The position numbers were made by a program, and so were the translations under genes. Below are positions 1 to 64,000 of a stretch of 64,000 nucleotides of DNA, in pieces; position 1 is the first letter of the stretch, and every line of letters begins with the position of its first letter. The DNA comes from a virus. The stretch spans positions 11,876-75,875 of the IMG/VR virus record IMGVR_UViG_3300006736_003672; one strand, written 5' to 3'. The notes beneath the pieces were generated by a model. The model made no database searches. It was not told where the DNA came from and was given only the letters and a program-made list of their open reading frames with translations.

Positions 1-1
1 T

Positions 2-169
2 TCTAGAATAGTCGTAGAAGCAAGAATGATGAACGTTTCAGTAATAACAAATAGTCTGGTTGGAGCGTCCTTTGAGCCATGGTTTGAATTAAAAGGCAAA
101 GAATTAATTGATATAATGCTATTGAAGCGTGACAAAATTGTTAATAACATTATTAAGATTTTAAAATGA
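2..169 (+). CDS. 3' end of a probable glycosyltransferase (GT-B fold), truncated by the window start
   Basis: Frame 2 reads SRIVVEARMMNVSVITNSLVGASFEPWF...KILK*, similar to the GT-B 'xxEAxxxGxPVIxx' segment. Its TGA overlaps the ATG of the next gene (ATGA, 166-169). Confidence 0.55.
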   Translation, partial: SRIVVEARMMNVSVITNSLVGASFEPWFELKGKELIDIMLLKRDKIVNNIIKILK

Positions 170-1092
170 AGATTTATATAGAAAAATCTAAAATTAATGG
201 CGCCTGGATATGGATTAACAAAGGTTATAAATCTGCTTGGAACAACGAAGGTTTCGATGTTAAAGAATATACCAATATAGAAGAAATTAACGAACCAAAT
301 GGTTCGTATGATATCATGTCTTCTGACTGGCATATAAAGACACAGAATGCAGTAGATGTTCTTGCTAAATCTAGACGTGCTTATTTGTTTGCACAGCCGA
401 ATAATTTTCCGGGGCCATGGAACCGACACCCAAATTTCACGAGTGTCATATCAGGTGAACACACTGCGCAGATTAATGAATCTGAAAACATATATTTGTG
501 GTCATGGGCAGAAGTTGACAATGAGTTAGGAAGAGATGTTTTTTCTAAATGGAAAGAGATTAATGTAGTCCCATTGGCGTTTGATTCAGTTAATTATTCT
601 GAAATGTCAGACAAAAGATATGAATATGATGTTTGTTTTATTGGAGGATGGGCAAATAACGGATTTGACGAAAAACGTAAACTTATGTTAGAATATTTTC
701 GCCCTTTTATGAAGTCTGGTTTAAAGTGTGGAATATTTGTTGGTAAAAACTTAACACACGAACAAGAGAATTTAGTGTTATGTAACAGTAAAGTTTCTAT
801 CAATGTACATGACGCGCACCATCATCATACGCACTTTGACACTAATGAAAGGACATTCAAGTCGCTAGCATTAACTGGTCTTCTTGTTAGTGATGCCGGC
901 GGCCAAAGGCAAATGAAGAAATATTTTGCAAATGTTCCCTTGTGTAAAAACCCAGAAGAAATGTTTGACGTTGTAGAAAGATATGTTAATATGCCAGAAG
1001 AAGAATTAAAACCAATGAAAGAAAAAAATAGAAAAGAAATAAAACAAAATCACACATACATTAATCGTGTTAGGCAGATGGCAAAACTATGA
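166..1092 (+). CDS. Glycosyltransferase, CgeB/GT-B-like
   Basis: YDVCFIGG, SKVSINVH, NERTFKSLA and terminal HTYINRV are typical of CgeB-like glycosyltransferase C-terminal domains. Confidence 0.7.
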   Translation: MKIYIEKSKINGAWIWINKGYKSAWNNEGFDVKEYTNIEEINEPNGSYDIMSSDWHIKTQNAVDVLAKSRRAYLFAQPNNFPGPWNRHPNFTSVISGEHTAQINESENIYLWSWAEVDNELGRDVFSKWKEINVVPLAFDSVNYSEMSDKRYEYDVCFIGGWANNGFDEKRKLMLEYFRPFMKSGLKCGIFVGKNLTHEQENLVLCNSKVSINVHDAHHHHTHFDTNERTFKSLALTGLLVSDAGGQRQMKKYFANVPLCKNPEEMFDVVERYVNMPEEELKPMKEKNRKEIKQNHTYINRVRQMAKL

Positions 1093-1823
1093 AAATTAGT
1101 GTAATAATACCGTGTTATAATGCCGAAAGGTGGATTGAAAAATGTGTTTTATCTGCAATAAATCAAGATTATGAAAATAAAGAAATTATAGTTGTTGACA
1201 ACGAAAGTACAGATAATAGTTTAAATCTTATTAAAAATTTAAAAGAGAAACATAATGATTTAATTGTAAGTTCCGCAGAAAATATTTATAAGTACTCATG
1301 GACAGAGCCAGTAGACGAAGGTCTTAGATTATCTTCTGGCGATTATATAACAATTGTTGGAGCAGACGATTTCTTAGACGCAACATATTTGTCTAATGTT
1401 ATGAAATGTATAATGCTAGATCCGAAAAAAATATTAGCATTTCAAAGCCCAATTAGATCTGTCAACGGGGCAGAAGAAACATATGCTGGCGATATAGGTC
1501 ACAGCTATAAGAGTTTGGATGACTTTAAAAATCAACTTTTCGAAAAATGCCCCGTTACAACTCCGAGTGTTTTTTATAGTAAAAAAATACATGAAAATGG
1601 GTTGTTAACGTGGAACTCTGAAAAATATTTAGGAGCGTCAGATTATGATCTATATTTTAGATTAGCAGACAACAATATATTTATATATCCAGCTCCTAAG
1701 TGGCTTGGATATTATTATAGATGGCACGACAAACAAGCTACTTGGGGGATGCACTCTGAAAAAGTCAGTTATGACAATATTATAAAAAAACACTGGAAAG
1801 AAAAATGGGACAAGTCAGAGTAG
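1089..1823 (+). CDS. GT2-family glycosyltransferase
   Basis: ISVIIPCYNAE, IIVVDNESTD, GADD (DxD-like) and SDYDL motifs. Confidence 0.9.
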   Translation: MKISVIIPCYNAERWIEKCVLSAINQDYENKEIIVVDNESTDNSLNLIKNLKEKHNDLIVSSAENIYKYSWTEPVDEGLRLSSGDYITIVGADDFLDATYLSNVMKCIMLDPKKILAFQSPIRSVNGAEETYAGDIGHSYKSLDDFKNQLFEKCPVTTPSVFYSKKIHENGLLTWNSEKYLGASDYDLYFRLADNNIFIYPAPKWLGYYYRWHDKQATWGMHSEKVSYDNIIKKHWKEKWDKSE

Positions 1824-3604
1824 CAGATTATATAGTTGATAGAATTAGTCAACTAGGAGTAAAAGATATTTTCACCCTTACTGGTGGAGGAGCCATGTTT
1901 TTAAATGATGCTGTAGGAAAACATCCAAATATTCGTGCTGTATTTAACCATCACGAACAAGCGTGTGCCATGGCAGCAGTTGGATATGCTAAATACAATA
2001 ATGATTTTGCCGTTGTGATGCCTACAACGGGATGTGGGTGCACTAATACTATTACTGGATTATTAGAGGCGTGGCAAGACAATGTAAAGTGCTTGTTTAT
2101 TTCAGGCCAAGTTAATAAATCTCAAACAACGTATAATTGTGATTTACCACTCAGGCAGATAGGAGTGCAAGAAGCAAATGTTATTGAGATGGTTAAATCT
2201 ATAACAAAATATTCTGTCATGATTAATGATCCAGAACAAATAGCTTATCACCTTGATAAGGCAATATATTTAGCAGAGTCTGGTAGACCAGGGCCAGTTT
2301 GGCTAGACATTCCATTGGATGTACAGGGTGCCTATATAGACCCTCTAGAGGTTAGAAGGTTCGAACCTGAAGAAGAAAATACTTTCAAAGAAACCCCACT
2401 GAAAGAAGAATATGAAATTTTAGAAGATTACTTCAACGAGGCAAAAAGACCGGTGTTGCTGGTTGGCAACGGCGTAAGGATGGCTTCTGCTATAAATGAG
2501 CTTAAGCATTTTGTTGAAAAATTTAATATCCCTACGGTCACAACTTTTCTAGGAATAGATTTGTTGCCTAGTCACCACCCATTAAACATAGGGCGCATTG
2601 GAATCAAGGGAAACCGAGCCGCAAATTTTGCAGTTCAGAATTCTGATTTATTGTTGACAGTTGGAACCAGATTGGGAGTTCCAGTTGTTGGGTATAAGTA
2701 TGAATTGTTTGCGAGAGAGGCAAAAATAGTTGTTGTTGACATTGATCCTGAAGAGCATAAAAAAGATACCATTAAAATAGATTATTTTATTAATGCAGAT
2801 GCAAAATTATTTTTAGAGGGATGCAATTTCGAAAAACAATTTGATCAAACTTGGGCAAACACGTGTTTGGGATGGAAAAACAAGTGGAGAATTTGTCAGC
2901 CTGATTGGGAAGAAGACCGAGAAGGGATAAATCTTTATTATTTTACTGATAAGCTTTCGAAAAACAATAAAAGAGACTCTGTCGTTGTTTCTGATGCTGG
3001 TTCTTCCTATTATGTAACGTCACAATTTTTAGACATATCACATGAGCAGAGACATATTACATCTGGTGCCCAAGCAGACATGGGCTTTACTATTCCTGCC
3101 GCCATAGGAGTCAGCGTAGCAAAAAACAATGGTGATGTAATAGGTATTACAGGAGATGGGTCTTTTCAAACAAACATACAAGAACTACAAACAATTGTAC
3201 AATACCAATTGCCAATCAAATTATTTGTTTGGAATAATCATGGTTATTTATCAATTAGAACCACACAAAAGAAATTTTTTAAAAACGATTTTGTAGGAGT
3301 TGATAATGAAAGTGGAATTTCTTTTCCAAATACAGAAAAAATTGCCAATGCTTATGGAATCAAATATTTCAATATTAAAAAATCAAAAGACATAGATAAA
3401 ATTTTAAAAGAAGTCATTGATTACAGTGGTCCAGTTATATGTGAGGTTATGTGTCAGAAGTGGCAAGAAATAGTGCCCACTTTAGTTTCAACTAAGACAA
3501 AAGATGGTCGTGTTGTATCTAGGCCTTTTGAAGACATGTATCCTATTTTATCAAGAGAAGAGTTTTATGAGAATATGATTGTTAAACCGATTGAATATGA
3601 TTAA
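1805..3604 (+). CDS. ThDP-dependent enzyme, acetolactate-synthase/YerE-like
   Basis: HHEQACAMAA (catalytic Glu), SGRPGPVWLDIPLDVQ and the ThDP motif GDGSFQ...NNHGY. It lies in a sugar cluster near RfbH. Confidence 0.88.
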   Translation: MGQVRVADYIVDRISQLGVKDIFTLTGGGAMFLNDAVGKHPNIRAVFNHHEQACAMAAVGYAKYNNDFAVVMPTTGCGCTNTITGLLEAWQDNVKCLFISGQVNKSQTTYNCDLPLRQIGVQEANVIEMVKSITKYSVMINDPEQIAYHLDKAIYLAESGRPGPVWLDIPLDVQGAYIDPLEVRRFEPEEENTFKETPLKEEYEILEDYFNEAKRPVLLVGNGVRMASAINELKHFVEKFNIPTVTTFLGIDLLPSHHPLNIGRIGIKGNRAANFAVQNSDLLLTVGTRLGVPVVGYKYELFAREAKIVVVDIDPEEHKKDTIKIDYFINADAKLFLEGCNFEKQFDQTWANTCLGWKNKWRICQPDWEEDREGINLYYFTDKLSKNNKRDSVVVSDAGSSYYVTSQFLDISHEQRHITSGAQADMGFTIPAAIGVSVAKNNGDVIGITGDGSFQTNIQELQTIVQYQLPIKLFVWNNHGYLSIRTTQKKFFKNDFVGVDNESGISFPNTEKIANAYGIKYFNIKKSKDIDKILKEVIDYSGPVICEVMCQKWQEIVPTLVSTKTKDGRVVSRPFEDMYPILSREEFYENMIVKPIEYD

Positions 3605-3632
3605 AAAAAATCTTAATAAAAAAATAATTTTG

Positions 3633-3641
3633 TGTTATTAT
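3633..3641 (+). promoter_or_regulatory. Possible extended -10 promoter upstream of panB
   Basis: TGTTATTAT (TGn-TATTAT) in an AT-rich gap; GGAGG Shine-Dalgarno at 3664-3668. Confidence 0.3.
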
Positions 3642-3673
3642 TAAGATTGAACAACCACAACTCGGAGGAAAAA

Positions 3674-4597
3674 ATGGCTGCTAATGATAAAAATAAAGTT
3701 ACGATTTTAAAATTAAGAAAACAAAAAAGGGAAGGGCAAAAAACTGTTTTGGCCACATCGTATGATTACCCGCAAGCGGTAATTACAGATGGCGCAGGAG
3801 TTGATGCTATTCTTGTGGGAGATTCTTTGGGAATGACAACTTTGGGTCACAAAACCACAATTCCTGTAACAATGGATGATATGGTTTTACACTGTGAAGC
3901 TGTTTCGAGAGGAGCAAAAAATGCTTTTCTTATTGGAGATATGCCCTATATGTCTTATCAAGTGTCTAACGAAGAAGCAGTTTACAACGCAGGAAGATTT
4001 ATAAGGTCTGGCATGGATTGTGTTAAAGTAGAAGGAGCAATGACAGACAGAATTAAAGCTATTGCGGAGTCTGGGATATTGGTTATGAGCCATCTTGGCC
4101 TCACTCCTCATACGAGAGCTAAGCTTGGTGGTTATAGAGTGCAAGGTAAAACTGCTGAGCAAGCAGATATTATTTTAGAACAAGCTCTTAAATTACAAGA
4201 AGCTGGTTGCTCGTTCTTATTATTAGAAGCGATGCCGAAGGAACCAGCAGAACTAATTGCTAAGGAATTGTCAATACCAGTGTATGGAATCGGCGCCGGC
4301 GACAGAGTCGACGGACAGCTTGTTATTTTTCATGATTTAATGGGCCTGTTTTGGGAATTTAAATCCAAGTTTGTTAAAAGGTATTGCGAAGCTGGCCAAA
4401 TTATGCAAAAGGCAATGATAGAATACGCGGATGAAGTTAGAAATGGTGTCTTTCCGTCCGAAGAGAATTTTTATGAAATTAAAGATGAAGAACTTGAAAA
4501 ACTTCTTTCTGATAGCAAATGGAAATATGAAACAGATCAAGGATTCCCTACTAATCACTGTTTAACGCCAAACACGGTTACAAGAAAAAATAAATAG
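3674..4597 (+). CDS. panB: 3-methyl-2-oxobutanoate (ketopantoate) hydroxymethyltransferase
   Basis: LVGDSLGM, GDMPYMSY, VKVEG, HLGLTP, GIGAG and DGQLVIFHDLMG signatures. Start moved to ATG 3674, which follows GGAGG. Confidence 0.93.
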   Translation: MAANDKNKVTILKLRKQKREGQKTVLATSYDYPQAVITDGAGVDAILVGDSLGMTTLGHKTTIPVTMDDMVLHCEAVSRGAKNAFLIGDMPYMSYQVSNEEAVYNAGRFIRSGMDCVKVEGAMTDRIKAIAESGILVMSHLGLTPHTRAKLGGYRVQGKTAEQADIILEQALKLQEAGCSFLLLEAMPKEPAELIAKELSIPVYGIGAGDRVDGQLVIFHDLMGLFWEFKSKFVKRYCEAGQIMQKAMIEYADEVRNGVFPSEENFYEIKDEELEKLLSDSKWKYETDQGFPTNHCLTPNTVTRKNK

Positions 4598-5449
4598 GTG
4601 AAGATATTAGTAACAGGGTGTAGTGGCTTTATTAGCCGCGAATTCGTTTCATATTTTAAAAACATAAATCATGCAATATATCTAACAAATAGAAATAATT
4701 TAAATGTTCTTAATGAGCAAGAAGTTGATAATTTCTTTAAAGATAATAAAATTGATGTAGTTGTTCATTCTGCCGCCAAAGGAGGTCGAAGAACATGTAA
4801 AGAATCTTATGAAGATTTTTTATGCAATATGAGAATGTATGATAACCTAAGCAAACATGCAGATGAGTTTAAGATGATGTTTCATTTTGGATCTGGCGCG
4901 GAGTTTGATAGACGAACGGACATAGATGATGTTAAAGAAGAAGAAATATATGATTCCTTTCCTGTTGATTTTTATGGTTTCTCAAAAAAGATGATCGCGA
5001 AAAAAATTAAGAAACATAGTGACAATATTATAAATTTGAGATTGTTTGGATGTTTTGGAATTCAGGAAAATGAAGATCGAATGATCAAGTCCAATATAAA
5101 AAGATATGTGAACAATGAACCTATCATTATACACAAAAATAAAAAGATGGATTTTTTCTTCGCGGAAGATCTGTGTAGAGTAATAGAGTTTTATTTGCAA
5201 AATTGGAACCCGGGCACACCGCGAGATGTTAATATGGTGTATCCCCAAAAAGAAACTTTAAAGGACATAGCCAACATGATAAATTTTCTATCAGAGAACA
5301 AGAGTAAAATTATTGTAGAACAGGATGGCCTTGATAACTCATACTGTGGAAACGGAGAAAAGCTAAATAATTTAAATATTGACCTAGTTGGGCTTAGTTA
5401 TGGACTGCGTAAGTTGTATAGTTCCTTGTTTAACAAAAAGAGATTCTAG
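4598..5449 (+). CDS. NAD-dependent sugar epimerase/dehydratase/reductase (extended SDR)
   Basis: ILVTGCSGFI, GSGAEF and YGFSK (YxxxK) motifs. Confidence 0.85.
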   Translation: MKILVTGCSGFISREFVSYFKNINHAIYLTNRNNLNVLNEQEVDNFFKDNKIDVVVHSAAKGGRRTCKESYEDFLCNMRMYDNLSKHADEFKMMFHFGSGAEFDRRTDIDDVKEEEIYDSFPVDFYGFSKKMIAKKIKKHSDNIINLRLFGCFGIQENEDRMIKSNIKRYVNNEPIIIHKNKKMDFFFAEDLCRVIEFYLQNWNPGTPRDVNMVYPQKETLKDIANMINFLSENKSKIIVEQDGLDNSYCGNGEKLNNLNIDLVGLSYGLRKLYSSLFNKKRF

Positions 5450-5466
5450 TGTTATGATTGTGGAAC

Positions 5467-6429
5467 ATGCATGATGTTGTAATATTTATTATGAGTTCTG
5501 GACCAAATGTTGGTTTGAGCGGTAAGGCAAATTTGACTGAAACTGTGTATTCCATTTCTAAAAACATTGGAGATGTCGATTACAAATATTATATTGTGAC
5601 AGATTCTCGTTCACAAGAAAAATTTGCTCATGAATTGTTTTCTCACGAATCTCTCAAACATGTAGTAAAACCAGAATCTTTATTAGAGGTGAAATATTCA
5701 GAAGATTCATGGGCAAGGGAATTTAATTTGTTTTTTGATAACCACAAAGACAATACTAAATATGTTTTATTTTCACATGATGATTTGATAGTTAAGACTC
5801 CTGATTTTTTTACAAAGACTCTCGAAGAAATTAAAGATGCTAAAGATCCAATTGGGTGGATATCTTTTACAAATGATAGATATTATAAGTTCGATAAAAA
5901 TCCAGTAGCTAATTCTTTTAAGGATCCTTTTTGCCTAGACAGACACAACGATCCTAGAATTTACGAATGTCATAATTTTGAGCCTGATGAGAAAGTTACA
6001 GAACAAAATTATGATAAACTAGATTTTCCGAATAGAGCAGTTAAATGTCATGGGCCTTATGCTCATTTAAACTTGGTAAGCTCCGAAGCTCTTGAGAAAA
6101 TAGGACCATGTGTTGAGTGGACAGATTATACAATTTTAATTGATAATGACTGGGCTCTAGAATCTCTTAAATCAGGGTTCTTCAATGTTTGGATACCAGA
6201 TGTTTTATATACACACCCAAATCCAAAATACCCGAGAACGCCTGGCACTGATTTGAGATTTGAAAGAGAGGCACATGAGAAATTTTATAAAAAATGGGGG
6301 TTCCCATTGTGGGAAATGCCCCTTAGTGACGATGTTATTGTTTACATTAGGCAGAAATTTAAAGATACCAATATACCATTGTCATCTTATAGGAATTCTT
6401 ATGATTGGGATTATTTAAAAGATGAATGA
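5467..6429 (+). CDS. Putative GT-A fold glycosyltransferase
   Basis: LFSHDD (DxD-like), IDNDWAL, a C-terminal HP motif and FYKKWG, as in divergent GT2 proteins. ATG 5467 preferred as start. Confidence 0.6.
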   Translation: MHDVVIFIMSSGPNVGLSGKANLTETVYSISKNIGDVDYKYYIVTDSRSQEKFAHELFSHESLKHVVKPESLLEVKYSEDSWAREFNLFFDNHKDNTKYVLFSHDDLIVKTPDFFTKTLEEIKDAKDPIGWISFTNDRYYKFDKNPVANSFKDPFCLDRHNDPRIYECHNFEPDEKVTEQNYDKLDFPNRAVKCHGPYAHLNLVSSEALEKIGPCVEWTDYTILIDNDWALESLKSGFFNVWIPDVLYTHPNPKYPRTPGTDLRFEREAHEKFYKKWGFPLWEMPLSDDVIVYIRQKFKDTNIPLSSYRNSYDWDYLKDE

Positions 6430-7771
6430 GTTAGATCAGATACTAAAGCCACTTTCCGAATATATAGAAAATAAAAAAAGAAGAGAAACGGTGTGGCACC
6501 CGGGAAAAGATTGGGTTTCATATTCAGGAGATGTGTTTTCAAAAGACGAATATCTTGCTGCAATTAAGTCTTTGATTGATGGGTGGTTGGTGTTTGGAAA
6601 AAAGAGTCGACAATTTGAAATAGAATTCGCGCCACACTTAGGAATGGATAAGGGAATATTAACAAATTCTGGATCTTCTGCCAATTTGTTAATGGTGTCC
6701 GCGCTCAAATCTAAAAATCTTTATAATTTTCCTGTGGGTACAAAAATTATTACTCCAATTGTGTGTTTTCCAACAACGGTAAATCCAATACTTCAGTGTG
6801 GCTTTGTTCCTGTTTTTGTTGACTCCACGTTGCCTGATTTAAATTTAGATCTGGGTCAGGTTGAAAAAATATTAGAAGAAGATACAAATAGAGAGATTAA
6901 GGCTATAATGTTCGCTCACGCCCTCGGAAATCCCCCAAATATGGATAAAGTTATGGAACTGGTACAAAGGTATGATCTGATTCTATTAGAAGACGCATGC
7001 GATGCTTTAGGATCAACTTACGATGGAAAGAAACTGGGCTCTTTTGGAGATATGTCATCTTGTTCTTTTTACCCTGCACATCACATGACGCTTGGTGAAG
7101 GAGGTTTCGTAGCCACAAATAAGGCAAGGAATCATAAAGTTTTATTAAGTTTACGTGACTGGGGAAGAGCTTGTTTTTGCAATACTAAAAAGCCTGGAGA
7201 TGTGACGGGAGAAACTGCATGCGGTAATAGATTTAGAAAGTGGCTTCCCAAAAATAAAGATTTAATCTACGATCATCGATATGTGTATAATGAGATAGGT
7301 TTTAATTTGAGGCCATTAGAATTGCAAGCTGCGATTGGTTTAGAACAACTTAAGAAAGTAGAAAGTTTCCACTCTTCTCGTATTAAAAACTTTAATTATC
7401 TTTTAGATGTTTTCAAACCATACAAAAAATACTTTCACCTTCCAAGACCGACAGAAAAATCGAACCCTTCATGGTTTGCTTTTCTGTTAACTATCAGAGA
7501 TAGCGCTTCTTTTAGCAGAGTTGACTTTATAAAACATTTGGAAGATGCTAAAATACAAACTAGAAATTATTTTTCAGGCAACCTGTTATATCATCCTGCT
7601 TATTCGGAACTGGCAGAACAATATGAAGATTTAAAGGAAATGTTTCCTGTGGCGCATAAGGCTGCAACTAATTCTTTTTTCCTAGGAACATATCCTGGAC
7701 TAACAAAGGAAAAATTAAGATATATACGTAAAGTTGTAAATGGTTTTTTTAAAGGGAGAATTACAAAATGA
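6422..7771 (+). CDS. rfbH: CDP-4-keto-6-deoxyglucose 3-dehydratase (E1; DegT family)
   Basis: NSGSSANL, EDACDALGS, SFYPAHHMTLGEGG (His in place of the PLP Lys) and the Cys cluster RDWGRACFC...ACG for [2Fe-2S]. Confidence 0.88.
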   Translation: MNELDQILKPLSEYIENKKRRETVWHPGKDWVSYSGDVFSKDEYLAAIKSLIDGWLVFGKKSRQFEIEFAPHLGMDKGILTNSGSSANLLMVSALKSKNLYNFPVGTKIITPIVCFPTTVNPILQCGFVPVFVDSTLPDLNLDLGQVEKILEEDTNREIKAIMFAHALGNPPNMDKVMELVQRYDLILLEDACDALGSTYDGKKLGSFGDMSSCSFYPAHHMTLGEGGFVATNKARNHKVLLSLRDWGRACFCNTKKPGDVTGETACGNRFRKWLPKNKDLIYDHRYVYNEIGFNLRPLELQAAIGLEQLKKVESFHSSRIKNFNYLLDVFKPYKKYFHLPRPTEKSNPSWFAFLLTIRDSASFSRVDFIKHLEDAKIQTRNYFSGNLLYHPAYSELAEQYEDLKEMFPVAHKAATNSFFLGTYPGLTKEKLRYIRKVVNGFFKGRITK

Positions 7772-8715
7772 AAGTTGTTTATATAACAGGTTGTTTAGGG
7801 TTTATGGGTTCTTATGTAACACGCGCATGTTTAAAGAAAGGGTGGCATGTAAGAGGGGTAGATAAGATAACATACGCATCGAATGAAAATTTATTACAAG
7901 AGTTTAAAAAATATGAAAATTTTGTTTTTGAAAAAAAGGATATTAATGATTTAGATTGGTTATATGATTGCGATTATATTATAAATACGGCAGCCGAAAC
8001 TCATGTTGATAATTCAATTGTTAAGAGTGGGGAGTTTGTTCATTCCAATATAAACGGAGTGCATAATTTGTTAGAATTAATTAAAACAAAAAAATATTTT
8101 AGAATGCCTATTTTTCTTCATTTTAGTACGGATGAAGTATATGGAGATATAATTGATGGAGATCACAAAGAAACTGACTTGTTAAAACCAAGTAATCCAT
8201 ATTCGGCCACAAAAGCTGCCGCCGATCAACTAGTTTTGGCTTGGAGCAGGACTTATGATGTACCATATGTCATTGTTAGGCCGACTAATAATTATGGCGT
8301 AGGCCAATACGTAGAAAAGTTAATACCAAAAGCTTGTAAATTTTTATCATTGGGAAAGAAAATTCCTTTGCACGACGGAGGAACGCCTGTTAGAATTTGG
8401 CTACATGCTAAAGATACTGCCTCTGCAATAATGAGAATCATAGAGTCAGGAAAAGTTAATGAAATTTATAATATAGCCGGCGGCTATGAACAAAAAAACC
8501 TTGACACTGTAAAGAAAATCTTAGATTTATATTTTGAAGGGCAAAATATAGATTATAGTGATTATATAGATTTTGATTTTAAAAGAGTGGGTCAAGATTT
8601 AAGGTATTCTGTTGATGATTCTAAATTGCAAAATTTAGGCTGGAAAACTGATTGTAATTTCGATCTAGAATTGCCAGAGATTGTAAAATACTATAAAAAT
8701 AATTTTATTTGGTAA
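7768..8715 (+). CDS. NDP-glucose 4,6-dehydratase (RmlB/RfbB-like)
   Basis: TGCLGFMG, DKITYA, AAETHVDNS, STDEVYG, PYSATKAA and RPTNNYG. Confidence 0.88.
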   Translation: MKVVYITGCLGFMGSYVTRACLKKGWHVRGVDKITYASNENLLQEFKKYENFVFEKKDINDLDWLYDCDYIINTAAETHVDNSIVKSGEFVHSNINGVHNLLELIKTKKYFRMPIFLHFSTDEVYGDIIDGDHKETDLLKPSNPYSATKAAADQLVLAWSRTYDVPYVIVRPTNNYGVGQYVEKLIPKACKFLSLGKKIPLHDGGTPVRIWLHAKDTASAIMRIIESGKVNEIYNIAGGYEQKNLDTVKKILDLYFEGQNIDYSDYIDFDFKRVGQDLRYSVDDSKLQNLGWKTDCNFDLELPEIVKYYKNNFIW

Positions 8716-8718
8716 AAA

Positions 8719-9654
8719 ATGCAAATAGATTTTGAACAAATAATCGATAAACATAAAGGCACCGCCGCCGTCGTGACTGTCCATGGGCCAAGTTTAAACG
8801 AGAATAAAGAAAAGATTAAAGATTTACAAAAGCAAAAAAAAATTATTAGAATTGACTGTAGTGATTGGCTTAATTTTTTTGAAGAACCTCCGGACTATTG
8901 GATAATCGCCAACGGAGAATTGGCCATACAAGATTTGATAAATGATACCGGGATATGGAAACTAAGAAATTACTCAATTGACGTTAACAAATACGAAGAT
9001 GCCACGATATTTTTTGCCGGGTCAGTAGATTTTTCAGATAGAGATTTTGTATCTGAAAACTTAAAACCTGATTATTTAATTTATGATCAGCGACATTTCA
9101 AGCATCACAAATGCCTAGATATTTTAAAAAATTTCCAGCGGCATTACAAAGAAAAACAAGAATTTAATTTTACTGAATATGGAAACAACTCTTCAATGTG
9201 GATGCCGCCAAGATATAAAGGTGGAGCCGGATTTTCAGGAGCGCTTCCACACGGCCCCACTGGGGGAGGGAAATGTTGTAACTGGATTAATCCAAATGTA
9301 GCAACGGTGCAGGAAAAGCTTCAAGAAGTTTCTGGATATTCAGAACATTATAGTACCGGTGACACTGTTGCAGTTCATATGATAGCGTTTGCCATAATTA
9401 TGGGCTGCAATCCAGTTTACATTTCTGGATTAGATTTAGATTATAAATTAGGATTTGCTAATAAAAATGTATATTTGCCACAAGACAATGATGATTGGCA
9501 GAAATTAAGTAATAATTTAAAAAATGATTTAAAAGTCCTTAATGAGAGTGCAAAAATTCGTGGCATACAAATTGTTAACTTACATAAAGATCCGTGGTAT
9601 AATGAGTTTGAAAAAGGCGCCTTAAAAATACATCTAGGAGAGGATAATGAATAA
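8719..9654 (+). CDS. Maf/DUF115 (GT42-like fold) putative nonulosonate transferase
   Basis: VTVHGPSL (cf. GxGPSL) and TVAVHMIAFAIIMGCNPVYISGLDL (cf. AxxMGxxxIYLxGxD). Lies directly upstream of neuB/neuA. Confidence 0.6.
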   Translation: MQIDFEQIIDKHKGTAAVVTVHGPSLNENKEKIKDLQKQKKIIRIDCSDWLNFFEEPPDYWIIANGELAIQDLINDTGIWKLRNYSIDVNKYEDATIFFAGSVDFSDRDFVSENLKPDYLIYDQRHFKHHKCLDILKNFQRHYKEKQEFNFTEYGNNSSMWMPPRYKGGAGFSGALPHGPTGGGKCCNWINPNVATVQEKLQEVSGYSEHYSTGDTVAVHMIAFAIIMGCNPVYISGLDLDYKLGFANKNVYLPQDNDDWQKLSNNLKNDLKVLNESAKIRGIQIVNLHKDPWYNEFEKGALKIHLGEDNE

Positions 9655-10486
9655 GACTTTTATAATTGCTGAAATAGGAATTAATCACAATGGGGATTTA
9701 AAAATAGCTAAAAAACTAATTAATGGAGCAGCCAAAGCCGGCTGCGATGCTGTAAAGTTTCAAAAAAGAACGATTGATTTAGTATATGCTACAGAAGATT
9801 TAGATAGACCTCGTGAAAGTCCATGGGGAACCACGAATAGAGAACAAAAACAAGGCCTGGAATTCAATAAGAGACAATATGATTCTATCGACGCGCATTG
9901 TAAAAAGAAGGGAATTGAATGGCTTGCGTCTGCTTGGGATGTAGAAAGTCAAATATTTTTAAGACAGTATGATTTAAAATACAACAAAGTAGCATCAGCC
10001 ATGCTTACACATCGCCAATTATTAGAGATGATAGCAGAAGAGGGAAAGCATACGTTTATATCCACTGGCATGAGCACTGTTGAACAAATTGGGAAAGCGG
10101 TGCAAATATTTGAAGATGCAGATTGCCCTTATGAATTAATGCATTGCAACAGCACGTATCCTATGCAAATTGAAAATGCTAATCTTAGAGCGATGGGAAC
10201 TTTGAAAAATACATTTCAATGCGACGTTGGCTATAGCGGCCACGAGTCTGGAATTATTGTTAGTTGTGCTGCAGCCGCTATTGGCGCCACATCAATTGAA
10301 AGACACATTACATTAGATCGGGCGATGTACGGATCGGATCAGGCTGCATCGTTGGAATTAACAGGACTAAATAGGCTTGTTGAATACGTTAGAGACATTG
10401 AAACATCGTTGGGGAGTCCTGAAAAGCATGTGTATGAAAGTGAGAAATCGATTGCTAAAAAGCTGAGAACAGTTGACACGTTATAG
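9647..10486 (+). CDS. neuB: Nonulosonic acid (sialic acid-like) synthase, short form without the SAF domain
   Basis: IIAEIGINHNGD, DAVKFQKR, ISTGMS, MHCNSTYP, GYSGHE, IERHITLDR and GSDQAASLE. Confidence 0.93.
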   Translation: MNKTFIIAEIGINHNGDLKIAKKLINGAAKAGCDAVKFQKRTIDLVYATEDLDRPRESPWGTTNREQKQGLEFNKRQYDSIDAHCKKKGIEWLASAWDVESQIFLRQYDLKYNKVASAMLTHRQLLEMIAEEGKHTFISTGMSTVEQIGKAVQIFEDADCPYELMHCNSTYPMQIENANLRAMGTLKNTFQCDVGYSGHESGIIVSCAAAAIGATSIERHITLDRAMYGSDQAASLELTGLNRLVEYVRDIETSLGSPEKHVYESEKSIAKKLRTVDTL

Positions 10487-11210
10487 AATAGCAGCGCTTA
10501 TACCAGCTCGCGGAGGAAGCAAAGGAATACCACGTAAAAATATAAAACAATTACATGGATTTCCCTTAATCGCTTATTCTATAGCAGTGTGCAAATTATC
10601 AAAATATATTGATGATATTTTTGTGTCTACTGAAGATTTGGAAATTGCACAAGTTGCTGAGAAATATGGAGCAACAATTCCTTTCATTAGACCATCTGAA
10701 TATGCAACTGATAATTCAACAGATCACGATGTTTTAAAACACTTTTTTAAAAACATAGATGTTGAAGATTTAATTTTTATTAGACCGACAACTCCTCTCA
10801 GGTGTCCAAATAGTTTGGATGAAATTGTTGAAAAATATTATGAAAACAAAAAAGAGACAACCTCCATTCGTTCTGTGCATGAAATACCTGAATCGCCACA
10901 TAAACTTTTTAAAATAGAAAATGGATACTGTAAAGGGTTTTTTAAAGATTTTAAAGGAGATGAGAATTATACTAATTTGCCTAGACAAGTCTTTCCAAAA
11001 GCTTATCAGCCTAATGGATATGCGGATATTTTAAAAAGAAGCATTGTTGAATCTGGGACTTCTTTTGGGGATAAAATAGTTCCGTATATAACTGATTTTG
11101 TAACGGAGATAGATGTTTCATATCAGTTTGAGATGTTAGAGAGAGAAATAAAATTTAACGGGCATAAATTATTAGATTTTTTAAATGAAAACTATACAAA
11201 CAAAACATAG
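10473..11210 (+). CDS. neuA: CMP-nonulosonate synthetase (acylneuraminate cytidylyltransferase)
   Basis: IPARGGSKGIPRKN, RPTTPLR and RQxxPKAYQPNG. TTG start overlaps neuB. Confidence 0.92.
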   Translation: MTRYRIAALIPARGGSKGIPRKNIKQLHGFPLIAYSIAVCKLSKYIDDIFVSTEDLEIAQVAEKYGATIPFIRPSEYATDNSTDHDVLKHFFKNIDVEDLIFIRPTTPLRCPNSLDEIVEKYYENKKETTSIRSVHEIPESPHKLFKIENGYCKGFFKDFKGDENYTNLPRQVFPKAYQPNGYADILKRSIVESGTSFGDKIVPYITDFVTEIDVSYQFEMLEREIKFNGHKLLDFLNENYTNKT

Positions 11211-12459
11211 AACAATCAAGTCTGATTTCGTATTAAATGAAACTTCTTTAACACGCAAAAAACAAAAATATGAATCAATTGCTCTAAGTGATCAATTGCC
11301 TATAACTTGGAGCAGGGCAAAAAACTTTAACATTTTTGATGACAGAGGAAACAAGTGGATTGACATGACGGCAGGAATCTTTGTGTGCAATGCGGGCCAT
11401 TCAAATCCTAAAATAGTTAAAGCGATAAAAAAACAATCTGATGAATTAATTTTTTCTTTCCTTTATAACACTGAAATTCGATATAAGTTTATTGAGAAGT
11501 TGCTTGAAATATCTCCTAATCATTTTGAAAAAGCTGTGTTATTGAGTACCGGATCTGAAGTTACTGATATTGCAAATAAGCTTATTAAATTCTGGGCCAA
11601 GAAAAATAATAAAAAATATATAATATCATTTAGAGGAAGTTACCATGGTAGAGCTTTGGGATCTGATTTTTTGTGTGGAGACGAGAACAGTACAGACTGG
11701 TCTAACATAAAAGATGATGATATTCATTTTGTTGATTTCCCTCACGCCGAAGACAAATTTGATTCATCTCATCTTCCAGATCCTGAAAAAATAGCAGCCT
11801 TTTTTCTAGAAACTTATCAAGGATGGGGAGCTTGGATGTATCCTGACGAATATATTAGGGACTTATATAGCTTTGCTAAAAAGCATGGAATTCTAGTATG
11901 TTTTGACGAGATACAGTCTGGTTTTTACAGAATGGGAAAATTGTATGGATATATGACATACGGCGATTATATAAAGCCTGATTTAGTATGTTTGGGAAAA
12001 GGAATATCATCGTCGCTTCCTATGGCGGCATTGTTAGGGACCAAAGAATTGATTGATGTGGACAAAAGCGCCATCGTCGGCGGAACTCATTCTGGTAATG
12101 CCGTATGTTGTGCCGCTTCGTTGGCAAATATAAGTTTTTTAACAGATGAAAAGTTTCAAAAGTCTTTACACAGGAAAAATAAAATATTTTATAAGCTGTC
12201 AAGAAGTTTGTTGCAATATAATTCTGTAACACACGTTAATGCGCGAGGGATGGTCACAGGAATAATTTTTGAGAACAAGGAAATAGCAACCAATGTTGTT
12301 AAAAAATGTATTTCTAAGGGTGTCCTTCCGGTGTGTACTTTCAAAAATGCAATAAAGCTTGGCCCTCCTTTGACAATAACAATTGGAGCGATCAAAGAGG
12401 CGATGAAGGTCATAGAAGAGTCAATTGAGGAGGCTGAAAATGAGTCAATCTGCGCTTAA
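11185..12459 (+). CDS. Class III PLP-dependent aminotransferase
   Basis: NAGHSNP, STGSE, GSYHG, FDEIQSGFYRMG, LGKGI and GTHSGN. Confidence 0.9.
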   Translation: MKTIQTKHRTIKSDFVLNETSLTRKKQKYESIALSDQLPITWSRAKNFNIFDDRGNKWIDMTAGIFVCNAGHSNPKIVKAIKKQSDELIFSFLYNTEIRYKFIEKLLEISPNHFEKAVLLSTGSEVTDIANKLIKFWAKKNNKKYIISFRGSYHGRALGSDFLCGDENSTDWSNIKDDDIHFVDFPHAEDKFDSSHLPDPEKIAAFFLETYQGWGAWMYPDEYIRDLYSFAKKHGILVCFDEIQSGFYRMGKLYGYMTYGDYIKPDLVCLGKGISSSLPMAALLGTKELIDVDKSAIVGGTHSGNAVCCAASLANISFLTDEKFQKSLHRKNKIFYKLSRSLLQYNSVTHVNARGMVTGIIFENKEIATNVVKKCISKGVLPVCTFKNAIKLGPPLTITIGAIKEAMKVIEESIEEAENESICA

Positions 12460-13153
12460 CAAGAAAGAATATTTGAAAATAACTTATTCCGAAGAACGCG
12501 CCCCTCGAAGTTCATATCCAGTTCAGTTGGGAGAGTATATATTTTCTAATTTTTATAAAAGAACTGGGAAAGTTTTAGATATTGGTTGTGGTCGCGGAGA
12601 TTCTTTAAGAGCACTTTCGTCTCTAGGATTTGAAGCATGTGGGGTAGACATATCTCCAGAAGCGCCAAGTTATAGCAAAGGATTTAATATAAAAGTTTTA
12701 AATCTTGAAAAGGAAGAATTGTCCTACGAAAATGAATTTGATTTTGTTTTTAGCAAATCTGTCGTTGAACATATGCACGATCCTATGGCTCTTATACAGG
12801 CAGCTCACAAAAGTCTAAAAGAAGGCGGTGTATCTGTAATTATGACACCAAGTTGGGAGCATAATTATAAGGCTGCTTTTTATATTGACCATACGCATGT
12901 CACTCCGTTTACTAGAGCATCACTAAAAGATATTATGGAGATGTCAGGGTTTAAAGATGTTGAAGTTTATTATTTTTATCAGCTTCCATATTTATGGAAA
13001 TATCCACATTTGAAGATGTTTTCCAAATTAGTATCATTATTACCTATTCCGTATGCCCCTTTGAATCAGGTTCCATGGAAGGTGTCCAATAAATTAAATA
13101 AATTTGTTAGATTTTCAAAAGAAGTTATGCTGTTGGCGGTGGCAAAAAAATGA
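12440..13153 (+). CDS. Class I SAM-dependent methyltransferase
   Basis: VLDIGCGRG, FDFVFSKSVVEH and LKEGG. ATG 12440 follows GAGGAGG. Confidence 0.9.
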   Translation: MSQSALNKKEYLKITYSEERAPRSSYPVQLGEYIFSNFYKRTGKVLDIGCGRGDSLRALSSLGFEACGVDISPEAPSYSKGFNIKVLNLEKEELSYENEFDFVFSKSVVEHMHDPMALIQAAHKSLKEGGVSVIMTPSWEHNYKAAFYIDHTHVTPFTRASLKDIMEMSGFKDVEVYYFYQLPYLWKYPHLKMFSKLVSLLPIPYAPLNQVPWKVSNKLNKFVRFSKEVMLLAVAKK

Positions 13154-13578
13154 TTAACATAAGGCATGTTGGAATTGTAGTTAGCGATATTGACAAATCT
13201 TTGTATTTTTACAAAGATTTGTTAGGGTTTGAAATTAAAAAAAACAATACTGAATCTGGAGAGTATATTGATACTTTTTTGGGACTGAACGATGTCATTG
13301 TGCAAACGGTTAAAATATCACTGAGTACCGGAGATATGATTGAACTGCTTCATTATAAAACAAACAAAGAAGAGGCGAAAGCAATAAAAATAAATCAAAT
13401 AGGATGTACTCATATAGCGGTAACTGTGGATAATCTAGATGAAACTTATAAACGTTTAAAGGAGGAAGGAGTATCATTTATTAATCCTCCTTTTGTTTCT
13501 TCGAGTGGGTTCGCCAAAGTTGCGTTTTGTAAAGATCCGGATGGATTCTTTATTGAGATGGTAGAAGAGTTAAAATGA
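13150..13578 (+). CDS. VOC/glyoxalase-family protein
   Basis: HVGIVVSD, FYKDLLGF, IELL, HIAVTV and DPDGFFIEMVE. Confidence 0.9.
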   Translation: MINIRHVGIVVSDIDKSLYFYKDLLGFEIKKNNTESGEYIDTFLGLNDVIVQTVKISLSTGDMIELLHYKTNKEEAKAIKINQIGCTHIAVTVDNLDETYKRLKEEGVSFINPPFVSSSGFAKVAFCKDPDGFFIEMVEELK

Positions 13579-14339
13579 ATATTGGAATAATACAGGGAAG
13601 ATTGTCTCCACCAAATGAAGGATTTCAAGAATGTCCGGACGACTGGGAGAGGGAATTTAGACTGTTAGAAAAGCTAGGGTTGTCTCACGTTGATTGGGTT
13701 GTGACTAAAGATTCATTTAAAAATAATCCAATTTTTTTTGAAGACTTGAGTGATTATTCGATAAGTTCTATTTGTGCAGATAATTTGGTTGACCAATGTA
13801 TTTTTGGAGAGCTTGCTAGCAATTTGGTGCCCATATGTGGCGCAGCCATTAGAAACAACATTAAAAACATAACAATTCCTCTTCTAGAAGACAGCAGTGT
13901 ACAAGATGAGAAAGACAGAGAAATTTTTATTAAATTAATGTTGCCAATAGCTGATCTATATAAAAATTTGAATTTTTCTTTTGAAGCTGAACTGGAGGCA
14001 GAAAAGCTTTTAGAAATTGTTAGTTTGCGTGATAATTTTTTTGTCACCTATGACACAGGAAATATAACTTCTTGCGGCTTTGATCATCAAAAATATATTA
14101 ATTTGGTAAAATATAAAATTGATAACGTACATTTGAAAGATAGAACTTTTGATGCGAAAACGGTTGAACCATTAACAGGAGACACAAATTTTGAATTAAT
14201 ATTTAAAATTTTACAAGGGATAGGCTATAATGGTGTGTACACATTACAAACTATGCGTGGCGAATCTGGAAATGAAGTAAGTGTTATTTCTAGACATAAA
14301 AAACTATTCGAGGAGATTATGAATGAACAATCCATTTGA
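13575..14339 (+). CDS. Sugar-phosphate isomerase/epimerase (xylose-isomerase-like TIM barrel)
   Basis: IGIIQGRLSP, FSFE, YDTGN, VHLKDR and GDTNF. Confidence 0.8.
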   Translation: MNIGIIQGRLSPPNEGFQECPDDWEREFRLLEKLGLSHVDWVVTKDSFKNNPIFFEDLSDYSISSICADNLVDQCIFGELASNLVPICGAAIRNNIKNITIPLLEDSSVQDEKDREIFIKLMLPIADLYKNLNFSFEAELEAEKLLEIVSLRDNFFVTYDTGNITSCGFDHQKYINLVKYKIDNVHLKDRTFDAKTVEPLTGDTNFELIFKILQGIGYNGVYTLQTMRGESGNEVSVISRHKKLFEEIMNEQSI

Positions 14340-15138
14340 TTTAACAGGAAAGACAGTTATGATAACTGGGGCAGGAGGCTTGCTTGGACCTAAGCATGCT
14401 GAAGCTGTTATTGAATTCGGCGCCCGGGCAATCATAACAGATCGTCACGAAGACCGCGCCCACGAAAAGGCAAAAGAACTGAATGATAAATATGGGAACG
14501 AATGTGCAATTCCTTTTTATATGGACGTAACAAAGAAAGAATCAATTCAAAATGTTGTTAACAAATTGGATAGAATTGACGTTTTAATTAATAATGCAGC
14601 CAAAGATCCAAAGGTGAAAAAAGAAGCTGGTCTAACTCCAGATAGTAGATTCGAAACCATGACAGAGGATTACTGGTTTGAAGGAATTGATGCCGCCTTG
14701 AATGGTACTTTTTTCTGCTCACAGGCTGTTGGAAATAAAATGTTAGAACAAGGGAGCGGAGTTATACTAAACATCTCTTCAGATTTAGGAGTTATAGCAC
14801 CAGATCAAAGACTTTATAGAAAAGACGGTGTCCCGGAAAGTTTACAGAATGTAAAACCGATAACCTATTCAGCAGCAAAATGGGCTATAATTGGAATGAC
14901 AAAGTATCTTGCTGTTTATTTTGCAAAAAAGAATATTAGAGTTAACTGTTTAAGTCCAACAGGAGTTTATAATAATCATCCGGAAGATTTTGTAAGTAAA
15001 CTGTCAAATATTATTCCAATGGGAAGAATGGCTGATATTGATGAATATAAAGGGGCAATTGTTTTTCTCTGTTCCGATGCTAGTACATACATGACTGGTG
15101 AAAATCTTGTTATTGATGGTGGAAAAAGCGTATGGTAA
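14323..15138 (+). CDS. SDR oxidoreductase (PtmA-like, found in nonulosonate clusters)
   Basis: TGAGGLLG, LINNAA, YSAAK, NIRVNCLSPTG and GENLVIDGG. Confidence 0.88.
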   Translation: MNNPFDLTGKTVMITGAGGLLGPKHAEAVIEFGARAIITDRHEDRAHEKAKELNDKYGNECAIPFYMDVTKKESIQNVVNKLDRIDVLINNAAKDPKVKKEAGLTPDSRFETMTEDYWFEGIDAALNGTFFCSQAVGNKMLEQGSGVILNISSDLGVIAPDQRLYRKDGVPESLQNVKPITYSAAKWAIIGMTKYLAVYFAKKNIRVNCLSPTGVYNNHPEDFVSKLSNIIPMGRMADIDEYKGAIVFLCSDASTYMTGENLVIDGGKSVW

Positions 15139-15491
15139 ATGAGTTGCCTATAAAGCATGTTGACAAAGGTTGGGGATATGAAAAGTGGATTGTAAATAAG
15201 TCTGAATACTGTGGAAAACTTTTATTTTTTAACAAGGGAAAAAGATGTTCGTGGCATTTCCACAAATTGAAAGATGAGGTTTTTTATTTACAATCTGGAA
15301 AGCTCCTTGTGAAATACTCCGATCAAAATAACGTTGAAGAGGCGGAAGAGGTGGTTCTTAATGCTGGTGAAAATTTTCATGTATACAGAGGGTTGAGACA
15401 TCAAATGATCGCACTGGAAAATTCAGAGTTATTTGAATTCTCTACAGAACATTTTGATAGTGACAGCTATAGGATTCAAAAGGGAGATTAA
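15132..15491 (+). CDS. Cupin protein (mannose-6-P isomerase/lyxose isomerase-like)
   Basis: KGWGYE, SWHFHKLKDEVF and HQM cupin metal motifs. Confidence 0.8.
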   Translation: MVNELPIKHVDKGWGYEKWIVNKSEYCGKLLFFNKGKRCSWHFHKLKDEVFYLQSGKLLVKYSDQNNVEEAEEVVLNAGENFHVYRGLRHQMIALENSELFEFSTEHFDSDSYRIQKGD

Positions 15492-15493
15492 AT

Positions 15494-15835
15494 TTGACTA
15501 TAGAGTCTGATACAATGGTTATATATGTCGACGTAGACGAGACAATATGTGATATGCCAGAAGAGTCTTCTGCGACTCGAGATTATAATAAGGCTGTTCC
15601 GATGATGGAAAGAATTAACAAAATAAATAATTTATATGATGAAGGGCATACAATAGTTTATTGGACTGCTCGCGGAAGTTTAACAGGAATAGATTGGCGA
15701 AAACTAACAGAAAAACAATTAAAAGAATGGGGCGCCAAATATCATGATCTTAAATTAGACAAGCCTTATTACGATCTTTTTATCGATGACAAAAATATAA
15801 ATTCTAATAACTATTTTAATGGATTTATAGCATGA
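15494..15835 (+). CDS. Small HAD-superfamily phosphatase (capsule-biosynthesis phosphatase-like)
   Basis: VDVDETIC, WTARG and KP.YDLFIDDK. Confidence 0.8.
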   Translation: MTIESDTMVIYVDVDETICDMPEESSATRDYNKAVPMMERINKINNLYDEGHTIVYWTARGSLTGIDWRKLTEKQLKEWGAKYHDLKLDKPYYDLFIDDKNINSNNYFNGFIA

Positions 15836-16911
15836 CGATAGTCCGCAACAATGGTCAATCAGATGGTCACAACCGCGATGCAAATGGCCGCATTCTTACT
15901 CATTCCAAGAACGAACCAATATACCTATTAGCCTACCCACGTTCAGGGAGTAATTGGTTTCGTTATTGTTTTGAGTTTATCACAAAAAGAACCGCCCACT
16001 CGAGACGAGCTGAATGGCCAACGGGCGCCTCGAATCCGATGCTCTTGTTCCATACACACGATCCAAACGATCATGGGTTATACGCAGCTGCTAATTTAAT
16101 AGAGCCAGATCTCGGAGGTGCTGCAGAATTGTCGGCTGATTATGATCCCGCTAGGCCTATAAAAAATATTTTGTTGGTGAGGAACTACAATGAAGCAATC
16201 GCAAGTCAATTGTATAATTATAGGGCCGAGCTAGCTTCCACAATAGCAGTAGGAAAGCAGTCCTTTGGGTTAACTCCCGACAAACCTGTTCCCTTTGAAA
16301 ACCAAGCCCCTCTAAATCCCAGTGAAATCGCAGGCCACGACCATGGCCCGATGCACAAAGAACCATCGGAGTTAATAAGCTACATTAGGCTAATAGAAAC
16401 TCACGACAAGTTTTCAAAGCGAGATCAAAAAACTAGTCTTTTAGTTTATTATGAAGACTTTATTACAGATCCGCGTCCTGTGTTGACAAAAGTTATAGAT
16501 TATTTAGAGAAAAACTTCCCCGAAGGCAGTTCCATCCGAATGCACGATTCCGCATGTTCATCTACATATGAGATCTTTGGCAAACATACATGCGCAACTT
16601 CTGACTCCTTGGCACTTCTGGGCTTTCCGACGTATTCCGCTGAATGTTACGATAAAATTATTATTCCTTCCCCAAAAGATATGAAAAACAACTTAGATAA
16701 ATTGTTGGAAAACCTTGATCATCATAAAAACACTTGCCTAAGGGCTTACAAAGCAGAATCTGGATTGGGGTTGTCTACAACAGAAAAATCTTCAAATCTA
16801 TCTTTCTATTCGTCATTGGTGAGTAAAGAGTTTTTATTAGAAATGGATAAGTGCATTAAAGAATACTCAGAACTTTTTAACAAGTATTTGTCACACTATG
16901 AGGGGGCTTAA
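15832..16911 (+). CDS. PAPS-dependent sulfotransferase-like protein 1
   Basis: 5'-PSB-like LLAYPRSGSNW, 3'-PB-like LLVRNYNEAIAS and YYEDFITDP. Confidence 0.75.
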   Translation: MTIVRNNGQSDGHNRDANGRILTHSKNEPIYLLAYPRSGSNWFRYCFEFITKRTAHSRRAEWPTGASNPMLLFHTHDPNDHGLYAAANLIEPDLGGAAELSADYDPARPIKNILLVRNYNEAIASQLYNYRAELASTIAVGKQSFGLTPDKPVPFENQAPLNPSEIAGHDHGPMHKEPSELISYIRLIETHDKFSKRDQKTSLLVYYEDFITDPRPVLTKVIDYLEKNFPEGSSIRMHDSACSSTYEIFGKHTCATSDSLALLGFPTYSAECYDKIIIPSPKDMKNNLDKLLENLDHHKNTCLRAYKAESGLGLSTTEKSSNLSFYSSLVSKEFLLEMDKCIKEYSELFNKYLSHYEGA

Positions 16912-17771
16912 TGAACCATCCATCAAAAGATGTAATATATTTATTGGCTTATCCACGCTCCGGAGCAAATTGGTTTCGCTACTGTTTTGAGTTTGTTACA
17001 AAGAAAGCAACCGGCCAAATGCCGAAATTCACCAGAAAGAAGGAAACAACAACTTCCACAAAATCTCCGTATTTGCTGTGGGAAACTTTAGCAACTGGTC
17101 CTCAATTTTTGTACCATACACATCGCCCTTTCGATGCCTCATGGGAACAAGCGCTCGATTCCGGAACACCGATAAAAAATATTTTATTGCTAAGAAACTA
17201 TAAGGAGGCGGTCATAAGTAATCTTGTAAATTTAGGACCAGACAATCCTGCATCAGAACTTGCATTTGCTTTTGAGCATGGTGCTGTGATGAATGAACTC
17301 AGCGCGCACTATTTTGTTACAAGCCTGTATGACAAATTTTTAGAACATGATCACGAAGGCGGTCTTTTAATTTATTATGAAGATTTTATTGAAGATCCAG
17401 CTTCTACATTAATGAAAGTTATAGATTATTTGGAGAAGAATTTTGACAAAACTATTATTCTTTCCTCAGATGAAATGAAAATTAATTTAAACACATTACT
17501 AGAAAACTTTGATCATCATAGAAACATATCTTTAAACAGTTACAGGGCAGACAAAACACAAATTAACTTGGCACTAACTTCGTATGACCTAAATAAAAAG
17601 AAAGAAAAATCTTCAGATTTGCTTTATTATTCTTCGCGCCTTCATAAATACAATTTATTAGATATGGACAAAACTATAAAAGAACTTGATATCGTCCTGT
17701 TTTACAAGTATTTATCACGTTATGACTCTAAAGATGGTCTTGCGGATGTTTTAGGAGATCTGCATGAATAA
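16911..17771 (+). CDS. PAPS-dependent sulfotransferase-like protein 2 (tandem paralogue)
   Basis: LLAYPRSGANWFRYCFEF, LLLRNYKEAVIS and YYEDFIEDP; aligns with the preceding ORF. Confidence 0.75.
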   Translation: MNHPSKDVIYLLAYPRSGANWFRYCFEFVTKKATGQMPKFTRKKETTTSTKSPYLLWETLATGPQFLYHTHRPFDASWEQALDSGTPIKNILLLRNYKEAVISNLVNLGPDNPASELAFAFEHGAVMNELSAHYFVTSLYDKFLEHDHEGGLLIYYEDFIEDPASTLMKVIDYLEKNFDKTIILSSDEMKINLNTLLENFDHHRNISLNSYRADKTQINLALTSYDLNKKKEKSSDLLYYSSRLHKYNLLDMDKTIKELDIVLFYKYLSRYDSKDGLADVLGDLHE

Positions 17772-18690
17772 CGTTCTTGTTACAGGTGGCAGTGGAATGG
17801 TCGGCAAAGCAATCGAAAAGATATTGCCAGAAGCCATGTATATCTCTTCCAAAGAATACGATTTAAGATCGCAGAATAAGTGTGAAGCATTATTTGAAAC
17901 ATATCAGCCAGAATATGTTGTTCATGCAGCCGCGAAAGTTGGAGGAATAAAAGGCAACATGGATAACTTGGGCACCTATTTTTATGATAATATTGCTATG
18001 AATATTAATGTTTTAGAAATGTCCAGAAAATTTAAAGTTAAGAAAGTAATATCTCTTTTGAGCACCTGCATATATCCAGTCGATATAGATTATCCTTTGG
18101 TCGAAGAACAAATTCATTCCGGCCCTCCTCATTTTTCAAACTATTCATATGCATATGCGAAAAGAATGCTTGATGTTCAATCAAAAGCATACCGCCAACA
18201 ATATGGTTGTAATTTCATTACAGTTACACCAAATAATCTATTTGGAGAAAATGATAATTTTGATTTAGAGAATTCTCATGTTATTCCAGCAATCATTAGA
18301 AAGATCTATGAAGCAGGGCAAAATAATAAAGACGTCACTTTGTGGGGAGATGGTTCTCCCTTAAGAGAATTTACTTATTCTGATGACGCAGCCAAAATAT
18401 TATTATTTTTACTTGAAAAATATGATAAACCTTCAACAATCAATATTGGGAACACGGAAGAATATTCTATTGAGTATGTTGCGAATACAATAGCAGATAT
18501 TTTCGATTTTAACGGAAGGATAATATGGGACACAACAAAGCCAAAGGGTCAGTTTAGAAAGCCTTCTGATAATTCTAAGTTACTTTCTTTAGGATGGGAC
18601 AAAGCCAATTATTCAGACTTTAAGAATTCTCTGGTTAAAACTTGTAATTGGTTCATAGAAAATTATCCAAACGTTAGAGGTGTAAATTGA
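17764..18690 (+). CDS. fcl: GDP-L-fucose synthase
   Basis: GGSGMVG, AAKVGGI, LSTCIYP, YAYAKR, SHVIPA and [10 protein letters not shown]. Confidence 0.93.
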
Positions 18691-19664
18691 CAAAAACAGC
18701 GTTAATAACAGGAATAACAGGGCAAGACGGTTCATATTTAGCAGAATTGTTATTGAGCAAGGGGTATTATGTTGTTGGTGTGAAGAGACGTACTTCGTTG
18801 TTATGCACTGACAGAATTGATCATTTTTTCTCTCACCCTAACTTGAAGTTAGAATATGGGAACATGCATGACGCCGGCTGTTTTTGGAGATTGCTGAATA
18901 AATATAAGCCAGATGAAATTTATAATATTGCAGCTCAATCTCATGTAAGAGTGTCTTTTGAGGTTCCAGAAGAAACAGTGGATACAATTGTTATGGGAAC
19001 TCTTAGATTATTGAACGCTTATAAAGAGCTTTGTCCAGAATCTAAATTTTATCAAGCATCATCATCAGAAATGTTTGGTGATAATCCAGAGCCTCCTTTT
19101 AATGAAGAGTCAAATTTTATGCCTGCTTCACCATACGCATGCGCAAAAGTATTTGCTCACAATTTAGTCAGAAATTACAGGGAATCATATGGATTGTTTG
19201 CCTGCAGTGGCATTTTATTTAATCATGAATCACCTAGAAGAGGAGAGACATTTGTAACACGAAAAATAACAATGGCCGCCGCCAATATACTTGCGGGGAA
19301 CCAAGACAAACTTTATCTAGGAAACTTAGACGCTTATAGAGATTGGGGTCATGCGGAGGATTATGTGGAAGCAATATGGATGATGTTGCAGCAGGATGAG
19401 CCAGATGATTATGTGATAGCTACTGGAGAGGCTCATACAGTAAAAGAATTTTTGTATCATGTATTTGAATATTCTGGCTTAGGAGACCCTATGAAATATG
19501 TTGAAATTAATCCTAATCTGTACAGACCTCATGAAGTGCCGGTACTTATGGGAGATGTTACAAAAGCTAAAACAAAATTGGGATGGCAACCGAAAGTTAC
19601 TTTTAAAAAATTAGCAGAAATGATGTTTGATGCTGACTATCAATTAACAATAAAGGAGAAATAA
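18687..19664 (+). CDS. gmd: GDP-mannose 4,6-dehydratase
   Basis: [49 protein letters not shown] and RDWGHA. Confidence 0.96.
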
Positions 19665-19665
19665 T

Positions 19666-19875
19666 ATGAAATTATCAAACCAAGCAATGGGAGCATTAAT
19701 GATGGCTTTACAAAAGTCGCTTATGGATCAAAGCGACATTGTTGAGACATTAAGAGAATTTGATTTTGTGGTGAATACAGATGAACAACTAGTTGTAGAA
19801 AATCCACCAGTTCTTAGATTTGTCGAAGAAGAAGACAAAGAAGAGAAAATCATGCCTCGAGAAGAAGATTTTTAA
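19666..19875 (+). CDS. Small hypothetical protein
   Basis: 69-aa ORF with AAGGAG Shine-Dalgarno, in a contiguous gene run. Confidence 0.7.
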   Translation: MKLSNQAMGALMMALQKSLMDQSDIVETLREFDFVVNTDEQLVVENPPVLRFVEEEDKEEKIMPREEDF

Positions 19876-19877
19876 CA

Positions 19878-20135
19878 ATGCCTAAATATCTTTACAAATG
19901 TGGGTCTTGCGAAGAGATGTACTTAGTACGTCATCTAATGAAAGAGGTCGTGAATGTGTGTGAAAAATGTGGAGAAAAAGATTGTTTAAGGAAATTGCCT
20001 TTTTTCCCTGTGAACTTGAAGAAGGGCAAAAGGGAAAAAAAAGTTGGCGAAGTTGTAAAATCCCATATTGAAGAAACGAGAGAGGAAGTTGAAAAAGAGA
20101 AAGAAAAAATGAGACAAAAAGAATATAAGCCATGA
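19878..20135 (+). CDS. FmdB-type zinc-ribbon protein
   Basis: MPKYLYKCGSC...CEKCG. Confidence 0.75.
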   Translation: MPKYLYKCGSCEEMYLVRHLMKEVVNVCEKCGEKDCLRKLPFFPVNLKKGKREKKVGEVVKSHIEETREEVEKEKEKMRQKEYKP

Positions 20136-20488
20136 TTTATTTTTTTCTAACATTATCTGTGGTAATTAATTTATTATTGTTGTGGTACATCAAAGGTATA
20201 TTAACAAAATTACTTTTTATTTCTGAAAATAGCGATGATTTGTTGTATGCTCTCGAGAATTTTTCGAATCATCTTGAAGCCATTCATGAAATGGAAACAT
20301 TTTATGGTGAACCGGTTTTGCAAAATTTAATTCAACATTCACGACATATTGTAGACGAAGTTAAAAATTATGGTGAAATATATATTTTAACTGACGAACC
20401 AGAAGAACCAGAAGAACAAGACGAGCCAGAAGAACAAGATGTTCTGGAATACGAGAAGAGAGAAGATAGCGAGGATATGTTCCTGTGA
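20132..20488 (+). CDS. Hypothetical membrane-anchored protein with an acidic tail
   Basis: N-terminal hydrophobic helix and C-terminal DEPEEPEEQDEPEEQD. Confidence 0.65.
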   Translation: MIYFFLTLSVVINLLLLWYIKGILTKLLFISENSDDLLYALENFSNHLEAIHEMETFYGEPVLQNLIQHSRHIVDEVKNYGEIYILTDEPEEPEEQDEPEEQDVLEYEKREDSEDMFL

Positions 20489-21168
20489 GAAAAAGTAAAA
20501 CAAAAAAGTATTATTTTACAAAAGTACATGAGGATGCAATAATTCGCTATGCTCTGTCTAACAATTTAAACGAAAGAACAGAATTATATGTAGTATATAT
20601 ACAGCCGGCCTTTAATGAAATGGTAGATAAAATTGTTTATACATATAAATTTTCCACTCTTCCAAATATAGATATTCTTCGCGAAGAGTGCAAAATATGG
20701 TTAACAACAATTTTGGATAAATACGATTCCACCAAAGGTTCAAAAGCTTTTTCATATTTTAGTGTTATAACGAAAAATTGGTTTATTCATAAAGTTAAGA
20801 AGAACCAACAAAAACACAAAAGAGAAATCCAATTTGATGATTTGTCAAAAAATCTAGAACATACCTATGTTACTACTGAAGAAAAGTATATCAGGGATCG
20901 GGAGGAAAAAGAATTTTGGTTTCATCTTTTACAACACATCGATTCTTGGAATCAAGAAAATCTAAGAGTAAATGAAAGAAAAGTATTAGATGCAATAAAG
21001 ATTCTTTTAGAAAATTCTAATGATATCGAAATTTTCAATAAAAAGGCAATTTATCTCTATTTAAGAGAGTTGACTGGGTTAAATACAAAGCAAGTTGTTA
21101 ACAACTTAAATAAGATGAGAGTTCGCTATCGTAAATTTAAGCTAAACTGGAATAAAGGAAAAATATAA
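20485..21168 (+). CDS. Phage sigma-factor-like protein (probable late sigma factor)
   Basis: Region-2-like LDKYDSTKGSKAFSYFSVITKN and a C-terminal HTH-like LRELTGLNTKQV. Confidence 0.65.
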   Translation: MRKSKTKKYYFTKVHEDAIIRYALSNNLNERTELYVVYIQPAFNEMVDKIVYTYKFSTLPNIDILREECKIWLTTILDKYDSTKGSKAFSYFSVITKNWFIHKVKKNQQKHKREIQFDDLSKNLEHTYVTTEEKYIRDREEKEFWFHLLQHIDSWNQENLRVNERKVLDAIKILLENSNDIEIFNKKAIYLYLRELTGLNTKQVVNNLNKMRVRYRKFKLNWNKGKI

Positions 21169-21175
21169 AATAATT

Positions 21176-21182
21176 CTATTTA
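21176..21182 (+). promoter_or_regulatory. Candidate phage late-promoter element CTAHTTA (recurs upstream of structural genes)
   Basis: CTATTTA here. Also 25969 CTATTTA, 27106 CTAATTA, 36919 CTAATTA, 56893 CTAATTA and 59955 CTACTTA, with variants at 36507 and 51713. Confidence 0.45.
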
Positions 21183-21200
21183 TATGTAAAGGAGAATATC

Positions 21201-22301
21201 ATGTCCGAAGAAGAAATTGATCAACAGCCAGCAACGGAAGACGACCTTGCAGATGATTTTGCAGATGATTTTGATTTTGTAGAACACTATGGAGAATCAG
21301 CTGAAGTAAAACACGAAGAGCAGCTGCCTGATAATACTGCAAAATCATCTTTAAACTGTGCTTTTGTTGGTGTCGGCGGAGGTGGAGGTAAAATGGCAAA
21401 AGCCTTTTTAGATTTAGGATTTAATAAAACTATTTTAGTTAACACGACTGAAAAGGACCAACCGGCCGGAATTGATTCTAAGCATTTGGTGCTTATTCCT
21501 GATGCAGACGGCGTTGCGAAAGATGTTTCTTATGGTAAAACTGTTTTTGAAAATAATGGAGCAGTTGTTGAAGATGCATTAAGAACTAAGCTTGGTAAAG
21601 TTGATTGGTTATTTGTGTTGGCTGGCGGTGGCGGAGGAACTGGAAGCGCATGCGCTTCCATGCATGAAGTTTTCGAAAGATACTTGGCTTCTGTTCAAGC
21701 GGAAGGGAGAGTTGTATATGTTGTTTCCTGGCCATCTGCACAAGAATTGCTAAATCCAACAATTGCGAAAAACGCTCTATCTTTGTTAAATGATGTATGT
21801 TCTTATCCTCACATTGTTTTGGACAACGAAAGGCAAGTCGAATTGCTTCGCGGAAAAGTTGGAATGTTAAACATGTTCCCAGTCGCAAATAAAACTTTTG
21901 CTAAATTATTTAATCAAGTTTTGAAGTTGTCTTCTGAAAATTCTCCCATTCAGACTTTTGATTCGAAAGATCTTGAAAGGACTTTAAAACAAAATGGAAG
22001 AATTTTTATTGGTTCTACAATTGTTAGAGATCCAAAGGATCCAAATCTTGGAGCACAAATTTTTCAAAATTGCCTTCAACGATCCCCGTGTGCTCCCCCA
22101 AAGGGAAAGCCGAAAACAGGTACAATGTTGTTAATTATGACCGAAGAGCTTGCATCAGATCCTGAGATTAGTAAACACTTGGATGCTGCAATGTCTTATG
22201 TTGGAGGAAGAACAGAGACGTTGTTCACAGGAGTATACATTAAAAGGAATGTTCCTGGCCTGGTAACAATATTGACCATGACAGGAATGGAAGAAGAGTG
22301 A
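21201..22301 (+). CDS. FtsZ/tubulin-superfamily GTPase (TubZ/CetZ/PhuZ-like)
   Basis: T1 GVGGGGGK, VNT, tubulin signature AGGGGGTGS, LDNE, ANK and T7-like FDSKD. AAGGAG Shine-Dalgarno. Confidence 0.88.
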   Translation: MSEEEIDQQPATEDDLADDFADDFDFVEHYGESAEVKHEEQLPDNTAKSSLNCAFVGVGGGGGKMAKAFLDLGFNKTILVNTTEKDQPAGIDSKHLVLIPDADGVAKDVSYGKTVFENNGAVVEDALRTKLGKVDWLFVLAGGGGGTGSACASMHEVFERYLASVQAEGRVVYVVSWPSAQELLNPTIAKNALSLLNDVCSYPHIVLDNERQVELLRGKVGMLNMFPVANKTFAKLFNQVLKLSSENSPIQTFDSKDLERTLKQNGRIFIGSTIVRDPKDPNLGAQIFQNCLQRSPCAPPKGKPKTGTMLLIMTEELASDPEISKHLDAAMSYVGGRTETLFTGVYIKRNVPGLVTILTMTGMEEE

Positions 22302-22582
22302 AAGAAGTTGATAAATATTTGCAAGAGTCGATTGAAAACATTAGAAGTGATCGCGACGTAACAAATAGTCTTTTAAAAGATGTGATGATTTATCTTTCTG
22401 GAGATGAAACAAGGCATGAGAAAGTAGGACAAGTTGCAGCTAAATATCTTGAAACTTTACAGCGTTCGAACGAACAATTGGTTAAGGTAGTTGGTCTGCT
22501 CCACAAAAGACAGACAAGTACAGGTGAATTAACCGATGAGGATAAAAACGAGCTATTTGAGCTAATAAAGGAAAGTTCTTAG
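22298..22582 (+). CDS. Small helical hypothetical phage protein
   Basis: 94-aa ORF overlapping the tubulin stop codon; coiled-coil-like YLETLQRSNEQLVK. Confidence 0.65.
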   Translation: MKEVDKYLQESIENIRSDRDVTNSLLKDVMIYLSGDETRHEKVGQVAAKYLETLQRSNEQLVKVVGLLHKRQTSTGELTDEDKNELFELIKESS

Positions 22583-22583
22583 T

Positions 22584-24077
22584 GTGGCAGAGCGAATACA
22601 GCATGGAATAAATGGACCCGAGCCACCATTATTTTCTAGAAACGTACACCCAACTACAACGCCTTTTAAATATATTCGTGACTTTGCCACTAGTCATAAC
22701 AAAACAAGTATTTTAAAAGAGGCCGGCCCTTATATAGCGGAAGTTATAAGAGTATATGATAAATATACTTTAGGACAATCGACTGGAAAAGTTCCTTTGG
22801 ATTACTGGAATCATTTTGAAGGCGACGAATCGGGAGAGATAGTTATTATAAGGGCGAGAATACCAGAAATCGATACTTTTGGCATCCCGCAGAAGCTTCC
22901 AGTAAATGATGAGGATTTTGTAAATTTAAGCTCAGAAGACAAACATCGTGTTGAACGCTACCCAAAATGCATTGCAAAGTGGTTAAACATGCCTAGACCA
23001 GCCGTTGGGCAGGCAGTTTGGGTAGATTTCAGAGATCCAAAAAATAGATCAGGTAGGATGTATTTGGGAATTGTCAACAGTACTCAACCTAATGCTTATT
23101 CTAGTGGTGCAGGATCTAAAGATGGTTTCGACAACCCTTTAACTCCAAATTATTTCCCGCCGACAGAGCCTCCAAAGCCATATACTGGGCCAGTTGTTTT
23201 TGCAGATGGATACAATTGGGCCTTCCCGGAAGGCGAAGTGGCGTTAACAATTGGGCCTGGGGAAATTGCAACTTTGGCCATGGTCGGCGGCAACCCGCGT
23301 ATAAGAGCCTTTATGAGAATGATTACGCTTCATGAAGGCGGGGCGCGCCACCAAGGTCCGGACAATGGCGTGATAGCTAGTCCATATCAATTGCTTGTAG
23401 GGGGGAAGGTAACTACCGACCCACAAAAACGCGCAGGCCGCATTACAAAGGGTCATATAGTATCTTCTGGAAATTTTTTTGGAGGAGGTTATGTGGGCCA
23501 TCCGGGCATTGTGGTCAAGTGGAACCCGGATGCATATGGGTCTTCTGCTTGTGGCAGATTTCAATTCTTGGGAAGTACCTGGAAGAACTGGGCCGCCCGC
23601 ACTCGAAAACGCCCGGGCCACCCTGATCGATCAATGGAAGAAGCTCGAGCCGATTTTTCCCCGGCGAATCAGGATTATGCGACTTATCAATTTATGATGA
23701 AACACAAAGGCGCCCCCGAGTTCGGTGGAGTTAAGGCAAGTCTACTTGAATTATTAGTTAAAATGGGCGACACTCCTGTTGAAGCTACTCCCGACAATAA
23801 AAAGATATGGAAATTAATTATGAAAACTGCCGGCCCAGGAGCTGGGCCAAAAGGGCCTAGGCATCACACTCCGGGCCCTGGAAAAGGAATTGGTGGAACA
23901 TGGGCTAGTTTACCTTACGCGTGCTATAAGAATCAAAGTTGTATAAAACTGCTCGCCGACGGCGGCCTTCTCCGCGACCAAAAAAGATATAACGAAGGGA
24001 TAGAATTATATTCAGCTTTGTTAGACGAAGAAAATATCATAGCGGAATATAACGCGGATCTGACACCTGTGGGATAA
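22584..24077 (+). CDS. Putative baseplate hub/spike (gp5-like OB-fold) N-domain fused to a lambda-R-type (GH104) lytic transglycosylase
   Basis: N-domain IRARIPE...PAVGQAVWVDF...MYLG resembles gp5/VgrG OB folds. C-domain IRAFMRMITLHEG, SSACGRFQFLGSTW and DFSPANQD match lambda R motifs. Confidence 0.75.
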   Translation: MAERIQHGINGPEPPLFSRNVHPTTTPFKYIRDFATSHNKTSILKEAGPYIAEVIRVYDKYTLGQSTGKVPLDYWNHFEGDESGEIVIIRARIPEIDTFGIPQKLPVNDEDFVNLSSEDKHRVERYPKCIAKWLNMPRPAVGQAVWVDFRDPKNRSGRMYLGIVNSTQPNAYSSGAGSKDGFDNPLTPNYFPPTEPPKPYTGPVVFADGYNWAFPEGEVALTIGPGEIATLAMVGGNPRIRAFMRMITLHEGGARHQGPDNGVIASPYQLLVGGKVTTDPQKRAGRITKGHIVSSGNFFGGGYVGHPGIVVKWNPDAYGSSACGRFQFLGSTWKNWAARTRKRPGHPDRSMEEARADFSPANQDYATYQFMMKHKGAPEFGGVKASLLELLVKMGDTPVEATPDNKKIWKLIMKTAGPGAGPKGPRHHTPGPGKGIGGTWASLPYACYKNQSCIKLLADGGLLRDQKRYNEGIELYSALLDEENIIAEYNADLTPVG

Positions 24078-24589
24078 GGAGTAAAATTTAAATGGCTAAC
24101 GAACGAATACAACATGGAATAAATGGGCCCGAACCACCATTATTTTCTAGAAATGTACACTCAGCCACAACGCCCTTTAAGTATGTAAGAGACGCCGCCA
24201 CTAGTCATAACAAAACAAGTATTTTAAAAGAGGCCGGCCCTTATATAGCGGAAGTTATAAGGGTATTCGAGACTTACACTTTAGGACAATCGACTGGAAA
24301 AGTTCCTTTGGACTATTGGAACCACTTTGAAGGTGAGGAATCAGGCGATATAGTTGTTATGAGAGTCCGCATACCAGAAATTGACACTTTTGGAATACCA
24401 CAGCAGCTTCCAGTAAATGATGAGGATTTTGCAAATTTAAGCCCGGGAGACAAGCACCTTGTTGAGCGTTATCCAAAGTGCATTGCAAAGTGGTTAAACA
24501 TGCCTCGCCCTGCAGTTGGGCAGGCAGTTTGGGTAGATTTCAGAGATCCGAAAAATAGATCAGGTAGGATGTATTTGGGAATTGTTAAT
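22584..24589 (+). repeat. Duplicated ~500-bp 5' gene segment (22584-~23078 versus 24092-~24589)
   Basis: Near-identical DNA and protein, including a perfect 65-bp match at 22686-22750 = 24197-24261. Confidence 0.95.
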
Positions 24590-25945
24590 ACTGCGCAAGC
24601 ATCACTTGATTCTGGTGACTCCGGCTCCGGCGATGGTGACTCATCCACAAAAGATGATTTTGATCAAGGGACCGATGCTGACAAGGCTCTCGCCACCCAG
24701 CGCAGCAGAAATGCGCTCAAGAGGGGCATCAAAATTCCTGAAGCTGATAAAGGCGATATTGCATTATTGGTCGGTGATAGCCAGATGAAGGGGAGGCTTG
24801 GAGAGGCTCTGGCCAAGCGACTTACAACTTTAGGATGGCAACTACTCCCAAAGGGGGCCGTCAAGGGGCAAACCCAAAGAGCTGCAACAGCTCGTACAGG
24901 CTCGTCCATTAAACCATGGCTTTTACAAGTTTGTGCGATACAAGACGGTAAGCCAGAATGGGGAAAAGCTGGTTTTAAATGTATAAATAAATATTTGACA
25001 AGAACACAACCACCAAAGGTTGTATATATATGTCTATCAGGAAATGGTGGCACTGGAAAACAAGCCGTAAAATTTATTAATATGATTAGAGATGCCACAG
25101 GAGAGGCAACACAGATTGTGTGGTTTTTAGCGCCAAAATCACATGATGCCCCCGGTGGCAAACAAAGGGCCTACATGAACCAAGGTACCGCTAATGGCAC
25201 GTGCCAGGCGCCTAAAACAGGAAGTAATTGCGGCCGCCTCGCGAGAAATTTAGAGATCCAGATGGCTATAGCAGAATTAGACAAAGTAATGATTATTGAT
25301 CCGCAAATAGAACTGCCAGATTACAAACCAGATGAGACAAATGCCCACGACGGGCTTCATCTAGGTAAAAAAGCTGCAGAAAGGCTTATTAATAATATAT
25401 CTAGAGGGTTACTTACAGCTGAACAAAGACAAAAACAGCTCCAGGAAAACCTCCTCGTCGGCGGCTGTTTCGTTGCAGGAACTAAGATTGCTGTCGTCGA
25501 TGAACTTGGCAACAAACATGAAAAGAACATTCAAGATGTGCATGTTGGAGATACTGTGTTGAGTTATAACTTTGCACTTGGTGCGCTTGAGAATAAGCGT
25601 GTCACGTCAACTTTCAATCCAATACACAATGATCTTACAAAGTTCACGTTCGACAATAACACGTCGACAATTCACACTTATGATCACCCATATTATGTAA
25701 TAAATAAGGGCTGGGCATCATTAAGTCCGGATTTTACAAAACATCGCTATGCTGAACATTCGTCAGAATTATTGGATACAAAACTTATTAATGTCGGTGA
25801 TCAATGTTTGCTTGATGATGGAATAACTTATACAACACTAATTGATGTACAGGTTGTTCATGGCAATAATGTTATGACGTATAATATAAGAGTTGAGGAC
25901 AATAACAATTATTTTGCTGACGGAATTCTGGTACACAATAAGTAA
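24092..25945 (+). CDS. Paralogous gp5-like N-domain + SGNH/GDSL hydrolase + C-terminal Hint (intein-like) domain
   Basis: Same N-domain as 22584. SGNH blocks LLVGDSQ, LSGN and DGLH. Hint domain CFVAGTKI...TYDHPYY...TYNIRVEDNNNYFADGILVHNK*. Confidence 0.8.
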   Translation: MANERIQHGINGPEPPLFSRNVHSATTPFKYVRDAATSHNKTSILKEAGPYIAEVIRVFETYTLGQSTGKVPLDYWNHFEGEESGDIVVMRVRIPEIDTFGIPQQLPVNDEDFANLSPGDKHLVERYPKCIAKWLNMPRPAVGQAVWVDFRDPKNRSGRMYLGIVNTAQASLDSGDSGSGDGDSSTKDDFDQGTDADKALATQRSRNALKRGIKIPEADKGDIALLVGDSQMKGRLGEALAKRLTTLGWQLLPKGAVKGQTQRAATARTGSSIKPWLLQVCAIQDGKPEWGKAGFKCINKYLTRTQPPKVVYICLSGNGGTGKQAVKFINMIRDATGEATQIVWFLAPKSHDAPGGKQRAYMNQGTANGTCQAPKTGSNCGRLARNLEIQMAIAELDKVMIIDPQIELPDYKPDETNAHDGLHLGKKAAERLINNISRGLLTAEQRQKQLQENLLVGGCFVAGTKIAVVDELGNKHEKNIQDVHVGDTVLSYNFALGALENKRVTSTFNPIHNDLTKFTFDNNTSTIHTYDHPYYVINKGWASLSPDFTKHRYAEHSSELLDTKLINVGDQCLLDDGITYTTLIDVQVVHGNNVMTYNIRVEDNNNYFADGILVHNK

Positions 25946-26036
25946 GCGAAAAAGTATTTTTTATTAAACTATTTACTCTTGTTATAAAAATACATAATAC
26001 GTTGCCCTATGTAAGCATAAAGGAAGTAGTGTGTAA

Positions 26037-27143
26037 ATGTCGAATAAAAAATTAATAGAATATCCTAAATGTATTAGCGCGGAGAGAGCTAAAAAATTAA
26101 GCACACTTTCAGATAAAGATAGAGAAAGAGCGCTCTCTGGAGTGGGACAAGGGATAAAGTTTGAGTGCGCACCAGCATATGAAGCTGGGGACTGTGAAAC
26201 CTGGTTTAGAAGTAAAGGAGGAAATGCTTTTCTAATCTTGGGAAGAGATCGTCCAAATGGTTTACATAGTGGATACGGTGGGTCTGATGGGGAAAAGGGT
26301 GATCATCCAGCAGCATCAGCTGTAAGGCTTACAGCAGGAATGGGAGGACGTTCACCGAAAGAAATAGTTAACGTGCACGGTGTCGAACTTGTTAATACTT
26401 TAGATCCTAACAATCAAGAAGATGCTGCAACAATTTATTTAAGCCAAAAAACAGATATTGATGATAAGCAACGAGGCTTTAATTTAGCTAAAGGCACAAT
26501 TGGTAGAGTAGAAGCGCGCTCCGCTGCCGCCATAAAAGCAGATTCTGTAAGAATTATAAGTAGAGATGGTGGCATAAAATTAATTGCCGGCGGCTCCACG
26601 AAGAATTCGCAAGGAGGAAAAATAGACACTTATCCTGATATTAATTTTATTGCGGGAAACGACGACTCTGGTCGACTCTTGCAACCATTAGTTAAGGGCG
26701 ATAATATGAAAAAAGCTATTATCAAACTTTACAAATATTTAGATGAGATTCTTATAACCGTTAATAGTATTTTAATTGAACAGGATCTTTTAAATAAAAT
26801 TTTATCGACTCACCAACATCTGTTACCCCCAATCACCTTGCCGCCGATGAAGATTCAAGGCTACGGCGTTGGCGGAAACTCCGGCGGCATCGTCAAATCA
26901 ACGCTCCTTGCTAGTACAGTTCCGCCGTCTCCCTTCCCCATGGGGTTGGGAACTCCTTCCCCGGGGTGGACACTGTTTAGCCCGGAGGTGATGACTCAGG
27001 CGAACGTATGTTCTATGAATCAAATGAGCATTAGTATGGACAAGATTGTGAAATTAAAAGCTAATATGCTTGGATCAAAAGCCAATGCAATTTACCCAAC
27101 TTCACCTAATTATATAATGAGCAAAAATGTTTTTACAACTTAA
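26037..27143 (+). CDS. Putative tail spike/gp5 C-terminal-like protein
   Basis: Beta-repeat-like AIKADSVRIISRDGGIKL, QPLVKGD and an HQH metal-tip-like motif; follows the gp5-like genes. Confidence 0.5.
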   Translation: MSNKKLIEYPKCISAERAKKLSTLSDKDRERALSGVGQGIKFECAPAYEAGDCETWFRSKGGNAFLILGRDRPNGLHSGYGGSDGEKGDHPAASAVRLTAGMGGRSPKEIVNVHGVELVNTLDPNNQEDAATIYLSQKTDIDDKQRGFNLAKGTIGRVEARSAAAIKADSVRIISRDGGIKLIAGGSTKNSQGGKIDTYPDINFIAGNDDSGRLLQPLVKGDNMKKAIIKLYKYLDEILITVNSILIEQDLLNKILSTHQHLLPPITLPPMKIQGYGVGGNSGGIVKSTLLASTVPPSPFPMGLGTPSPGWTLFSPEVMTQANVCSMNQMSISMDKIVKLKANMLGSKANAIYPTSPNYIMSKNVFTT

Positions 27144-27162
27144 GGGCCATAGGTAGGGATAT

Positions 27163-30100
27163 ATGCCAAAAGTACTAATAGAAAATCTTGAGCTTGAGTC
27201 ACTAATAGAGCCGCCTTTTACTAGAGATGAAGACACGTATGAGGTCGTCGTGTCAATTTGGGGAGTTCCCGGCACTGGCGACTTGGACACCCAATACAAA
27301 ATAGGGTCGAGTGCTGATAATTGGGTGTTCGAGACTTCGGACGCAATAGGAGATTGCACCGCCACGGCAAATCAGCAACAGCTCATCGAATTCGCAGACG
27401 AGCACACCGATTGTGTTGTCGATAAACTCATGCTCCATGTACAAAATCGTGGAGTGTATGTTATATTAAAAAAGCTTCTTGGTACCGGTATGGACAAGTT
27501 TGCCGCCGAAACCCCGGATGACGAAAACTACTCAATGGATGAGAACGGTTATCAAGTGCACGAAGGCTTCGGTACGAAAACCCGCGATCTTATAGCTATG
27601 AAAAATTACATGACTCACCTGCTAGAGGTAGTCGAAAACGATATCATAATTGGCACGTTTGTGGGCTATGAAGGCGATCCTGATGCCGATCCTCCCATCC
27701 CTCCGGTAGAAATTTGGAGATCCCCTCGTCCTTCAGATCCTCATCCACGCCGAGTAGTCGTCGGGCTTAGTATTGGCAAGGAAAATATAGAGAAGTTAAG
27801 AGGTCTAAATCCCGCCGAAGCAGTAGGGGAGATCTCAGAATTCGATGAAAAAGCCGGCGCCCCGGTGGTGACTCGCTCGGAGCCTAAATTTCGTCAAACG
27901 TTTCAGAATGTTTTTGAATTTAGAGACTTAATCGACAAAGTGTCTAAAGGATTAAAAAACTATCATGGCAAGTTATCAGATTCATATTTTGCTTATCATG
28001 TTCCTCCGCCCGGCTTACCTCAGGGTCTTTTGGGTCCGATTTATGACTCGGACGATGTAGAGGATTGGCCTGAGCTTGATTTTAAACAACAGGCTGCATA
28101 TTTGAAGGAGGCTGGTGACAAGATTATAGATTTTTTGAAAAGTTCTGGACATAATATGGGCGCACCTTTTGAAATTGGCTTTCGTAATTATCATAAAATA
28201 GATGAGGAAGGACTGACTACAGCTGAGTTAAGAGACGAAGTAAAAACAGGAACGGTTCCCGGGATAACGTATGTTGGATACCCGATAGAGTACGAAAAAG
28301 TGCGTTTATATACTTTATATGTCTTGAAAACTCCAAAGCCGCCCCCGGCCAGCGCGCCGGCACTTGATTATGGTTTAAATAAACCCCCGGTCCCATGGCC
28401 AACTTTATATCCCGACACAAGTCCAGACGGTGATCCTAGAATATTGTATGGGGATCCTGCTGCCTATGAAGTTGATTCACCATTTGACAAAGAACCGTTT
28501 ACGTTTGGTACTGTTAGATGGTTTTTGGCCAACTTGAGAGATATTGGTTATAAACACATCGGCGGCAAACCAACTCCAGAAGAACTCAAGGCGCAAACAG
28601 AAGCAGCTGCAGTTGTTGCAACGTCAGAAGCAATGGAAAATCCTTGTGCCATGTCTGCTCCTGCTATGGCTAGTAAAGAATCCATGCCGGTCGACGACTT
28701 TATTGAATTGTATGTTTACCCAAACCCCGAGACAATTTTTAAAACCAGTTCTATTTTGGATTTAGCTAAAAAATTAGCTGGATGGCACTCTGGAGAAGAG
28801 TCTGCTGAAAATAAAGCACTTGAACGTAAGTTAACCAAAGAAGACGTATTACAATCTGTAGTTAATAATAGCCATGTTAACGCTTCCGATTATGTTGGAG
28901 ACTTAGTATATAAAAACTTACCAGTATCTCCGAATAAAATTCGATCAATTCATGATGCATATGCATATATTTTAAGAAGACTTGATATCCCAACTATAAT
29001 AGTAAAACTATTAGAATGTCTTGGGTTGAGAGTAAGTTTAGACGACTTAATTGAGTGGATTTGTGATGACATTATTAAAGCTGTTGACGAAAAAACCGAT
29101 GGAGGTATTACAAAACTTGTTGAATTTTTGGAGAGTGGAGAATTTCAGATCCCGGGCGAATTCCTGGCACAGGATCCTCCCATTCAAGTGACCGACATTA
29201 TAGGAGTTATACATGCCCACTCGGACATTGATACTGGTTCTGCAGCGGTAGATCAGATGCTCAACACTTGGGATCGCAACCAAAAATTATTTATTTGCGC
29301 TGCAATTGCTGCCGGCCCATTCGCCGCAGTAGCCGGCTTGATTTGGCTAATTAACTATCTTCTTACTAGAGACGGGTCGTTGGACAAGCAGCCGGGAAAG
29401 AAGAAGTGTGATATTGAATTTTCATTTCCAGATGAGTGGCCAATCTTAGATGCTCTTTGGGATTGGATATTAAGAGAAGCTTTAAAAAGACTTGAAGAAG
29501 AAGCTATGAGATTACTAGAGGAAGAAATTATCAAGCCTCTAAATCTGCTATTACAACAACTGTTAGACTTTTGCGATAAAGAAGAAGAAAGTTTTGGAGA
29601 AATTTCGTCCGAAGATTTAGACCCAGATCTTGCTTCAAAAGCTGCTCCGCTATTTGTAGGGCCAAAATCAAACAAATTTTTAAAAAAGTTGTTGTCTGCT
29701 TTAACTCCTAGTGAACTATGCGGGCTTCTAAGAGGGACCCTTTTATTTGAGGCCCCTGAAACCAAAAAAATTACAAGTTTTATTTACGAGTTTGCTTTAG
29801 ACGAATACAATGGAGCACCTGCAGGAACAGTAGAACATGGAGGAAAACCCGGGCCTCTTGGTAACGGAAAAAATATACTTCAATTTTTTAAAAATCTTGG
29901 CAAGAAAGTAAATATGAGCGTGTGCGATGAACGAGAATTGCCAGAAAAGCCTATATCAGACTTTTGTGATGATCTTGGTGTAGATTATGAAAGTAATTTA
30001 AGAACCGCTTTAACTAACCAGGGACTCTCTGATGAACAAATTGAAGGTCAAGTTATAGCAAAGCGAAACGCCAAGAAAGAAATAGTTAGCTCCGCTATAC

Positions 30101-33100
30101 AAAATCTACTTAGAGGTAGCAATTTAACTGAAAAAGTAAAGGAAGACACAAAAAAAACAGTACAAAAGATTATAGTTGAAGCACTGCAAGGGACGAGCGC
30201 CGGCGCTATTAAGCACGTCATTAATAGTGCGGCAATTCCGATGACAGCTGATATGGCAAACTTTTCTTTAGCTTTTTCAAATACTTCATTTGTAAAAAGA
30301 CTTATTGCGGGAGTTGAGCTTGTAAAGACAGAGCCAATTTTTGATTGGCTTCCCACTGCGGAACTCAGTCAGTTCCATCGTTTTAGATTTAATATTTTTG
30401 ATGGTAAATATTTAGAAAAAAAAGCTTTACAGGCCGAATTCGGATCGTCTGCTCCTGATGTTAATATGTGTGATGAGATCACTCGCCATATTGCTCTTAT
30501 GGAAGATCTCAAACAGGAGATGGCAATGGATCTTCATGAAGCCCGATGGAAATATTGGGATGGAGATCTTTATGAGGACCTTGAAACAGGCCCGGGCCCT
30601 GCTTTTATCACTCTCGCCGACGCATCGATCGAGAGTTTCGCTGAATACAATAAAGCCCGAGCTGAAGAGGTTGGAGGAGACCCGACAGGAAAAGATTTGT
30701 CTGCATATGATTTATATCAATTGGGCTATGATCAATTCTCCGGGATGAGCAGATTCCACGCTAAGGAAGTACAAAGAAAAGTAGTGGAAGCATCTTGGTT
30801 TAATTTGCCACATAAAAATCTTATTAAAAGATACGAGAGGTTAACACCTTTAGAGTTTGATGACTTAGCAGTAATTGCATTTAGGTATTATAGTAGACAT
30901 GTGCATGATTACACCAACACCTCGGCCGGCGATGAAGCTGAACTCAAGTTATTCTCCGAGGCGAATCATTATGGATCATTTTATTACGATCCGTTGACAG
31001 AAGAGGGTGGTCATTATGCCTGGGGCCCTCTTCTCAGTTCGGTTAATTTTAGAATGGGCTCCTCCCGGCCTTGGGCCGAATCTCCGCCAGGTCCTGATCA
31101 ATATCCTTCAAAAAAACCTGATTGGGTGGATGTAGGATTTTACGATTTGGTGAGTAGGCTAGATCGTGCTTCTGGGACTGATCAAAACAATTATAAACTT
31201 TTTACGAACGAACCTCGTGTCACGGCAGTCATTCACCCCCACACTAAGGAGGTGAGAACTCATCTCGTTGCTACAGAAGACTTTCTTCAACGTGCTGGAA
31301 ATTGGACACCACGGAATCCAATTTGGTCAGGTACTGATGTTAAAACAGCGCTAGTTCAGCTTCTTTTATTTGTTTGGGATTTCGGCGCTGACGAGTTGTC
31401 AGATTTTCCATATGAAGCCGGCGTCGGAGCATCTATTAATACCCATCAAGGAACCGAAGATGGTTGGAAAGCAAATTTTTGGGGAGGACACTTATTAAGA
31501 GCTTTGAAGTATTATCAACATGGCTTGAACACAGTTCCCTCTTTTGCTATAGATTTTGACAAATCCAGCTTTGCGACGGTGGAGAAATCCGTCTACACCC
31601 ACCCAGTAGGCGAGCCTTACCCCACGTATGAGAAAGTCGTCGAGGTCGAGAAGAGCCTGAAAGAAGCAGATTTAGTTGATTCCGGGGATACAATAACTTT
31701 AATAGAGGCTGTCTGGGGACAGGGCGAGTGCGGCGAGGTCTACCGTTACTATGATTATGCAGGATGGACCCCGGCCTGCCCATCCCAAGATCCTGAAACG
31801 TTTGAAGTGATTCCGTCTAAAACAATGGTTGTGAACAAAGAAGCGTGGCTAGCGGGAAATGCTGAGTCTAAACTATTGAGAGCAGATCCCATTGATGATT
31901 CTGCAGAATTAATGGTAATCGATCCCGAGACCGGCCTTCGTGCACCATTTATTCCCGCTATGAAACCAACTCCTTTAAGTCTATTTTGCGCCCCGGGCTT
32001 AAAGAGAAGACCTCCGCCTCCGGATCCAGAAAAAACTTGGGAAGCTGTTTATACATTAGTTCCTCCTGGCAAAGGCAAAGACAAAGAAGGAAAATTAAAA
32101 TTATTGGATGAAATCTCGAGGTGTATAACAGATGACTACACAATTTCAGTTAAGGAGCCCGGGTACGGCGTCGCCATCTTCGGCACGGCGCCTGCAGTGA
32201 TATTAGACTATCGTAGTAAAGAAATATTAAAATTATGGGATGACATAGGCGATGACACTACAAACAATGAGCCTGGTTTTTCTATGAATAAAACAATCGA
32301 TGTACTTGCCGCTTCTATGGGTACTGGACTTGGATGGAATACATACGATGTAGATGAACCAATAGCTCCACAATTTCTCGAAAAAATGATTCTGAGACAC
32401 ATTGATGATAAGTTTCCACATTTTGATGATCAAATCATCCAAGATATGGTCGCCACCGGCGTCGGGGACTTTAATTCAGACTTCTCGATACACTATGCTC
32501 TTACTAAGGTGCTCAGAACCCACAAACAAGGAAGACTAAACCTATATGGAACTATTTTTCGGGACTGTATAAGAAACATGGCTAACTTATCATTGAAATA
32601 TGGAGTCGCTCAAAAAGCATCCGGAGACTATGATAGTTTGCAAGAAAAAATAATTGCTGCTGTTGGAGTACTGATGAATGATCTTGCTAGATCTAATGCT
32701 CTGACTGATTTGACTGATTTAGCAACCGATGCTGCAAACAAACACACAGACGCAATGGAAAATGCTGATTTGGCGGATATAAATTCTATTCCTTCAATTG
32801 GAAAAACATTAATATCTTATCCACCAAATCCCCCTTTTCAGCTGGATCATAGTTACGATCCGCCGATGAAGGTATTTGAAAAGGTTGATTGGAAGAAGGG
32901 GCCTGCTTTATTTAGGCTATTAATTAGAGTAGTAATTATGGAAAAAGTGTTTAAGACGCTCATGACATCTTCCACTTATTCAACTTCTGGTATTTTTTCT
33001 AGCATTCCAATGAAAATGATAATTGCGAGTTCCATCCGATCCCAGCTCTCGACCAACATTCGGGATAAAATTAAAATATTGGCATCGGATCTGGGAATTA

Positions 33101-36100
33101 TTGGGGAAGGCGCGTCATTTTCTTCATGTGTCTTGCCCATAATAGAAGAAGAAATTGAAGCAACATCTGGCAAAGTCAGCGACCTGTTGGGTAACACAAT
33201 ACCGCAATTGACAGAGTTCTTAAAAGACAATGTCTATGATCTGGCTACGTCTCATCCAGAGTGTAATATATATTCTACGTGGACGGATATGGATCGTTAC
33301 GTTCCCACGCAAACCGAAGCTGCCCTCGTCGCGCATCACGGCGAGCAGGATCCCGAAGGCTACGGAGGAGGACTCCAACTCCCGGACGAGTCTGCAGATC
33401 CCACGGCAGGTGAGAAGTATTGGGACGCGGTTATCGCTTTGAATGAAAACAAATTAGGCCTTAACGAGATTGTCGAACACCAAGAAGGTCCCAAGATAGC
33501 CAGCGATAATATATTTAGTTTGACAAATAATTTTCATTCAACATTAAGATTTATTGATGAAGATGGAATCCAAAAATACTCTGGCTTTATTTTAGAAAAA
33601 TATATAAAAGTTAAGTTCAAAAATAATTTAATAAAAAAAATAGAAGATAAAGATCAAGGAGAACAGTTTTTAGAGGCATGGCAAGCTCTTCCAATTGAAT
33701 GGCGAGGCAGCGCGCAAGATAAAATGAAGCCAGATGGATTCAAATATGCAACTTGTTTAAGCCCCGGAGAGTTTACATCTGCGATTGGTGACTTTTTTAC
33801 TTATTTTGGCAACATGACTCCTGAAGGTTGGGGTCAATCAGTGTTTGATTGGGCTCAACTTTTTGATCCTTATCAATTTAGTGAAAAGCTACAAGAACTC
33901 TCTGACAAAGTGTATGAGGAAGGAAAGCAAAACCCAGGAGACAAACACGGGCACGACAGCGTTCTGAATATTGATCGAAGCGAGAGAGATTTATGGTCTA
34001 ACGGGCCCGCCGGCCAGGCTATCTTCAGTGCAAATCCCCTGACCGCAGGCGCTAGCGCCCAATACAGTGATCATAATGTGGTTTCTAGATCTGCCGAAGT
34101 GCAGAGACATATTGCTCTCATGGAAAGGATTCTTGCATACCAGCTGAAAAATAACAGCGGCGGCCCCTCCGAAGGGTATGTTCATCCAGGTTCTGATCCC
34201 AGTTCGTACTACGAAGGCGATGAGGATAGTGCTAGACCTTTTAATTCTCCAGCCGGCTCGAGGATCCCATTCGGATCCACCGGTGTTAATGCCGGCTGGA
34301 ACGACAACACTGGATTGGGAATAGAAGGTACCGCTGAGAACATACAATCTTTATGGCATAGCCTTACTAATCAAGATAAACGTGATTTAGAGACAATTGC
34401 TTTTAGATTTTATTCTAGATATTATTTTGGAGACTTGAGATCATTTTACTTCGATCCTCATGATTCTGTATATCCCAAACACGCCGGCGGCTCTAACGTT
34501 GGACTTAAAGATTTTGTGGGAAGAAAAGGGTTTCTTGATTCGACTATGGATTTTCGTACTGGTCTCCGACGACCAGGAATGATGTTCATGAACGCCGTTA
34601 ACCAGAAAGAGTGCACCGAGGAACCACCTTTCTGGAAAAAAGCCGCCGTCGCCATCGGTGGTGCCCTCCTCTCCGGCCTTGTTTCTCTCATTCCCGGCGG
34701 GCTTATTATTGATCTAGTTGGATCATTCGCGGGACAGGGATTCAAGGCCGCCGGAGAATACTACCTCCACAAAGACGACAAATGCTGGTATGTCTCGGGC
34801 AGGTACGTTGTACCTCAACCAAACGATCCAACGTTGTGTCTTCATATGCCAACGTCGCTTATGGATATGATAAAAATGATACAAATGCAAACTTATGAAA
34901 CTGACAGCGGTTGGTGGAGCGAAAATGTTGGTAGTGCCGCCGCCGTCCATTACACCAATGGCGCAGATGGACCTGGCACATCGCAAGATGATCATTTAGA
35001 CGCAAAAATAAGTTATAGGACACCCCTTATACAAAGAGGCGCCAGAACGTCACAGCCGTCATATAGGATTCCCGATATCGTGGAGGAACCTGGCCACGCG
35101 GGCTACGGCGCGCGACTGGGCATGAGTTTGCAAGACAGAGACCCTGATGAAAATGAGATCTTGGGCGCCATGGCCAAGCTTCTTCTTTTTCCATATGAAA
35201 TTGGAGATTTTCAAACAAATTCATACAGCGATGAAGGATTAGATGAGTTTTGTGGTGATGATGACCAATGTGACGAAACAGTTATCAGAAGGTATTCAAT
35301 CCCCGGCTCTCAGCAATGGGGAGGTGCACTCGAAGACGACTTTGACGTTGATTTTTCCTCTGGTGGTCTTTATACATCTGCAAAGATAGGAGAAGAGTGG
35401 ACCGCGATATTTGGCGGGCACTTATACTGGGCCTTGCAATATTACAAAAAGGGATTATGGGAAACACACGCTGAATTTATAAGTGGCGAGACTGGAACAG
35501 TTATAACGTCACCCTCACCTTTGGGTATTTTTACTAAAGACTCTGAAGGAACCAGCAATGTTATAAAAATTAAGGGATCAATACCTGAAGATTTGAAATC
35601 TATAAGTGATATGGATTTGACAGGAGATGATGGATTTGCTGATGTGTCTTATGGTTTACGTTTGTCGTATCTTGTTCCTCCTAATGTTGCGTCCGAAGAT
35701 CCAAGAGATTATCCACTTTCACCGGGAAAAGACCAGCTACAGACCAGCGATGAGCGGTCCGCGACATTCTGGCCAGCCGTCGAAAAAGCGACCACCCCGA
35801 TGTTTTCGAGTAAACCATTTTTCCATGACACGGGAGAATACCGCACCAAATCCACGGAGTTGATATCTCACGTAATGGACGGGTGGGATTCGATGAAACG
35901 TGAAAAATCGATTTTTATAAGCGAAGTTCCTGAGGCTGTCCCATCAATTAATTTATCCGATCAGGACGAACGCCCACAATCAGCTGGCTTCGACCCCTTC
36001 GGCAACCTCCTCGTCGAGCACTCGCGGTCGAAATACAATATTGGCAAACCAATTGTTATATTACCAATAATGGAATATGAAGATCCTGTAGGTCCCGGGA

Positions 36101-36456
36101 AAAAATGGAATGATATCATATATACTGAGGAAATATTCACTAGCCTTTACGAAGGATTAAAGGTAATGCCTGATTTTAAACTTTTCTTTGAGTATGTTAT
36201 TCCACTTAAAAGAGTCGTGATGATGTTGGCGATCCGTGACATGTTAAATTTTGAATCATCTCTTTCCGAGCTTCCATATAAGACGGCGTTATTTGAGGCT
36301 AGTAGGGGAGATATATTTAATTTGGTTAGATATGCCTTTGACGCAAGTAAAGATCCAAGAATTGTCTCGCCCCCCGCCCAATCCATTATCGCGCTTCAAG
36401 GATTCAAAGACCAGTTTGATAGCCTGAACCTCATCGATACATCCGGCGATAGCTAG
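27163..36456 (+). CDS. Giant (3097-aa) putative virion protein with an internal duplicated domain
   Basis: Uninterrupted 9.3-kb ORF between the spike-like and gp25-like genes; no family recognised. Confidence 0.6.
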   Translation: MPKVLIENLELESLIEPPFTRDEDTYEVVVSIWGVPGTGDLDTQYKIGSSADNWVFETSDAIGDCTATANQQQLIEFADEHTDCVVDKLMLHVQNRGVYVILKKLLGTGMDKFAAETPDDENYSMDENGYQVHEGFGTKTRDLIAMKNYMTHLLEVVENDIIIGTFVGYEGDPDADPPIPPVEIWRSPRPSDPHPRRVVVGLSIGKENIEKLRGLNPAEAVGEISEFDEKAGAPVVTRSEPKFRQTFQNVFEFRDLIDKVSKGLKNYHGKLSDSYFAYHVPPPGLPQGLLGPIYDSDDVEDWPELDFKQQAAYLKEAGDKIIDFLKSSGHNMGAPFEIGFRNYHKIDEEGLTTAELRDEVKTGTVPGITYVGYPIEYEKVRLYTLYVLKTPKPPPASAPALDYGLNKPPVPWPTLYPDTSPDGDPRILYGDPAAYEVDSPFDKEPFTFGTVRWFLANLRDIGYKHIGGKPTPEELKAQTEAAAVVATSEAMENPCAMSAPAMASKESMPVDDFIELYVYPNPETIFKTSSILDLAKKLAGWHSGEESAENKALERKLTKEDVLQSVVNNSHVNASDYVGDLVYKNLPVSPNKIRSIHDAYAYILRRLDIPTIIVKLLECLGLRVSLDDLIEWICDDIIKAVDEKTDGGITKLVEFLESGEFQIPGEFLAQDPPIQVTDIIGVIHAHSDIDTGSAAVDQMLNTWDRNQKLFICAAIAAGPFAAVAGLIWLINYLLTRDGSLDKQPGKKKCDIEFSFPDEWPILDALWDWILREALKRLEEEAMRLLEEEIIKPLNLLLQQLLDFCDKEEESFGEISSEDLDPDLASKAAPLFVGPKSNKFLKKLLSALTPSELCGLLRGTLLFEAPETKKITSFIYEFALDEYNGAPAGTVEHGGKPGPLGNGKNILQFFKNLGKKVNMSVCDERELPEKPISDFCDDLGVDYESNLRTALTNQGLSDEQIEGQVIAKRNAKKEIVSSAIQNLLRGSNLTEKVKEDTKKTVQKIIVEALQGTSAGAIKHVINSAAIPMTADMANFSLAFSNTSFVKRLIAGVELVKTEPIFDWLPTAELSQFHRFRFNIFDGKYLEKKALQAEFGSSAPDVNMCDEITRHIALMEDLKQEMAMDLHEARWKYWDGDLYEDLETGPGPAFITLADASIESFAEYNKARAEEVGGDPTGKDLSAYDLYQLGYDQFSGMSRFHAKEVQRKVVEASWFNLPHKNLIKRYERLTPLEFDDLAVIAFRYYSRHVHDYTNTSAGDEAELKLFSEANHYGSFYYDPLTEEGGHYAWGPLLSSVNFRMGSSRPWAESPPGPDQYPSKKPDWVDVGFYDLVSRLDRASGTDQNNYKLFTNEPRVTAVIHPHTKEVRTHLVATEDFLQRAGNWTPRNPIWSGTDVKTALVQLLLFVWDFGADELSDFPYEAGVGASINTHQGTEDGWKANFWGGHLLRALKYYQHGLNTVPSFAIDFDKSSFATVEKSVYTHPVGEPYPTYEKVVEVEKSLKEADLVDSGDTITLIEAVWGQGECGEVYRYYDYAGWTPACPSQDPETFEVIPSKTMVVNKEAWLAGNAESKLLRADPIDDSAELMVIDPETGLRAPFIPAMKPTPLSLFCAPGLKRRPPPPDPEKTWEAVYTLVPPGKGKDKEGKLKLLDEISRCITDDYTISVKEPGYGVAIFGTAPAVILDYRSKEILKLWDDIGDDTTNNEPGFSMNKTIDVLAASMGTGLGWNTYDVDEPIAPQFLEKMILRHIDDKFPHFDDQIIQDMVATGVGDFNSDFSIHYALTKVLRTHKQGRLNLYGTIFRDCIRNMANLSLKYGVAQKASGDYDSLQEKIIAAVGVLMNDLARSNALTDLTDLATDAANKHTDAMENADLADINSIPSIGKTLISYPPNPPFQLDHSYDPPMKVFEKVDWKKGPALFRLLIRVVIMEKVFKTLMTSSTYSTSGIFSSIPMKMIIASSIRSQLSTNIRDKIKILASDLGIIGEGASFSSCVLPIIEEEIEATSGKVSDLLGNTIPQLTEFLKDNVYDLATSHPECNIYSTWTDMDRYVPTQTEAALVAHHGEQDPEGYGGGLQLPDESADPTAGEKYWDAVIALNENKLGLNEIVEHQEGPKIASDNIFSLTNNFHSTLRFIDEDGIQKYSGFILEKYIKVKFKNNLIKKIEDKDQGEQFLEAWQALPIEWRGSAQDKMKPDGFKYATCLSPGEFTSAIGDFFTYFGNMTPEGWGQSVFDWAQLFDPYQFSEKLQELSDKVYEEGKQNPGDKHGHDSVLNIDRSERDLWSNGPAGQAIFSANPLTAGASAQYSDHNVVSRSAEVQRHIALMERILAYQLKNNSGGPSEGYVHPGSDPSSYYEGDEDSARPFNSPAGSRIPFGSTGVNAGWNDNTGLGIEGTAENIQSLWHSLTNQDKRDLETIAFRFYSRYYFGDLRSFYFDPHDSVYPKHAGGSNVGLKDFVGRKGFLDSTMDFRTGLRRPGMMFMNAVNQKECTEEPPFWKKAAVAIGGALLSGLVSLIPGGLIIDLVGSFAGQGFKAAGEYYLHKDDKCWYVSGRYVVPQPNDPTLCLHMPTSLMDMIKMIQMQTYETDSGWWSENVGSAAAVHYTNGADGPGTSQDDHLDAKISYRTPLIQRGARTSQPSYRIPDIVEEPGHAGYGARLGMSLQDRDPDENEILGAMAKLLLFPYEIGDFQTNSYSDEGLDEFCGDDDQCDETVIRRYSIPGSQQWGGALEDDFDVDFSSGGLYTSAKIGEEWTAIFGGHLYWALQYYKKGLWETHAEFISGETGTVITSPSPLGIFTKDSEGTSNVIKIKGSIPEDLKSISDMDLTGDDGFADVSYGLRLSYLVPPNVASEDPRDYPLSPGKDQLQTSDERSATFWPAVEKATTPMFSSKPFFHDTGEYRTKSTELISHVMDGWDSMKREKSIFISEVPEAVPSINLSDQDERPQSAGFDPFGNLLVEHSRSKYNIGKPIVILPIMEYEDPVGPGKKWNDIIYTEEIFTSLYEGLKVMPDFKLFFEYVIPLKRVVMMLAIRDMLNFESSLSELPYKTALFEASRGDIFNLVRYAFDASKDPRIVSPPAQSIIALQGFKDQFDSLNLIDTSGDS

Positions 36457-36529
36457 AAATAACAAAGTTAATTTATGATCATTTTCGAATTTTAAAGACA
36501 TAAAAACTATATAATAATAGAGGTTTAAG

Positions 36530-36916
36530 ATGGCCGGATTATCACCAAAATTACCACTACTTTTAGATAGTGAATATGGAACATATAAAGTTAATAAGAC
36601 TTATATTGACATGATTAAGCAGAATTTTAAACATCTGCTATTAACTATACCTGGTGAAAAAGTTATGGACCCGTACTTTGGAGTCGGACTAATAAAATAT
36701 TTGTTTGAGCAAGATACTGTTGCTGTAAGAGGAGGCATTTCTGATAGAATTGAAAAACAACTAGATGTATACATGCCTTTTATAGAATTGCTTGAAATTA
36801 ATTTTATTGGCTTTGAAGACCACGTAGAGGCTGAACCTGGCATTTTAAGTATGGAGATAAAATATAGAGTACCAGATCTTAATGTTGTAGATCTTCTAGA
36901 AATATCTGTTGTTTGA
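36530..36916 (+). CDS. gp25/GPW-like baseplate wedge protein
   Basis: IKQNFKHLLLTIPGEKVMDPYFGVGLIKYLFE is the gp25 pattern. Confidence 0.88.
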   Translation: MAGLSPKLPLLLDSEYGTYKVNKTYIDMIKQNFKHLLLTIPGEKVMDPYFGVGLIKYLFEQDTVAVRGGISDRIEKQLDVYMPFIELLEINFIGFEDHVEAEPGILSMEIKYRVPDLNVVDLLEISVV

Positions 36917-36946
36917 TACTAATTATTTCAAAAAGGATCGGTATAA

Positions 36947-38764
36947 ATGGCTAAAAAAATATCAAGAGCTGACAAGTCCAGACAATTAACTTCAATTAAA
37001 TATACTAGTAGAGATTATACAAGCATTAAAAACGATCTAGTGGAGTACGCTAAAAGGTATTATTCAGATAGTTTTAAGGATTTTAATGATGCCTCATTTG
37101 GCGCGCTGATGCTTGATACTGTGGCTTATGTTGGAGATATCTTATCGTTTTATTTAGATTATCAAACAAACGAATCTTTTATTGATACATCGCTTGAATA
37201 TAATAACATCATAAGACATGGTAAAAATTTGGGCTATAAATTTCAAAGAAATTTTTCAGCCACTGGTATTGTAAGTTTTTATTTGATGGTCCCGGCGACT
37301 TCCGTTGGTCTTAGCCCCGATATTGATTATATGCCAATATTAAAAAGGGGCGCCGAGTTAGCTTCAAAAGAAGGTACAATATTCACGTTAACCGGAGACA
37401 TTGATTTTAGTAACCCAAACAATGAAATAGTCGTGGCAAGAGTTAATGCCACAACCGGTGCTCCAACATTTTACGCTATTAAAGCTCAGGGACAAGTAGT
37501 TTCTGGAAGGCTGCAGCAAGAAATAGTAACCGTTGGACAATATCAGAAATTTTTAAGACTTAAACTATCAGATGCAAATATAACCGAAGTTGTTTCTATA
37601 TTTGATTCAGAAGGGCACTCGTATTATGAAGTTGATTATTTATCTCAAAATATGATCTATGTTCCAGTTGTTAATCGCGGCGATCGAGAACAAGCGGACA
37701 ACATTCTTAAACCAGTTCCAGTTCCAAGAAGATTTATAGTTGAACATGAACTAGATGGATCTTATGTGCAATTTGGTTATGGTTCAGACTCAGAAATATT
37801 TAATGATTCTGTCGCAGATCCAAGCGAGTTAATATTAAAAGTACATGGCAGAAATCATATCACAGATAATTCTCTCGATCCTAGTAATTTAATAGCAACG
37901 GATAAATTTGGAATTGCCCCTTCTAATACTGTGTTGACTGTCGTGTACAGAACCAACACCAACGACACTGTTAACACTTCAGTAAATTCATTAAACTCTG
38001 TGGTAACTAAAGAGCTAAATTTCGAAAACAGAGCATCTTTAGATTCTGGTAAAGTTTTTGAGGTCATTGATAGTTTAGAGGTGACAAATGAGGAAAGAGT
38101 GATCGGCGCAGTTACGTTGCCAGATGTAGAGGATTTGAGACAAAGGGTTAAAGATTCCTTTTCAGCGCAAAGCCGCGCTGTGACAAAGCAAGACTACATA
38201 ACCGCCGCCTATTCAATGCCTTCTTCGTTTGGGGCAGTTAAAAGATGTTCAATTGTTAAAGACCATGATTCTTTCAAAAGAAATTTGAACATGTACGTTG
38301 TATCTCAAAACATAAAAAACAAGTTAGTTCAAACAAACTCTGTAGTAAAAGAAAATTTAAAAACTTGGTTAAATGGGTATAAAATGATAAATGACACGAT
38401 TGACATTCTAGATGCAAAAATTGTTAATTTTGGAGTTGAATTTAGAATATTGGGAGATCCAAACACTAACAAGTTTGATATTCTCTCTGTTGCCTCTGAG
38501 AGGTTAAGAAGCGTTCTAGATGCAGAATATGATATCGGAGAGCCTATAAACATTATAAATCTATTTCAAGCGTTAAACAGCACGGTAGGAGTTATAGACA
38601 CTTTGGATGTTAAAATAGTAAATAAAAGCGGAGGTTTATATTCTGGCTTTGGGTATAACATTGAAAAGAACACAACTGCAGACGGAAGATTATTGCAAGC
38701 CGATGAAGACATAATATTTGAAATGAAATATCCCAACAATGATATTAGAGGAACTGTAAAATAA
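36947..38764 (+). CDS. Baseplate wedge protein (T4 gp6/baseplate J-like)
   Basis: RDYTSIKNDL, FKDFNDASFG, GKNLGYK, VQFGYG and AQSRAVTKQDY. Confidence 0.85.
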   Translation: MAKKISRADKSRQLTSIKYTSRDYTSIKNDLVEYAKRYYSDSFKDFNDASFGALMLDTVAYVGDILSFYLDYQTNESFIDTSLEYNNIIRHGKNLGYKFQRNFSATGIVSFYLMVPATSVGLSPDIDYMPILKRGAELASKEGTIFTLTGDIDFSNPNNEIVVARVNATTGAPTFYAIKAQGQVVSGRLQQEIVTVGQYQKFLRLKLSDANITEVVSIFDSEGHSYYEVDYLSQNMIYVPVVNRGDREQADNILKPVPVPRRFIVEHELDGSYVQFGYGSDSEIFNDSVADPSELILKVHGRNHITDNSLDPSNLIATDKFGIAPSNTVLTVVYRTNTNDTVNTSVNSLNSVVTKELNFENRASLDSGKVFEVIDSLEVTNEERVIGAVTLPDVEDLRQRVKDSFSAQSRAVTKQDYITAAYSMPSSFGAVKRCSIVKDHDSFKRNLNMYVVSQNIKNKLVQTNSVVKENLKTWLNGYKMINDTIDILDAKIVNFGVEFRILGDPNTNKFDILSVASERLRSVLDAEYDIGEPINIINLFQALNSTVGVIDTLDVKIVNKSGGLYSGFGYNIEKNTTADGRLLQADEDIIFEMKYPNNDIRGTVK

Positions 38765-40803
38765 TGGGAATTAAAAGATTCACAGCAGATGCAGATACTA
38801 CAATTACAAATGCCTTTGGCTCGGCTCTCACAGAAGCCACTAGAGGAACCGGCTCAAACATGGGAGCCTCTGACGTCTTAGAAACGTTTTCAATTTATGG
38901 CCAGGGATCTTCAGGTCAATATTCACATGCGTCATCTGCCTCTGTCGAACTATCAAGAACTCTAATTAAATTTCCAGTTTCTGATATTTCTTCTTCTCGT
39001 GCAAGTGGCGAACTTCCAGTTAGCGGAAGTGTGAGTTTTTATATGAGAATGTTTAATGCAAAACATGCTTTTACATTGCCGCAAAGTTCAATATTAACGA
39101 TACTGTCTGTTTCGAAATCGTGGCAAGAGGGCACCGGTCTTGATATGGAGGGCTATACTGATATAACTAGAGACTTTGAAGGTGCTAATTGGGTAAACGC
39201 TTCAAGTGCATCTTCTGGTATTACTACGTGGGCTGCAGCGGCCACAGCAACAATAACTGTTCTCAATGAAGGATTCATCGAAACCGGCGATACAATCACT
39301 TTGACAGCTACTGACGGAACAGAGGTCGTAGCTACTGCTCATGCATCTGACAACACCGCTGCTGCCGCAACCACTGCGGTGACATTTTCTCATAATGGCG
39401 CTAATACTACCGCTCAAGCGACATTAATTGCGACGGCTATAAATTATAGCTCGTATTTTTCGGCAGAATCCGATGGAGCTGTGGTAACCATAACACAGGC
39501 TACCGCCGGATCCGCCGGAAACACCACTGTTACGTGTGTTGATGGAGGCGGTGCTGGACCATGGTTTTCAAACACAAACTTCACCGGCGGCCATAGTCAA
39601 GGCGGAGCCCATCACTTGTCTCCTGCTTATACCGGTAGTTTTTCTAACGGTGACGAAGATTTAGAAGTAGATATAACTGGACTAGTAGAACATTGGCTGA
39701 TTGGAGGGGCAAATCATAACAATGATGGAAAACATAATTATGGAATATCAGTACATTTCACATCTAGTCAGGAGGGATACTCTTCCATTTCGTTGGGTTC
39801 ATCCGCACCGGCTTCAATATTAAGAAATCTTAATGGTGCTAAAAAATCTTATTATACCAAAAAATTCTTTTCTAGAACATCAGAATATTTCTTTAAAAGA
39901 CCATGTATCGAAGCAAGGTGGGACTCTACAGTTAAAGATGAAAGAGGAAGTTGTTATGTAAGCAGCTCTCTTGTTAATGCATCTGGAAATTTGAATACAA
40001 TATATTTGTATAATTATATTCGCGGACAACTTAGAAATATACCAGATGTAGGCCAGGCCGGCCCTATTATATTTGTACAATTTTATACGTCAGCTTCTCA
40101 TGGAGAATTGATGAATACGGATGCTCCGTATAATTTAAGACAACACAGCACTCTCACTGACAACCCTCCAGGGACTTCACAAGCGGTTACAGGAGGGTAC
40201 GTATCAACTGGAATATATTCAGCAAGTTTTGCCCTCAACTCAAGTGCTAGTGTTGTTTATGATCGATGGTTTAGTAGTTCTATTGACGGCGCCGCCATTG
40301 ACGCTTCAGAACATGCTAACGGCGCGAACACTAAAATATATCATACTGGATCTATAAAGATGAAACAGTTTTCTTCATCTGCTGAAACTTTTAATCCAAA
40401 CCCTTCATATGTTACTAAGATCACCAACCTTAAAACAACATATTTTAGAGATGAAACTGCCCGTTTCAGAGTGTTTGTCCGCGAAAAAAATTGGAATCCA
40501 AATGTTTATAAAACTGTTGTAACAACTGTGGATCCTTCTATTGTTGAAAAAGCATATTATAAAATTTTTAGAGTGACAGATGATCTTAATATAATCACAT
40601 ATGGAACCGGAAGTAGCACTGGAAGTTTTCCACCTCCCAGTAATTTACCTTATACTCAGCTTTCATATGATTCAAATGGAAATTATTTTGACTTAAGTAT
40701 GAAAATACTAGAACCTGATTATGCATATGGAATAAAATTTGCATATTATACGAACGGCGCCTACCATGAACAACCAGAAATATTTAAATTTAGAGTTGAG
40801 TAA
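38764..40803 (+). CDS. Putative baseplate/virion structural protein, Ser/Thr-rich
   Basis: Coupled to the gp6-like gene. ADADTTI...SRTLIKF...W.EG.G beta-sandwich pattern with an Ala/Thr-rich insert. Confidence 0.6.
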   Translation: MGIKRFTADADTTITNAFGSALTEATRGTGSNMGASDVLETFSIYGQGSSGQYSHASSASVELSRTLIKFPVSDISSSRASGELPVSGSVSFYMRMFNAKHAFTLPQSSILTILSVSKSWQEGTGLDMEGYTDITRDFEGANWVNASSASSGITTWAAAATATITVLNEGFIETGDTITLTATDGTEVVATAHASDNTAAAATTAVTFSHNGANTTAQATLIATAINYSSYFSAESDGAVVTITQATAGSAGNTTVTCVDGGGAGPWFSNTNFTGGHSQGGAHHLSPAYTGSFSNGDEDLEVDITGLVEHWLIGGANHNNDGKHNYGISVHFTSSQEGYSSISLGSSAPASILRNLNGAKKSYYTKKFFSRTSEYFFKRPCIEARWDSTVKDERGSCYVSSSLVNASGNLNTIYLYNYIRGQLRNIPDVGQAGPIIFVQFYTSASHGELMNTDAPYNLRQHSTLTDNPPGTSQAVTGGYVSTGIYSASFALNSSASVVYDRWFSSSIDGAAIDASEHANGANTKIYHTGSIKMKQFSSSAETFNPNPSYVTKITNLKTTYFRDETARFRVFVREKNWNPNVYKTVVTTVDPSIVEKAYYKIFRVTDDLNIITYGTGSSTGSFPPPSNLPYTQLSYDSNGNYFDLSMKILEPDYAYGIKFAYYTNGAYHEQPEIFKFRVE

Positions 40804-40806
40804 ACT

Positions 40807-43800
40807 ATGAGTACCAAAGACTATTTCAATAAAGACCAATCTATTATTAGGGTCGCCGCATCTGCTTCCATGGGCGATCTTGGAAATGAAGTAGAATCGG
40901 CTGAATTTATACAAGAGAAAATAAAAGATACAGATCGTTTTGTACCTTTTGTAGATTTTTCGAAACCAGAAAATTTTGTTAGATTTGGATCCGCTGAAGA
41001 ATACTATGCTGAATCTATTAAAAGAGTATATAGAACATATCCATATGACGGATCTTTAAAAGAAAAGACCCAGTGGCACAATAGTTCTTCCTTTTTGGAT
41101 CGATATATTTTTGATAAGGTTTATCCTCGTTCAACAGGGTACGCTATTTTTTCTTCCAATGGTTGGGGGTCTGTTTCAGCGACCAAAGGCGCCATGGCGA
41201 CCGAAAATGAATATGGTCTTTCAGCAACGCCAGAGTATATTTTAATCAAGGGGGGCCCGCATAAAGATCCTAGCTATTCGTCAATGTCAAAACTGTTCCC
41301 ATCGGCTGATGGGAAATCTAATATTTATGACTATGATAAAAATAGAGAATCAAATTTAAAATTTGGAGGCAATGATGGAAATACAGTTGAATTCTGGTTG
41401 TGGAAACATGATTTTGATCCATCTAAGACAAAAAAAGAAGTTATTTTCGATGCAACTACGACAGATTATGTGTCTTCTAGTACATTCTATGGTCGCTTAA
41501 GAATTGAATTATCTGCTACAACAAGACAAGATGAATCTCCGTTTTACGTAACATATTTATCTGGCAATGCCGGCGATGTTGACTCTCGTTCAACTGCCGC
41601 TTACAATGGCGGCGGGTTTTATAGCGCTTCAATAGGAGATAATTTAACTACCGCTTCTATTGCTGATAGAAGCTGGCATCATTATGCATTTACGTTTAGC
41701 ACTTCGGGCAGCGGCACCGGCCCGGGCGGAACTCGCGTCAGATTATATGTAGATGGAGACCTGAACACAGAAACAATTGTTGGAACTAGTGCCAGTTATG
41801 TAAGTGGGAATATTAATGCAGCTATTGGTGCGTTAATCACCGAGCAGTCTGGTGCTGAAAATATAGATTGGTCTGATGCCACAGGCTATGGTAAAATGTC
41901 TGCTTCAGTAGATGAATTTAGGTTCTGGAAGGTGGAAAGAACTCCAAAAGAAATCGGGCGCAATTGGTTTACTCAAGTTTATGGTGGGACAAATACGGAC
42001 GACGCAAATACTCAACTAGGAGTATATTATAAATTTAATGAGGGGGTCTCCGCGACATCCAGTTATGATTCGAAAGTCTTGGATTACTCCGGAAGAATCT
42101 CTTCAGGATCTTGGGAAGGATATCTATCGACTTCTCGTAATACAGGATCGGCAATATTATCTGCCAGTGCCGCAGTATATGAATTTGAGGATCCCATTCT
42201 TTATTCATTCCACACCAACGTCACTAGCGCTTTAGATAGTTACTCAAAATTAGGAAAGAACTTTGATTATCAAAATAATGCTTCGATTTATAATAGTATC
42301 CCAGAATGGATAATATCAGAAGATAGATATGTTGGCTCTAATTTATTAAAATTGACACAAATTATGTCAAGCTATTTTGACACACTGGCCTATCAAATTA
42401 AAGCACTACCATCAATAAAGAATATATCTTATACACCATTTACATCTTCTTTTATTAGTACGGGTTCGGGCCCCACAGGCAGTGGTGAGTACAAGCCTCT
42501 TCCTTTTGCCAATAGACTTCTAGAATCCGCCGGATTAACTACGCCAGAAATATTTCTTGATGCTGATGTAATTTCTAAATTTACCTCGAGAGATGAAAAA
42601 ATTCTCTTTAAAGATAATCTTTATGATACAAAAAATTTAATTTACCAAAATATATATAATAATTTAATCTACATTTATAAGTCAAAAGGGACCGAAAAGG
42701 CTTTTAGAAACGCCATTAGGTGTTTTGGCATAGATGATGAATTAATTAAGATAAATGTATACGCCAATAATATAACTTACGAACTTAAAGATAGTTACAA
42801 TTATACAGTCCAAAAAAAGAATTTTGTAGACTTTCATATTCCAGATCACAACACCGCTGTAATATACCAAGCGACTAGTAGCAACTCAAATACAGTGTCT
42901 TTTATTTCCGGCAGCGAGGAATTTTACAGCGGTTCGGCAAGAACACTAGAGGCTGAAATTATATTCCCTCGCAGAGAAACTTATGAAAAACCAGGACAAT
43001 ATATAATAGCTCCCGGGCTCACTTCTTCTTTGTTTGGCACCAAGGGCGCCTATTCTATCAATACTGAATTACAATCGGATCTAAATGATCATAGATATAC
43101 AACATGGCAGCAACAAGATCATGGTGACTTAAGAGTTATGGCTGTAAAAGATACGCATGATATTTTATCGACAAACGCATACTTTAAGTTAACATCCAGC
43201 ACAATGGCCATCAATTTAACTTCCGCTGTCTTTTATGATGTTTATGAAGGCGAAAAGTGGAATTTTGCAGTTAGAATTCGACCTTCGACATACCCAATGG
43301 CCAATAAGGTTTCTGGTTCTCGCGATGCTTATGCTCATGGTTCCGGAACTGTTGAGTTTTGCGGGGTAAATGCTTCAAACAACGCCATAAGAAATGAATT
43401 TTATTTGACTGCCTCTTCTCCTTTTCCTGGTTCCGATATTGGCGCGTCTCGTGTCAACCACTGGATAGGGTCACCTAAAAGAGTATACGCTGGTGCCTTG
43501 AGAGCAAACTTTACAGGAACATTGCAGGTTTATTCAGATGTTAAAGTATCATCTGTAAGATATTGGTTTGATTATTTGCCAGATGAGGCTATCAAAGCCC
43601 ATGCTAAGGATTCTGGCAACGCCGGCGTCGTTCACCCATATGATTATGCTTATTTATTTAATGCTCCTACTGCCAGCCTTTGTTATATTCCCAAGATTGA
43701 AACGTTGGCGCTTAATTGGGACTTCGACAGGGTTACTGGCTCAGACTCAACAGGAGGGTTCGTTGTAGAAGATATTTCTTCTGGGTCAGCAGCACTTACA

Positions 43801-46800
43801 GGAAAATACGGACCACTTGGAAACATTCTAAATGCACAACATACTGGTGTTGGTTATGGCTTTAAAGCTAGTAGCGCAAAAGTTGTTGATAAAAATTATT
43901 TACCAGTAGCCAGGCAAAGATTACCAGAATCAGTAGCTAGCAGCGACATGATCGAGATCAGAAATAGAGATGATATAAACTTTACAAGAGAAACGAGACC
44001 AATAACACATTTTATTGCTGTTGAAAAAAGCATGTACCAAACAATATCAGAAGAAATGATGAAAATGTTTGCGACAATTAAAGATTTTAATTCTCTTATT
44101 GGAGAACCGGTTAATAGATATCGTCAATCATATAAGAGAATGGAAAAATTAAGACAACTATTCTTTGAAAGAGTTGAAAATGTTTCCGATCTAGACAGAT
44201 ATATAGAATTTTATAAATGGTTAGATTCTTCAATTGATAAGATAATTGAACAGTTTTTTCCAATTTCGTCTGATGCTTCTGACTCTATTAGAAATATGGT
44301 CGAGAGCCATGTACTAGAGAGAAATAAATATTGGACTAAGTTCCCAACACTTGAAATGAAGCACGATCCTCCAACAGGGCAAATTCTTGCTATTAATGAA
44401 TTGTTATATCCATGGAAACAGGGTCATGCTCCTCTTCCTGATAATGCCGCAACTGCAGTAGACTGTATTGATACAACTGATTACATAGCCAGCAGCGCGG
44501 ACGCTTCGTTTACAATAGCGATTCCTACGTCGGCCAACGGCTTAGGCGGCACAGCTGTTACATTTTTACTTGATCAAGACAAAGATGACGTTAGCCAAGC
44601 AACGGCTGCAGCTAACACAATCACAATCGGGACCAAAGACGGTACCGACGCGCTAGTGGCATCATTTCTTATCAATGCTATTAATGGAGTAACAGCTGGT
44701 CGCTTTATATATGCATCAGAAGGAAATGGTCAGGCAGGTCATGACTTGGGCATTACTGCGGAACAAGGCTCAAGTGATACCCAGATTACACTTACGATGG
44801 ATACAATTGGCAACGTTGGTAATATTATTAATGCGCTAGCTAGCGCCTCTGGTGTTAATATAATTGACGTGACAGGCTTTACTGGCGGTACTCTTCTTCC
44901 GGAAAACTGCCTTTGGTGGAAAGATCGTCTCGGAAGAGATGGGACAACGCCTCTTGGCTCTCAAGATGGTGCCACCGATAGAAGCAAAGAAGCAATTAGA
45001 AGAATTGCCACAACAATTGTTTCAAGTTCTGGTCCCACATACCAATCTAACCCATACGTATATAGAAAATTAACTAGACCATATAAGTTTTCAACCGATG
45101 TGAGCGTTGAACTTCATGGTGGGATCAATTTTGCTCCCAGCAAAAGATTAGATTTTTACAAAAACTTATTAACTTTTGGAAGAAACAATCATATTCAAAT
45201 AGATTTGAATGATTTTGAAAATCCTGCATGCACAGACTTGCTCGATCTTAAGAAAAAATCAAGACAGCCGTTTAAGGTTACTTTTTCTACCGATGCGCAG
45301 AGCAAAGGAGAGATTTATGCTCCATTTAGTATTTTCAGTTCTTCGGAGGGGGCATCAGATGTTACAGCTGGAATAACAAGTATTCATACTGATGCATACG
45401 GATATTGCAAAGAAGTTCCTATGCAAGGGCCGTTTACAGAACAATATGTTGGAGGTATGCCTCATAGGCATGCCGCTATTTTTACTTCCGCCAAAAATGG
45501 ACCAAAAAGTATTGCATTTAATGGCGTGGATAATCAGTCTCAACTAGACGTGCCACATGCTGATAATCTCAGCTTTGGCGATGCATCTGAGGATTCGCCT
45601 CTTTCGTTCGCTGCTTGGGTAAAAGTAGATAGCGATTGGCCAGAAATATTTAGGATTGTTGCGAAAACAAAGTCCTCCGCGAGCACTGTTGAGTATTACT
45701 GGAGTATTCTAAATGACCGAAGTAATTCTGATTTTGATTATAGAATGATTGCTGTGCTCGTAGACGAAAACACGAGCAATGCCTACATAGGTCAAAAATC
45801 AAACGCTACAGATGCAATGAAAGCCTATGAAGACACATGGATTCATGTTTGTGTTACATATGCCGCCACAGAAGCTTCTAGCGGTATTATAATGTATGTT
45901 AATGGTGAAGTGCATGCAACTGCTGCATATGAGGCTGGTTCCTATACTGCAATGCACAATTACGGAGCCGGTAGCGATCTCGCCATCGGCAGGGGCCAAT
46001 CTTATAATGGGATTGATGTTGCTAAAGGGGCCATCGATGAGCTAGTAATATTTAATAAAGCATTGTCCCCTGCAGAAATCACAACTCTTTACAACAACGG
46101 TGGGACTTGGATGTTAACTGATTCCTGGTCTGCCCAAAGTAATATAGTTTCTTGGTGGAGAATGGGCGATGGACAGAGCATAACGTTCGACAACGCCGGC
46201 GTTCGCAACGACGCCACCTTCGCAGTCAAAAATTTTACTATTTTAGATCAAGTTTCCTCCAACGATGCTACGATGTCCAGTTTCCAAGGCACTGCAACTA
46301 GCGGCATTACTCCATACGCAGTTGACCGCCAATCGCTTGTATCCAATAGACCGGAAGCCTGGAGCGTAGTATTGCCTGCTTATAGCAACGGAAAACCAAC
46401 TCAGATTAGACTTGTCGAAGTCGATTCAGATGAGCCAAGATCCTGGGTCGCCCGGGAGGGATATGCTAAAAGGCCAGTTAATATTAAAAATATTCAGCAG
46501 CTTACTGGAAATGAAATAACTGAGCGCACGATTATTGGAAATTATACCAAAAATTATCAAGTTGTACAAACATCCGGTCGCTATACCAATCCTAGATATT
46601 TTGCCGAAACAAAAGGAGCTATATCAGAATCAGTTGCATCAACAACTGTTTCAGGCGTATATGACTTCGCATTGCCAGATAGAGGAAGACACGCTTCTGT
46701 ATTTGTAGAAAAGTTTTCTTCTCCTGGTGGTCCAGAAGTTATGTCTAGAGGCTTCTTAGATATCGTCGCAGAAGAATTTTCAGTATATAATAGTTTAAAC

Positions 46801-49800
46801 AATAGAAATCTTAGTGTAAGACAACCATTACAGACGTTGTTAACAAGGCACGCTAACTCTGGCGGATATGCTAGCTTCACTCCAGATTATCTTTTAACTC
46901 ACCCGCCAAGCGCTTCGTATCATAAGACTTATAGAAATCGCAGGGGCAAAATAATGTTTAGCTCAAGCGCGGGCACTAGTGAAACTAATATCCTCCCCGT
47001 CGGCGGAAATGTTTTCGCAAACGCCCCCGGATCATTCCACGCCGTTACGGGGTCTTCTTTTGATAACTGGTATGTCATGCGCACGATACCAAGAAGCGAT
47101 GTGCAATATGCATGGATTGCACACTCTGTTCATCATGTTACAGGAGTCGCGGCCGAGCCTGCTAATTTATACGCCCGAGAATATAAAGCTGTCGGAGGAT
47201 CAACACGTTCTGATTTTACAATTCTTGGATATCAAAAGCCCGCTTACATGAGAAGTGGCTCAGAAGAGCATGATGCATATAACGCCTGGAACGCTTCAAC
47301 AGACATTGTATTTGTGTCTTCTAGTGATTTTGTTTCTTTTTTCGCGACAGGATATGCCACTCCTCAACGAGCTTTTGGAATGTCTGTATTGTCTAATTAC
47401 CACGCATCGGCGGGACAGTATGGCTTTATTCATACGGATTTTGTAGGCATGAACACTATTATTCAAGAACCTATTTCGTCGTCTTTTAATACTTTAGGTC
47501 ACGATCTTAATATAGGAGTCACGCACACAACAGCAGCGGATGAACGGTTGTATCTTAATTATGGTTCGGCAGCTCGGCTTCCAGACCATCCCGGAGGCAT
47601 TATTACAGCTACGAATACGAATTCCACCACTGGTACCCCCGGGATCAAGAAGGGAATATGGGCAGATGCAGCTTTATTGAATAGCCTCCTCCTTAATCGT
47701 AATGGCCCATATCATTACCCATCTTGGAAACAAGTTAGAACAGGAGAACACCCTGTCGCGCGACATCAGAGAAGAAACAATATACTTGACTTTACAATTG
47801 GTCCGATTGCTTCTTTACGGATTCCAACCACAGTTAAGCAGCTCTCTGCCGATCTCAAACATGCCGGCCGGTATACTGAATTACGATACGGAAGAGAAAT
47901 ATTTACAGCCGATATAATTAAAGAATTAGATGCAAAAGGTGTAAAATTTCCAGTAAGAAAAGAAACTATCACACCTGTTACTAGTAAGTATAAGCCATTA
48001 GAGCATACTATAGTCGACTCAGATACAGAAATTAAAGTTGTTGGCGTTCACAACATCTTTACTTTAAGAAATACGCTTGGCAATAACATGAATTATTTTC
48101 CAATTGGACAGGGCGTACTGGACCAACAATTAGGAATTACTCCTGATTTTAATAATGTCGTATATGATGAAATAACAAATGAACTTAATTCTCCTGTTAC
48201 GCTCATGCTAGAAGGAGAGAGAAAATCATACGATTTGGTAAACTTATCTTATAGAGAAATTATTTTTCCGAAAGAAGAAAATACTTACTTGGCTAAAATT
48301 CGCGGGAGGCAACATTACTCAGAATCTGCAGGATTGACTCATGAAGGTTATGATCGTAGAGATTATCGAACATTTTGGAGAAATCGGGCAGAAGATAGGT
48401 TAAGAACAGATAGTGTTGCTTTAAACTCAATGGGGATTCCAATTAAAGAAAGCATGTGGAACGGGGACACAACCGGATATGCGGTTAAGCTAAGGCAGTT
48501 TGATCGTTTGGTGGATACAAACGACGGCGTAGCGGATTTTAGCGATGGCTTGGAAATGATTCCAACGTGTTTAAGTGTTTGGCCACTGGATTCAACTTCA
48601 GCTTCCGGCTCTGTGTGCGGCGAACTGTTTTCGAATCCATACATGTCAATGACAGCTAGTTATATCACAGCTTCGGCAACATTATATGACACTGCCGGCC
48701 CTGAAGTGATGGTTGTTCCGACTGCATCGCAAACATACTTATTTCAAAATCTATATCATGCTCTTTCCCCTAATTCACACTACATTACTAATGTTCCTCC
48801 AAAATATGTTTCTGTATGCGGCGACGACGTCGTCGGCGGCAGGGGTTTTTCTGGCTCTCATTTCAAACCTCAATGGAGTTCTAGTTTTTTGTCAGGTAAA
48901 TCTCCTTTTTATGATTCATATGAAGACTGGGCCTTAGATGTGAGAACGATGGGTCAAGGATATTCAATTGTTCCCGAATTTAAGATCTCTGATCACATGG
49001 ATTATTATATCGATAATGGATACGAAGAAACAAATAAAAAATTCTTGTCTCTTATAGGCGCGCTACACACAGCTAGTTCAGACACACCGACCTCTACTGG
49101 AAATCAAACATTTTATAAACTGTATTCTCATTCTGACTTTATGAAATTTTCTCAGCTTATTAATTCAGATTATTTGGGCACATCGCTTTATGATTATGAT
49201 GCGAAAGGAAGAACAAAAGACTTTACTTTAAGGTGTAAGGCAATTAAGAAGTTGTTGCCGTATAATGGTTTTTATCCGGTGAATCGATGTATACAATTAG
49301 GAACTATGTTTTCACAAAGTTACGGACCATATTTGACGGCTTCAACTTTTGTACACCCTTATGAACAATTGCAATCAGTGTTACAGCCGTTTTTCGCCCC
49401 AGGTATTATGTACAATACAATTAAGTCAGGTGTCGCTGTAGATTGGGCAGCATATACAGGATCGGCTCCATCTGCAGGTGGCCATAATTCTTTAAGCGCG
49501 CTCTCTCAAACCGCCAGCGCCGGCGCCATGTCGGTAACGCCCGTCGCGGTAGATGGCGGATCCACTGATAATTATCACAATTTTAGATATCCATTTGAGT
49601 CTCTTATTGAGCCTCACGCATATATGCCAAGTGAAAATCAAGGGAAGAGACCTGAACAATACATGATGTTACCCGCCGGAACTCCACAGCAAGGTGGTTC
49701 AAATACCATTGGGGTCGATGACGGCGCCGCCAATAAACATGCAATATGGACTGGAGAATATGAACAAAATTACAGTATGGCAATGCATAATTTTTTGGGG

Positions 49801-51681
49801 GAGATACCAAGATTTTTCTTAGATGACGGTAAATTTCAAAGTTTTAAATCTAGGCCCGGAACCTTCCATTTAATATCTGGGACAACATATTTTATGGACG
49901 TTCTGATGTATAAATCGGGTTATAATTATAGCAAGAGCGGCAGCGCGGTAGACGATCCAGCTCGCCAAGAAAGATCCCAAAATGATATGATTATGTTTGA
50001 AGGACCTGATTATCCGTTCGAATCTAATGACGCGTCGGTATGGTATGCAGATATGTATAGACAAAATATGCAGTCAGGTTCAGCTAGAGGTATTCATTAC
50101 GGACCAGCCTGTCAAACTTCAAACAACTGGTGGGGTCACGAAAATGTCGGAAGTTCCGATGTACATTCTGGAACGATTGCTCATCATATGCAAGATCCGG
50201 CATTTGCTCCATATACACCACCATATTTTTACGGCAAATCAGTAGCCAGACTAGCGTTTTCACCACACAAATCCAAACTGTTGCTTTCAGCAGTCGACCT
50301 TAATGCTTCTTATGGAGAAGTGGGAGAGTTTACAGTAGAAGAAATTCTAAAAGGCGCCCAATTAGAAACACAATATGATCCTGATCCTGAAGAAACATGG
50401 AATAGACTTTCAGATTATGGATCTGGATCATACAAGATATGGACTATAGATAATGACAACCAGAACGGAGCTACTGACGGCTCTGGCGGCAGCGACAGTC
50501 TTGCTTTGAAATCTAAAATGACAATTGGGTCGTCATTAAATCTATTTGGCAAGACAATTGTACCAGAGATTACATATAATCCAATTACTGGCCAGGCAGT
50601 AGAAGCAAAGGCGTCGTTGAGTGATGAATCTCTTCAATCTTGGGTCATTTCGCCAAAATTCGAAACACCAATATTAAACTTTTCTGGCAACATTGATGCA
50701 AATTTGGGCTATTCTACACGTGGAATGTGGTATGGTTATGGAGTTGAGCCAACTGGTTCTCAAGGAATTTATATGGGTTTGAGAGAATCACACCCAACAA
50801 CTATATTAAAAGCAATGCTCGGAGGTGCAGGTGAAAACGCGCTACATGGAATAGGAACTCAGCCTGCAGACGAAACCAGGCTAGGTCATCGTCAAACTGG
50901 TTCGCTATATCAAGTATTAGGCTTTCCGCAAAGTACTAGTCTTGTTGGCCCGACAAGAAAATTAGGTCAAATAGCACAAAACAAAACAATATCAGAAGCT
51001 GTCATCGCTGTGCCTATAAAAGCAAATTTTGATCAAGGTAAAAGTCCATTTTTCCCAATTTCTCGAGATAAAATTCACGCTGCCAAGCTTCGTATAGAAG
51101 AAGGTAAGGGCGCCGAAGATATCTTTTTGGAACGAAAAGGAGTTGCCGCTCCAAGTCAAACAGTATATGATATGGTTACAAAGTTGAGAAAATATTATTT
51201 ACCACCTCACATGGATTTTGTTGCAAATCCGACTATAGAACCATTTGCTGCAATTGTTTTTGAGTTTCATCATTGTTTACAAAAGCAAGATCTTATCGAT
51301 ATTTGGCAAAATCTTATGCCAAAAATTGCCATGGAAGCAGAAAAAGATGAATCAGTTGTTACAATTACCGCCGCCGGCGCGAGAGACTTTTTAGATATTG
51401 AGAATTTGCCTAAAGATACTAGATGGATGGTCTTCAAAGTTAAGCAGAAGGCAGAGAAAAGCTATTACAGCGTGACAGAGGATGTTAGAGATGATCATAG
51501 ATTTAGGTTTGATATTGGGGAAGATAAATATAAAAATCCAAAGTATAATTACAACTGGCCTTATGATTTCTTCTCTTTAATTGAGTTGGTACAATTAGAG
51601 TCGGAGCTTCAAATTTATGGACGAGGTCAAGCGGCTGTTGATGCTGCTGAAGAAGAGGGGCCACCGGAGGGCTTTTTCTAA
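40807..51681 (+). CDS. Giant (3624-aa) baseplate/fibre-like protein with LamG (concanavalin-like) domains
   Basis: LamG 1: TVEFWL...WHHYAFT...LYVDG...DEFRFW. IYKSKGTEKA wedge-like motif. LamG 2: SFAAWVK...WIHVCVTY...MYVNG...IDELVIFNKALS. Confidence 0.75.
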   Translation: MSTKDYFNKDQSIIRVAASASMGDLGNEVESAEFIQEKIKDTDRFVPFVDFSKPENFVRFGSAEEYYAESIKRVYRTYPYDGSLKEKTQWHNSSSFLDRYIFDKVYPRSTGYAIFSSNGWGSVSATKGAMATENEYGLSATPEYILIKGGPHKDPSYSSMSKLFPSADGKSNIYDYDKNRESNLKFGGNDGNTVEFWLWKHDFDPSKTKKEVIFDATTTDYVSSSTFYGRLRIELSATTRQDESPFYVTYLSGNAGDVDSRSTAAYNGGGFYSASIGDNLTTASIADRSWHHYAFTFSTSGSGTGPGGTRVRLYVDGDLNTETIVGTSASYVSGNINAAIGALITEQSGAENIDWSDATGYGKMSASVDEFRFWKVERTPKEIGRNWFTQVYGGTNTDDANTQLGVYYKFNEGVSATSSYDSKVLDYSGRISSGSWEGYLSTSRNTGSAILSASAAVYEFEDPILYSFHTNVTSALDSYSKLGKNFDYQNNASIYNSIPEWIISEDRYVGSNLLKLTQIMSSYFDTLAYQIKALPSIKNISYTPFTSSFISTGSGPTGSGEYKPLPFANRLLESAGLTTPEIFLDADVISKFTSRDEKILFKDNLYDTKNLIYQNIYNNLIYIYKSKGTEKAFRNAIRCFGIDDELIKINVYANNITYELKDSYNYTVQKKNFVDFHIPDHNTAVIYQATSSNSNTVSFISGSEEFYSGSARTLEAEIIFPRRETYEKPGQYIIAPGLTSSLFGTKGAYSINTELQSDLNDHRYTTWQQQDHGDLRVMAVKDTHDILSTNAYFKLTSSTMAINLTSAVFYDVYEGEKWNFAVRIRPSTYPMANKVSGSRDAYAHGSGTVEFCGVNASNNAIRNEFYLTASSPFPGSDIGASRVNHWIGSPKRVYAGALRANFTGTLQVYSDVKVSSVRYWFDYLPDEAIKAHAKDSGNAGVVHPYDYAYLFNAPTASLCYIPKIETLALNWDFDRVTGSDSTGGFVVEDISSGSAALTGKYGPLGNILNAQHTGVGYGFKASSAKVVDKNYLPVARQRLPESVASSDMIEIRNRDDINFTRETRPITHFIAVEKSMYQTISEEMMKMFATIKDFNSLIGEPVNRYRQSYKRMEKLRQLFFERVENVSDLDRYIEFYKWLDSSIDKIIEQFFPISSDASDSIRNMVESHVLERNKYWTKFPTLEMKHDPPTGQILAINELLYPWKQGHAPLPDNAATAVDCIDTTDYIASSADASFTIAIPTSANGLGGTAVTFLLDQDKDDVSQATAAANTITIGTKDGTDALVASFLINAINGVTAGRFIYASEGNGQAGHDLGITAEQGSSDTQITLTMDTIGNVGNIINALASASGVNIIDVTGFTGGTLLPENCLWWKDRLGRDGTTPLGSQDGATDRSKEAIRRIATTIVSSSGPTYQSNPYVYRKLTRPYKFSTDVSVELHGGINFAPSKRLDFYKNLLTFGRNNHIQIDLNDFENPACTDLLDLKKKSRQPFKVTFSTDAQSKGEIYAPFSIFSSSEGASDVTAGITSIHTDAYGYCKEVPMQGPFTEQYVGGMPHRHAAIFTSAKNGPKSIAFNGVDNQSQLDVPHADNLSFGDASEDSPLSFAAWVKVDSDWPEIFRIVAKTKSSASTVEYYWSILNDRSNSDFDYRMIAVLVDENTSNAYIGQKSNATDAMKAYEDTWIHVCVTYAATEASSGIIMYVNGEVHATAAYEAGSYTAMHNYGAGSDLAIGRGQSYNGIDVAKGAIDELVIFNKALSPAEITTLYNNGGTWMLTDSWSAQSNIVSWWRMGDGQSITFDNAGVRNDATFAVKNFTILDQVSSNDATMSSFQGTATSGITPYAVDRQSLVSNRPEAWSVVLPAYSNGKPTQIRLVEVDSDEPRSWVAREGYAKRPVNIKNIQQLTGNEITERTIIGNYTKNYQVVQTSGRYTNPRYFAETKGAISESVASTTVSGVYDFALPDRGRHASVFVEKFSSPGGPEVMSRGFLDIVAEEFSVYNSLNNRNLSVRQPLQTLLTRHANSGGYASFTPDYLLTHPPSASYHKTYRNRRGKIMFSSSAGTSETNILPVGGNVFANAPGSFHAVTGSSFDNWYVMRTIPRSDVQYAWIAHSVHHVTGVAAEPANLYAREYKAVGGSTRSDFTILGYQKPAYMRSGSEEHDAYNAWNASTDIVFVSSSDFVSFFATGYATPQRAFGMSVLSNYHASAGQYGFIHTDFVGMNTIIQEPISSSFNTLGHDLNIGVTHTTAADERLYLNYGSAARLPDHPGGIITATNTNSTTGTPGIKKGIWADAALLNSLLLNRNGPYHYPSWKQVRTGEHPVARHQRRNNILDFTIGPIASLRIPTTVKQLSADLKHAGRYTELRYGREIFTADIIKELDAKGVKFPVRKETITPVTSKYKPLEHTIVDSDTEIKVVGVHNIFTLRNTLGNNMNYFPIGQGVLDQQLGITPDFNNVVYDEITNELNSPVTLMLEGERKSYDLVNLSYREIIFPKEENTYLAKIRGRQHYSESAGLTHEGYDRRDYRTFWRNRAEDRLRTDSVALNSMGIPIKESMWNGDTTGYAVKLRQFDRLVDTNDGVADFSDGLEMIPTCLSVWPLDSTSASGSVCGELFSNPYMSMTASYITASATLYDTAGPEVMVVPTASQTYLFQNLYHALSPNSHYITNVPPKYVSVCGDDVVGGRGFSGSHFKPQWSSSFLSGKSPFYDSYEDWALDVRTMGQGYSIVPEFKISDHMDYYIDNGYEETNKKFLSLIGALHTASSDTPTSTGNQTFYKLYSHSDFMKFSQLINSDYLGTSLYDYDAKGRTKDFTLRCKAIKKLLPYNGFYPVNRCIQLGTMFSQSYGPYLTASTFVHPYEQLQSVLQPFFAPGIMYNTIKSGVAVDWAAYTGSAPSAGGHNSLSALSQTASAGAMSVTPVAVDGGSTDNYHNFRYPFESLIEPHAYMPSENQGKRPEQYMMLPAGTPQQGGSNTIGVDDGAANKHAIWTGEYEQNYSMAMHNFLGEIPRFFLDDGKFQSFKSRPGTFHLISGTTYFMDVLMYKSGYNYSKSGSAVDDPARQERSQNDMIMFEGPDYPFESNDASVWYADMYRQNMQSGSARGIHYGPACQTSNNWWGHENVGSSDVHSGTIAHHMQDPAFAPYTPPYFYGKSVARLAFSPHKSKLLLSAVDLNASYGEVGEFTVEEILKGAQLETQYDPDPEETWNRLSDYGSGSYKIWTIDNDNQNGATDGSGGSDSLALKSKMTIGSSLNLFGKTIVPEITYNPITGQAVEAKASLSDESLQSWVISPKFETPILNFSGNIDANLGYSTRGMWYGYGVEPTGSQGIYMGLRESHPTTILKAMLGGAGENALHGIGTQPADETRLGHRQTGSLYQVLGFPQSTSLVGPTRKLGQIAQNKTISEAVIAVPIKANFDQGKSPFFPISRDKIHAAKLRIEEGKGAEDIFLERKGVAAPSQTVYDMVTKLRKYYLPPHMDFVANPTIEPFAAIVFEFHHCLQKQDLIDIWQNLMPKIAMEAEKDESVVTITAAGARDFLDIENLPKDTRWMVFKVKQKAEKSYYSVTEDVRDDHRFRFDIGEDKYKNPKYNYNWPYDFFSLIELVQLESELQIYGRGQAAVDAAEEEGPPEGFF

Positions 51682-51743
51682 AGTTGAAATGAAGTTTATT
51701 TATTTAAGATGAGTAATTACTATGAGGACAAAAATTATATAAA

Positions 51744-52853
51744 ATGACATTTTTTAATAAAAAAGAAGACGTAATTGAAATTCAACTTACTCAATATGGC
51801 AAACATTTGTTATCATTGGGGAAGTTTAAACCGTCTCAATATGCTTTTTTTGATGCCGATATTTTATATGATTCTTTATATGCTGATATTTCCGAAGCAC
51901 AAAGTGACACAGAATTAAGAATTAAGAATACGGTAAGGTCTAAAACTCAATATGTTTTTAGTCCCGGCCCCGAAACGGAAGTAACTACAGCAAACAAACA
52001 TATACTTGAAAATAAGCAAAAACTCGCACAAGAAGCTCTAAATATGGGTCCAGAATTTGATGATACCGAAGTAGAGGTTGGGCAAAATCCGGTATTGACG
52101 GAAGAAGATATGATTAGGTTTCAAAGTATGTATGCACAGCCGGCCGCCCTCAAAGATTATGTCCTTTCACACCCTTTGGGTACTTCGGATTATGGTACTA
52201 GATATGTTCCCGCGTGGGCTGTAAGTTTTTTGAATAGCGAATTGACTGGTTCAAAGCCGCATCTTTCCGGCGCCAACGGGGTATCTATAATCCCGCAGCT
52301 GCTTTTGACAAGCTCATATGAGACTTTTATTACTTTTGTTGATGATAGTGGGGCTCTTGTTAAAGACAACGTTGAGGATGAACTAGATTTAGGAATATTC
52401 GCTGATATGCCATATGGCGGTGCACCCTCAGAACCTCACCCAACCGTTGGCCTGCTCCCGGAGACTGATTATGGATATAGAGATGGTTCCATATATCAAG
52501 TTAAACCACATTACCTTCTTGTTGACGTTGATGAAAAAAATTCTTTATTTGAAAAGGAAAATTTTGATATTGAAGTATATAAGGTCGATGGAGATAAATT
52601 ACAAATGTTATATTTCTATGATCCAGAAATAGATCTTGAACCTCCTAATGAACAATATGTAGAATATTACTTTGACATATTAGTCGATGGAGAAATAGAT
52701 GAAGATCTGTTTTGCGCATCAGTTAACGTACAAAAAAGAAAGAATATTTTCTCTGATCAGGATCTACCATTTGATTGCATGCAAGTGGAAGAAGAATTCG
52801 CCAACATTTATGAATATGATCTTACGCCTGAAGACAGTGAGGGCCCCTGTTAA
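51744..52853 (+). CDS. Putative tail/baseplate structural protein
   Basis: N-terminus LTQYGKHLLSLGKFKPSQYAFFDADILY resembles that of 59984; acidic C-terminus. Confidence 0.55.
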   Translation: MTFFNKKEDVIEIQLTQYGKHLLSLGKFKPSQYAFFDADILYDSLYADISEAQSDTELRIKNTVRSKTQYVFSPGPETEVTTANKHILENKQKLAQEALNMGPEFDDTEVEVGQNPVLTEEDMIRFQSMYAQPAALKDYVLSHPLGTSDYGTRYVPAWAVSFLNSELTGSKPHLSGANGVSIIPQLLLTSSYETFITFVDDSGALVKDNVEDELDLGIFADMPYGGAPSEPHPTVGLLPETDYGYRDGSIYQVKPHYLLVDVDEKNSLFEKENFDIEVYKVDGDKLQMLYFYDPEIDLEPPNEQYVEYYFDILVDGEIDEDLFCASVNVQKRKNIFSDQDLPFDCMQVEEEFANIYEYDLTPEDSEGPC

Positions 52854-55800
52854 TGGCTGCCGGAGCTAATTTATCAAGTTTTTTCGCCAGCGCCCTTCCC
52901 GGGGTTCAGATAGATAAGATTGTATTAAATGTAGCCAACGAAAAATGGCAATCTCCATTCAGTAAAGATCCTCATGTGGAATACATCGCGGGCCCAGGGT
53001 ACCCACCATGGTTGAGGGCAGCCTTATGGAAGGCTGAAACTACCACTTCAAAAGAAAGTTTAGATGTTTTTGTTAATTTTTCTTTAAAAGCAAAAGTTCC
53101 AAAAGGAAAGGATCTTATTTCTAGTTGGATCTTTAATAAAGATTTTTTAAGCTTTTATAAAATTAAAATAATTAGCGTAGAAAACGAAGAATATTATGCA
53201 AGTATACACGCTGATAACGAGAAAATAAAAACACTGCTGGAGGCCAAGAAGGCAGGCGGAGGCACCCCCGGCCCGGCAGTGGAAGCTGGGGAAACTATAA
53301 GTTTATCATCTACCGGCTTATTTAACCTTTCTGATGCAGATGAAATTAAAGAGCATGTTCAAGATTTTCATAAAACAATAGATAACGATGGCAATATCAT
53401 TTATGACATTCCGTTTAGCCACCGCATAACCGTTAAAGAAGTTAATCCGAAACATCTATCATTATTTATAATTCCGTATTTAGATGTTAACAAAATGAAA
53501 TCAGATTTTGGGATCGCAGGAGACGTTGAGCCTATTATTGGACCACCGATAGATGAGCCAATTATTAGAAATGGGAAAGCAGTTACAACAAAAACAGTTT
53601 ATAGGCAAATACCAACGCCACAAGAGATCGCCACGTTCGTCCCTTCGCCAACAAATCTAATAGTGCAAGGAAAACAATGGTTTGGTCCAGTACATTATCA
53701 TTCTGGACGTAGGATCCCTAGGTCAGATAACCCGAAAAAATTTAAAATAGATAATTCTGGGTACATTGGCTGGATGGGGGGTGAAAAACACTATCCGAAT
53801 GCTAGCCCTCCGCAACCTAGACTAACTACCGAAACAGCTTACAACCGAACTATACAAGATTTTAGAACTTTAAAAAGAATAGAAAGGGTGTTATTTGACT
53901 TTAGCGAAACACTCGCACCCGAAGACGAACACGGCAATCCCAAACAAAGGACCGGCTTAAATGCTGTTACTTTTCCTATCAATGACAACTTGGATATAGA
54001 AAGAAAACCATCATATTTTTCCGAACTTTTTACATCTAGAGACCAATTTGGCAAGTGTAGGTTCTTTTTTAGTGTAGATTATTTATCGATGATAAGGAAG
54101 AATTCAGCTTTTCCTGTTTTATTTAGAAACAGTCCCGTTGGATTACCCTCAGAATTATTAAGAAGAAGTTATATACGTTCGTTTAAGTTGTTCCGCCGCC
54201 GCGCCGCCCCCACAGCCTCTGGTTTTAATAAGCTAGGGACAAAAACTTCAGTTGAGTTTGAGCAAAATGAAGCTTCAGTGCTGCTTGTACATACAAAAGA
54301 TGATGCATTGGGTGCCGGCCCGGTCTTCGGCGGCCGCGCGGCAAGACTGCACCCAAGAAAGTTGAGTGTTATAGACTATCCTGGCTTTGATGGAGAGCAT
54401 AAAGATAAAGATGCTACAAGAAGAAATTTGGGAGCTATAAAAGAGGTCAATTTAATGACGCAAGATGTTAAATCGGATTATCCATTTATGAGACATTTTA
54501 CAGGTGTTGATCATGAGATATCAGGGTTAACTAGTGGTCGTTATAGATACGATGTTGAGATTGAGATTGAAGATCCGACTGTGAATTATATAGAGAGCAG
54601 GTTAACAGAATTAGTCGATATATCGACAGCTATTGAAAAATATTATACCATCGCGACATCACAAAATATCTCCTCTCCGGAAGCGATATCTCCTCCTATA
54701 GGAAAAAATGTTGCAGGACGAAGAAGATATAGGCTTAATTACAGTGTTATTGCGCAAAGTTTCCGCCCGGAATTTTTAGAAGATATGCTTCTGGTGTTTT
54801 CTCCAGGTTCGTTAAGAGAAAACACTTGGTTGTACAACGTCGCATTCCTCGCCAAAGCTTCTCCAAAACAAAATCAAGTTTTGAAAACCATGGTTAAAAA
54901 ATATTTGGACATTCTTGGGATGGTGACAAGTACCTGGGACCATTATGCTGATGATCTTATTAATGATCTTGTTAAGATAATTGATCCTATTGTTGGATCT
55001 CCCGAGGGTATTGGAATATTTTTCAAATTAGTTTCTGATCTAGCTACAAATATTGAAAGAATGTTAAATGCTGCTATAAGCGGACCTGTTATAAAAGATC
55101 AACCAGATCCAAAATTTGCTGGAACGGCTCCACAAAGTCTAAAGATTGATGCAACTAGGACATTTAAAGTGAGGAAAGAGTTTTCTAACTTAGAGGATCT
55201 TTTTGATAGTGACGTAAACAAACATTTTGGAGTAGATTATCTTACGTCTGATCCCCCTATAAGCGATTTTGAGCTTTCATTGCTTTCTACTGGTGATTAT
55301 AGAGAGAGAGCTAATCTAGAAATGAGAAAATATTTTGGAGGTGGCCATAAAAATTCTTTCACTTTAGATCCAACTTTTCAAAGTGGGATCCATTTGCCTT
55401 TGAGCCCTCAAAAGTATACCTATTTTAGTCCGATGGCCGTAAGAACTAGGAAAAATAGACAACATGAACTTTTAATTGAAGCATTACTAGGAAGCAATAA
55501 ATTTTATGAACCAGACATATATAATCAGTTGTTGATAGATGTGCTAAGACATAATGACGGCCTAAATGTTGAGCTTGACCCGTATCCCGTAGGAAAAAAC
55601 TATCCTTATCGTGTAAAAGCAACACAACGTCTTCGTGGCGGCCTTCTCGATTTTATGGCGAATAGAAGCTGCACTGTCAGCAGTATGGAAAGCTTTAAGG
55701 CTGAAATTGAAAATAATGAAAACGAAGATATATGTGGGCACCAAAATATTTTTTGGGATGTGAATCAATATGATAATATTATAGATGTTCTGCCGCTCGT

Positions 55801-56896
55801 CATAATAAATCCAGCAGGGCAGGGAAGCTCCGAGCCTTTTCAAGCTAAATCTTACATTAATGATTTGACAAATCCCAACAAAGTGTTAACTCAACTAGCA
55901 AGTCGTTTTTATGCACCATCGTATAAGTTTCGTCCGTATAGAGATTACGATATTCACAATCCTGATCAAATAATTTTTGACACCGCTGAGAATGCTTCTA
56001 AAGCCATGTATGATTATCCAAATCAATACAAGTCAATGATTGGAGTTTGTACACAAAGGATGAAGCCCGCAACTTGGGTTCATCACCAGATTGTAGAGCA
56101 TGATTTAATATTTGATTTAAAACGTGAAATTTTTAATCCAGACAAAAGACACAAAGCTTTAGGGTTCTTTTATTTAAATTTTATGGACCTTTGTTATGTC
56201 GAAGTGTTGACAGGCTACCTTCGTCCTGCCAATGACGTAGGAGCGCAAATGAACAAACCAATATTTAAAAAAATAGAAGAAAAGAATTGGGATATAATTA
56301 ACTCCTATAAGGGCGACCGTGACAACAGGATACTTTGTAGAATTAAGAGATATAATGATAGTAAATTAAATGTTCCAGAAATAGAATCATTTAATTTTCC
56401 AATATATAATCAACATTTTCTTCTGAAAACTGGACCTTCTCAAAAAGAATTAGCAAAATTACTTTCTTTAGGCCCAACCCCGCAAACTCCGGCCGAATTC
56501 GCCCTGACCGAAGCCGCGCTCAACGCCTTTGGAAAAAGCGCTGTAGAAACTAAAAGCGCATCTGTTACAACTGATATCGCTTCAGTTGCCGCGTCGGCCT
56601 TGGAAGGCTTCGCGCCCATCGTAGCTCCCGGCGGCGCGGCCCCCCTCCCAGGATCGCTCCTATCTCGGTTAGCCGACGAAGCCCCGGTGTCTGGTGAAAT
56701 AAGACAATCGGGTGCCGGCCCAGTTTCGGTGGTAAATTATGAAGCTGTTCCGTTCGTTCCGAACACTAAAAATCCTTTAGATCCCGACGCCACCGCCACC
56801 GCCAAATCACGAGGGAAAAACCTGGTAGCTATTTCCGCCCGGGCAGCTGCGAACAAATTCGCACAAACAGCTAAGACAACAAAAAAGAGGGACTAA
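52853..56896 (+). CDS. Large hypothetical (probable virion) protein, 1347 aa
   Basis: Long ORF coupled to the upstream gene (TAATG) in the structural module. Confidence 0.55.
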   Translation: MAAGANLSSFFASALPGVQIDKIVLNVANEKWQSPFSKDPHVEYIAGPGYPPWLRAALWKAETTTSKESLDVFVNFSLKAKVPKGKDLISSWIFNKDFLSFYKIKIISVENEEYYASIHADNEKIKTLLEAKKAGGGTPGPAVEAGETISLSSTGLFNLSDADEIKEHVQDFHKTIDNDGNIIYDIPFSHRITVKEVNPKHLSLFIIPYLDVNKMKSDFGIAGDVEPIIGPPIDEPIIRNGKAVTTKTVYRQIPTPQEIATFVPSPTNLIVQGKQWFGPVHYHSGRRIPRSDNPKKFKIDNSGYIGWMGGEKHYPNASPPQPRLTTETAYNRTIQDFRTLKRIERVLFDFSETLAPEDEHGNPKQRTGLNAVTFPINDNLDIERKPSYFSELFTSRDQFGKCRFFFSVDYLSMIRKNSAFPVLFRNSPVGLPSELLRRSYIRSFKLFRRRAAPTASGFNKLGTKTSVEFEQNEASVLLVHTKDDALGAGPVFGGRAARLHPRKLSVIDYPGFDGEHKDKDATRRNLGAIKEVNLMTQDVKSDYPFMRHFTGVDHEISGLTSGRYRYDVEIEIEDPTVNYIESRLTELVDISTAIEKYYTIATSQNISSPEAISPPIGKNVAGRRRYRLNYSVIAQSFRPEFLEDMLLVFSPGSLRENTWLYNVAFLAKASPKQNQVLKTMVKKYLDILGMVTSTWDHYADDLINDLVKIIDPIVGSPEGIGIFFKLVSDLATNIERMLNAAISGPVIKDQPDPKFAGTAPQSLKIDATRTFKVRKEFSNLEDLFDSDVNKHFGVDYLTSDPPISDFELSLLSTGDYRERANLEMRKYFGGGHKNSFTLDPTFQSGIHLPLSPQKYTYFSPMAVRTRKNRQHELLIEALLGSNKFYEPDIYNQLLIDVLRHNDGLNVELDPYPVGKNYPYRVKATQRLRGGLLDFMANRSCTVSSMESFKAEIENNENEDICGHQNIFWDVNQYDNIIDVLPLVIINPAGQGSSEPFQAKSYINDLTNPNKVLTQLASRFYAPSYKFRPYRDYDIHNPDQIIFDTAENASKAMYDYPNQYKSMIGVCTQRMKPATWVHHQIVEHDLIFDLKREIFNPDKRHKALGFFYLNFMDLCYVEVLTGYLRPANDVGAQMNKPIFKKIEEKNWDIINSYKGDRDNRILCRIKRYNDSKLNVPEIESFNFPIYNQHFLLKTGPSQKELAKLLSLGPTPQTPAEFALTEAALNAFGKSAVETKSASVTTDIASVAASALEGFAPIVAPGGAAPLPGSLLSRLADEAPVSGEIRQSGAGPVSVVNYEAVPFVPNTKNPLDPDATATAKSRGKNLVAISARAAANKFAQTAKTTKKRD

Positions 56897-56928
56897 TTAG
56901 ATGAACGAATATAATAGGGAATATCAAA

Positions 56929-59916
56929 ATGGCAAAAGGTAACAACGGAAATGAAAAAGCTCAATCAATTGAGCTTCATTTGGAACAGGTGGACGGAGAA
57001 AATCTTGTTTCTCCTAGAAAAGTTTATCTTTTTGATGATGATAAGCGTTATCTTCAAGACAAAAACATATCTCCCAAATATTTGCTGACGAAAGAAAAAA
57101 GAAACGCTCTTGTTGGTGGCCTTTTTAAAGCAAAAAAGGGGCACCCCACCAAGTGGTACAACTATATAACAAAACACCTTCGCACACAAACAGAAGACGA
57201 AGTTCGCAGTGCGCTTGGGGCATGTTGGATACAGCAAAACGGACTTCAGAAAAATCTACTTGAATCCTTCGACCCGATTCAAAACTATGTCGCATATCCA
57301 CAGTTTATTACGAAAAAAAAATACTGGAAGCACGATCTTGTAGATATAGAACCTTGGTATACTAATGATCGAAAGGTTCCGGAAAGGAGAGAAAGAATAA
57401 CTTTTCGGGCAGCAGGTTTCGGGCCGGAAGCTCTCGACAAACATCAACAAAAATTCCACCCCGGCCGGACCGAAATAGCAGAATTAGCTTTGAATATATA
57501 TTTAAATGAACAAAAATTTGTGTATCACTGGAAGAAGGCAAATGTTTATTATAGAAATACTGGAAGAAGACATGTTGACTACACAACAACTTATTTTAAG
57601 CCGTTTTCTTTTAAAGAGTTGGAGGGGACATCGTACATGAATAAGCCTCTTTATTATAAGTGTAAATCTGATTATAATTTTTATATTAGAGCATATGAAA
57701 GTTTAAATTGGAGGGCTAGCGCAGATGGGCTTGATGATACTGCATTGTTGCCGGATATAAATGTTTTTCTGATCGAGGAGGACCAACCCGATTTCGCCCC
57801 GGGACACGCTGGCTTCACTGACGCTCATAAGCAGATAACGTTGTGGGATGAGCTTCCTAAGATGTTTAAAGACGTGTTAAACGAAGCTGGGGAAAAAATA
57901 GGAGAATCAAGCAAGGGGCGGTATTTTGAAAAATGGTCTAAAGCATACAACGATGCTGACGCCATCGCCAAAGCAAATTTTACTAAGATTAAACGAAAGT
58001 CTTCTAACGTTTTGGTACCTTATGAAACAAATAAAAAATTATTTGACTATCACAACAAACGTTTTATGTTTCCTATATTCTGCGAAATAGATTTTTCTAC
58101 CGATACGAATACTTCTTTGGCCGATTTGCTGGTAGATGCCAAATTAGACGGTTCTATTTTAAAAACCATAATTGAAGGGGTAAAGGGAGATTGGGGCGCT
58201 GGGATGAAAAGAGATCTTCGTTTTACTTCCATGCGGAGCATGCAGACAGTCGAGAAAAATTCTCATATGCATTATGGCACTCACGGAGGTGAGACAGCTG
58301 TTGACAAGGATGTACCCCGTGAAGTAAGAAGTTTTAGACTTTATGATGACAGTGCTTGGAATTGGATTGGGCAATATCGAGACAAAGGGGCAGAAATATA
58401 TAAGAATAAAGAGGGAGAAGACTTTACTGTTTTGGCGCACTTCGATTCAGAATATTACGATATGCTTCATGAACCACCGGAATCAGCCGGCCAGAGTAAA
58501 TTTTTAAAAAACCTTATGATGACAATTTTTAAGGCCAAATTTACAGATATACTCAAGATTAAAACAAGAAGTTTTAGACAAATATTAGAAGGCCGCCCAG
58601 CACAATCAGAAACACTTGCATATAGAATTGAAAAATGGATATGCGATGAAGCTGGTGAGCCAAAAGAAGTAGTACAAAATTATTATTATTCAAATACAAG
58701 AAAACTTGATATACTTAAACACGTTGACACTCAATTGAGGTATGGTAAAAAGTATCATTATAAAGTCTTTTCTTGGAGAGTAATTTATGGGACAGAATAT
58801 GAATATGAACTTGCTGGTAGATATCTACAGGGTTTACAGACTTTGCTCGCAGGTGTAGCTCGCGACGCCATCGGCGGCATCGCAGGAATCGGTCAGGGGT
58901 CGATTGCTTCCGATCTTGCGAAGCTTTACGCCGCCAATAAAGCAAAAGCTCTAGAGTGGTTTAAATTTAGACTGGGCACTTACCAGCCAGATCTAAATAA
59001 TATTTCTTTGGATGTTGATATTATCTCGAGACCAAACGTTCAAATAATAGAAGTGCCGTATTTTTCTTGTTCTACTAGAATAATGGACAGCCCTCCGATT
59101 CCTCCAAATGTGAATATTATACCGTATAAGAACGTTAATAATCAAGTTTTAATTAATTTAAGCAGTAACACAGGAGAGGTTAAACAAGAACCAATTGTTA
59201 TTGAAACTGAAAATGGCGACGAAGAATCCTTGAAAAACATATATGAAGCACAAGAGCTGCTTCAGGGATCTATAATAGAGTTTCAAAGCGATGATCCTCC
59301 ACAATCTTTCCAAGTATTTAGAACTACAGACGAGCCTACTAGTTATCAAGATTTTAAAGGTACCATGAGGGAACACGATGTCGGCCCTACCGAAGGCGGA
59401 ACCACACAAGGATTTTCATCTTTTTCCCTCGTTGATAATCTTACTCCCAATACAAAATATTATTATGTTTTTAGGGTTAAAGACATACATGGCCATGTTT
59501 CAAATCCCACCGAAATTTATAAAGTGGAACTAATTGATAATAGTGGAGCAATCTACTTGTTGATTGATATCTTTGAAATCGAAAAAAAGAAGCTTAAAAG
59601 CACTAAAAGTATGAAGAAGTATATTTCAGTAATTCCAACTGAAGAACAAAGATTTATTAACGAAAAGGAAACACAAATAAAATTTGGAGAAGATGGCATT
59701 GGAGAAACAGCAGTTGGCATATCTCCTGTTTTAGGGCACTCTGAAGAAACTATTTTTAATCGCGGCCCAGAAAAACATTTTAAAATTAGACTTATTTCAA
59801 AAAAGACTGGTAGAAAAATTGATATTAATGTTGCTTTTGAAACCAAGCACATGAACATAGAAGTGAAAAAGAAAGAGGATATTATGGATTCTGATTCTGC
59901 AACGGTTTCTGATTAA
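56929..59916 (+). CDS. Large hypothetical (probable virion) protein with FnIII-like segments
   Basis: DTQLRYGKKYHYKV, FQVFRT and DNLTPNTKYYYVFRVKD...SNP are FnIII-like. Confidence 0.55.
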   Translation: MAKGNNGNEKAQSIELHLEQVDGENLVSPRKVYLFDDDKRYLQDKNISPKYLLTKEKRNALVGGLFKAKKGHPTKWYNYITKHLRTQTEDEVRSALGACWIQQNGLQKNLLESFDPIQNYVAYPQFITKKKYWKHDLVDIEPWYTNDRKVPERRERITFRAAGFGPEALDKHQQKFHPGRTEIAELALNIYLNEQKFVYHWKKANVYYRNTGRRHVDYTTTYFKPFSFKELEGTSYMNKPLYYKCKSDYNFYIRAYESLNWRASADGLDDTALLPDINVFLIEEDQPDFAPGHAGFTDAHKQITLWDELPKMFKDVLNEAGEKIGESSKGRYFEKWSKAYNDADAIAKANFTKIKRKSSNVLVPYETNKKLFDYHNKRFMFPIFCEIDFSTDTNTSLADLLVDAKLDGSILKTIIEGVKGDWGAGMKRDLRFTSMRSMQTVEKNSHMHYGTHGGETAVDKDVPREVRSFRLYDDSAWNWIGQYRDKGAEIYKNKEGEDFTVLAHFDSEYYDMLHEPPESAGQSKFLKNLMMTIFKAKFTDILKIKTRSFRQILEGRPAQSETLAYRIEKWICDEAGEPKEVVQNYYYSNTRKLDILKHVDTQLRYGKKYHYKVFSWRVIYGTEYEYELAGRYLQGLQTLLAGVARDAIGGIAGIGQGSIASDLAKLYAANKAKALEWFKFRLGTYQPDLNNISLDVDIISRPNVQIIEVPYFSCSTRIMDSPPIPPNVNIIPYKNVNNQVLINLSSNTGEVKQEPIVIETENGDEESLKNIYEAQELLQGSIIEFQSDDPPQSFQVFRTTDEPTSYQDFKGTMREHDVGPTEGGTTQGFSSFSLVDNLTPNTKYYYVFRVKDIHGHVSNPTEIYKVELIDNSGAIYLLIDIFEIEKKKLKSTKSMKKYISVIPTEEQRFINEKETQIKFGEDGIGETAVGISPVLGHSEETIFNRGPEKHFKIRLISKKTGRKIDINVAFETKHMNIEVKKKEDIMDSDSATVSD

Positions 59917-59983
59917 AGAGTTATTTAAAAAATAACTTTTTTATAAAAAAAGAACTACTTATAATATAAAAAGGAGTGAATTT

Positions 59984-61057
59984 ATGGCTTTTCTTGACAA
60001 TAGCGGAGATATTATTCTTGATGCTGTATTAACCGATACCGGAAGAATGAGACTTGCAAAAGGAGATGGCACTTTTAAAATTACAAAATTTGCTTTAGGC
60101 GATGATGAAATTAATTATAACAATTATAATAAAAATCATGCTTCCGGCAGCGCCTATTATGATTTAACTGTTCTGCAGACTCCTATTTTAGAAGCGTTTA
60201 CGAACAACACATCTATGATGAAAAGTAAATTACTTTCCATTCCTAGAACAAATCTTTTATATCTTCCGGTGATTCTTCTGAATGTGTCCAACGAACGTCG
60301 CCGCACCAACGCCTCTTATGGAAAAGCCGATGGAAAATATATTATCACCGTTGATGAAAGATCGGGAAGACCAACTCTAAATCCAAATTCAAATGGCTTA
60401 ATCCCCGGCCTTATCCCCACGTCCGCCGATACCCCTTCCCTGGATGGTCACATGAACGGTTTTGAGCCTGGAAAAGGTGAGGAAGTATATATCCAGGTAG
60501 ACCAGGGCCTCAACACTGATGAGATTCATCCGAAACACAGGCTGTCGAGCGATTTAATTGAAACTCAATATATAATTGAAATGGACAATAGATTGGGAAC
60601 GATTGTCAATTCCGGATTCGTCGTCCCCGGCGCCGTTGGTAATCCAGCAGCGGTATCTTTTATTGATGATGACAATATTGCTAGTTATTTCTTATCATTG
60701 GGAACCGATAACGGGTTTGTCAGAGATATTACCGGGTGGACAGAGCCAGTAACAGATACCCAAGCGGCCAACAGTGAGCTGAAAGGTCCACGAGGGACAA
60801 GGTTAATATTCAAGGTGGCTGCCTCAACAGAGCTACAAACGAGCAATTTCTTATTTCAAAGACTAGGTACAACTAATTTCAATGCATGGACTCTTCCAGC
60901 TAGTGACAACGCCACCGACTCGCCAACAACAAGCGGCGCGACCACCGGCGACGCCACAGTGCACTACATTGACTCAACAATTAGAATCACAGGCGCCACA
61001 ACTGGATATAGAATTGATATTCCAATTAGATACGTTAAACGAGTAGATGGCGGTTAA
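59984..61057 (+). CDS. Putative tail-collar/baseplate structural protein
   Basis: LDAVLTDTGRMRLAKG...ITKFALGDDEINY resembles tail-collar-fibre N-termini. AAGGAG Shine-Dalgarno. Confidence 0.6.
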   Translation: MAFLDNSGDIILDAVLTDTGRMRLAKGDGTFKITKFALGDDEINYNNYNKNHASGSAYYDLTVLQTPILEAFTNNTSMMKSKLLSIPRTNLLYLPVILLNVSNERRRTNASYGKADGKYIITVDERSGRPTLNPNSNGLIPGLIPTSADTPSLDGHMNGFEPGKGEEVYIQVDQGLNTDEIHPKHRLSSDLIETQYIIEMDNRLGTIVNSGFVVPGAVGNPAAVSFIDDDNIASYFLSLGTDNGFVRDITGWTEPVTDTQAANSELKGPRGTRLIFKVAASTELQTSNFLFQRLGTTNFNAWTLPASDNATDSPTTSGATTGDATVHYIDSTIRITGATTGYRIDIPIRYVKRVDGG

Positions 61058-61071
61058 AAAAGGTAAAAAAT

Positions 61072-62292
61072 ATGGCTACAACATTTAAAACTTACGCAAA
61101 TAATGATATTTCCACAACTAGGACGCTTCTTCATGAAGCGATTCCTATTACAGGGACGATTGTTTCTGGCACCTATGGTGCTGTTTCCATTGAGCTTGGA
61201 TCTGAAAATAATATTAAAAATTATTCTCATGGTTTGTTCCAATCAGTTTATGATTATCCGTATCTAAGTTCATCTGCAAATCATATTTTTGATATCACTT
61301 GCGGATACCATTCTTCTTCACGATGGCACCAATCTTCAGAAGGATCTCACACCGGAAAGATTTGGCACAACACTGATGGAACAGAAAATTACCAAAATAG
61401 CGACAAGTTAAACATATATAATCAAATGGCTCAAATTCTTATGGGTCACAATACCGATGGCACAATTAAGAAATTCAAAATTCCTGGCGGGGATGACATT
61501 CTTCAATGCTACTTTATTAGTTTTTCACGTTTGTTGGTAAAGGACGAAATTAAAAAAGGCTCTTTTAGCCTACATATGGGAACCGGCTCTAATGCATCCC
61601 CCGACACAACCGATGCAGGACATTGGCTAGCAATCAGCAAAATTCATGACAATTCCGGCACCGGATCGTTCTACACAGACTCTCCAGCTGGAGAATATGG
61701 TTTGTTGTCGGCATCTGTTATTGCTGGAGTTACAGATGCTTCTTCTGCATTGATCAAGGGCCCTGTAGCTGCCTCGGCGCAAGGCGCCGGGTCCACAGGC
61801 GGTGGAGCATCAGGTCTCATTTTTTATCAGGCTGGTATAATTGTTCTTTCTGCTTCTGATCATTTTCTCGACCACGTTACAGGATCACGATTGGATTATC
61901 CAGTTCCGCTTCCTATGAACTATGGACTTGCTGATGATAATCGCGGCGCCACTTTTGGTGCTGTGTTAACAGGGTCTGCGATATCAGCTTCTGCCGATGC
62001 CATAAGAAATAGAATTCAAAGTATTTCCTTTAATAATACAACAGAATTAAATTCAACAATTTATTTCTGCAGAGCAAATCATAATGAATTTAATTATAGC
62101 GCAAATCCAACTTACTTGAGCGCTAGCAAAATTCAAGTTAAAAACACTTCATTAGATCAGCCCGTATCATATATTACTACAGTTGGATTATATTCCGCTG
62201 ACAATGAGTTATTAGCAGTTGCCAAGCTTTCTGAGCCTCTGAAAAAAACGCCCGATACAGAGCTGACAATGAGGGTGCGTCTGGATTATTAA
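61072..62292 (+). CDS. Putative tail-collar/baseplate structural protein
   Basis: C-terminal YITTVGLYSADNELLAVAKLSEPLKK. Confidence 0.6.
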   Translation: MATTFKTYANNDISTTRTLLHEAIPITGTIVSGTYGAVSIELGSENNIKNYSHGLFQSVYDYPYLSSSANHIFDITCGYHSSSRWHQSSEGSHTGKIWHNTDGTENYQNSDKLNIYNQMAQILMGHNTDGTIKKFKIPGGDDILQCYFISFSRLLVKDEIKKGSFSLHMGTGSNASPDTTDAGHWLAISKIHDNSGTGSFYTDSPAGEYGLLSASVIAGVTDASSALIKGPVAASAQGAGSTGGGASGLIFYQAGIIVLSASDHFLDHVTGSRLDYPVPLPMNYGLADDNRGATFGAVLTGSAISASADAIRNRIQSISFNNTTELNSTIYFCRANHNEFNYSANPTYLSASKIQVKNTSLDQPVSYITTVGLYSADNELLAVAKLSEPLKKTPDTELTMRVRLDY

Positions 62293-62295
62293 AAA

Positions 62296-63471
62296 ATGCC
62301 ATACTATAAGTTTGGACCAACTGATATATTTCATAATAGAATAAAAACTTATCCTAAAAGTGAATTTTTTATCTATGATGGGCAAGTTTATTATAACAAC
62401 AATCCGAATTGGATACGACCTGGAACAGACGATGACTTAAATCATGTTCCATATGGGTATGTTAGCCTGTATGAGTTAAATGTTGATCGGCAAAGTGGGC
62501 AACTAATATTTCCTTTCATAACTAAGCAGGGAAGTCTGACATCTTTTAAAACTGTCGCAACCAGTCAATTTAATACTGATTATGCATATGGGGATCAGAT
62601 GGAGGGATCTTATCCATTGTCTGCATCTATAATGTTTTCTCATTCTGTTTTAGATAGTCCGCGAGATCACATTAATGCTCTTCAAAATACTTTAGATTAT
62701 TATATAATCAATAGCCCACATTACGCTTATTCGTCATCTAATGTTCAAGGTTGTGAAAAAAATTCACAACGATTAAGCTTAATAAGCATTCCTTCCATTT
62801 TCTATGGTTCTTCTATAAGAAAAGGATCTGTGCGATTAAAATATTATGTAAGCGGAGCTTTGTTGGCAGAGCTGCAGGATATAGGTAAAAATGGAGAATT
62901 GATTGAAGTTACCAGTTCAGTTCATGCTACCGGCAATGTGGCCGGCGTTGTATTATATAATGAAGGGTTTCTTATTTTAACTGGATCTTGGGATCTTCAT
63001 CCGGATACCTTTACTGATGTCTATGCTCCAGGCGCCACAAGCCCAGCCTGGTTGTTTTTTGCAAACGGAGCGAACGACTCTACATACACGCCCGGCGCAG
63101 CTTATTCTTCTAGCTATTCCATGGAATTTGAAGGGATAAATTATGTCCCGACGTTAACAATGTTGGCTCATGCTCCAAAAGGTGTGTTAAATCATTCAAG
63201 TAACCCTACGTACAAAAAGACTGGCTCTGGTGGAGTGCCTGACATTACATCCAGTATGTCACGTTATTTTGAAGATGATACAACGGCGATTAAAAATATA
63301 GTTACTAGTTCCCACTCACATCACAGTGCTAGTTTTAAAAAACAAACTTACATTTCTCAAATTGGACTTTATGATGACGACAGAAATCTTTTGGCGATTG
63401 CCAAATTAGCTACGCCAGTTAAAAAAACTGAAGATCGAGACTTCACGTTTAAACTTAAATTGGATTTTTAG
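62296..63471 (+). CDS. Putative tail-collar/baseplate structural protein (paralogue of 61072)
   Basis: IRKGSV, GVVLYNEG, NHSSNPTY and YISQIGLYDDDRNLLAIAKLATPVKK match 61072. Confidence 0.6.
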   Translation: MPYYKFGPTDIFHNRIKTYPKSEFFIYDGQVYYNNNPNWIRPGTDDDLNHVPYGYVSLYELNVDRQSGQLIFPFITKQGSLTSFKTVATSQFNTDYAYGDQMEGSYPLSASIMFSHSVLDSPRDHINALQNTLDYYIINSPHYAYSSSNVQGCEKNSQRLSLISIPSIFYGSSIRKGSVRLKYYVSGALLAELQDIGKNGELIEVTSSVHATGNVAGVVLYNEGFLILTGSWDLHPDTFTDVYAPGATSPAWLFFANGANDSTYTPGAAYSSSYSMEFEGINYVPTLTMLAHAPKGVLNHSSNPTYKKTGSGGVPDITSSMSRYFEDDTTAIKNIVTSSHSHHSASFKKQTYISQIGLYDDDRNLLAIAKLATPVKKTEDRDFTFKLKLDF

Positions 63472-63483
63472 TATAATATAATA

Positions 63484-64000
63484 GTGATCTTAGGTTTAGA
63501 CATTTCAACATCAATAACTGGTGCTACTGTTCTTGATGACACTGACAAAATATTATATTGTGAAGCTTGGGATATGAGAAACAAAAACCGTTTTCCAAGT
63601 CCGTATACAAAAGCAGAATTTGTTAAAAGCAAATTATTAGATTTAACTATCAAATTTCGCATCGAACACATTTTCGTTGAACAATCCCTGCAAGCTTTTA
63701 GACCTGGATTTTCTTCAGCAAAAACTTTATTGACATTGGCGAAGTTTAATGGTATAGTATCTTACATATGTTTAGACGTAGTAGGAATTGAACCAGAATA
63801 TATTGGAGCATCAACTGCTCGAAAATCAAATGGAATCAAAATACCTCGTGGAGAAAAAGCAAAAAAAGTTGTTCTCCAATATGTTCTTGACAATGAACCA
63901 AATTTTGTGGTAGAATATACAAAGCAAGGAAATCCAAAGCCCGGTTCTTATGATCGGGCAGACAGTTTAATTATTGCGAGAGCAGGTTATAATTTATGGA
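63484..64000 (+). CDS. RuvC-like Holliday junction resolvase, partial (not in the ORF track; runs off the window end)
   Basis: From GTG 63484: ILGLDISTSITG...IFVEQ...LAKFNG...ARKS...YDRADSLIIA, carrying the RuvC D/E/DxxD catalytic pattern. No stop before 64000. Confidence 0.8.
   Translation, partial: MILGLDISTSITGATVLDDTDKILYCEAWDMRNKNRFPSPYTKAEFVKSKLLDLTIKFRIEHIFVEQSLQAFRPGFSSAKTLLTLAKFNGIVSYICLDVVGIEPEYIGASTARKSNGIKIPRGEKAKKVVLQYVLDNEPNFVVEYTKQGNPKPGSYDRADSLIIARAGYNLW

Follow-up and report, generated by a model that had tools for sequence, protein, structure and literature searches.

An SGNH esterase of a phage tail module that ends in a Hint domain and a single lysine: a candidate self-cleaving cap

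The window analysed here, 64,000 nucleotides of IMG/VR virus record IMGVR_UViG_3300006736_003672 (positions 11,876 to 75,875), carries on its plus strand a gene for a 617-residue protein (24092..25945, precursor of approximately 68 kDa), which sits within a block of phage tail and baseplate genes. The protein consists of an N-terminal module that it shares with a neighbouring gene product (residues 1-185, 24092..24646), presumed to be a virion or baseplate docking domain, a linker, an SGNH/GDSL hydrolase domain (approximately residues 216-437, 24737..25402), a 21-residue linker, RGLLTAEQRQKQLQENLLVGG, delimited by the homologue alignment and an AF2 model and ending at the putative scissile Gly458 (25403..25465), a Hint domain of the A-type bacterial-intein-like (BIL) kind (Cys459-Asn616, 158 residues, 25466..25939) and, finally, Lys617 (AAG) with a TAA stop codon (25940..25945, the stop being 25943-25945). 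Directly upstream lies a paralogue of 497 residues (22584..24077, +) with the same N-terminal module, a lysozyme/endolysin-like C-terminal domain and no Hint domain. The downstream gene (368 residues, 26037..27143, +) directly follows the cargo gene or genes in six related metagenomic loci, and this synteny indicates that the Hint gene is not truncated and has its true end at 25945. If the stop codon were read through, the protein would gain only 13 residues, which have no similarity to anything, and no further Hint domain was found in the contig.

Inspection of the hydrolase domain revealed the SGNH motifs GDS (residues 228-230, 24773-24781), Gly270, GN (317-318, within SGNGG at 25037-25051) and DGLH (420-423, 25349-25360), so that blocks I, II, III and V with their Ser, Gly, Asn and His are all present, and these motifs are kept in homologues. 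The top 50 Foldseek matches were all SGNH/GDSL enzymes, although the full-length AF2 model is poor (pLDDT 45), and Lipase_GDSL_2 of Pfam matches two of the homologues. By its complete motif set the host protein is an SGNH esterase, in agreement with the SGNH call of the sequence-only reading. SGNH homologues that have no Hint domain (P0156, P0020, P0078 and P0070) stop at query residue 437; their C-terminus lies 21 residues short of the cut site and the linker is missing. The N-terminal module is 84% identical to that of the upstream paralogue and is joined elsewhere to lysozyme-like, Amidase_2, VanY or SGNH cargo, while the six syntenic relatives carry other cargo, neither SGNH nor Hint. A link between this module and Gp5_OB clusters comes solely from an Atlas feature score of 0.93, a language-model lead; Pfam, a PDB profile search and hhalign against T4 gp5 were negative for a gp5 OB domain, tblastn with the module against GenBank phages was also negative, and AF2 modelled this region poorly.

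From Cys459 onwards, the elements of a self-processing domain can be read in order. LLVGG (25451-25465) is followed by Cys459 (TGT, 25466..25468), the predicted nucleophile of an N-S acyl shift, and by FVAGT; block B is Thr529-Tyr-Asp-His532 (25676..25687, or 25676-25690 with the following proline), block G is His615-Asn616 (25934..25939), and the ORF finishes with ILVHN-K (25925-25942) and TAA. The sequence-only reading had recognised a terminal Hint domain from these motifs, all of which were found in the 617-residue ORF, and it had noted that a Cys, Ser or Thr at +1, a C-extein and an endonuclease are lacking; indeed, Lys617 is the sole residue downstream of the domain and Asn616 is followed by no such nucleophile, and a domain of 158 residues leaves no space for an endonuclease.

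Searches with Pfam gave a marginal pass for PT-HINT (PF07591; 28.5 bits against a gathering cut-off of 27.7) together with matches to Intein_splicing and AXH, the latter being the best single Pfam match (4.7e-9), and TIGR01443, the intein C-terminal region, scored 25.5 against a cut-off of 15.6. The best PDB match was 6TMM/6Y75, the BIL2 domain of the BUBL1 polyubiquitin-like locus of Tetrahymena thermophila, reportedly described by Chiarini et al. in 2021, with an E-value of 1e-7 from the single sequence and 7.5e-27 from the family profile; with the same profile the Clostridium thermocellum BIL domain (2LWY) reached 1.2e-21 and inteins 1e-9 or weaker. An AF2 model of residues 438-617 (pLDDT 94.1) superposes on 6Y75 with a TM-score of 0.89-0.90, and Foldseek ranked 6Y75 best, 2LWY second, mini-inteins next and Hedgehog behind them. 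In this model the linker forms a helix (443-454) followed by an extended LVGG. Since the closest solved relatives are BUBL1 BIL2 and the C. thermocellum BIL, we place the domain in the A-type BIL class; its Hint fold, Cys459, block B TxxH, His-Asn end and non-nucleophilic +1 residue are those of the class, it lies in a variable part of the host protein, homologues and syntenic relatives having no Hint, and the family profile places it nearer to BILs already described than to either inteins or Hog domains. Judged from sequence and model together, the residues from Cys459 onwards form a complete Hint of the A-type BIL class, which is neither an intein nor a Hedgehog Hog domain. The GC3 of the Hint coding region (0.308) compares with a genome mean of 0.310, and on this native composition a recent foreign acquisition of the domain was rejected.

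An all-against-all HMMER search returned 692 proteins at E<=1e-10, and, with the profile and structure matches above, the similarity lies far outside what chance would give. Conservation was counted over 202 related Hint domains, as family-level counts that are not phylogenetically independent: Cys1 is invariant (202/202), the block B Thr and His are present in 97% and 99%, and the C-terminal His and Asn in 96% and 99%, so that the catalytic columns Cys459, Thr529/His532 and His615/Asn616 are 96-100% conserved, while only 21 of the 158 Hint columns reach 90% conservation. The block F His column is less constrained (His 39%, Asn 25%) and the query has Asn, which may alter the coupling of the two reactions. 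At +1, Lys is found in 143/202 (71%) and Cys, Ser or Thr in 13/202 (6%). Among the 23 protein-terminal copies with a single trailing residue, both the His-Asn pair and the Lys are kept in 21, at a mean pairwise identity of 39%, and Arg never occurs, compared with Arg at +1 in 13 of the 48 Hints that are followed by another Hint. The same Hint-Lys-stop ending is present in several IMG/VR ORFs. The sequence-only reading had overlooked that the lone downstream lysine is itself conserved in the family.

The Gly-Gly before the cut site behaves differently. It had been taken as ubiquitin-like, and conservation of GG|C among relatives had been named as the check; Gly-Gly precedes Cys1 in 10 of 201 related domains (5%), and in 5 of 120 among Hints without a preceding Hint, the commonest residues at -1 in the family being Ser, Gly or Cys, and the closest Hint relatives read ...EKPT|C and ...EPEN|C. 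The emphasis on a ubiquitin-like Gly-Gly thus fails the check that the reading had set for itself. What lies upstream is moreover an SGNH fold with a 21-residue helical linker and not a beta-grasp domain. Going by these alignments, the trailing Lys is a conserved family feature and the preceding Gly-Gly is not. Family-level statistics were used for GG|C because no true orthologue was found: searches of 5.8 billion clusters, 1.84 billion representatives and IMG/VR gave no other protein that joins the N-terminal module, SGNH and Hint, nor do the six syntenic metagenome loci contain one. The nearest relatives of the Hint, at up to 68% identity, have only this domain in common with the genome, their host proteins being unrelated, which indicates that the Hint acts as a portable module; PHROGs provided no name for what precedes the Hint in other viral proteins capped in this way.

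Based on these data, we propose, at somewhat better than even confidence, that the last 159 residues form a single-turnover, self-cleaving A-type BIL cap behind a complete SGNH esterase, with the thioester resolved mainly by water. Classical splicing is impossible in the absence of a +1 nucleophile and a C-extein, and thioester chemistry at Gly458|Cys459 is what would be expected; a terminal Hint followed by one Lys and a stop codon makes self-removal after translation most likely. After folding, Cys459 would attack the carbonyl of Gly458 in an N-S acyl shift assisted by Thr529 and His532 of block B, and the thioester at Gly458 would be resolved chiefly by water, yielding a 458-residue esterase (50.1 kDa) with a 21-residue C-terminal tail and a free Hint domain of 18 kDa; cyclisation of Asn616 could also release Lys617. 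Because the Hint-less SGNH homologues end at residue 437, cleavage would give back an ortholog-like body. Homology makes both the cleavage and hydrolysis as its chief outcome most likely, and BIL domains without a +1 nucleophile yield mostly cleaved products (PMC7664689; PMC5874633). The full catalytic set, the confident Hint fold, the lack of a +1 nucleophile and C-extein, the existence of Hint-less homologues and relatives, the portability of the module, the native composition and the recurrent ending all count for self-cleavage. The cap could be a removable pro-domain or an assembly timer for a protein that fits the tail tip, but it could instead be a tolerated, hitch-hiking module.

Counting against mere cleavage, the His-Asn pair and the trailing Lys are among the best conserved positions of the terminal copies. 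If cleavage at the N-terminal junction were all that mattered, these residues should be free to decay, and they are strongly kept instead; the C-terminal motif has decayed in Hedgehog proteins and in B-type BILs. The block F Asn counts in the same direction, as does the report that the nearest solved relative, BUBL1 BIL2, ligates, forming isopeptide bonds to the epsilon-amine of lysine without ATP or E1/E2 enzymes (PMC8616854, section 2.4).

With these points in view, a more speculative proposal, which we regard as doubtful, is that the Hint-Lys cap is a single-use ligase that would transfer the Cys459 thioester to an amine, be it that of Lys617, of a lysine in a tail-tip partner or of a host envelope component. 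For an external partner, an amine or other nucleophile would attack the Gly458 thioester and anchor the esterase covalently without ATP or E1/E2 enzymes, the candidates being a baseplate or spike lysine and an amine on the host envelope. The terminal Hint of Hedgehog can pass its N-terminal fragment to a nucleophile (PMC5874633), and the conserved His-Asn-Lys end speaks for more than plain hydrolysis; against these stand the rarity of Gly-Gly (5%), the lack of a ubiquitin-like fold upstream, the fact that no candidate acceptor has been identified and that the bacterial BILs studied mostly cleave (PMC7664689), and the SGNH homologues and syntenic relatives that work without a Hint. Since such homologues exist, covalent attachment is not required for the core function, and we consider capture by a partner rather unlikely. 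The enzyme-free ligation suggested by the sequence-only reading therefore keeps its precedent in BIL2, the closest solved relative, and loses its emphasis on Gly-Gly; of its wider claim, autoprocessing or ligation rather than splicing, the first part agrees with a complete Hint that has no splicing partner, and ligation is possible but gains no support.

If Lys617 itself were the acceptor, a one-residue form of splicing would leave a mature esterase ending in ...GG-Lys, either through the epsilon-amine before Asn616 cyclises or through the alpha-amine afterwards. Dassa in 2004 and Aranko in 2013 are said to have described nucleophile-free ligation by the alpha-amine route in A-type BILs. The N- and C-junctions of the Hint fold converge in one active site, as is general for this fold, the His-Asn pair is kept even where nothing follows it, and the lysine bias at +1, with no Arg in terminal copies compared with Arg in about a quarter of the Hints that precede another, would fit such a role. 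These counts are not phylogenetically independent, however, and approximately 29% of the domains have Arg, Glu or other residues at +1, indicating that the amine is not obligatory; a lysine freed by Asn cyclisation would also diffuse off, and this outcome appears to us distinctly improbable. The absence of any autoprocessing, with the Hint kept as a structural or binding module like the related AXH domain, has AXH as the top single Pfam match in its favour, but that match stops after two thirds of the domain, the profile search places BIL structures 12 orders of magnitude ahead of AXH, and the catalytic positions are all present and strongly constrained, which makes an uncleaved module very improbable. 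A truncated intein gene, or an assembly error that deleted a C-extein, is scarcely credible: the sole matches in GenBank phages are Vibrio phage helicase mini-inteins (~31% identity), yet the Hint-Lys-stop ending turns up again in 21 independent representative proteins as well as several IMG/VR contigs, the downstream gene order is kept in the six related loci, +1 is the family-typical Lys and not Cys, Ser or Thr, and the identical protein occurs in two public collections, of which the Atlas copy may share the same sample.

As far as we are aware, what BIL domains do in nature has been unclear since their description in 2003, and a small precursor (68 kDa) with a complete host enzyme and natural Hint-less comparators provides a clean, testable case in a large family (the 692 proteins above) whose single trailing lysine is as strongly conserved as the catalytic residues. 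Were cleavage the sole activity of the domain, phage tail enzymes would have a maturation step of a new type, and the domain itself would be a compact tag of natural origin that removes itself. Should it ligate, phages would own an enzyme-free thioester route to cross-link virion parts or attach parts to the host; a cell-wall esterase would be covalently fixed, in parallel to BUBL BIL2 with its ubiquitin-like domains, and the same chemistry could apply to many phage tail proteins with this terminal module.

Compared with known systems, the domain resembles the A-type BILs, reportedly introduced by Amitai et al. in 2003 and Dassa et al. in 2004, of which C. thermocellum 2LWY is the solved example, in its fold, Cys1, block B TxxH, His-Asn end, lack of a +1 nucleophile or endonuclease and placement in a non-conserved region of a variable protein. 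It differs in that the protein stops with the Hint, one conserved Lys making up the entire C-terminal flank, and in that the domain is carried by an enzyme of a phage tail module, whereas A-type BIL hosts are secreted bacterial proteins; a literature search found no paper describing a Hint-Lys-stop end on such an enzyme. BUBL1 BIL2 is the best match in sequence and structure (26% identity, TM 0.9), its LRGG|(C1A) aligning with LVGG|C of the query, and the two would share thioester chemistry where Gly-Gly meets Cys. BIL2, however, has ubiquitin-like domains on both sides and its acceptor lysine in the C-terminal flank or in other proteins, whereas the query has an SGNH esterase and a helix on the N-terminal side, no C-terminal flank and no flanking beta-grasp domain, only the LVGG tail resembling LRGG; a foraminiferal BUBL-like match (P0071) has Ser or Ala at +1, not Lys.

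With Hedgehog the query has in common a terminal Hint that would use the N-S acyl shift only, and the G|CF junction, Gly-Cys-Phe being the conserved Hedgehog cleavage site, but it has no sterol- or adduct-recognition region and retains a His-Asn end of the intein type, which Hog domains miss, and the Hog structure 1AT0 is a distant match (Foldseek rank 40, TM 0.67). The class 1 mini-inteins of Vibrio phage DExH helicases display the same CF(P/V)AGT...VHN framework (~31% identity); they are located inside the conserved DE|CH helicase motif with a +1 Cys and a long C-extein and require splicing, whereas the query Hint is appended beyond the end of its Hint-less homologues, with His-Asn-Lys and a stop codon in place of a C-extein starting with Cys, Ser or Thr. 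The pretoxin HINT of polymorphic toxins (PF07591; Zhang et al. 2012, PMC3482391), for which the query just passes the gathering score, gives a Hint domain a releasing-peptidase role as well, but it precedes a C-terminal toxin and sets it free, whereas one residue and no toxin domain follows the query Hint. The S74 chaperone domains, which cleave themselves from the fibres and spikes of phage tails (mentioned in bioRxiv 10.1101/2024.10.28.620165), offer a parallel as C-terminal modules of phage tail proteins that remove themselves after folding. Their fold and chemistry are unrelated: S74 is a triple beta-helix that employs a Ser-Lys dyad, whereas the query has a Hint fold and would work through a thioester at its Cys.

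The open reading frame at 24092-25945 (+) encodes 617 residues, and on translation every element named for its 3' end in the sequence-only reading was found in place: LLVGG (25451-25465, +), the Cys459 codon TGT (25466-25468, +) followed by FVAGT, block B T529-Y-D-H532-P (25676-25690, +) and the stop codon TAA (25943-25945, +) directly after I-L-V-H615-N616-K617. Pfam matched the protein to PT-HINT with 28.5 bits (cut-off 27.7) and also to Intein_splicing and AXH, TIGR01443 (intein C-terminal region) scored 25.5 against a cut-off of 15.6, and PDB 6TMM/6Y75 matched over the whole Hint domain with an E-value of 1e-7. The AF2 model of residues 438-617, for which 44 relatives were used as input, had a pLDDT of 94.1, and its top structural matches were BIL2 of Tetrahymena BUBL1 (TM 0.89-0.90, rmsd 2.2 Å) and the Clostridium thermocellum bacterial-intein-like domain (BIL) 2LWY, followed by mini-inteins and, far lower, Hedgehog 1AT0. 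The C-terminal domain is a genuine Hint.

Conservation was analysed in 202 full-length Hint domains from 138 of the best 150 representative proteins. Cys1, the first Hint residue, is present in 202/202, block B Thr and His in 97% and 99%, the penultimate His in 194/202 and the final Asn in 199/202. The residue ahead of Cys1 is Ser in 43 domains, Gly in 28, Cys in 22 and anything in the remainder; Gly-Gly precedes Cys1 in 10/201 (5/120 where there is no Hint ahead), and the junctions of the closest Hint relatives read ...EKPT/C (P0012, 68% identity) and ...EPEN/C (P0010, 51%). The idea that processing would expose a ubiquitin-like Gly-Gly thioester is thus weakened at the family level. Hedgehog proteins, too, classically have Gly-Cys-Phe at their junction, so that GG/CF is no more ubiquitin- than Hedgehog-like.

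At +1, the position after the final Asn, Lys is found in 143/202 domains (71%), Arg in 20 and Cys, Ser or Thr in only 13. Exactly one residue lies beyond the Hint in 23 proteins, being Lys in 21 of them, and 2-7 residues do so in 34 further proteins; Hint-Lys-stop also ends several IMG/VR viral ORFs (loci L027-L031, L046, L049), and the profile of PHROG 21587, whose function is not known, has a Hint at its C-terminal end (positions ~543-706 of 706). The 23 terminal copies have a mean identity of 39% and at least 90% conservation in 21 of 158 columns, including Cys459, Thr529, His532, His615 and Asn616, with the +1 Lys at 91%. The lone residue after the Asn, taken as an absence in the sequence-only reading, is thus conserved, both overall and in terminal copies.

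Many relatives contain tandem arrays of 2-8 Hint domains (P0011, P0014, P0015, P0028, P0046; L028-L030) with spacers of only 1-6 residues (K, KC, KGG, KGA, RS and others), and five copies occur in one 4,119-aa Mucilaginibacter angelicae protein. A recurrent viral family of ~750-925 aa (P0040, P0053, P0079, P0091, P0095, P0144; IMG/VR L027-L032) has 2-3 Hints and a final Lys-stop; its N-terminal ~465 aa end in ...HNAP ahead of the Hints, and nothing in this part was named by Pfam (P0040 only) or PHROGs (IMG/VR members).

The carrier is an SGNH hydrolase (residues about 216-437) with motifs GDS228-230, G270, GN317-318 and D420-G-L-H423, all kept in homologues. The best 50 Foldseek matches of the full-length model, which is a poor one, were SGNH/GDSL enzymes in 50/50 cases, including peptidoglycan O-acetyl-transferase and -esterase structures. 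An N-terminal module (residues 1-185) is 84% identical to that of the adjoining upstream gene (22584-24077), in which a lysozyme/endolysin-like domain follows, so the tandem pair combines a common ~185-aa module with different enzymes; other homologues of the module carry Amidase_2, VanY/M15 or SGNH domains. Peptidoglycan is the target of all the sister cargoes, which makes a peptidoglycan or envelope-glycan de-O-acetylase a reasonable guess for the SGNH domain. The module itself was likened to the gp5 OB domain by a language-model lead only, with no confirmation from Pfam, PDB or hhalign.

Gene order is invariant in six related metagenomic loci (366-aa gene, one or two module plus cargo genes, 368-aa gene, giant protein), and related phages (L107-L112) have one or two module genes with other cargo (Amidase_2, VanY) in the same slot, suggesting a site where the cargo of tail-tip enzymes is swapped. 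The contig is a phage, based on a baseplate-wedge gene 11 kb downstream, and the head maturation protease, PhoH and exonuclease also encoded on it. From the context and the fusion partners, the most likely role of the protein is that of a cell-envelope enzyme, located at the tail tip or associated with the baseplate, whose warhead can be swapped.

The 366-aa gene just 5' of the enzyme pair (21201-22301) shows extreme conservation in 6/6 related loci (E about 1e-225). Two giant tail-module ORFs, 27163-36456 (3,097 aa) and 40807-51681 (3,624 aa), have no PHROG match, and the N-terminus of the former is conserved in related loci. The tail module is preceded by glycan-biosynthesis genes (166-19664, together with 8669-11900 of locus L025; about 30 kb on one phage contig), including several nucleotide-sugar epimerases, aminotransferases, glycosyltransferases and one GtrB-like gene. 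Segment 58372-58809 of a 995-aa ORF (56929-59916) is 26-30% identical to P0034 and P0035, both of which end with a near-terminal Hint domain.

Hint-less proteins that combine the N-terminal module with an SGNH domain (P0156, P0020, P0078, P0070) end at the position of residue 437, beyond which our protein has a linker of 21 residues (modelled as partly helical), the Hint and Lys. SGNH and Hint are both missing from 6/6 closest syntenic relatives, the closest Hints reside in unrelated large proteins, the composition of the Hint coding region matches the phage's own, and a search of the contig for a second Hint found none. These comparisons show the Hint to be a portable C-terminal module, appended to an otherwise complete enzyme and resident long enough to have native composition; an assembly artefact is unlikely. 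No second SGNH-Hint fusion was found in the protein cluster and representative collections or IMG/VR.

Judging from its catalytic set and homology, the best-supported activity of the Hint would be self-cleavage, in which Cys459 would form a thioester with Gly458 and water would resolve it, releasing the esterase (50.1 kDa) and the Hint (18 kDa; both masses computed). The catalytic set is complete, there is no C-extein and published BILs without a +1 nucleophile gave mainly cleaved products (PMC7664689, PMC5874633), all of which argue for self-cleavage; a non-catalytic role of the Hint is unlikely. This reading is weakest in explaining why the terminal His-Asn-Lys is so strongly conserved, since plain N-cleavage needs none of those residues. 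This conservation could be accounted for by passing the thioester to the Lys617 amine, an unproven one-residue 'splice'; a nucleophile-free ligation mechanism has been described for A-type BILs. Transfer to an external amine, also unproven, could explain it as well and is the reported activity of the nearest solved relative, BIL2, for which ATP-independent isopeptide formation was described (PMC8616854, section 2.4), but no acceptor was found.

Against the PDB, a profile of 44 relatives scored 7.5e-27 for BIL2, 1.2e-21 for 2LWY, about 1e-14 for AXH and 1e-9 or weaker for true inteins. Exhaustive HMMER searching returned 3,056 proteins at E<=1e-3, of which 692 reached E<=1e-10; the similarity was confined to the Hint in almost every case. 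Most of these BIL domains score highest in Pfam with the eukaryotic AXH model (ataxin-1/HBP1) and, given also the score of the solved AXH structures, automatic annotation may label them wrongly. P0071 (eukprot), a protein of the foraminifer Nonionella stella, has three Hint domains, each after an ...LRLRG-type tail and followed by MQIFV; it is a non-ciliate case of a BUBL-like polyubiquitin carrying intein-like domains.

In every feature that sequence can test, the Hint is an A-type BIL, with a His-Asn end and no +1 nucleophile. The A-type family is already known; the literature searched describes no architecture that combines a BIL as the last domain of a protein, a lone conserved Lys as its only C-flank and a phage tail-module enzyme as host. 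New here are the host protein, an SGNH esterase of putative hub type in a two-warhead pair, the natural Hint-less comparators and the link to BUBL BIL2. Among GenBank phages, the Hint matched nothing but class 1 mini-inteins of Vibrio phage helicases (about 31% identity), which lie inside the DE/CH motif with Cys at +1, unlike the Lys found here. Inteins are defined by a C-extein and a +1 nucleophile, neither of which is present, whereas Hog domains have a sterol-recognition region, missing here, and lack the His-Asn end that this Hint retains. It also differs from BUBL proteins in having no ubiquitin-like flanks, and from pretoxin HINT domains in having no toxin downstream.
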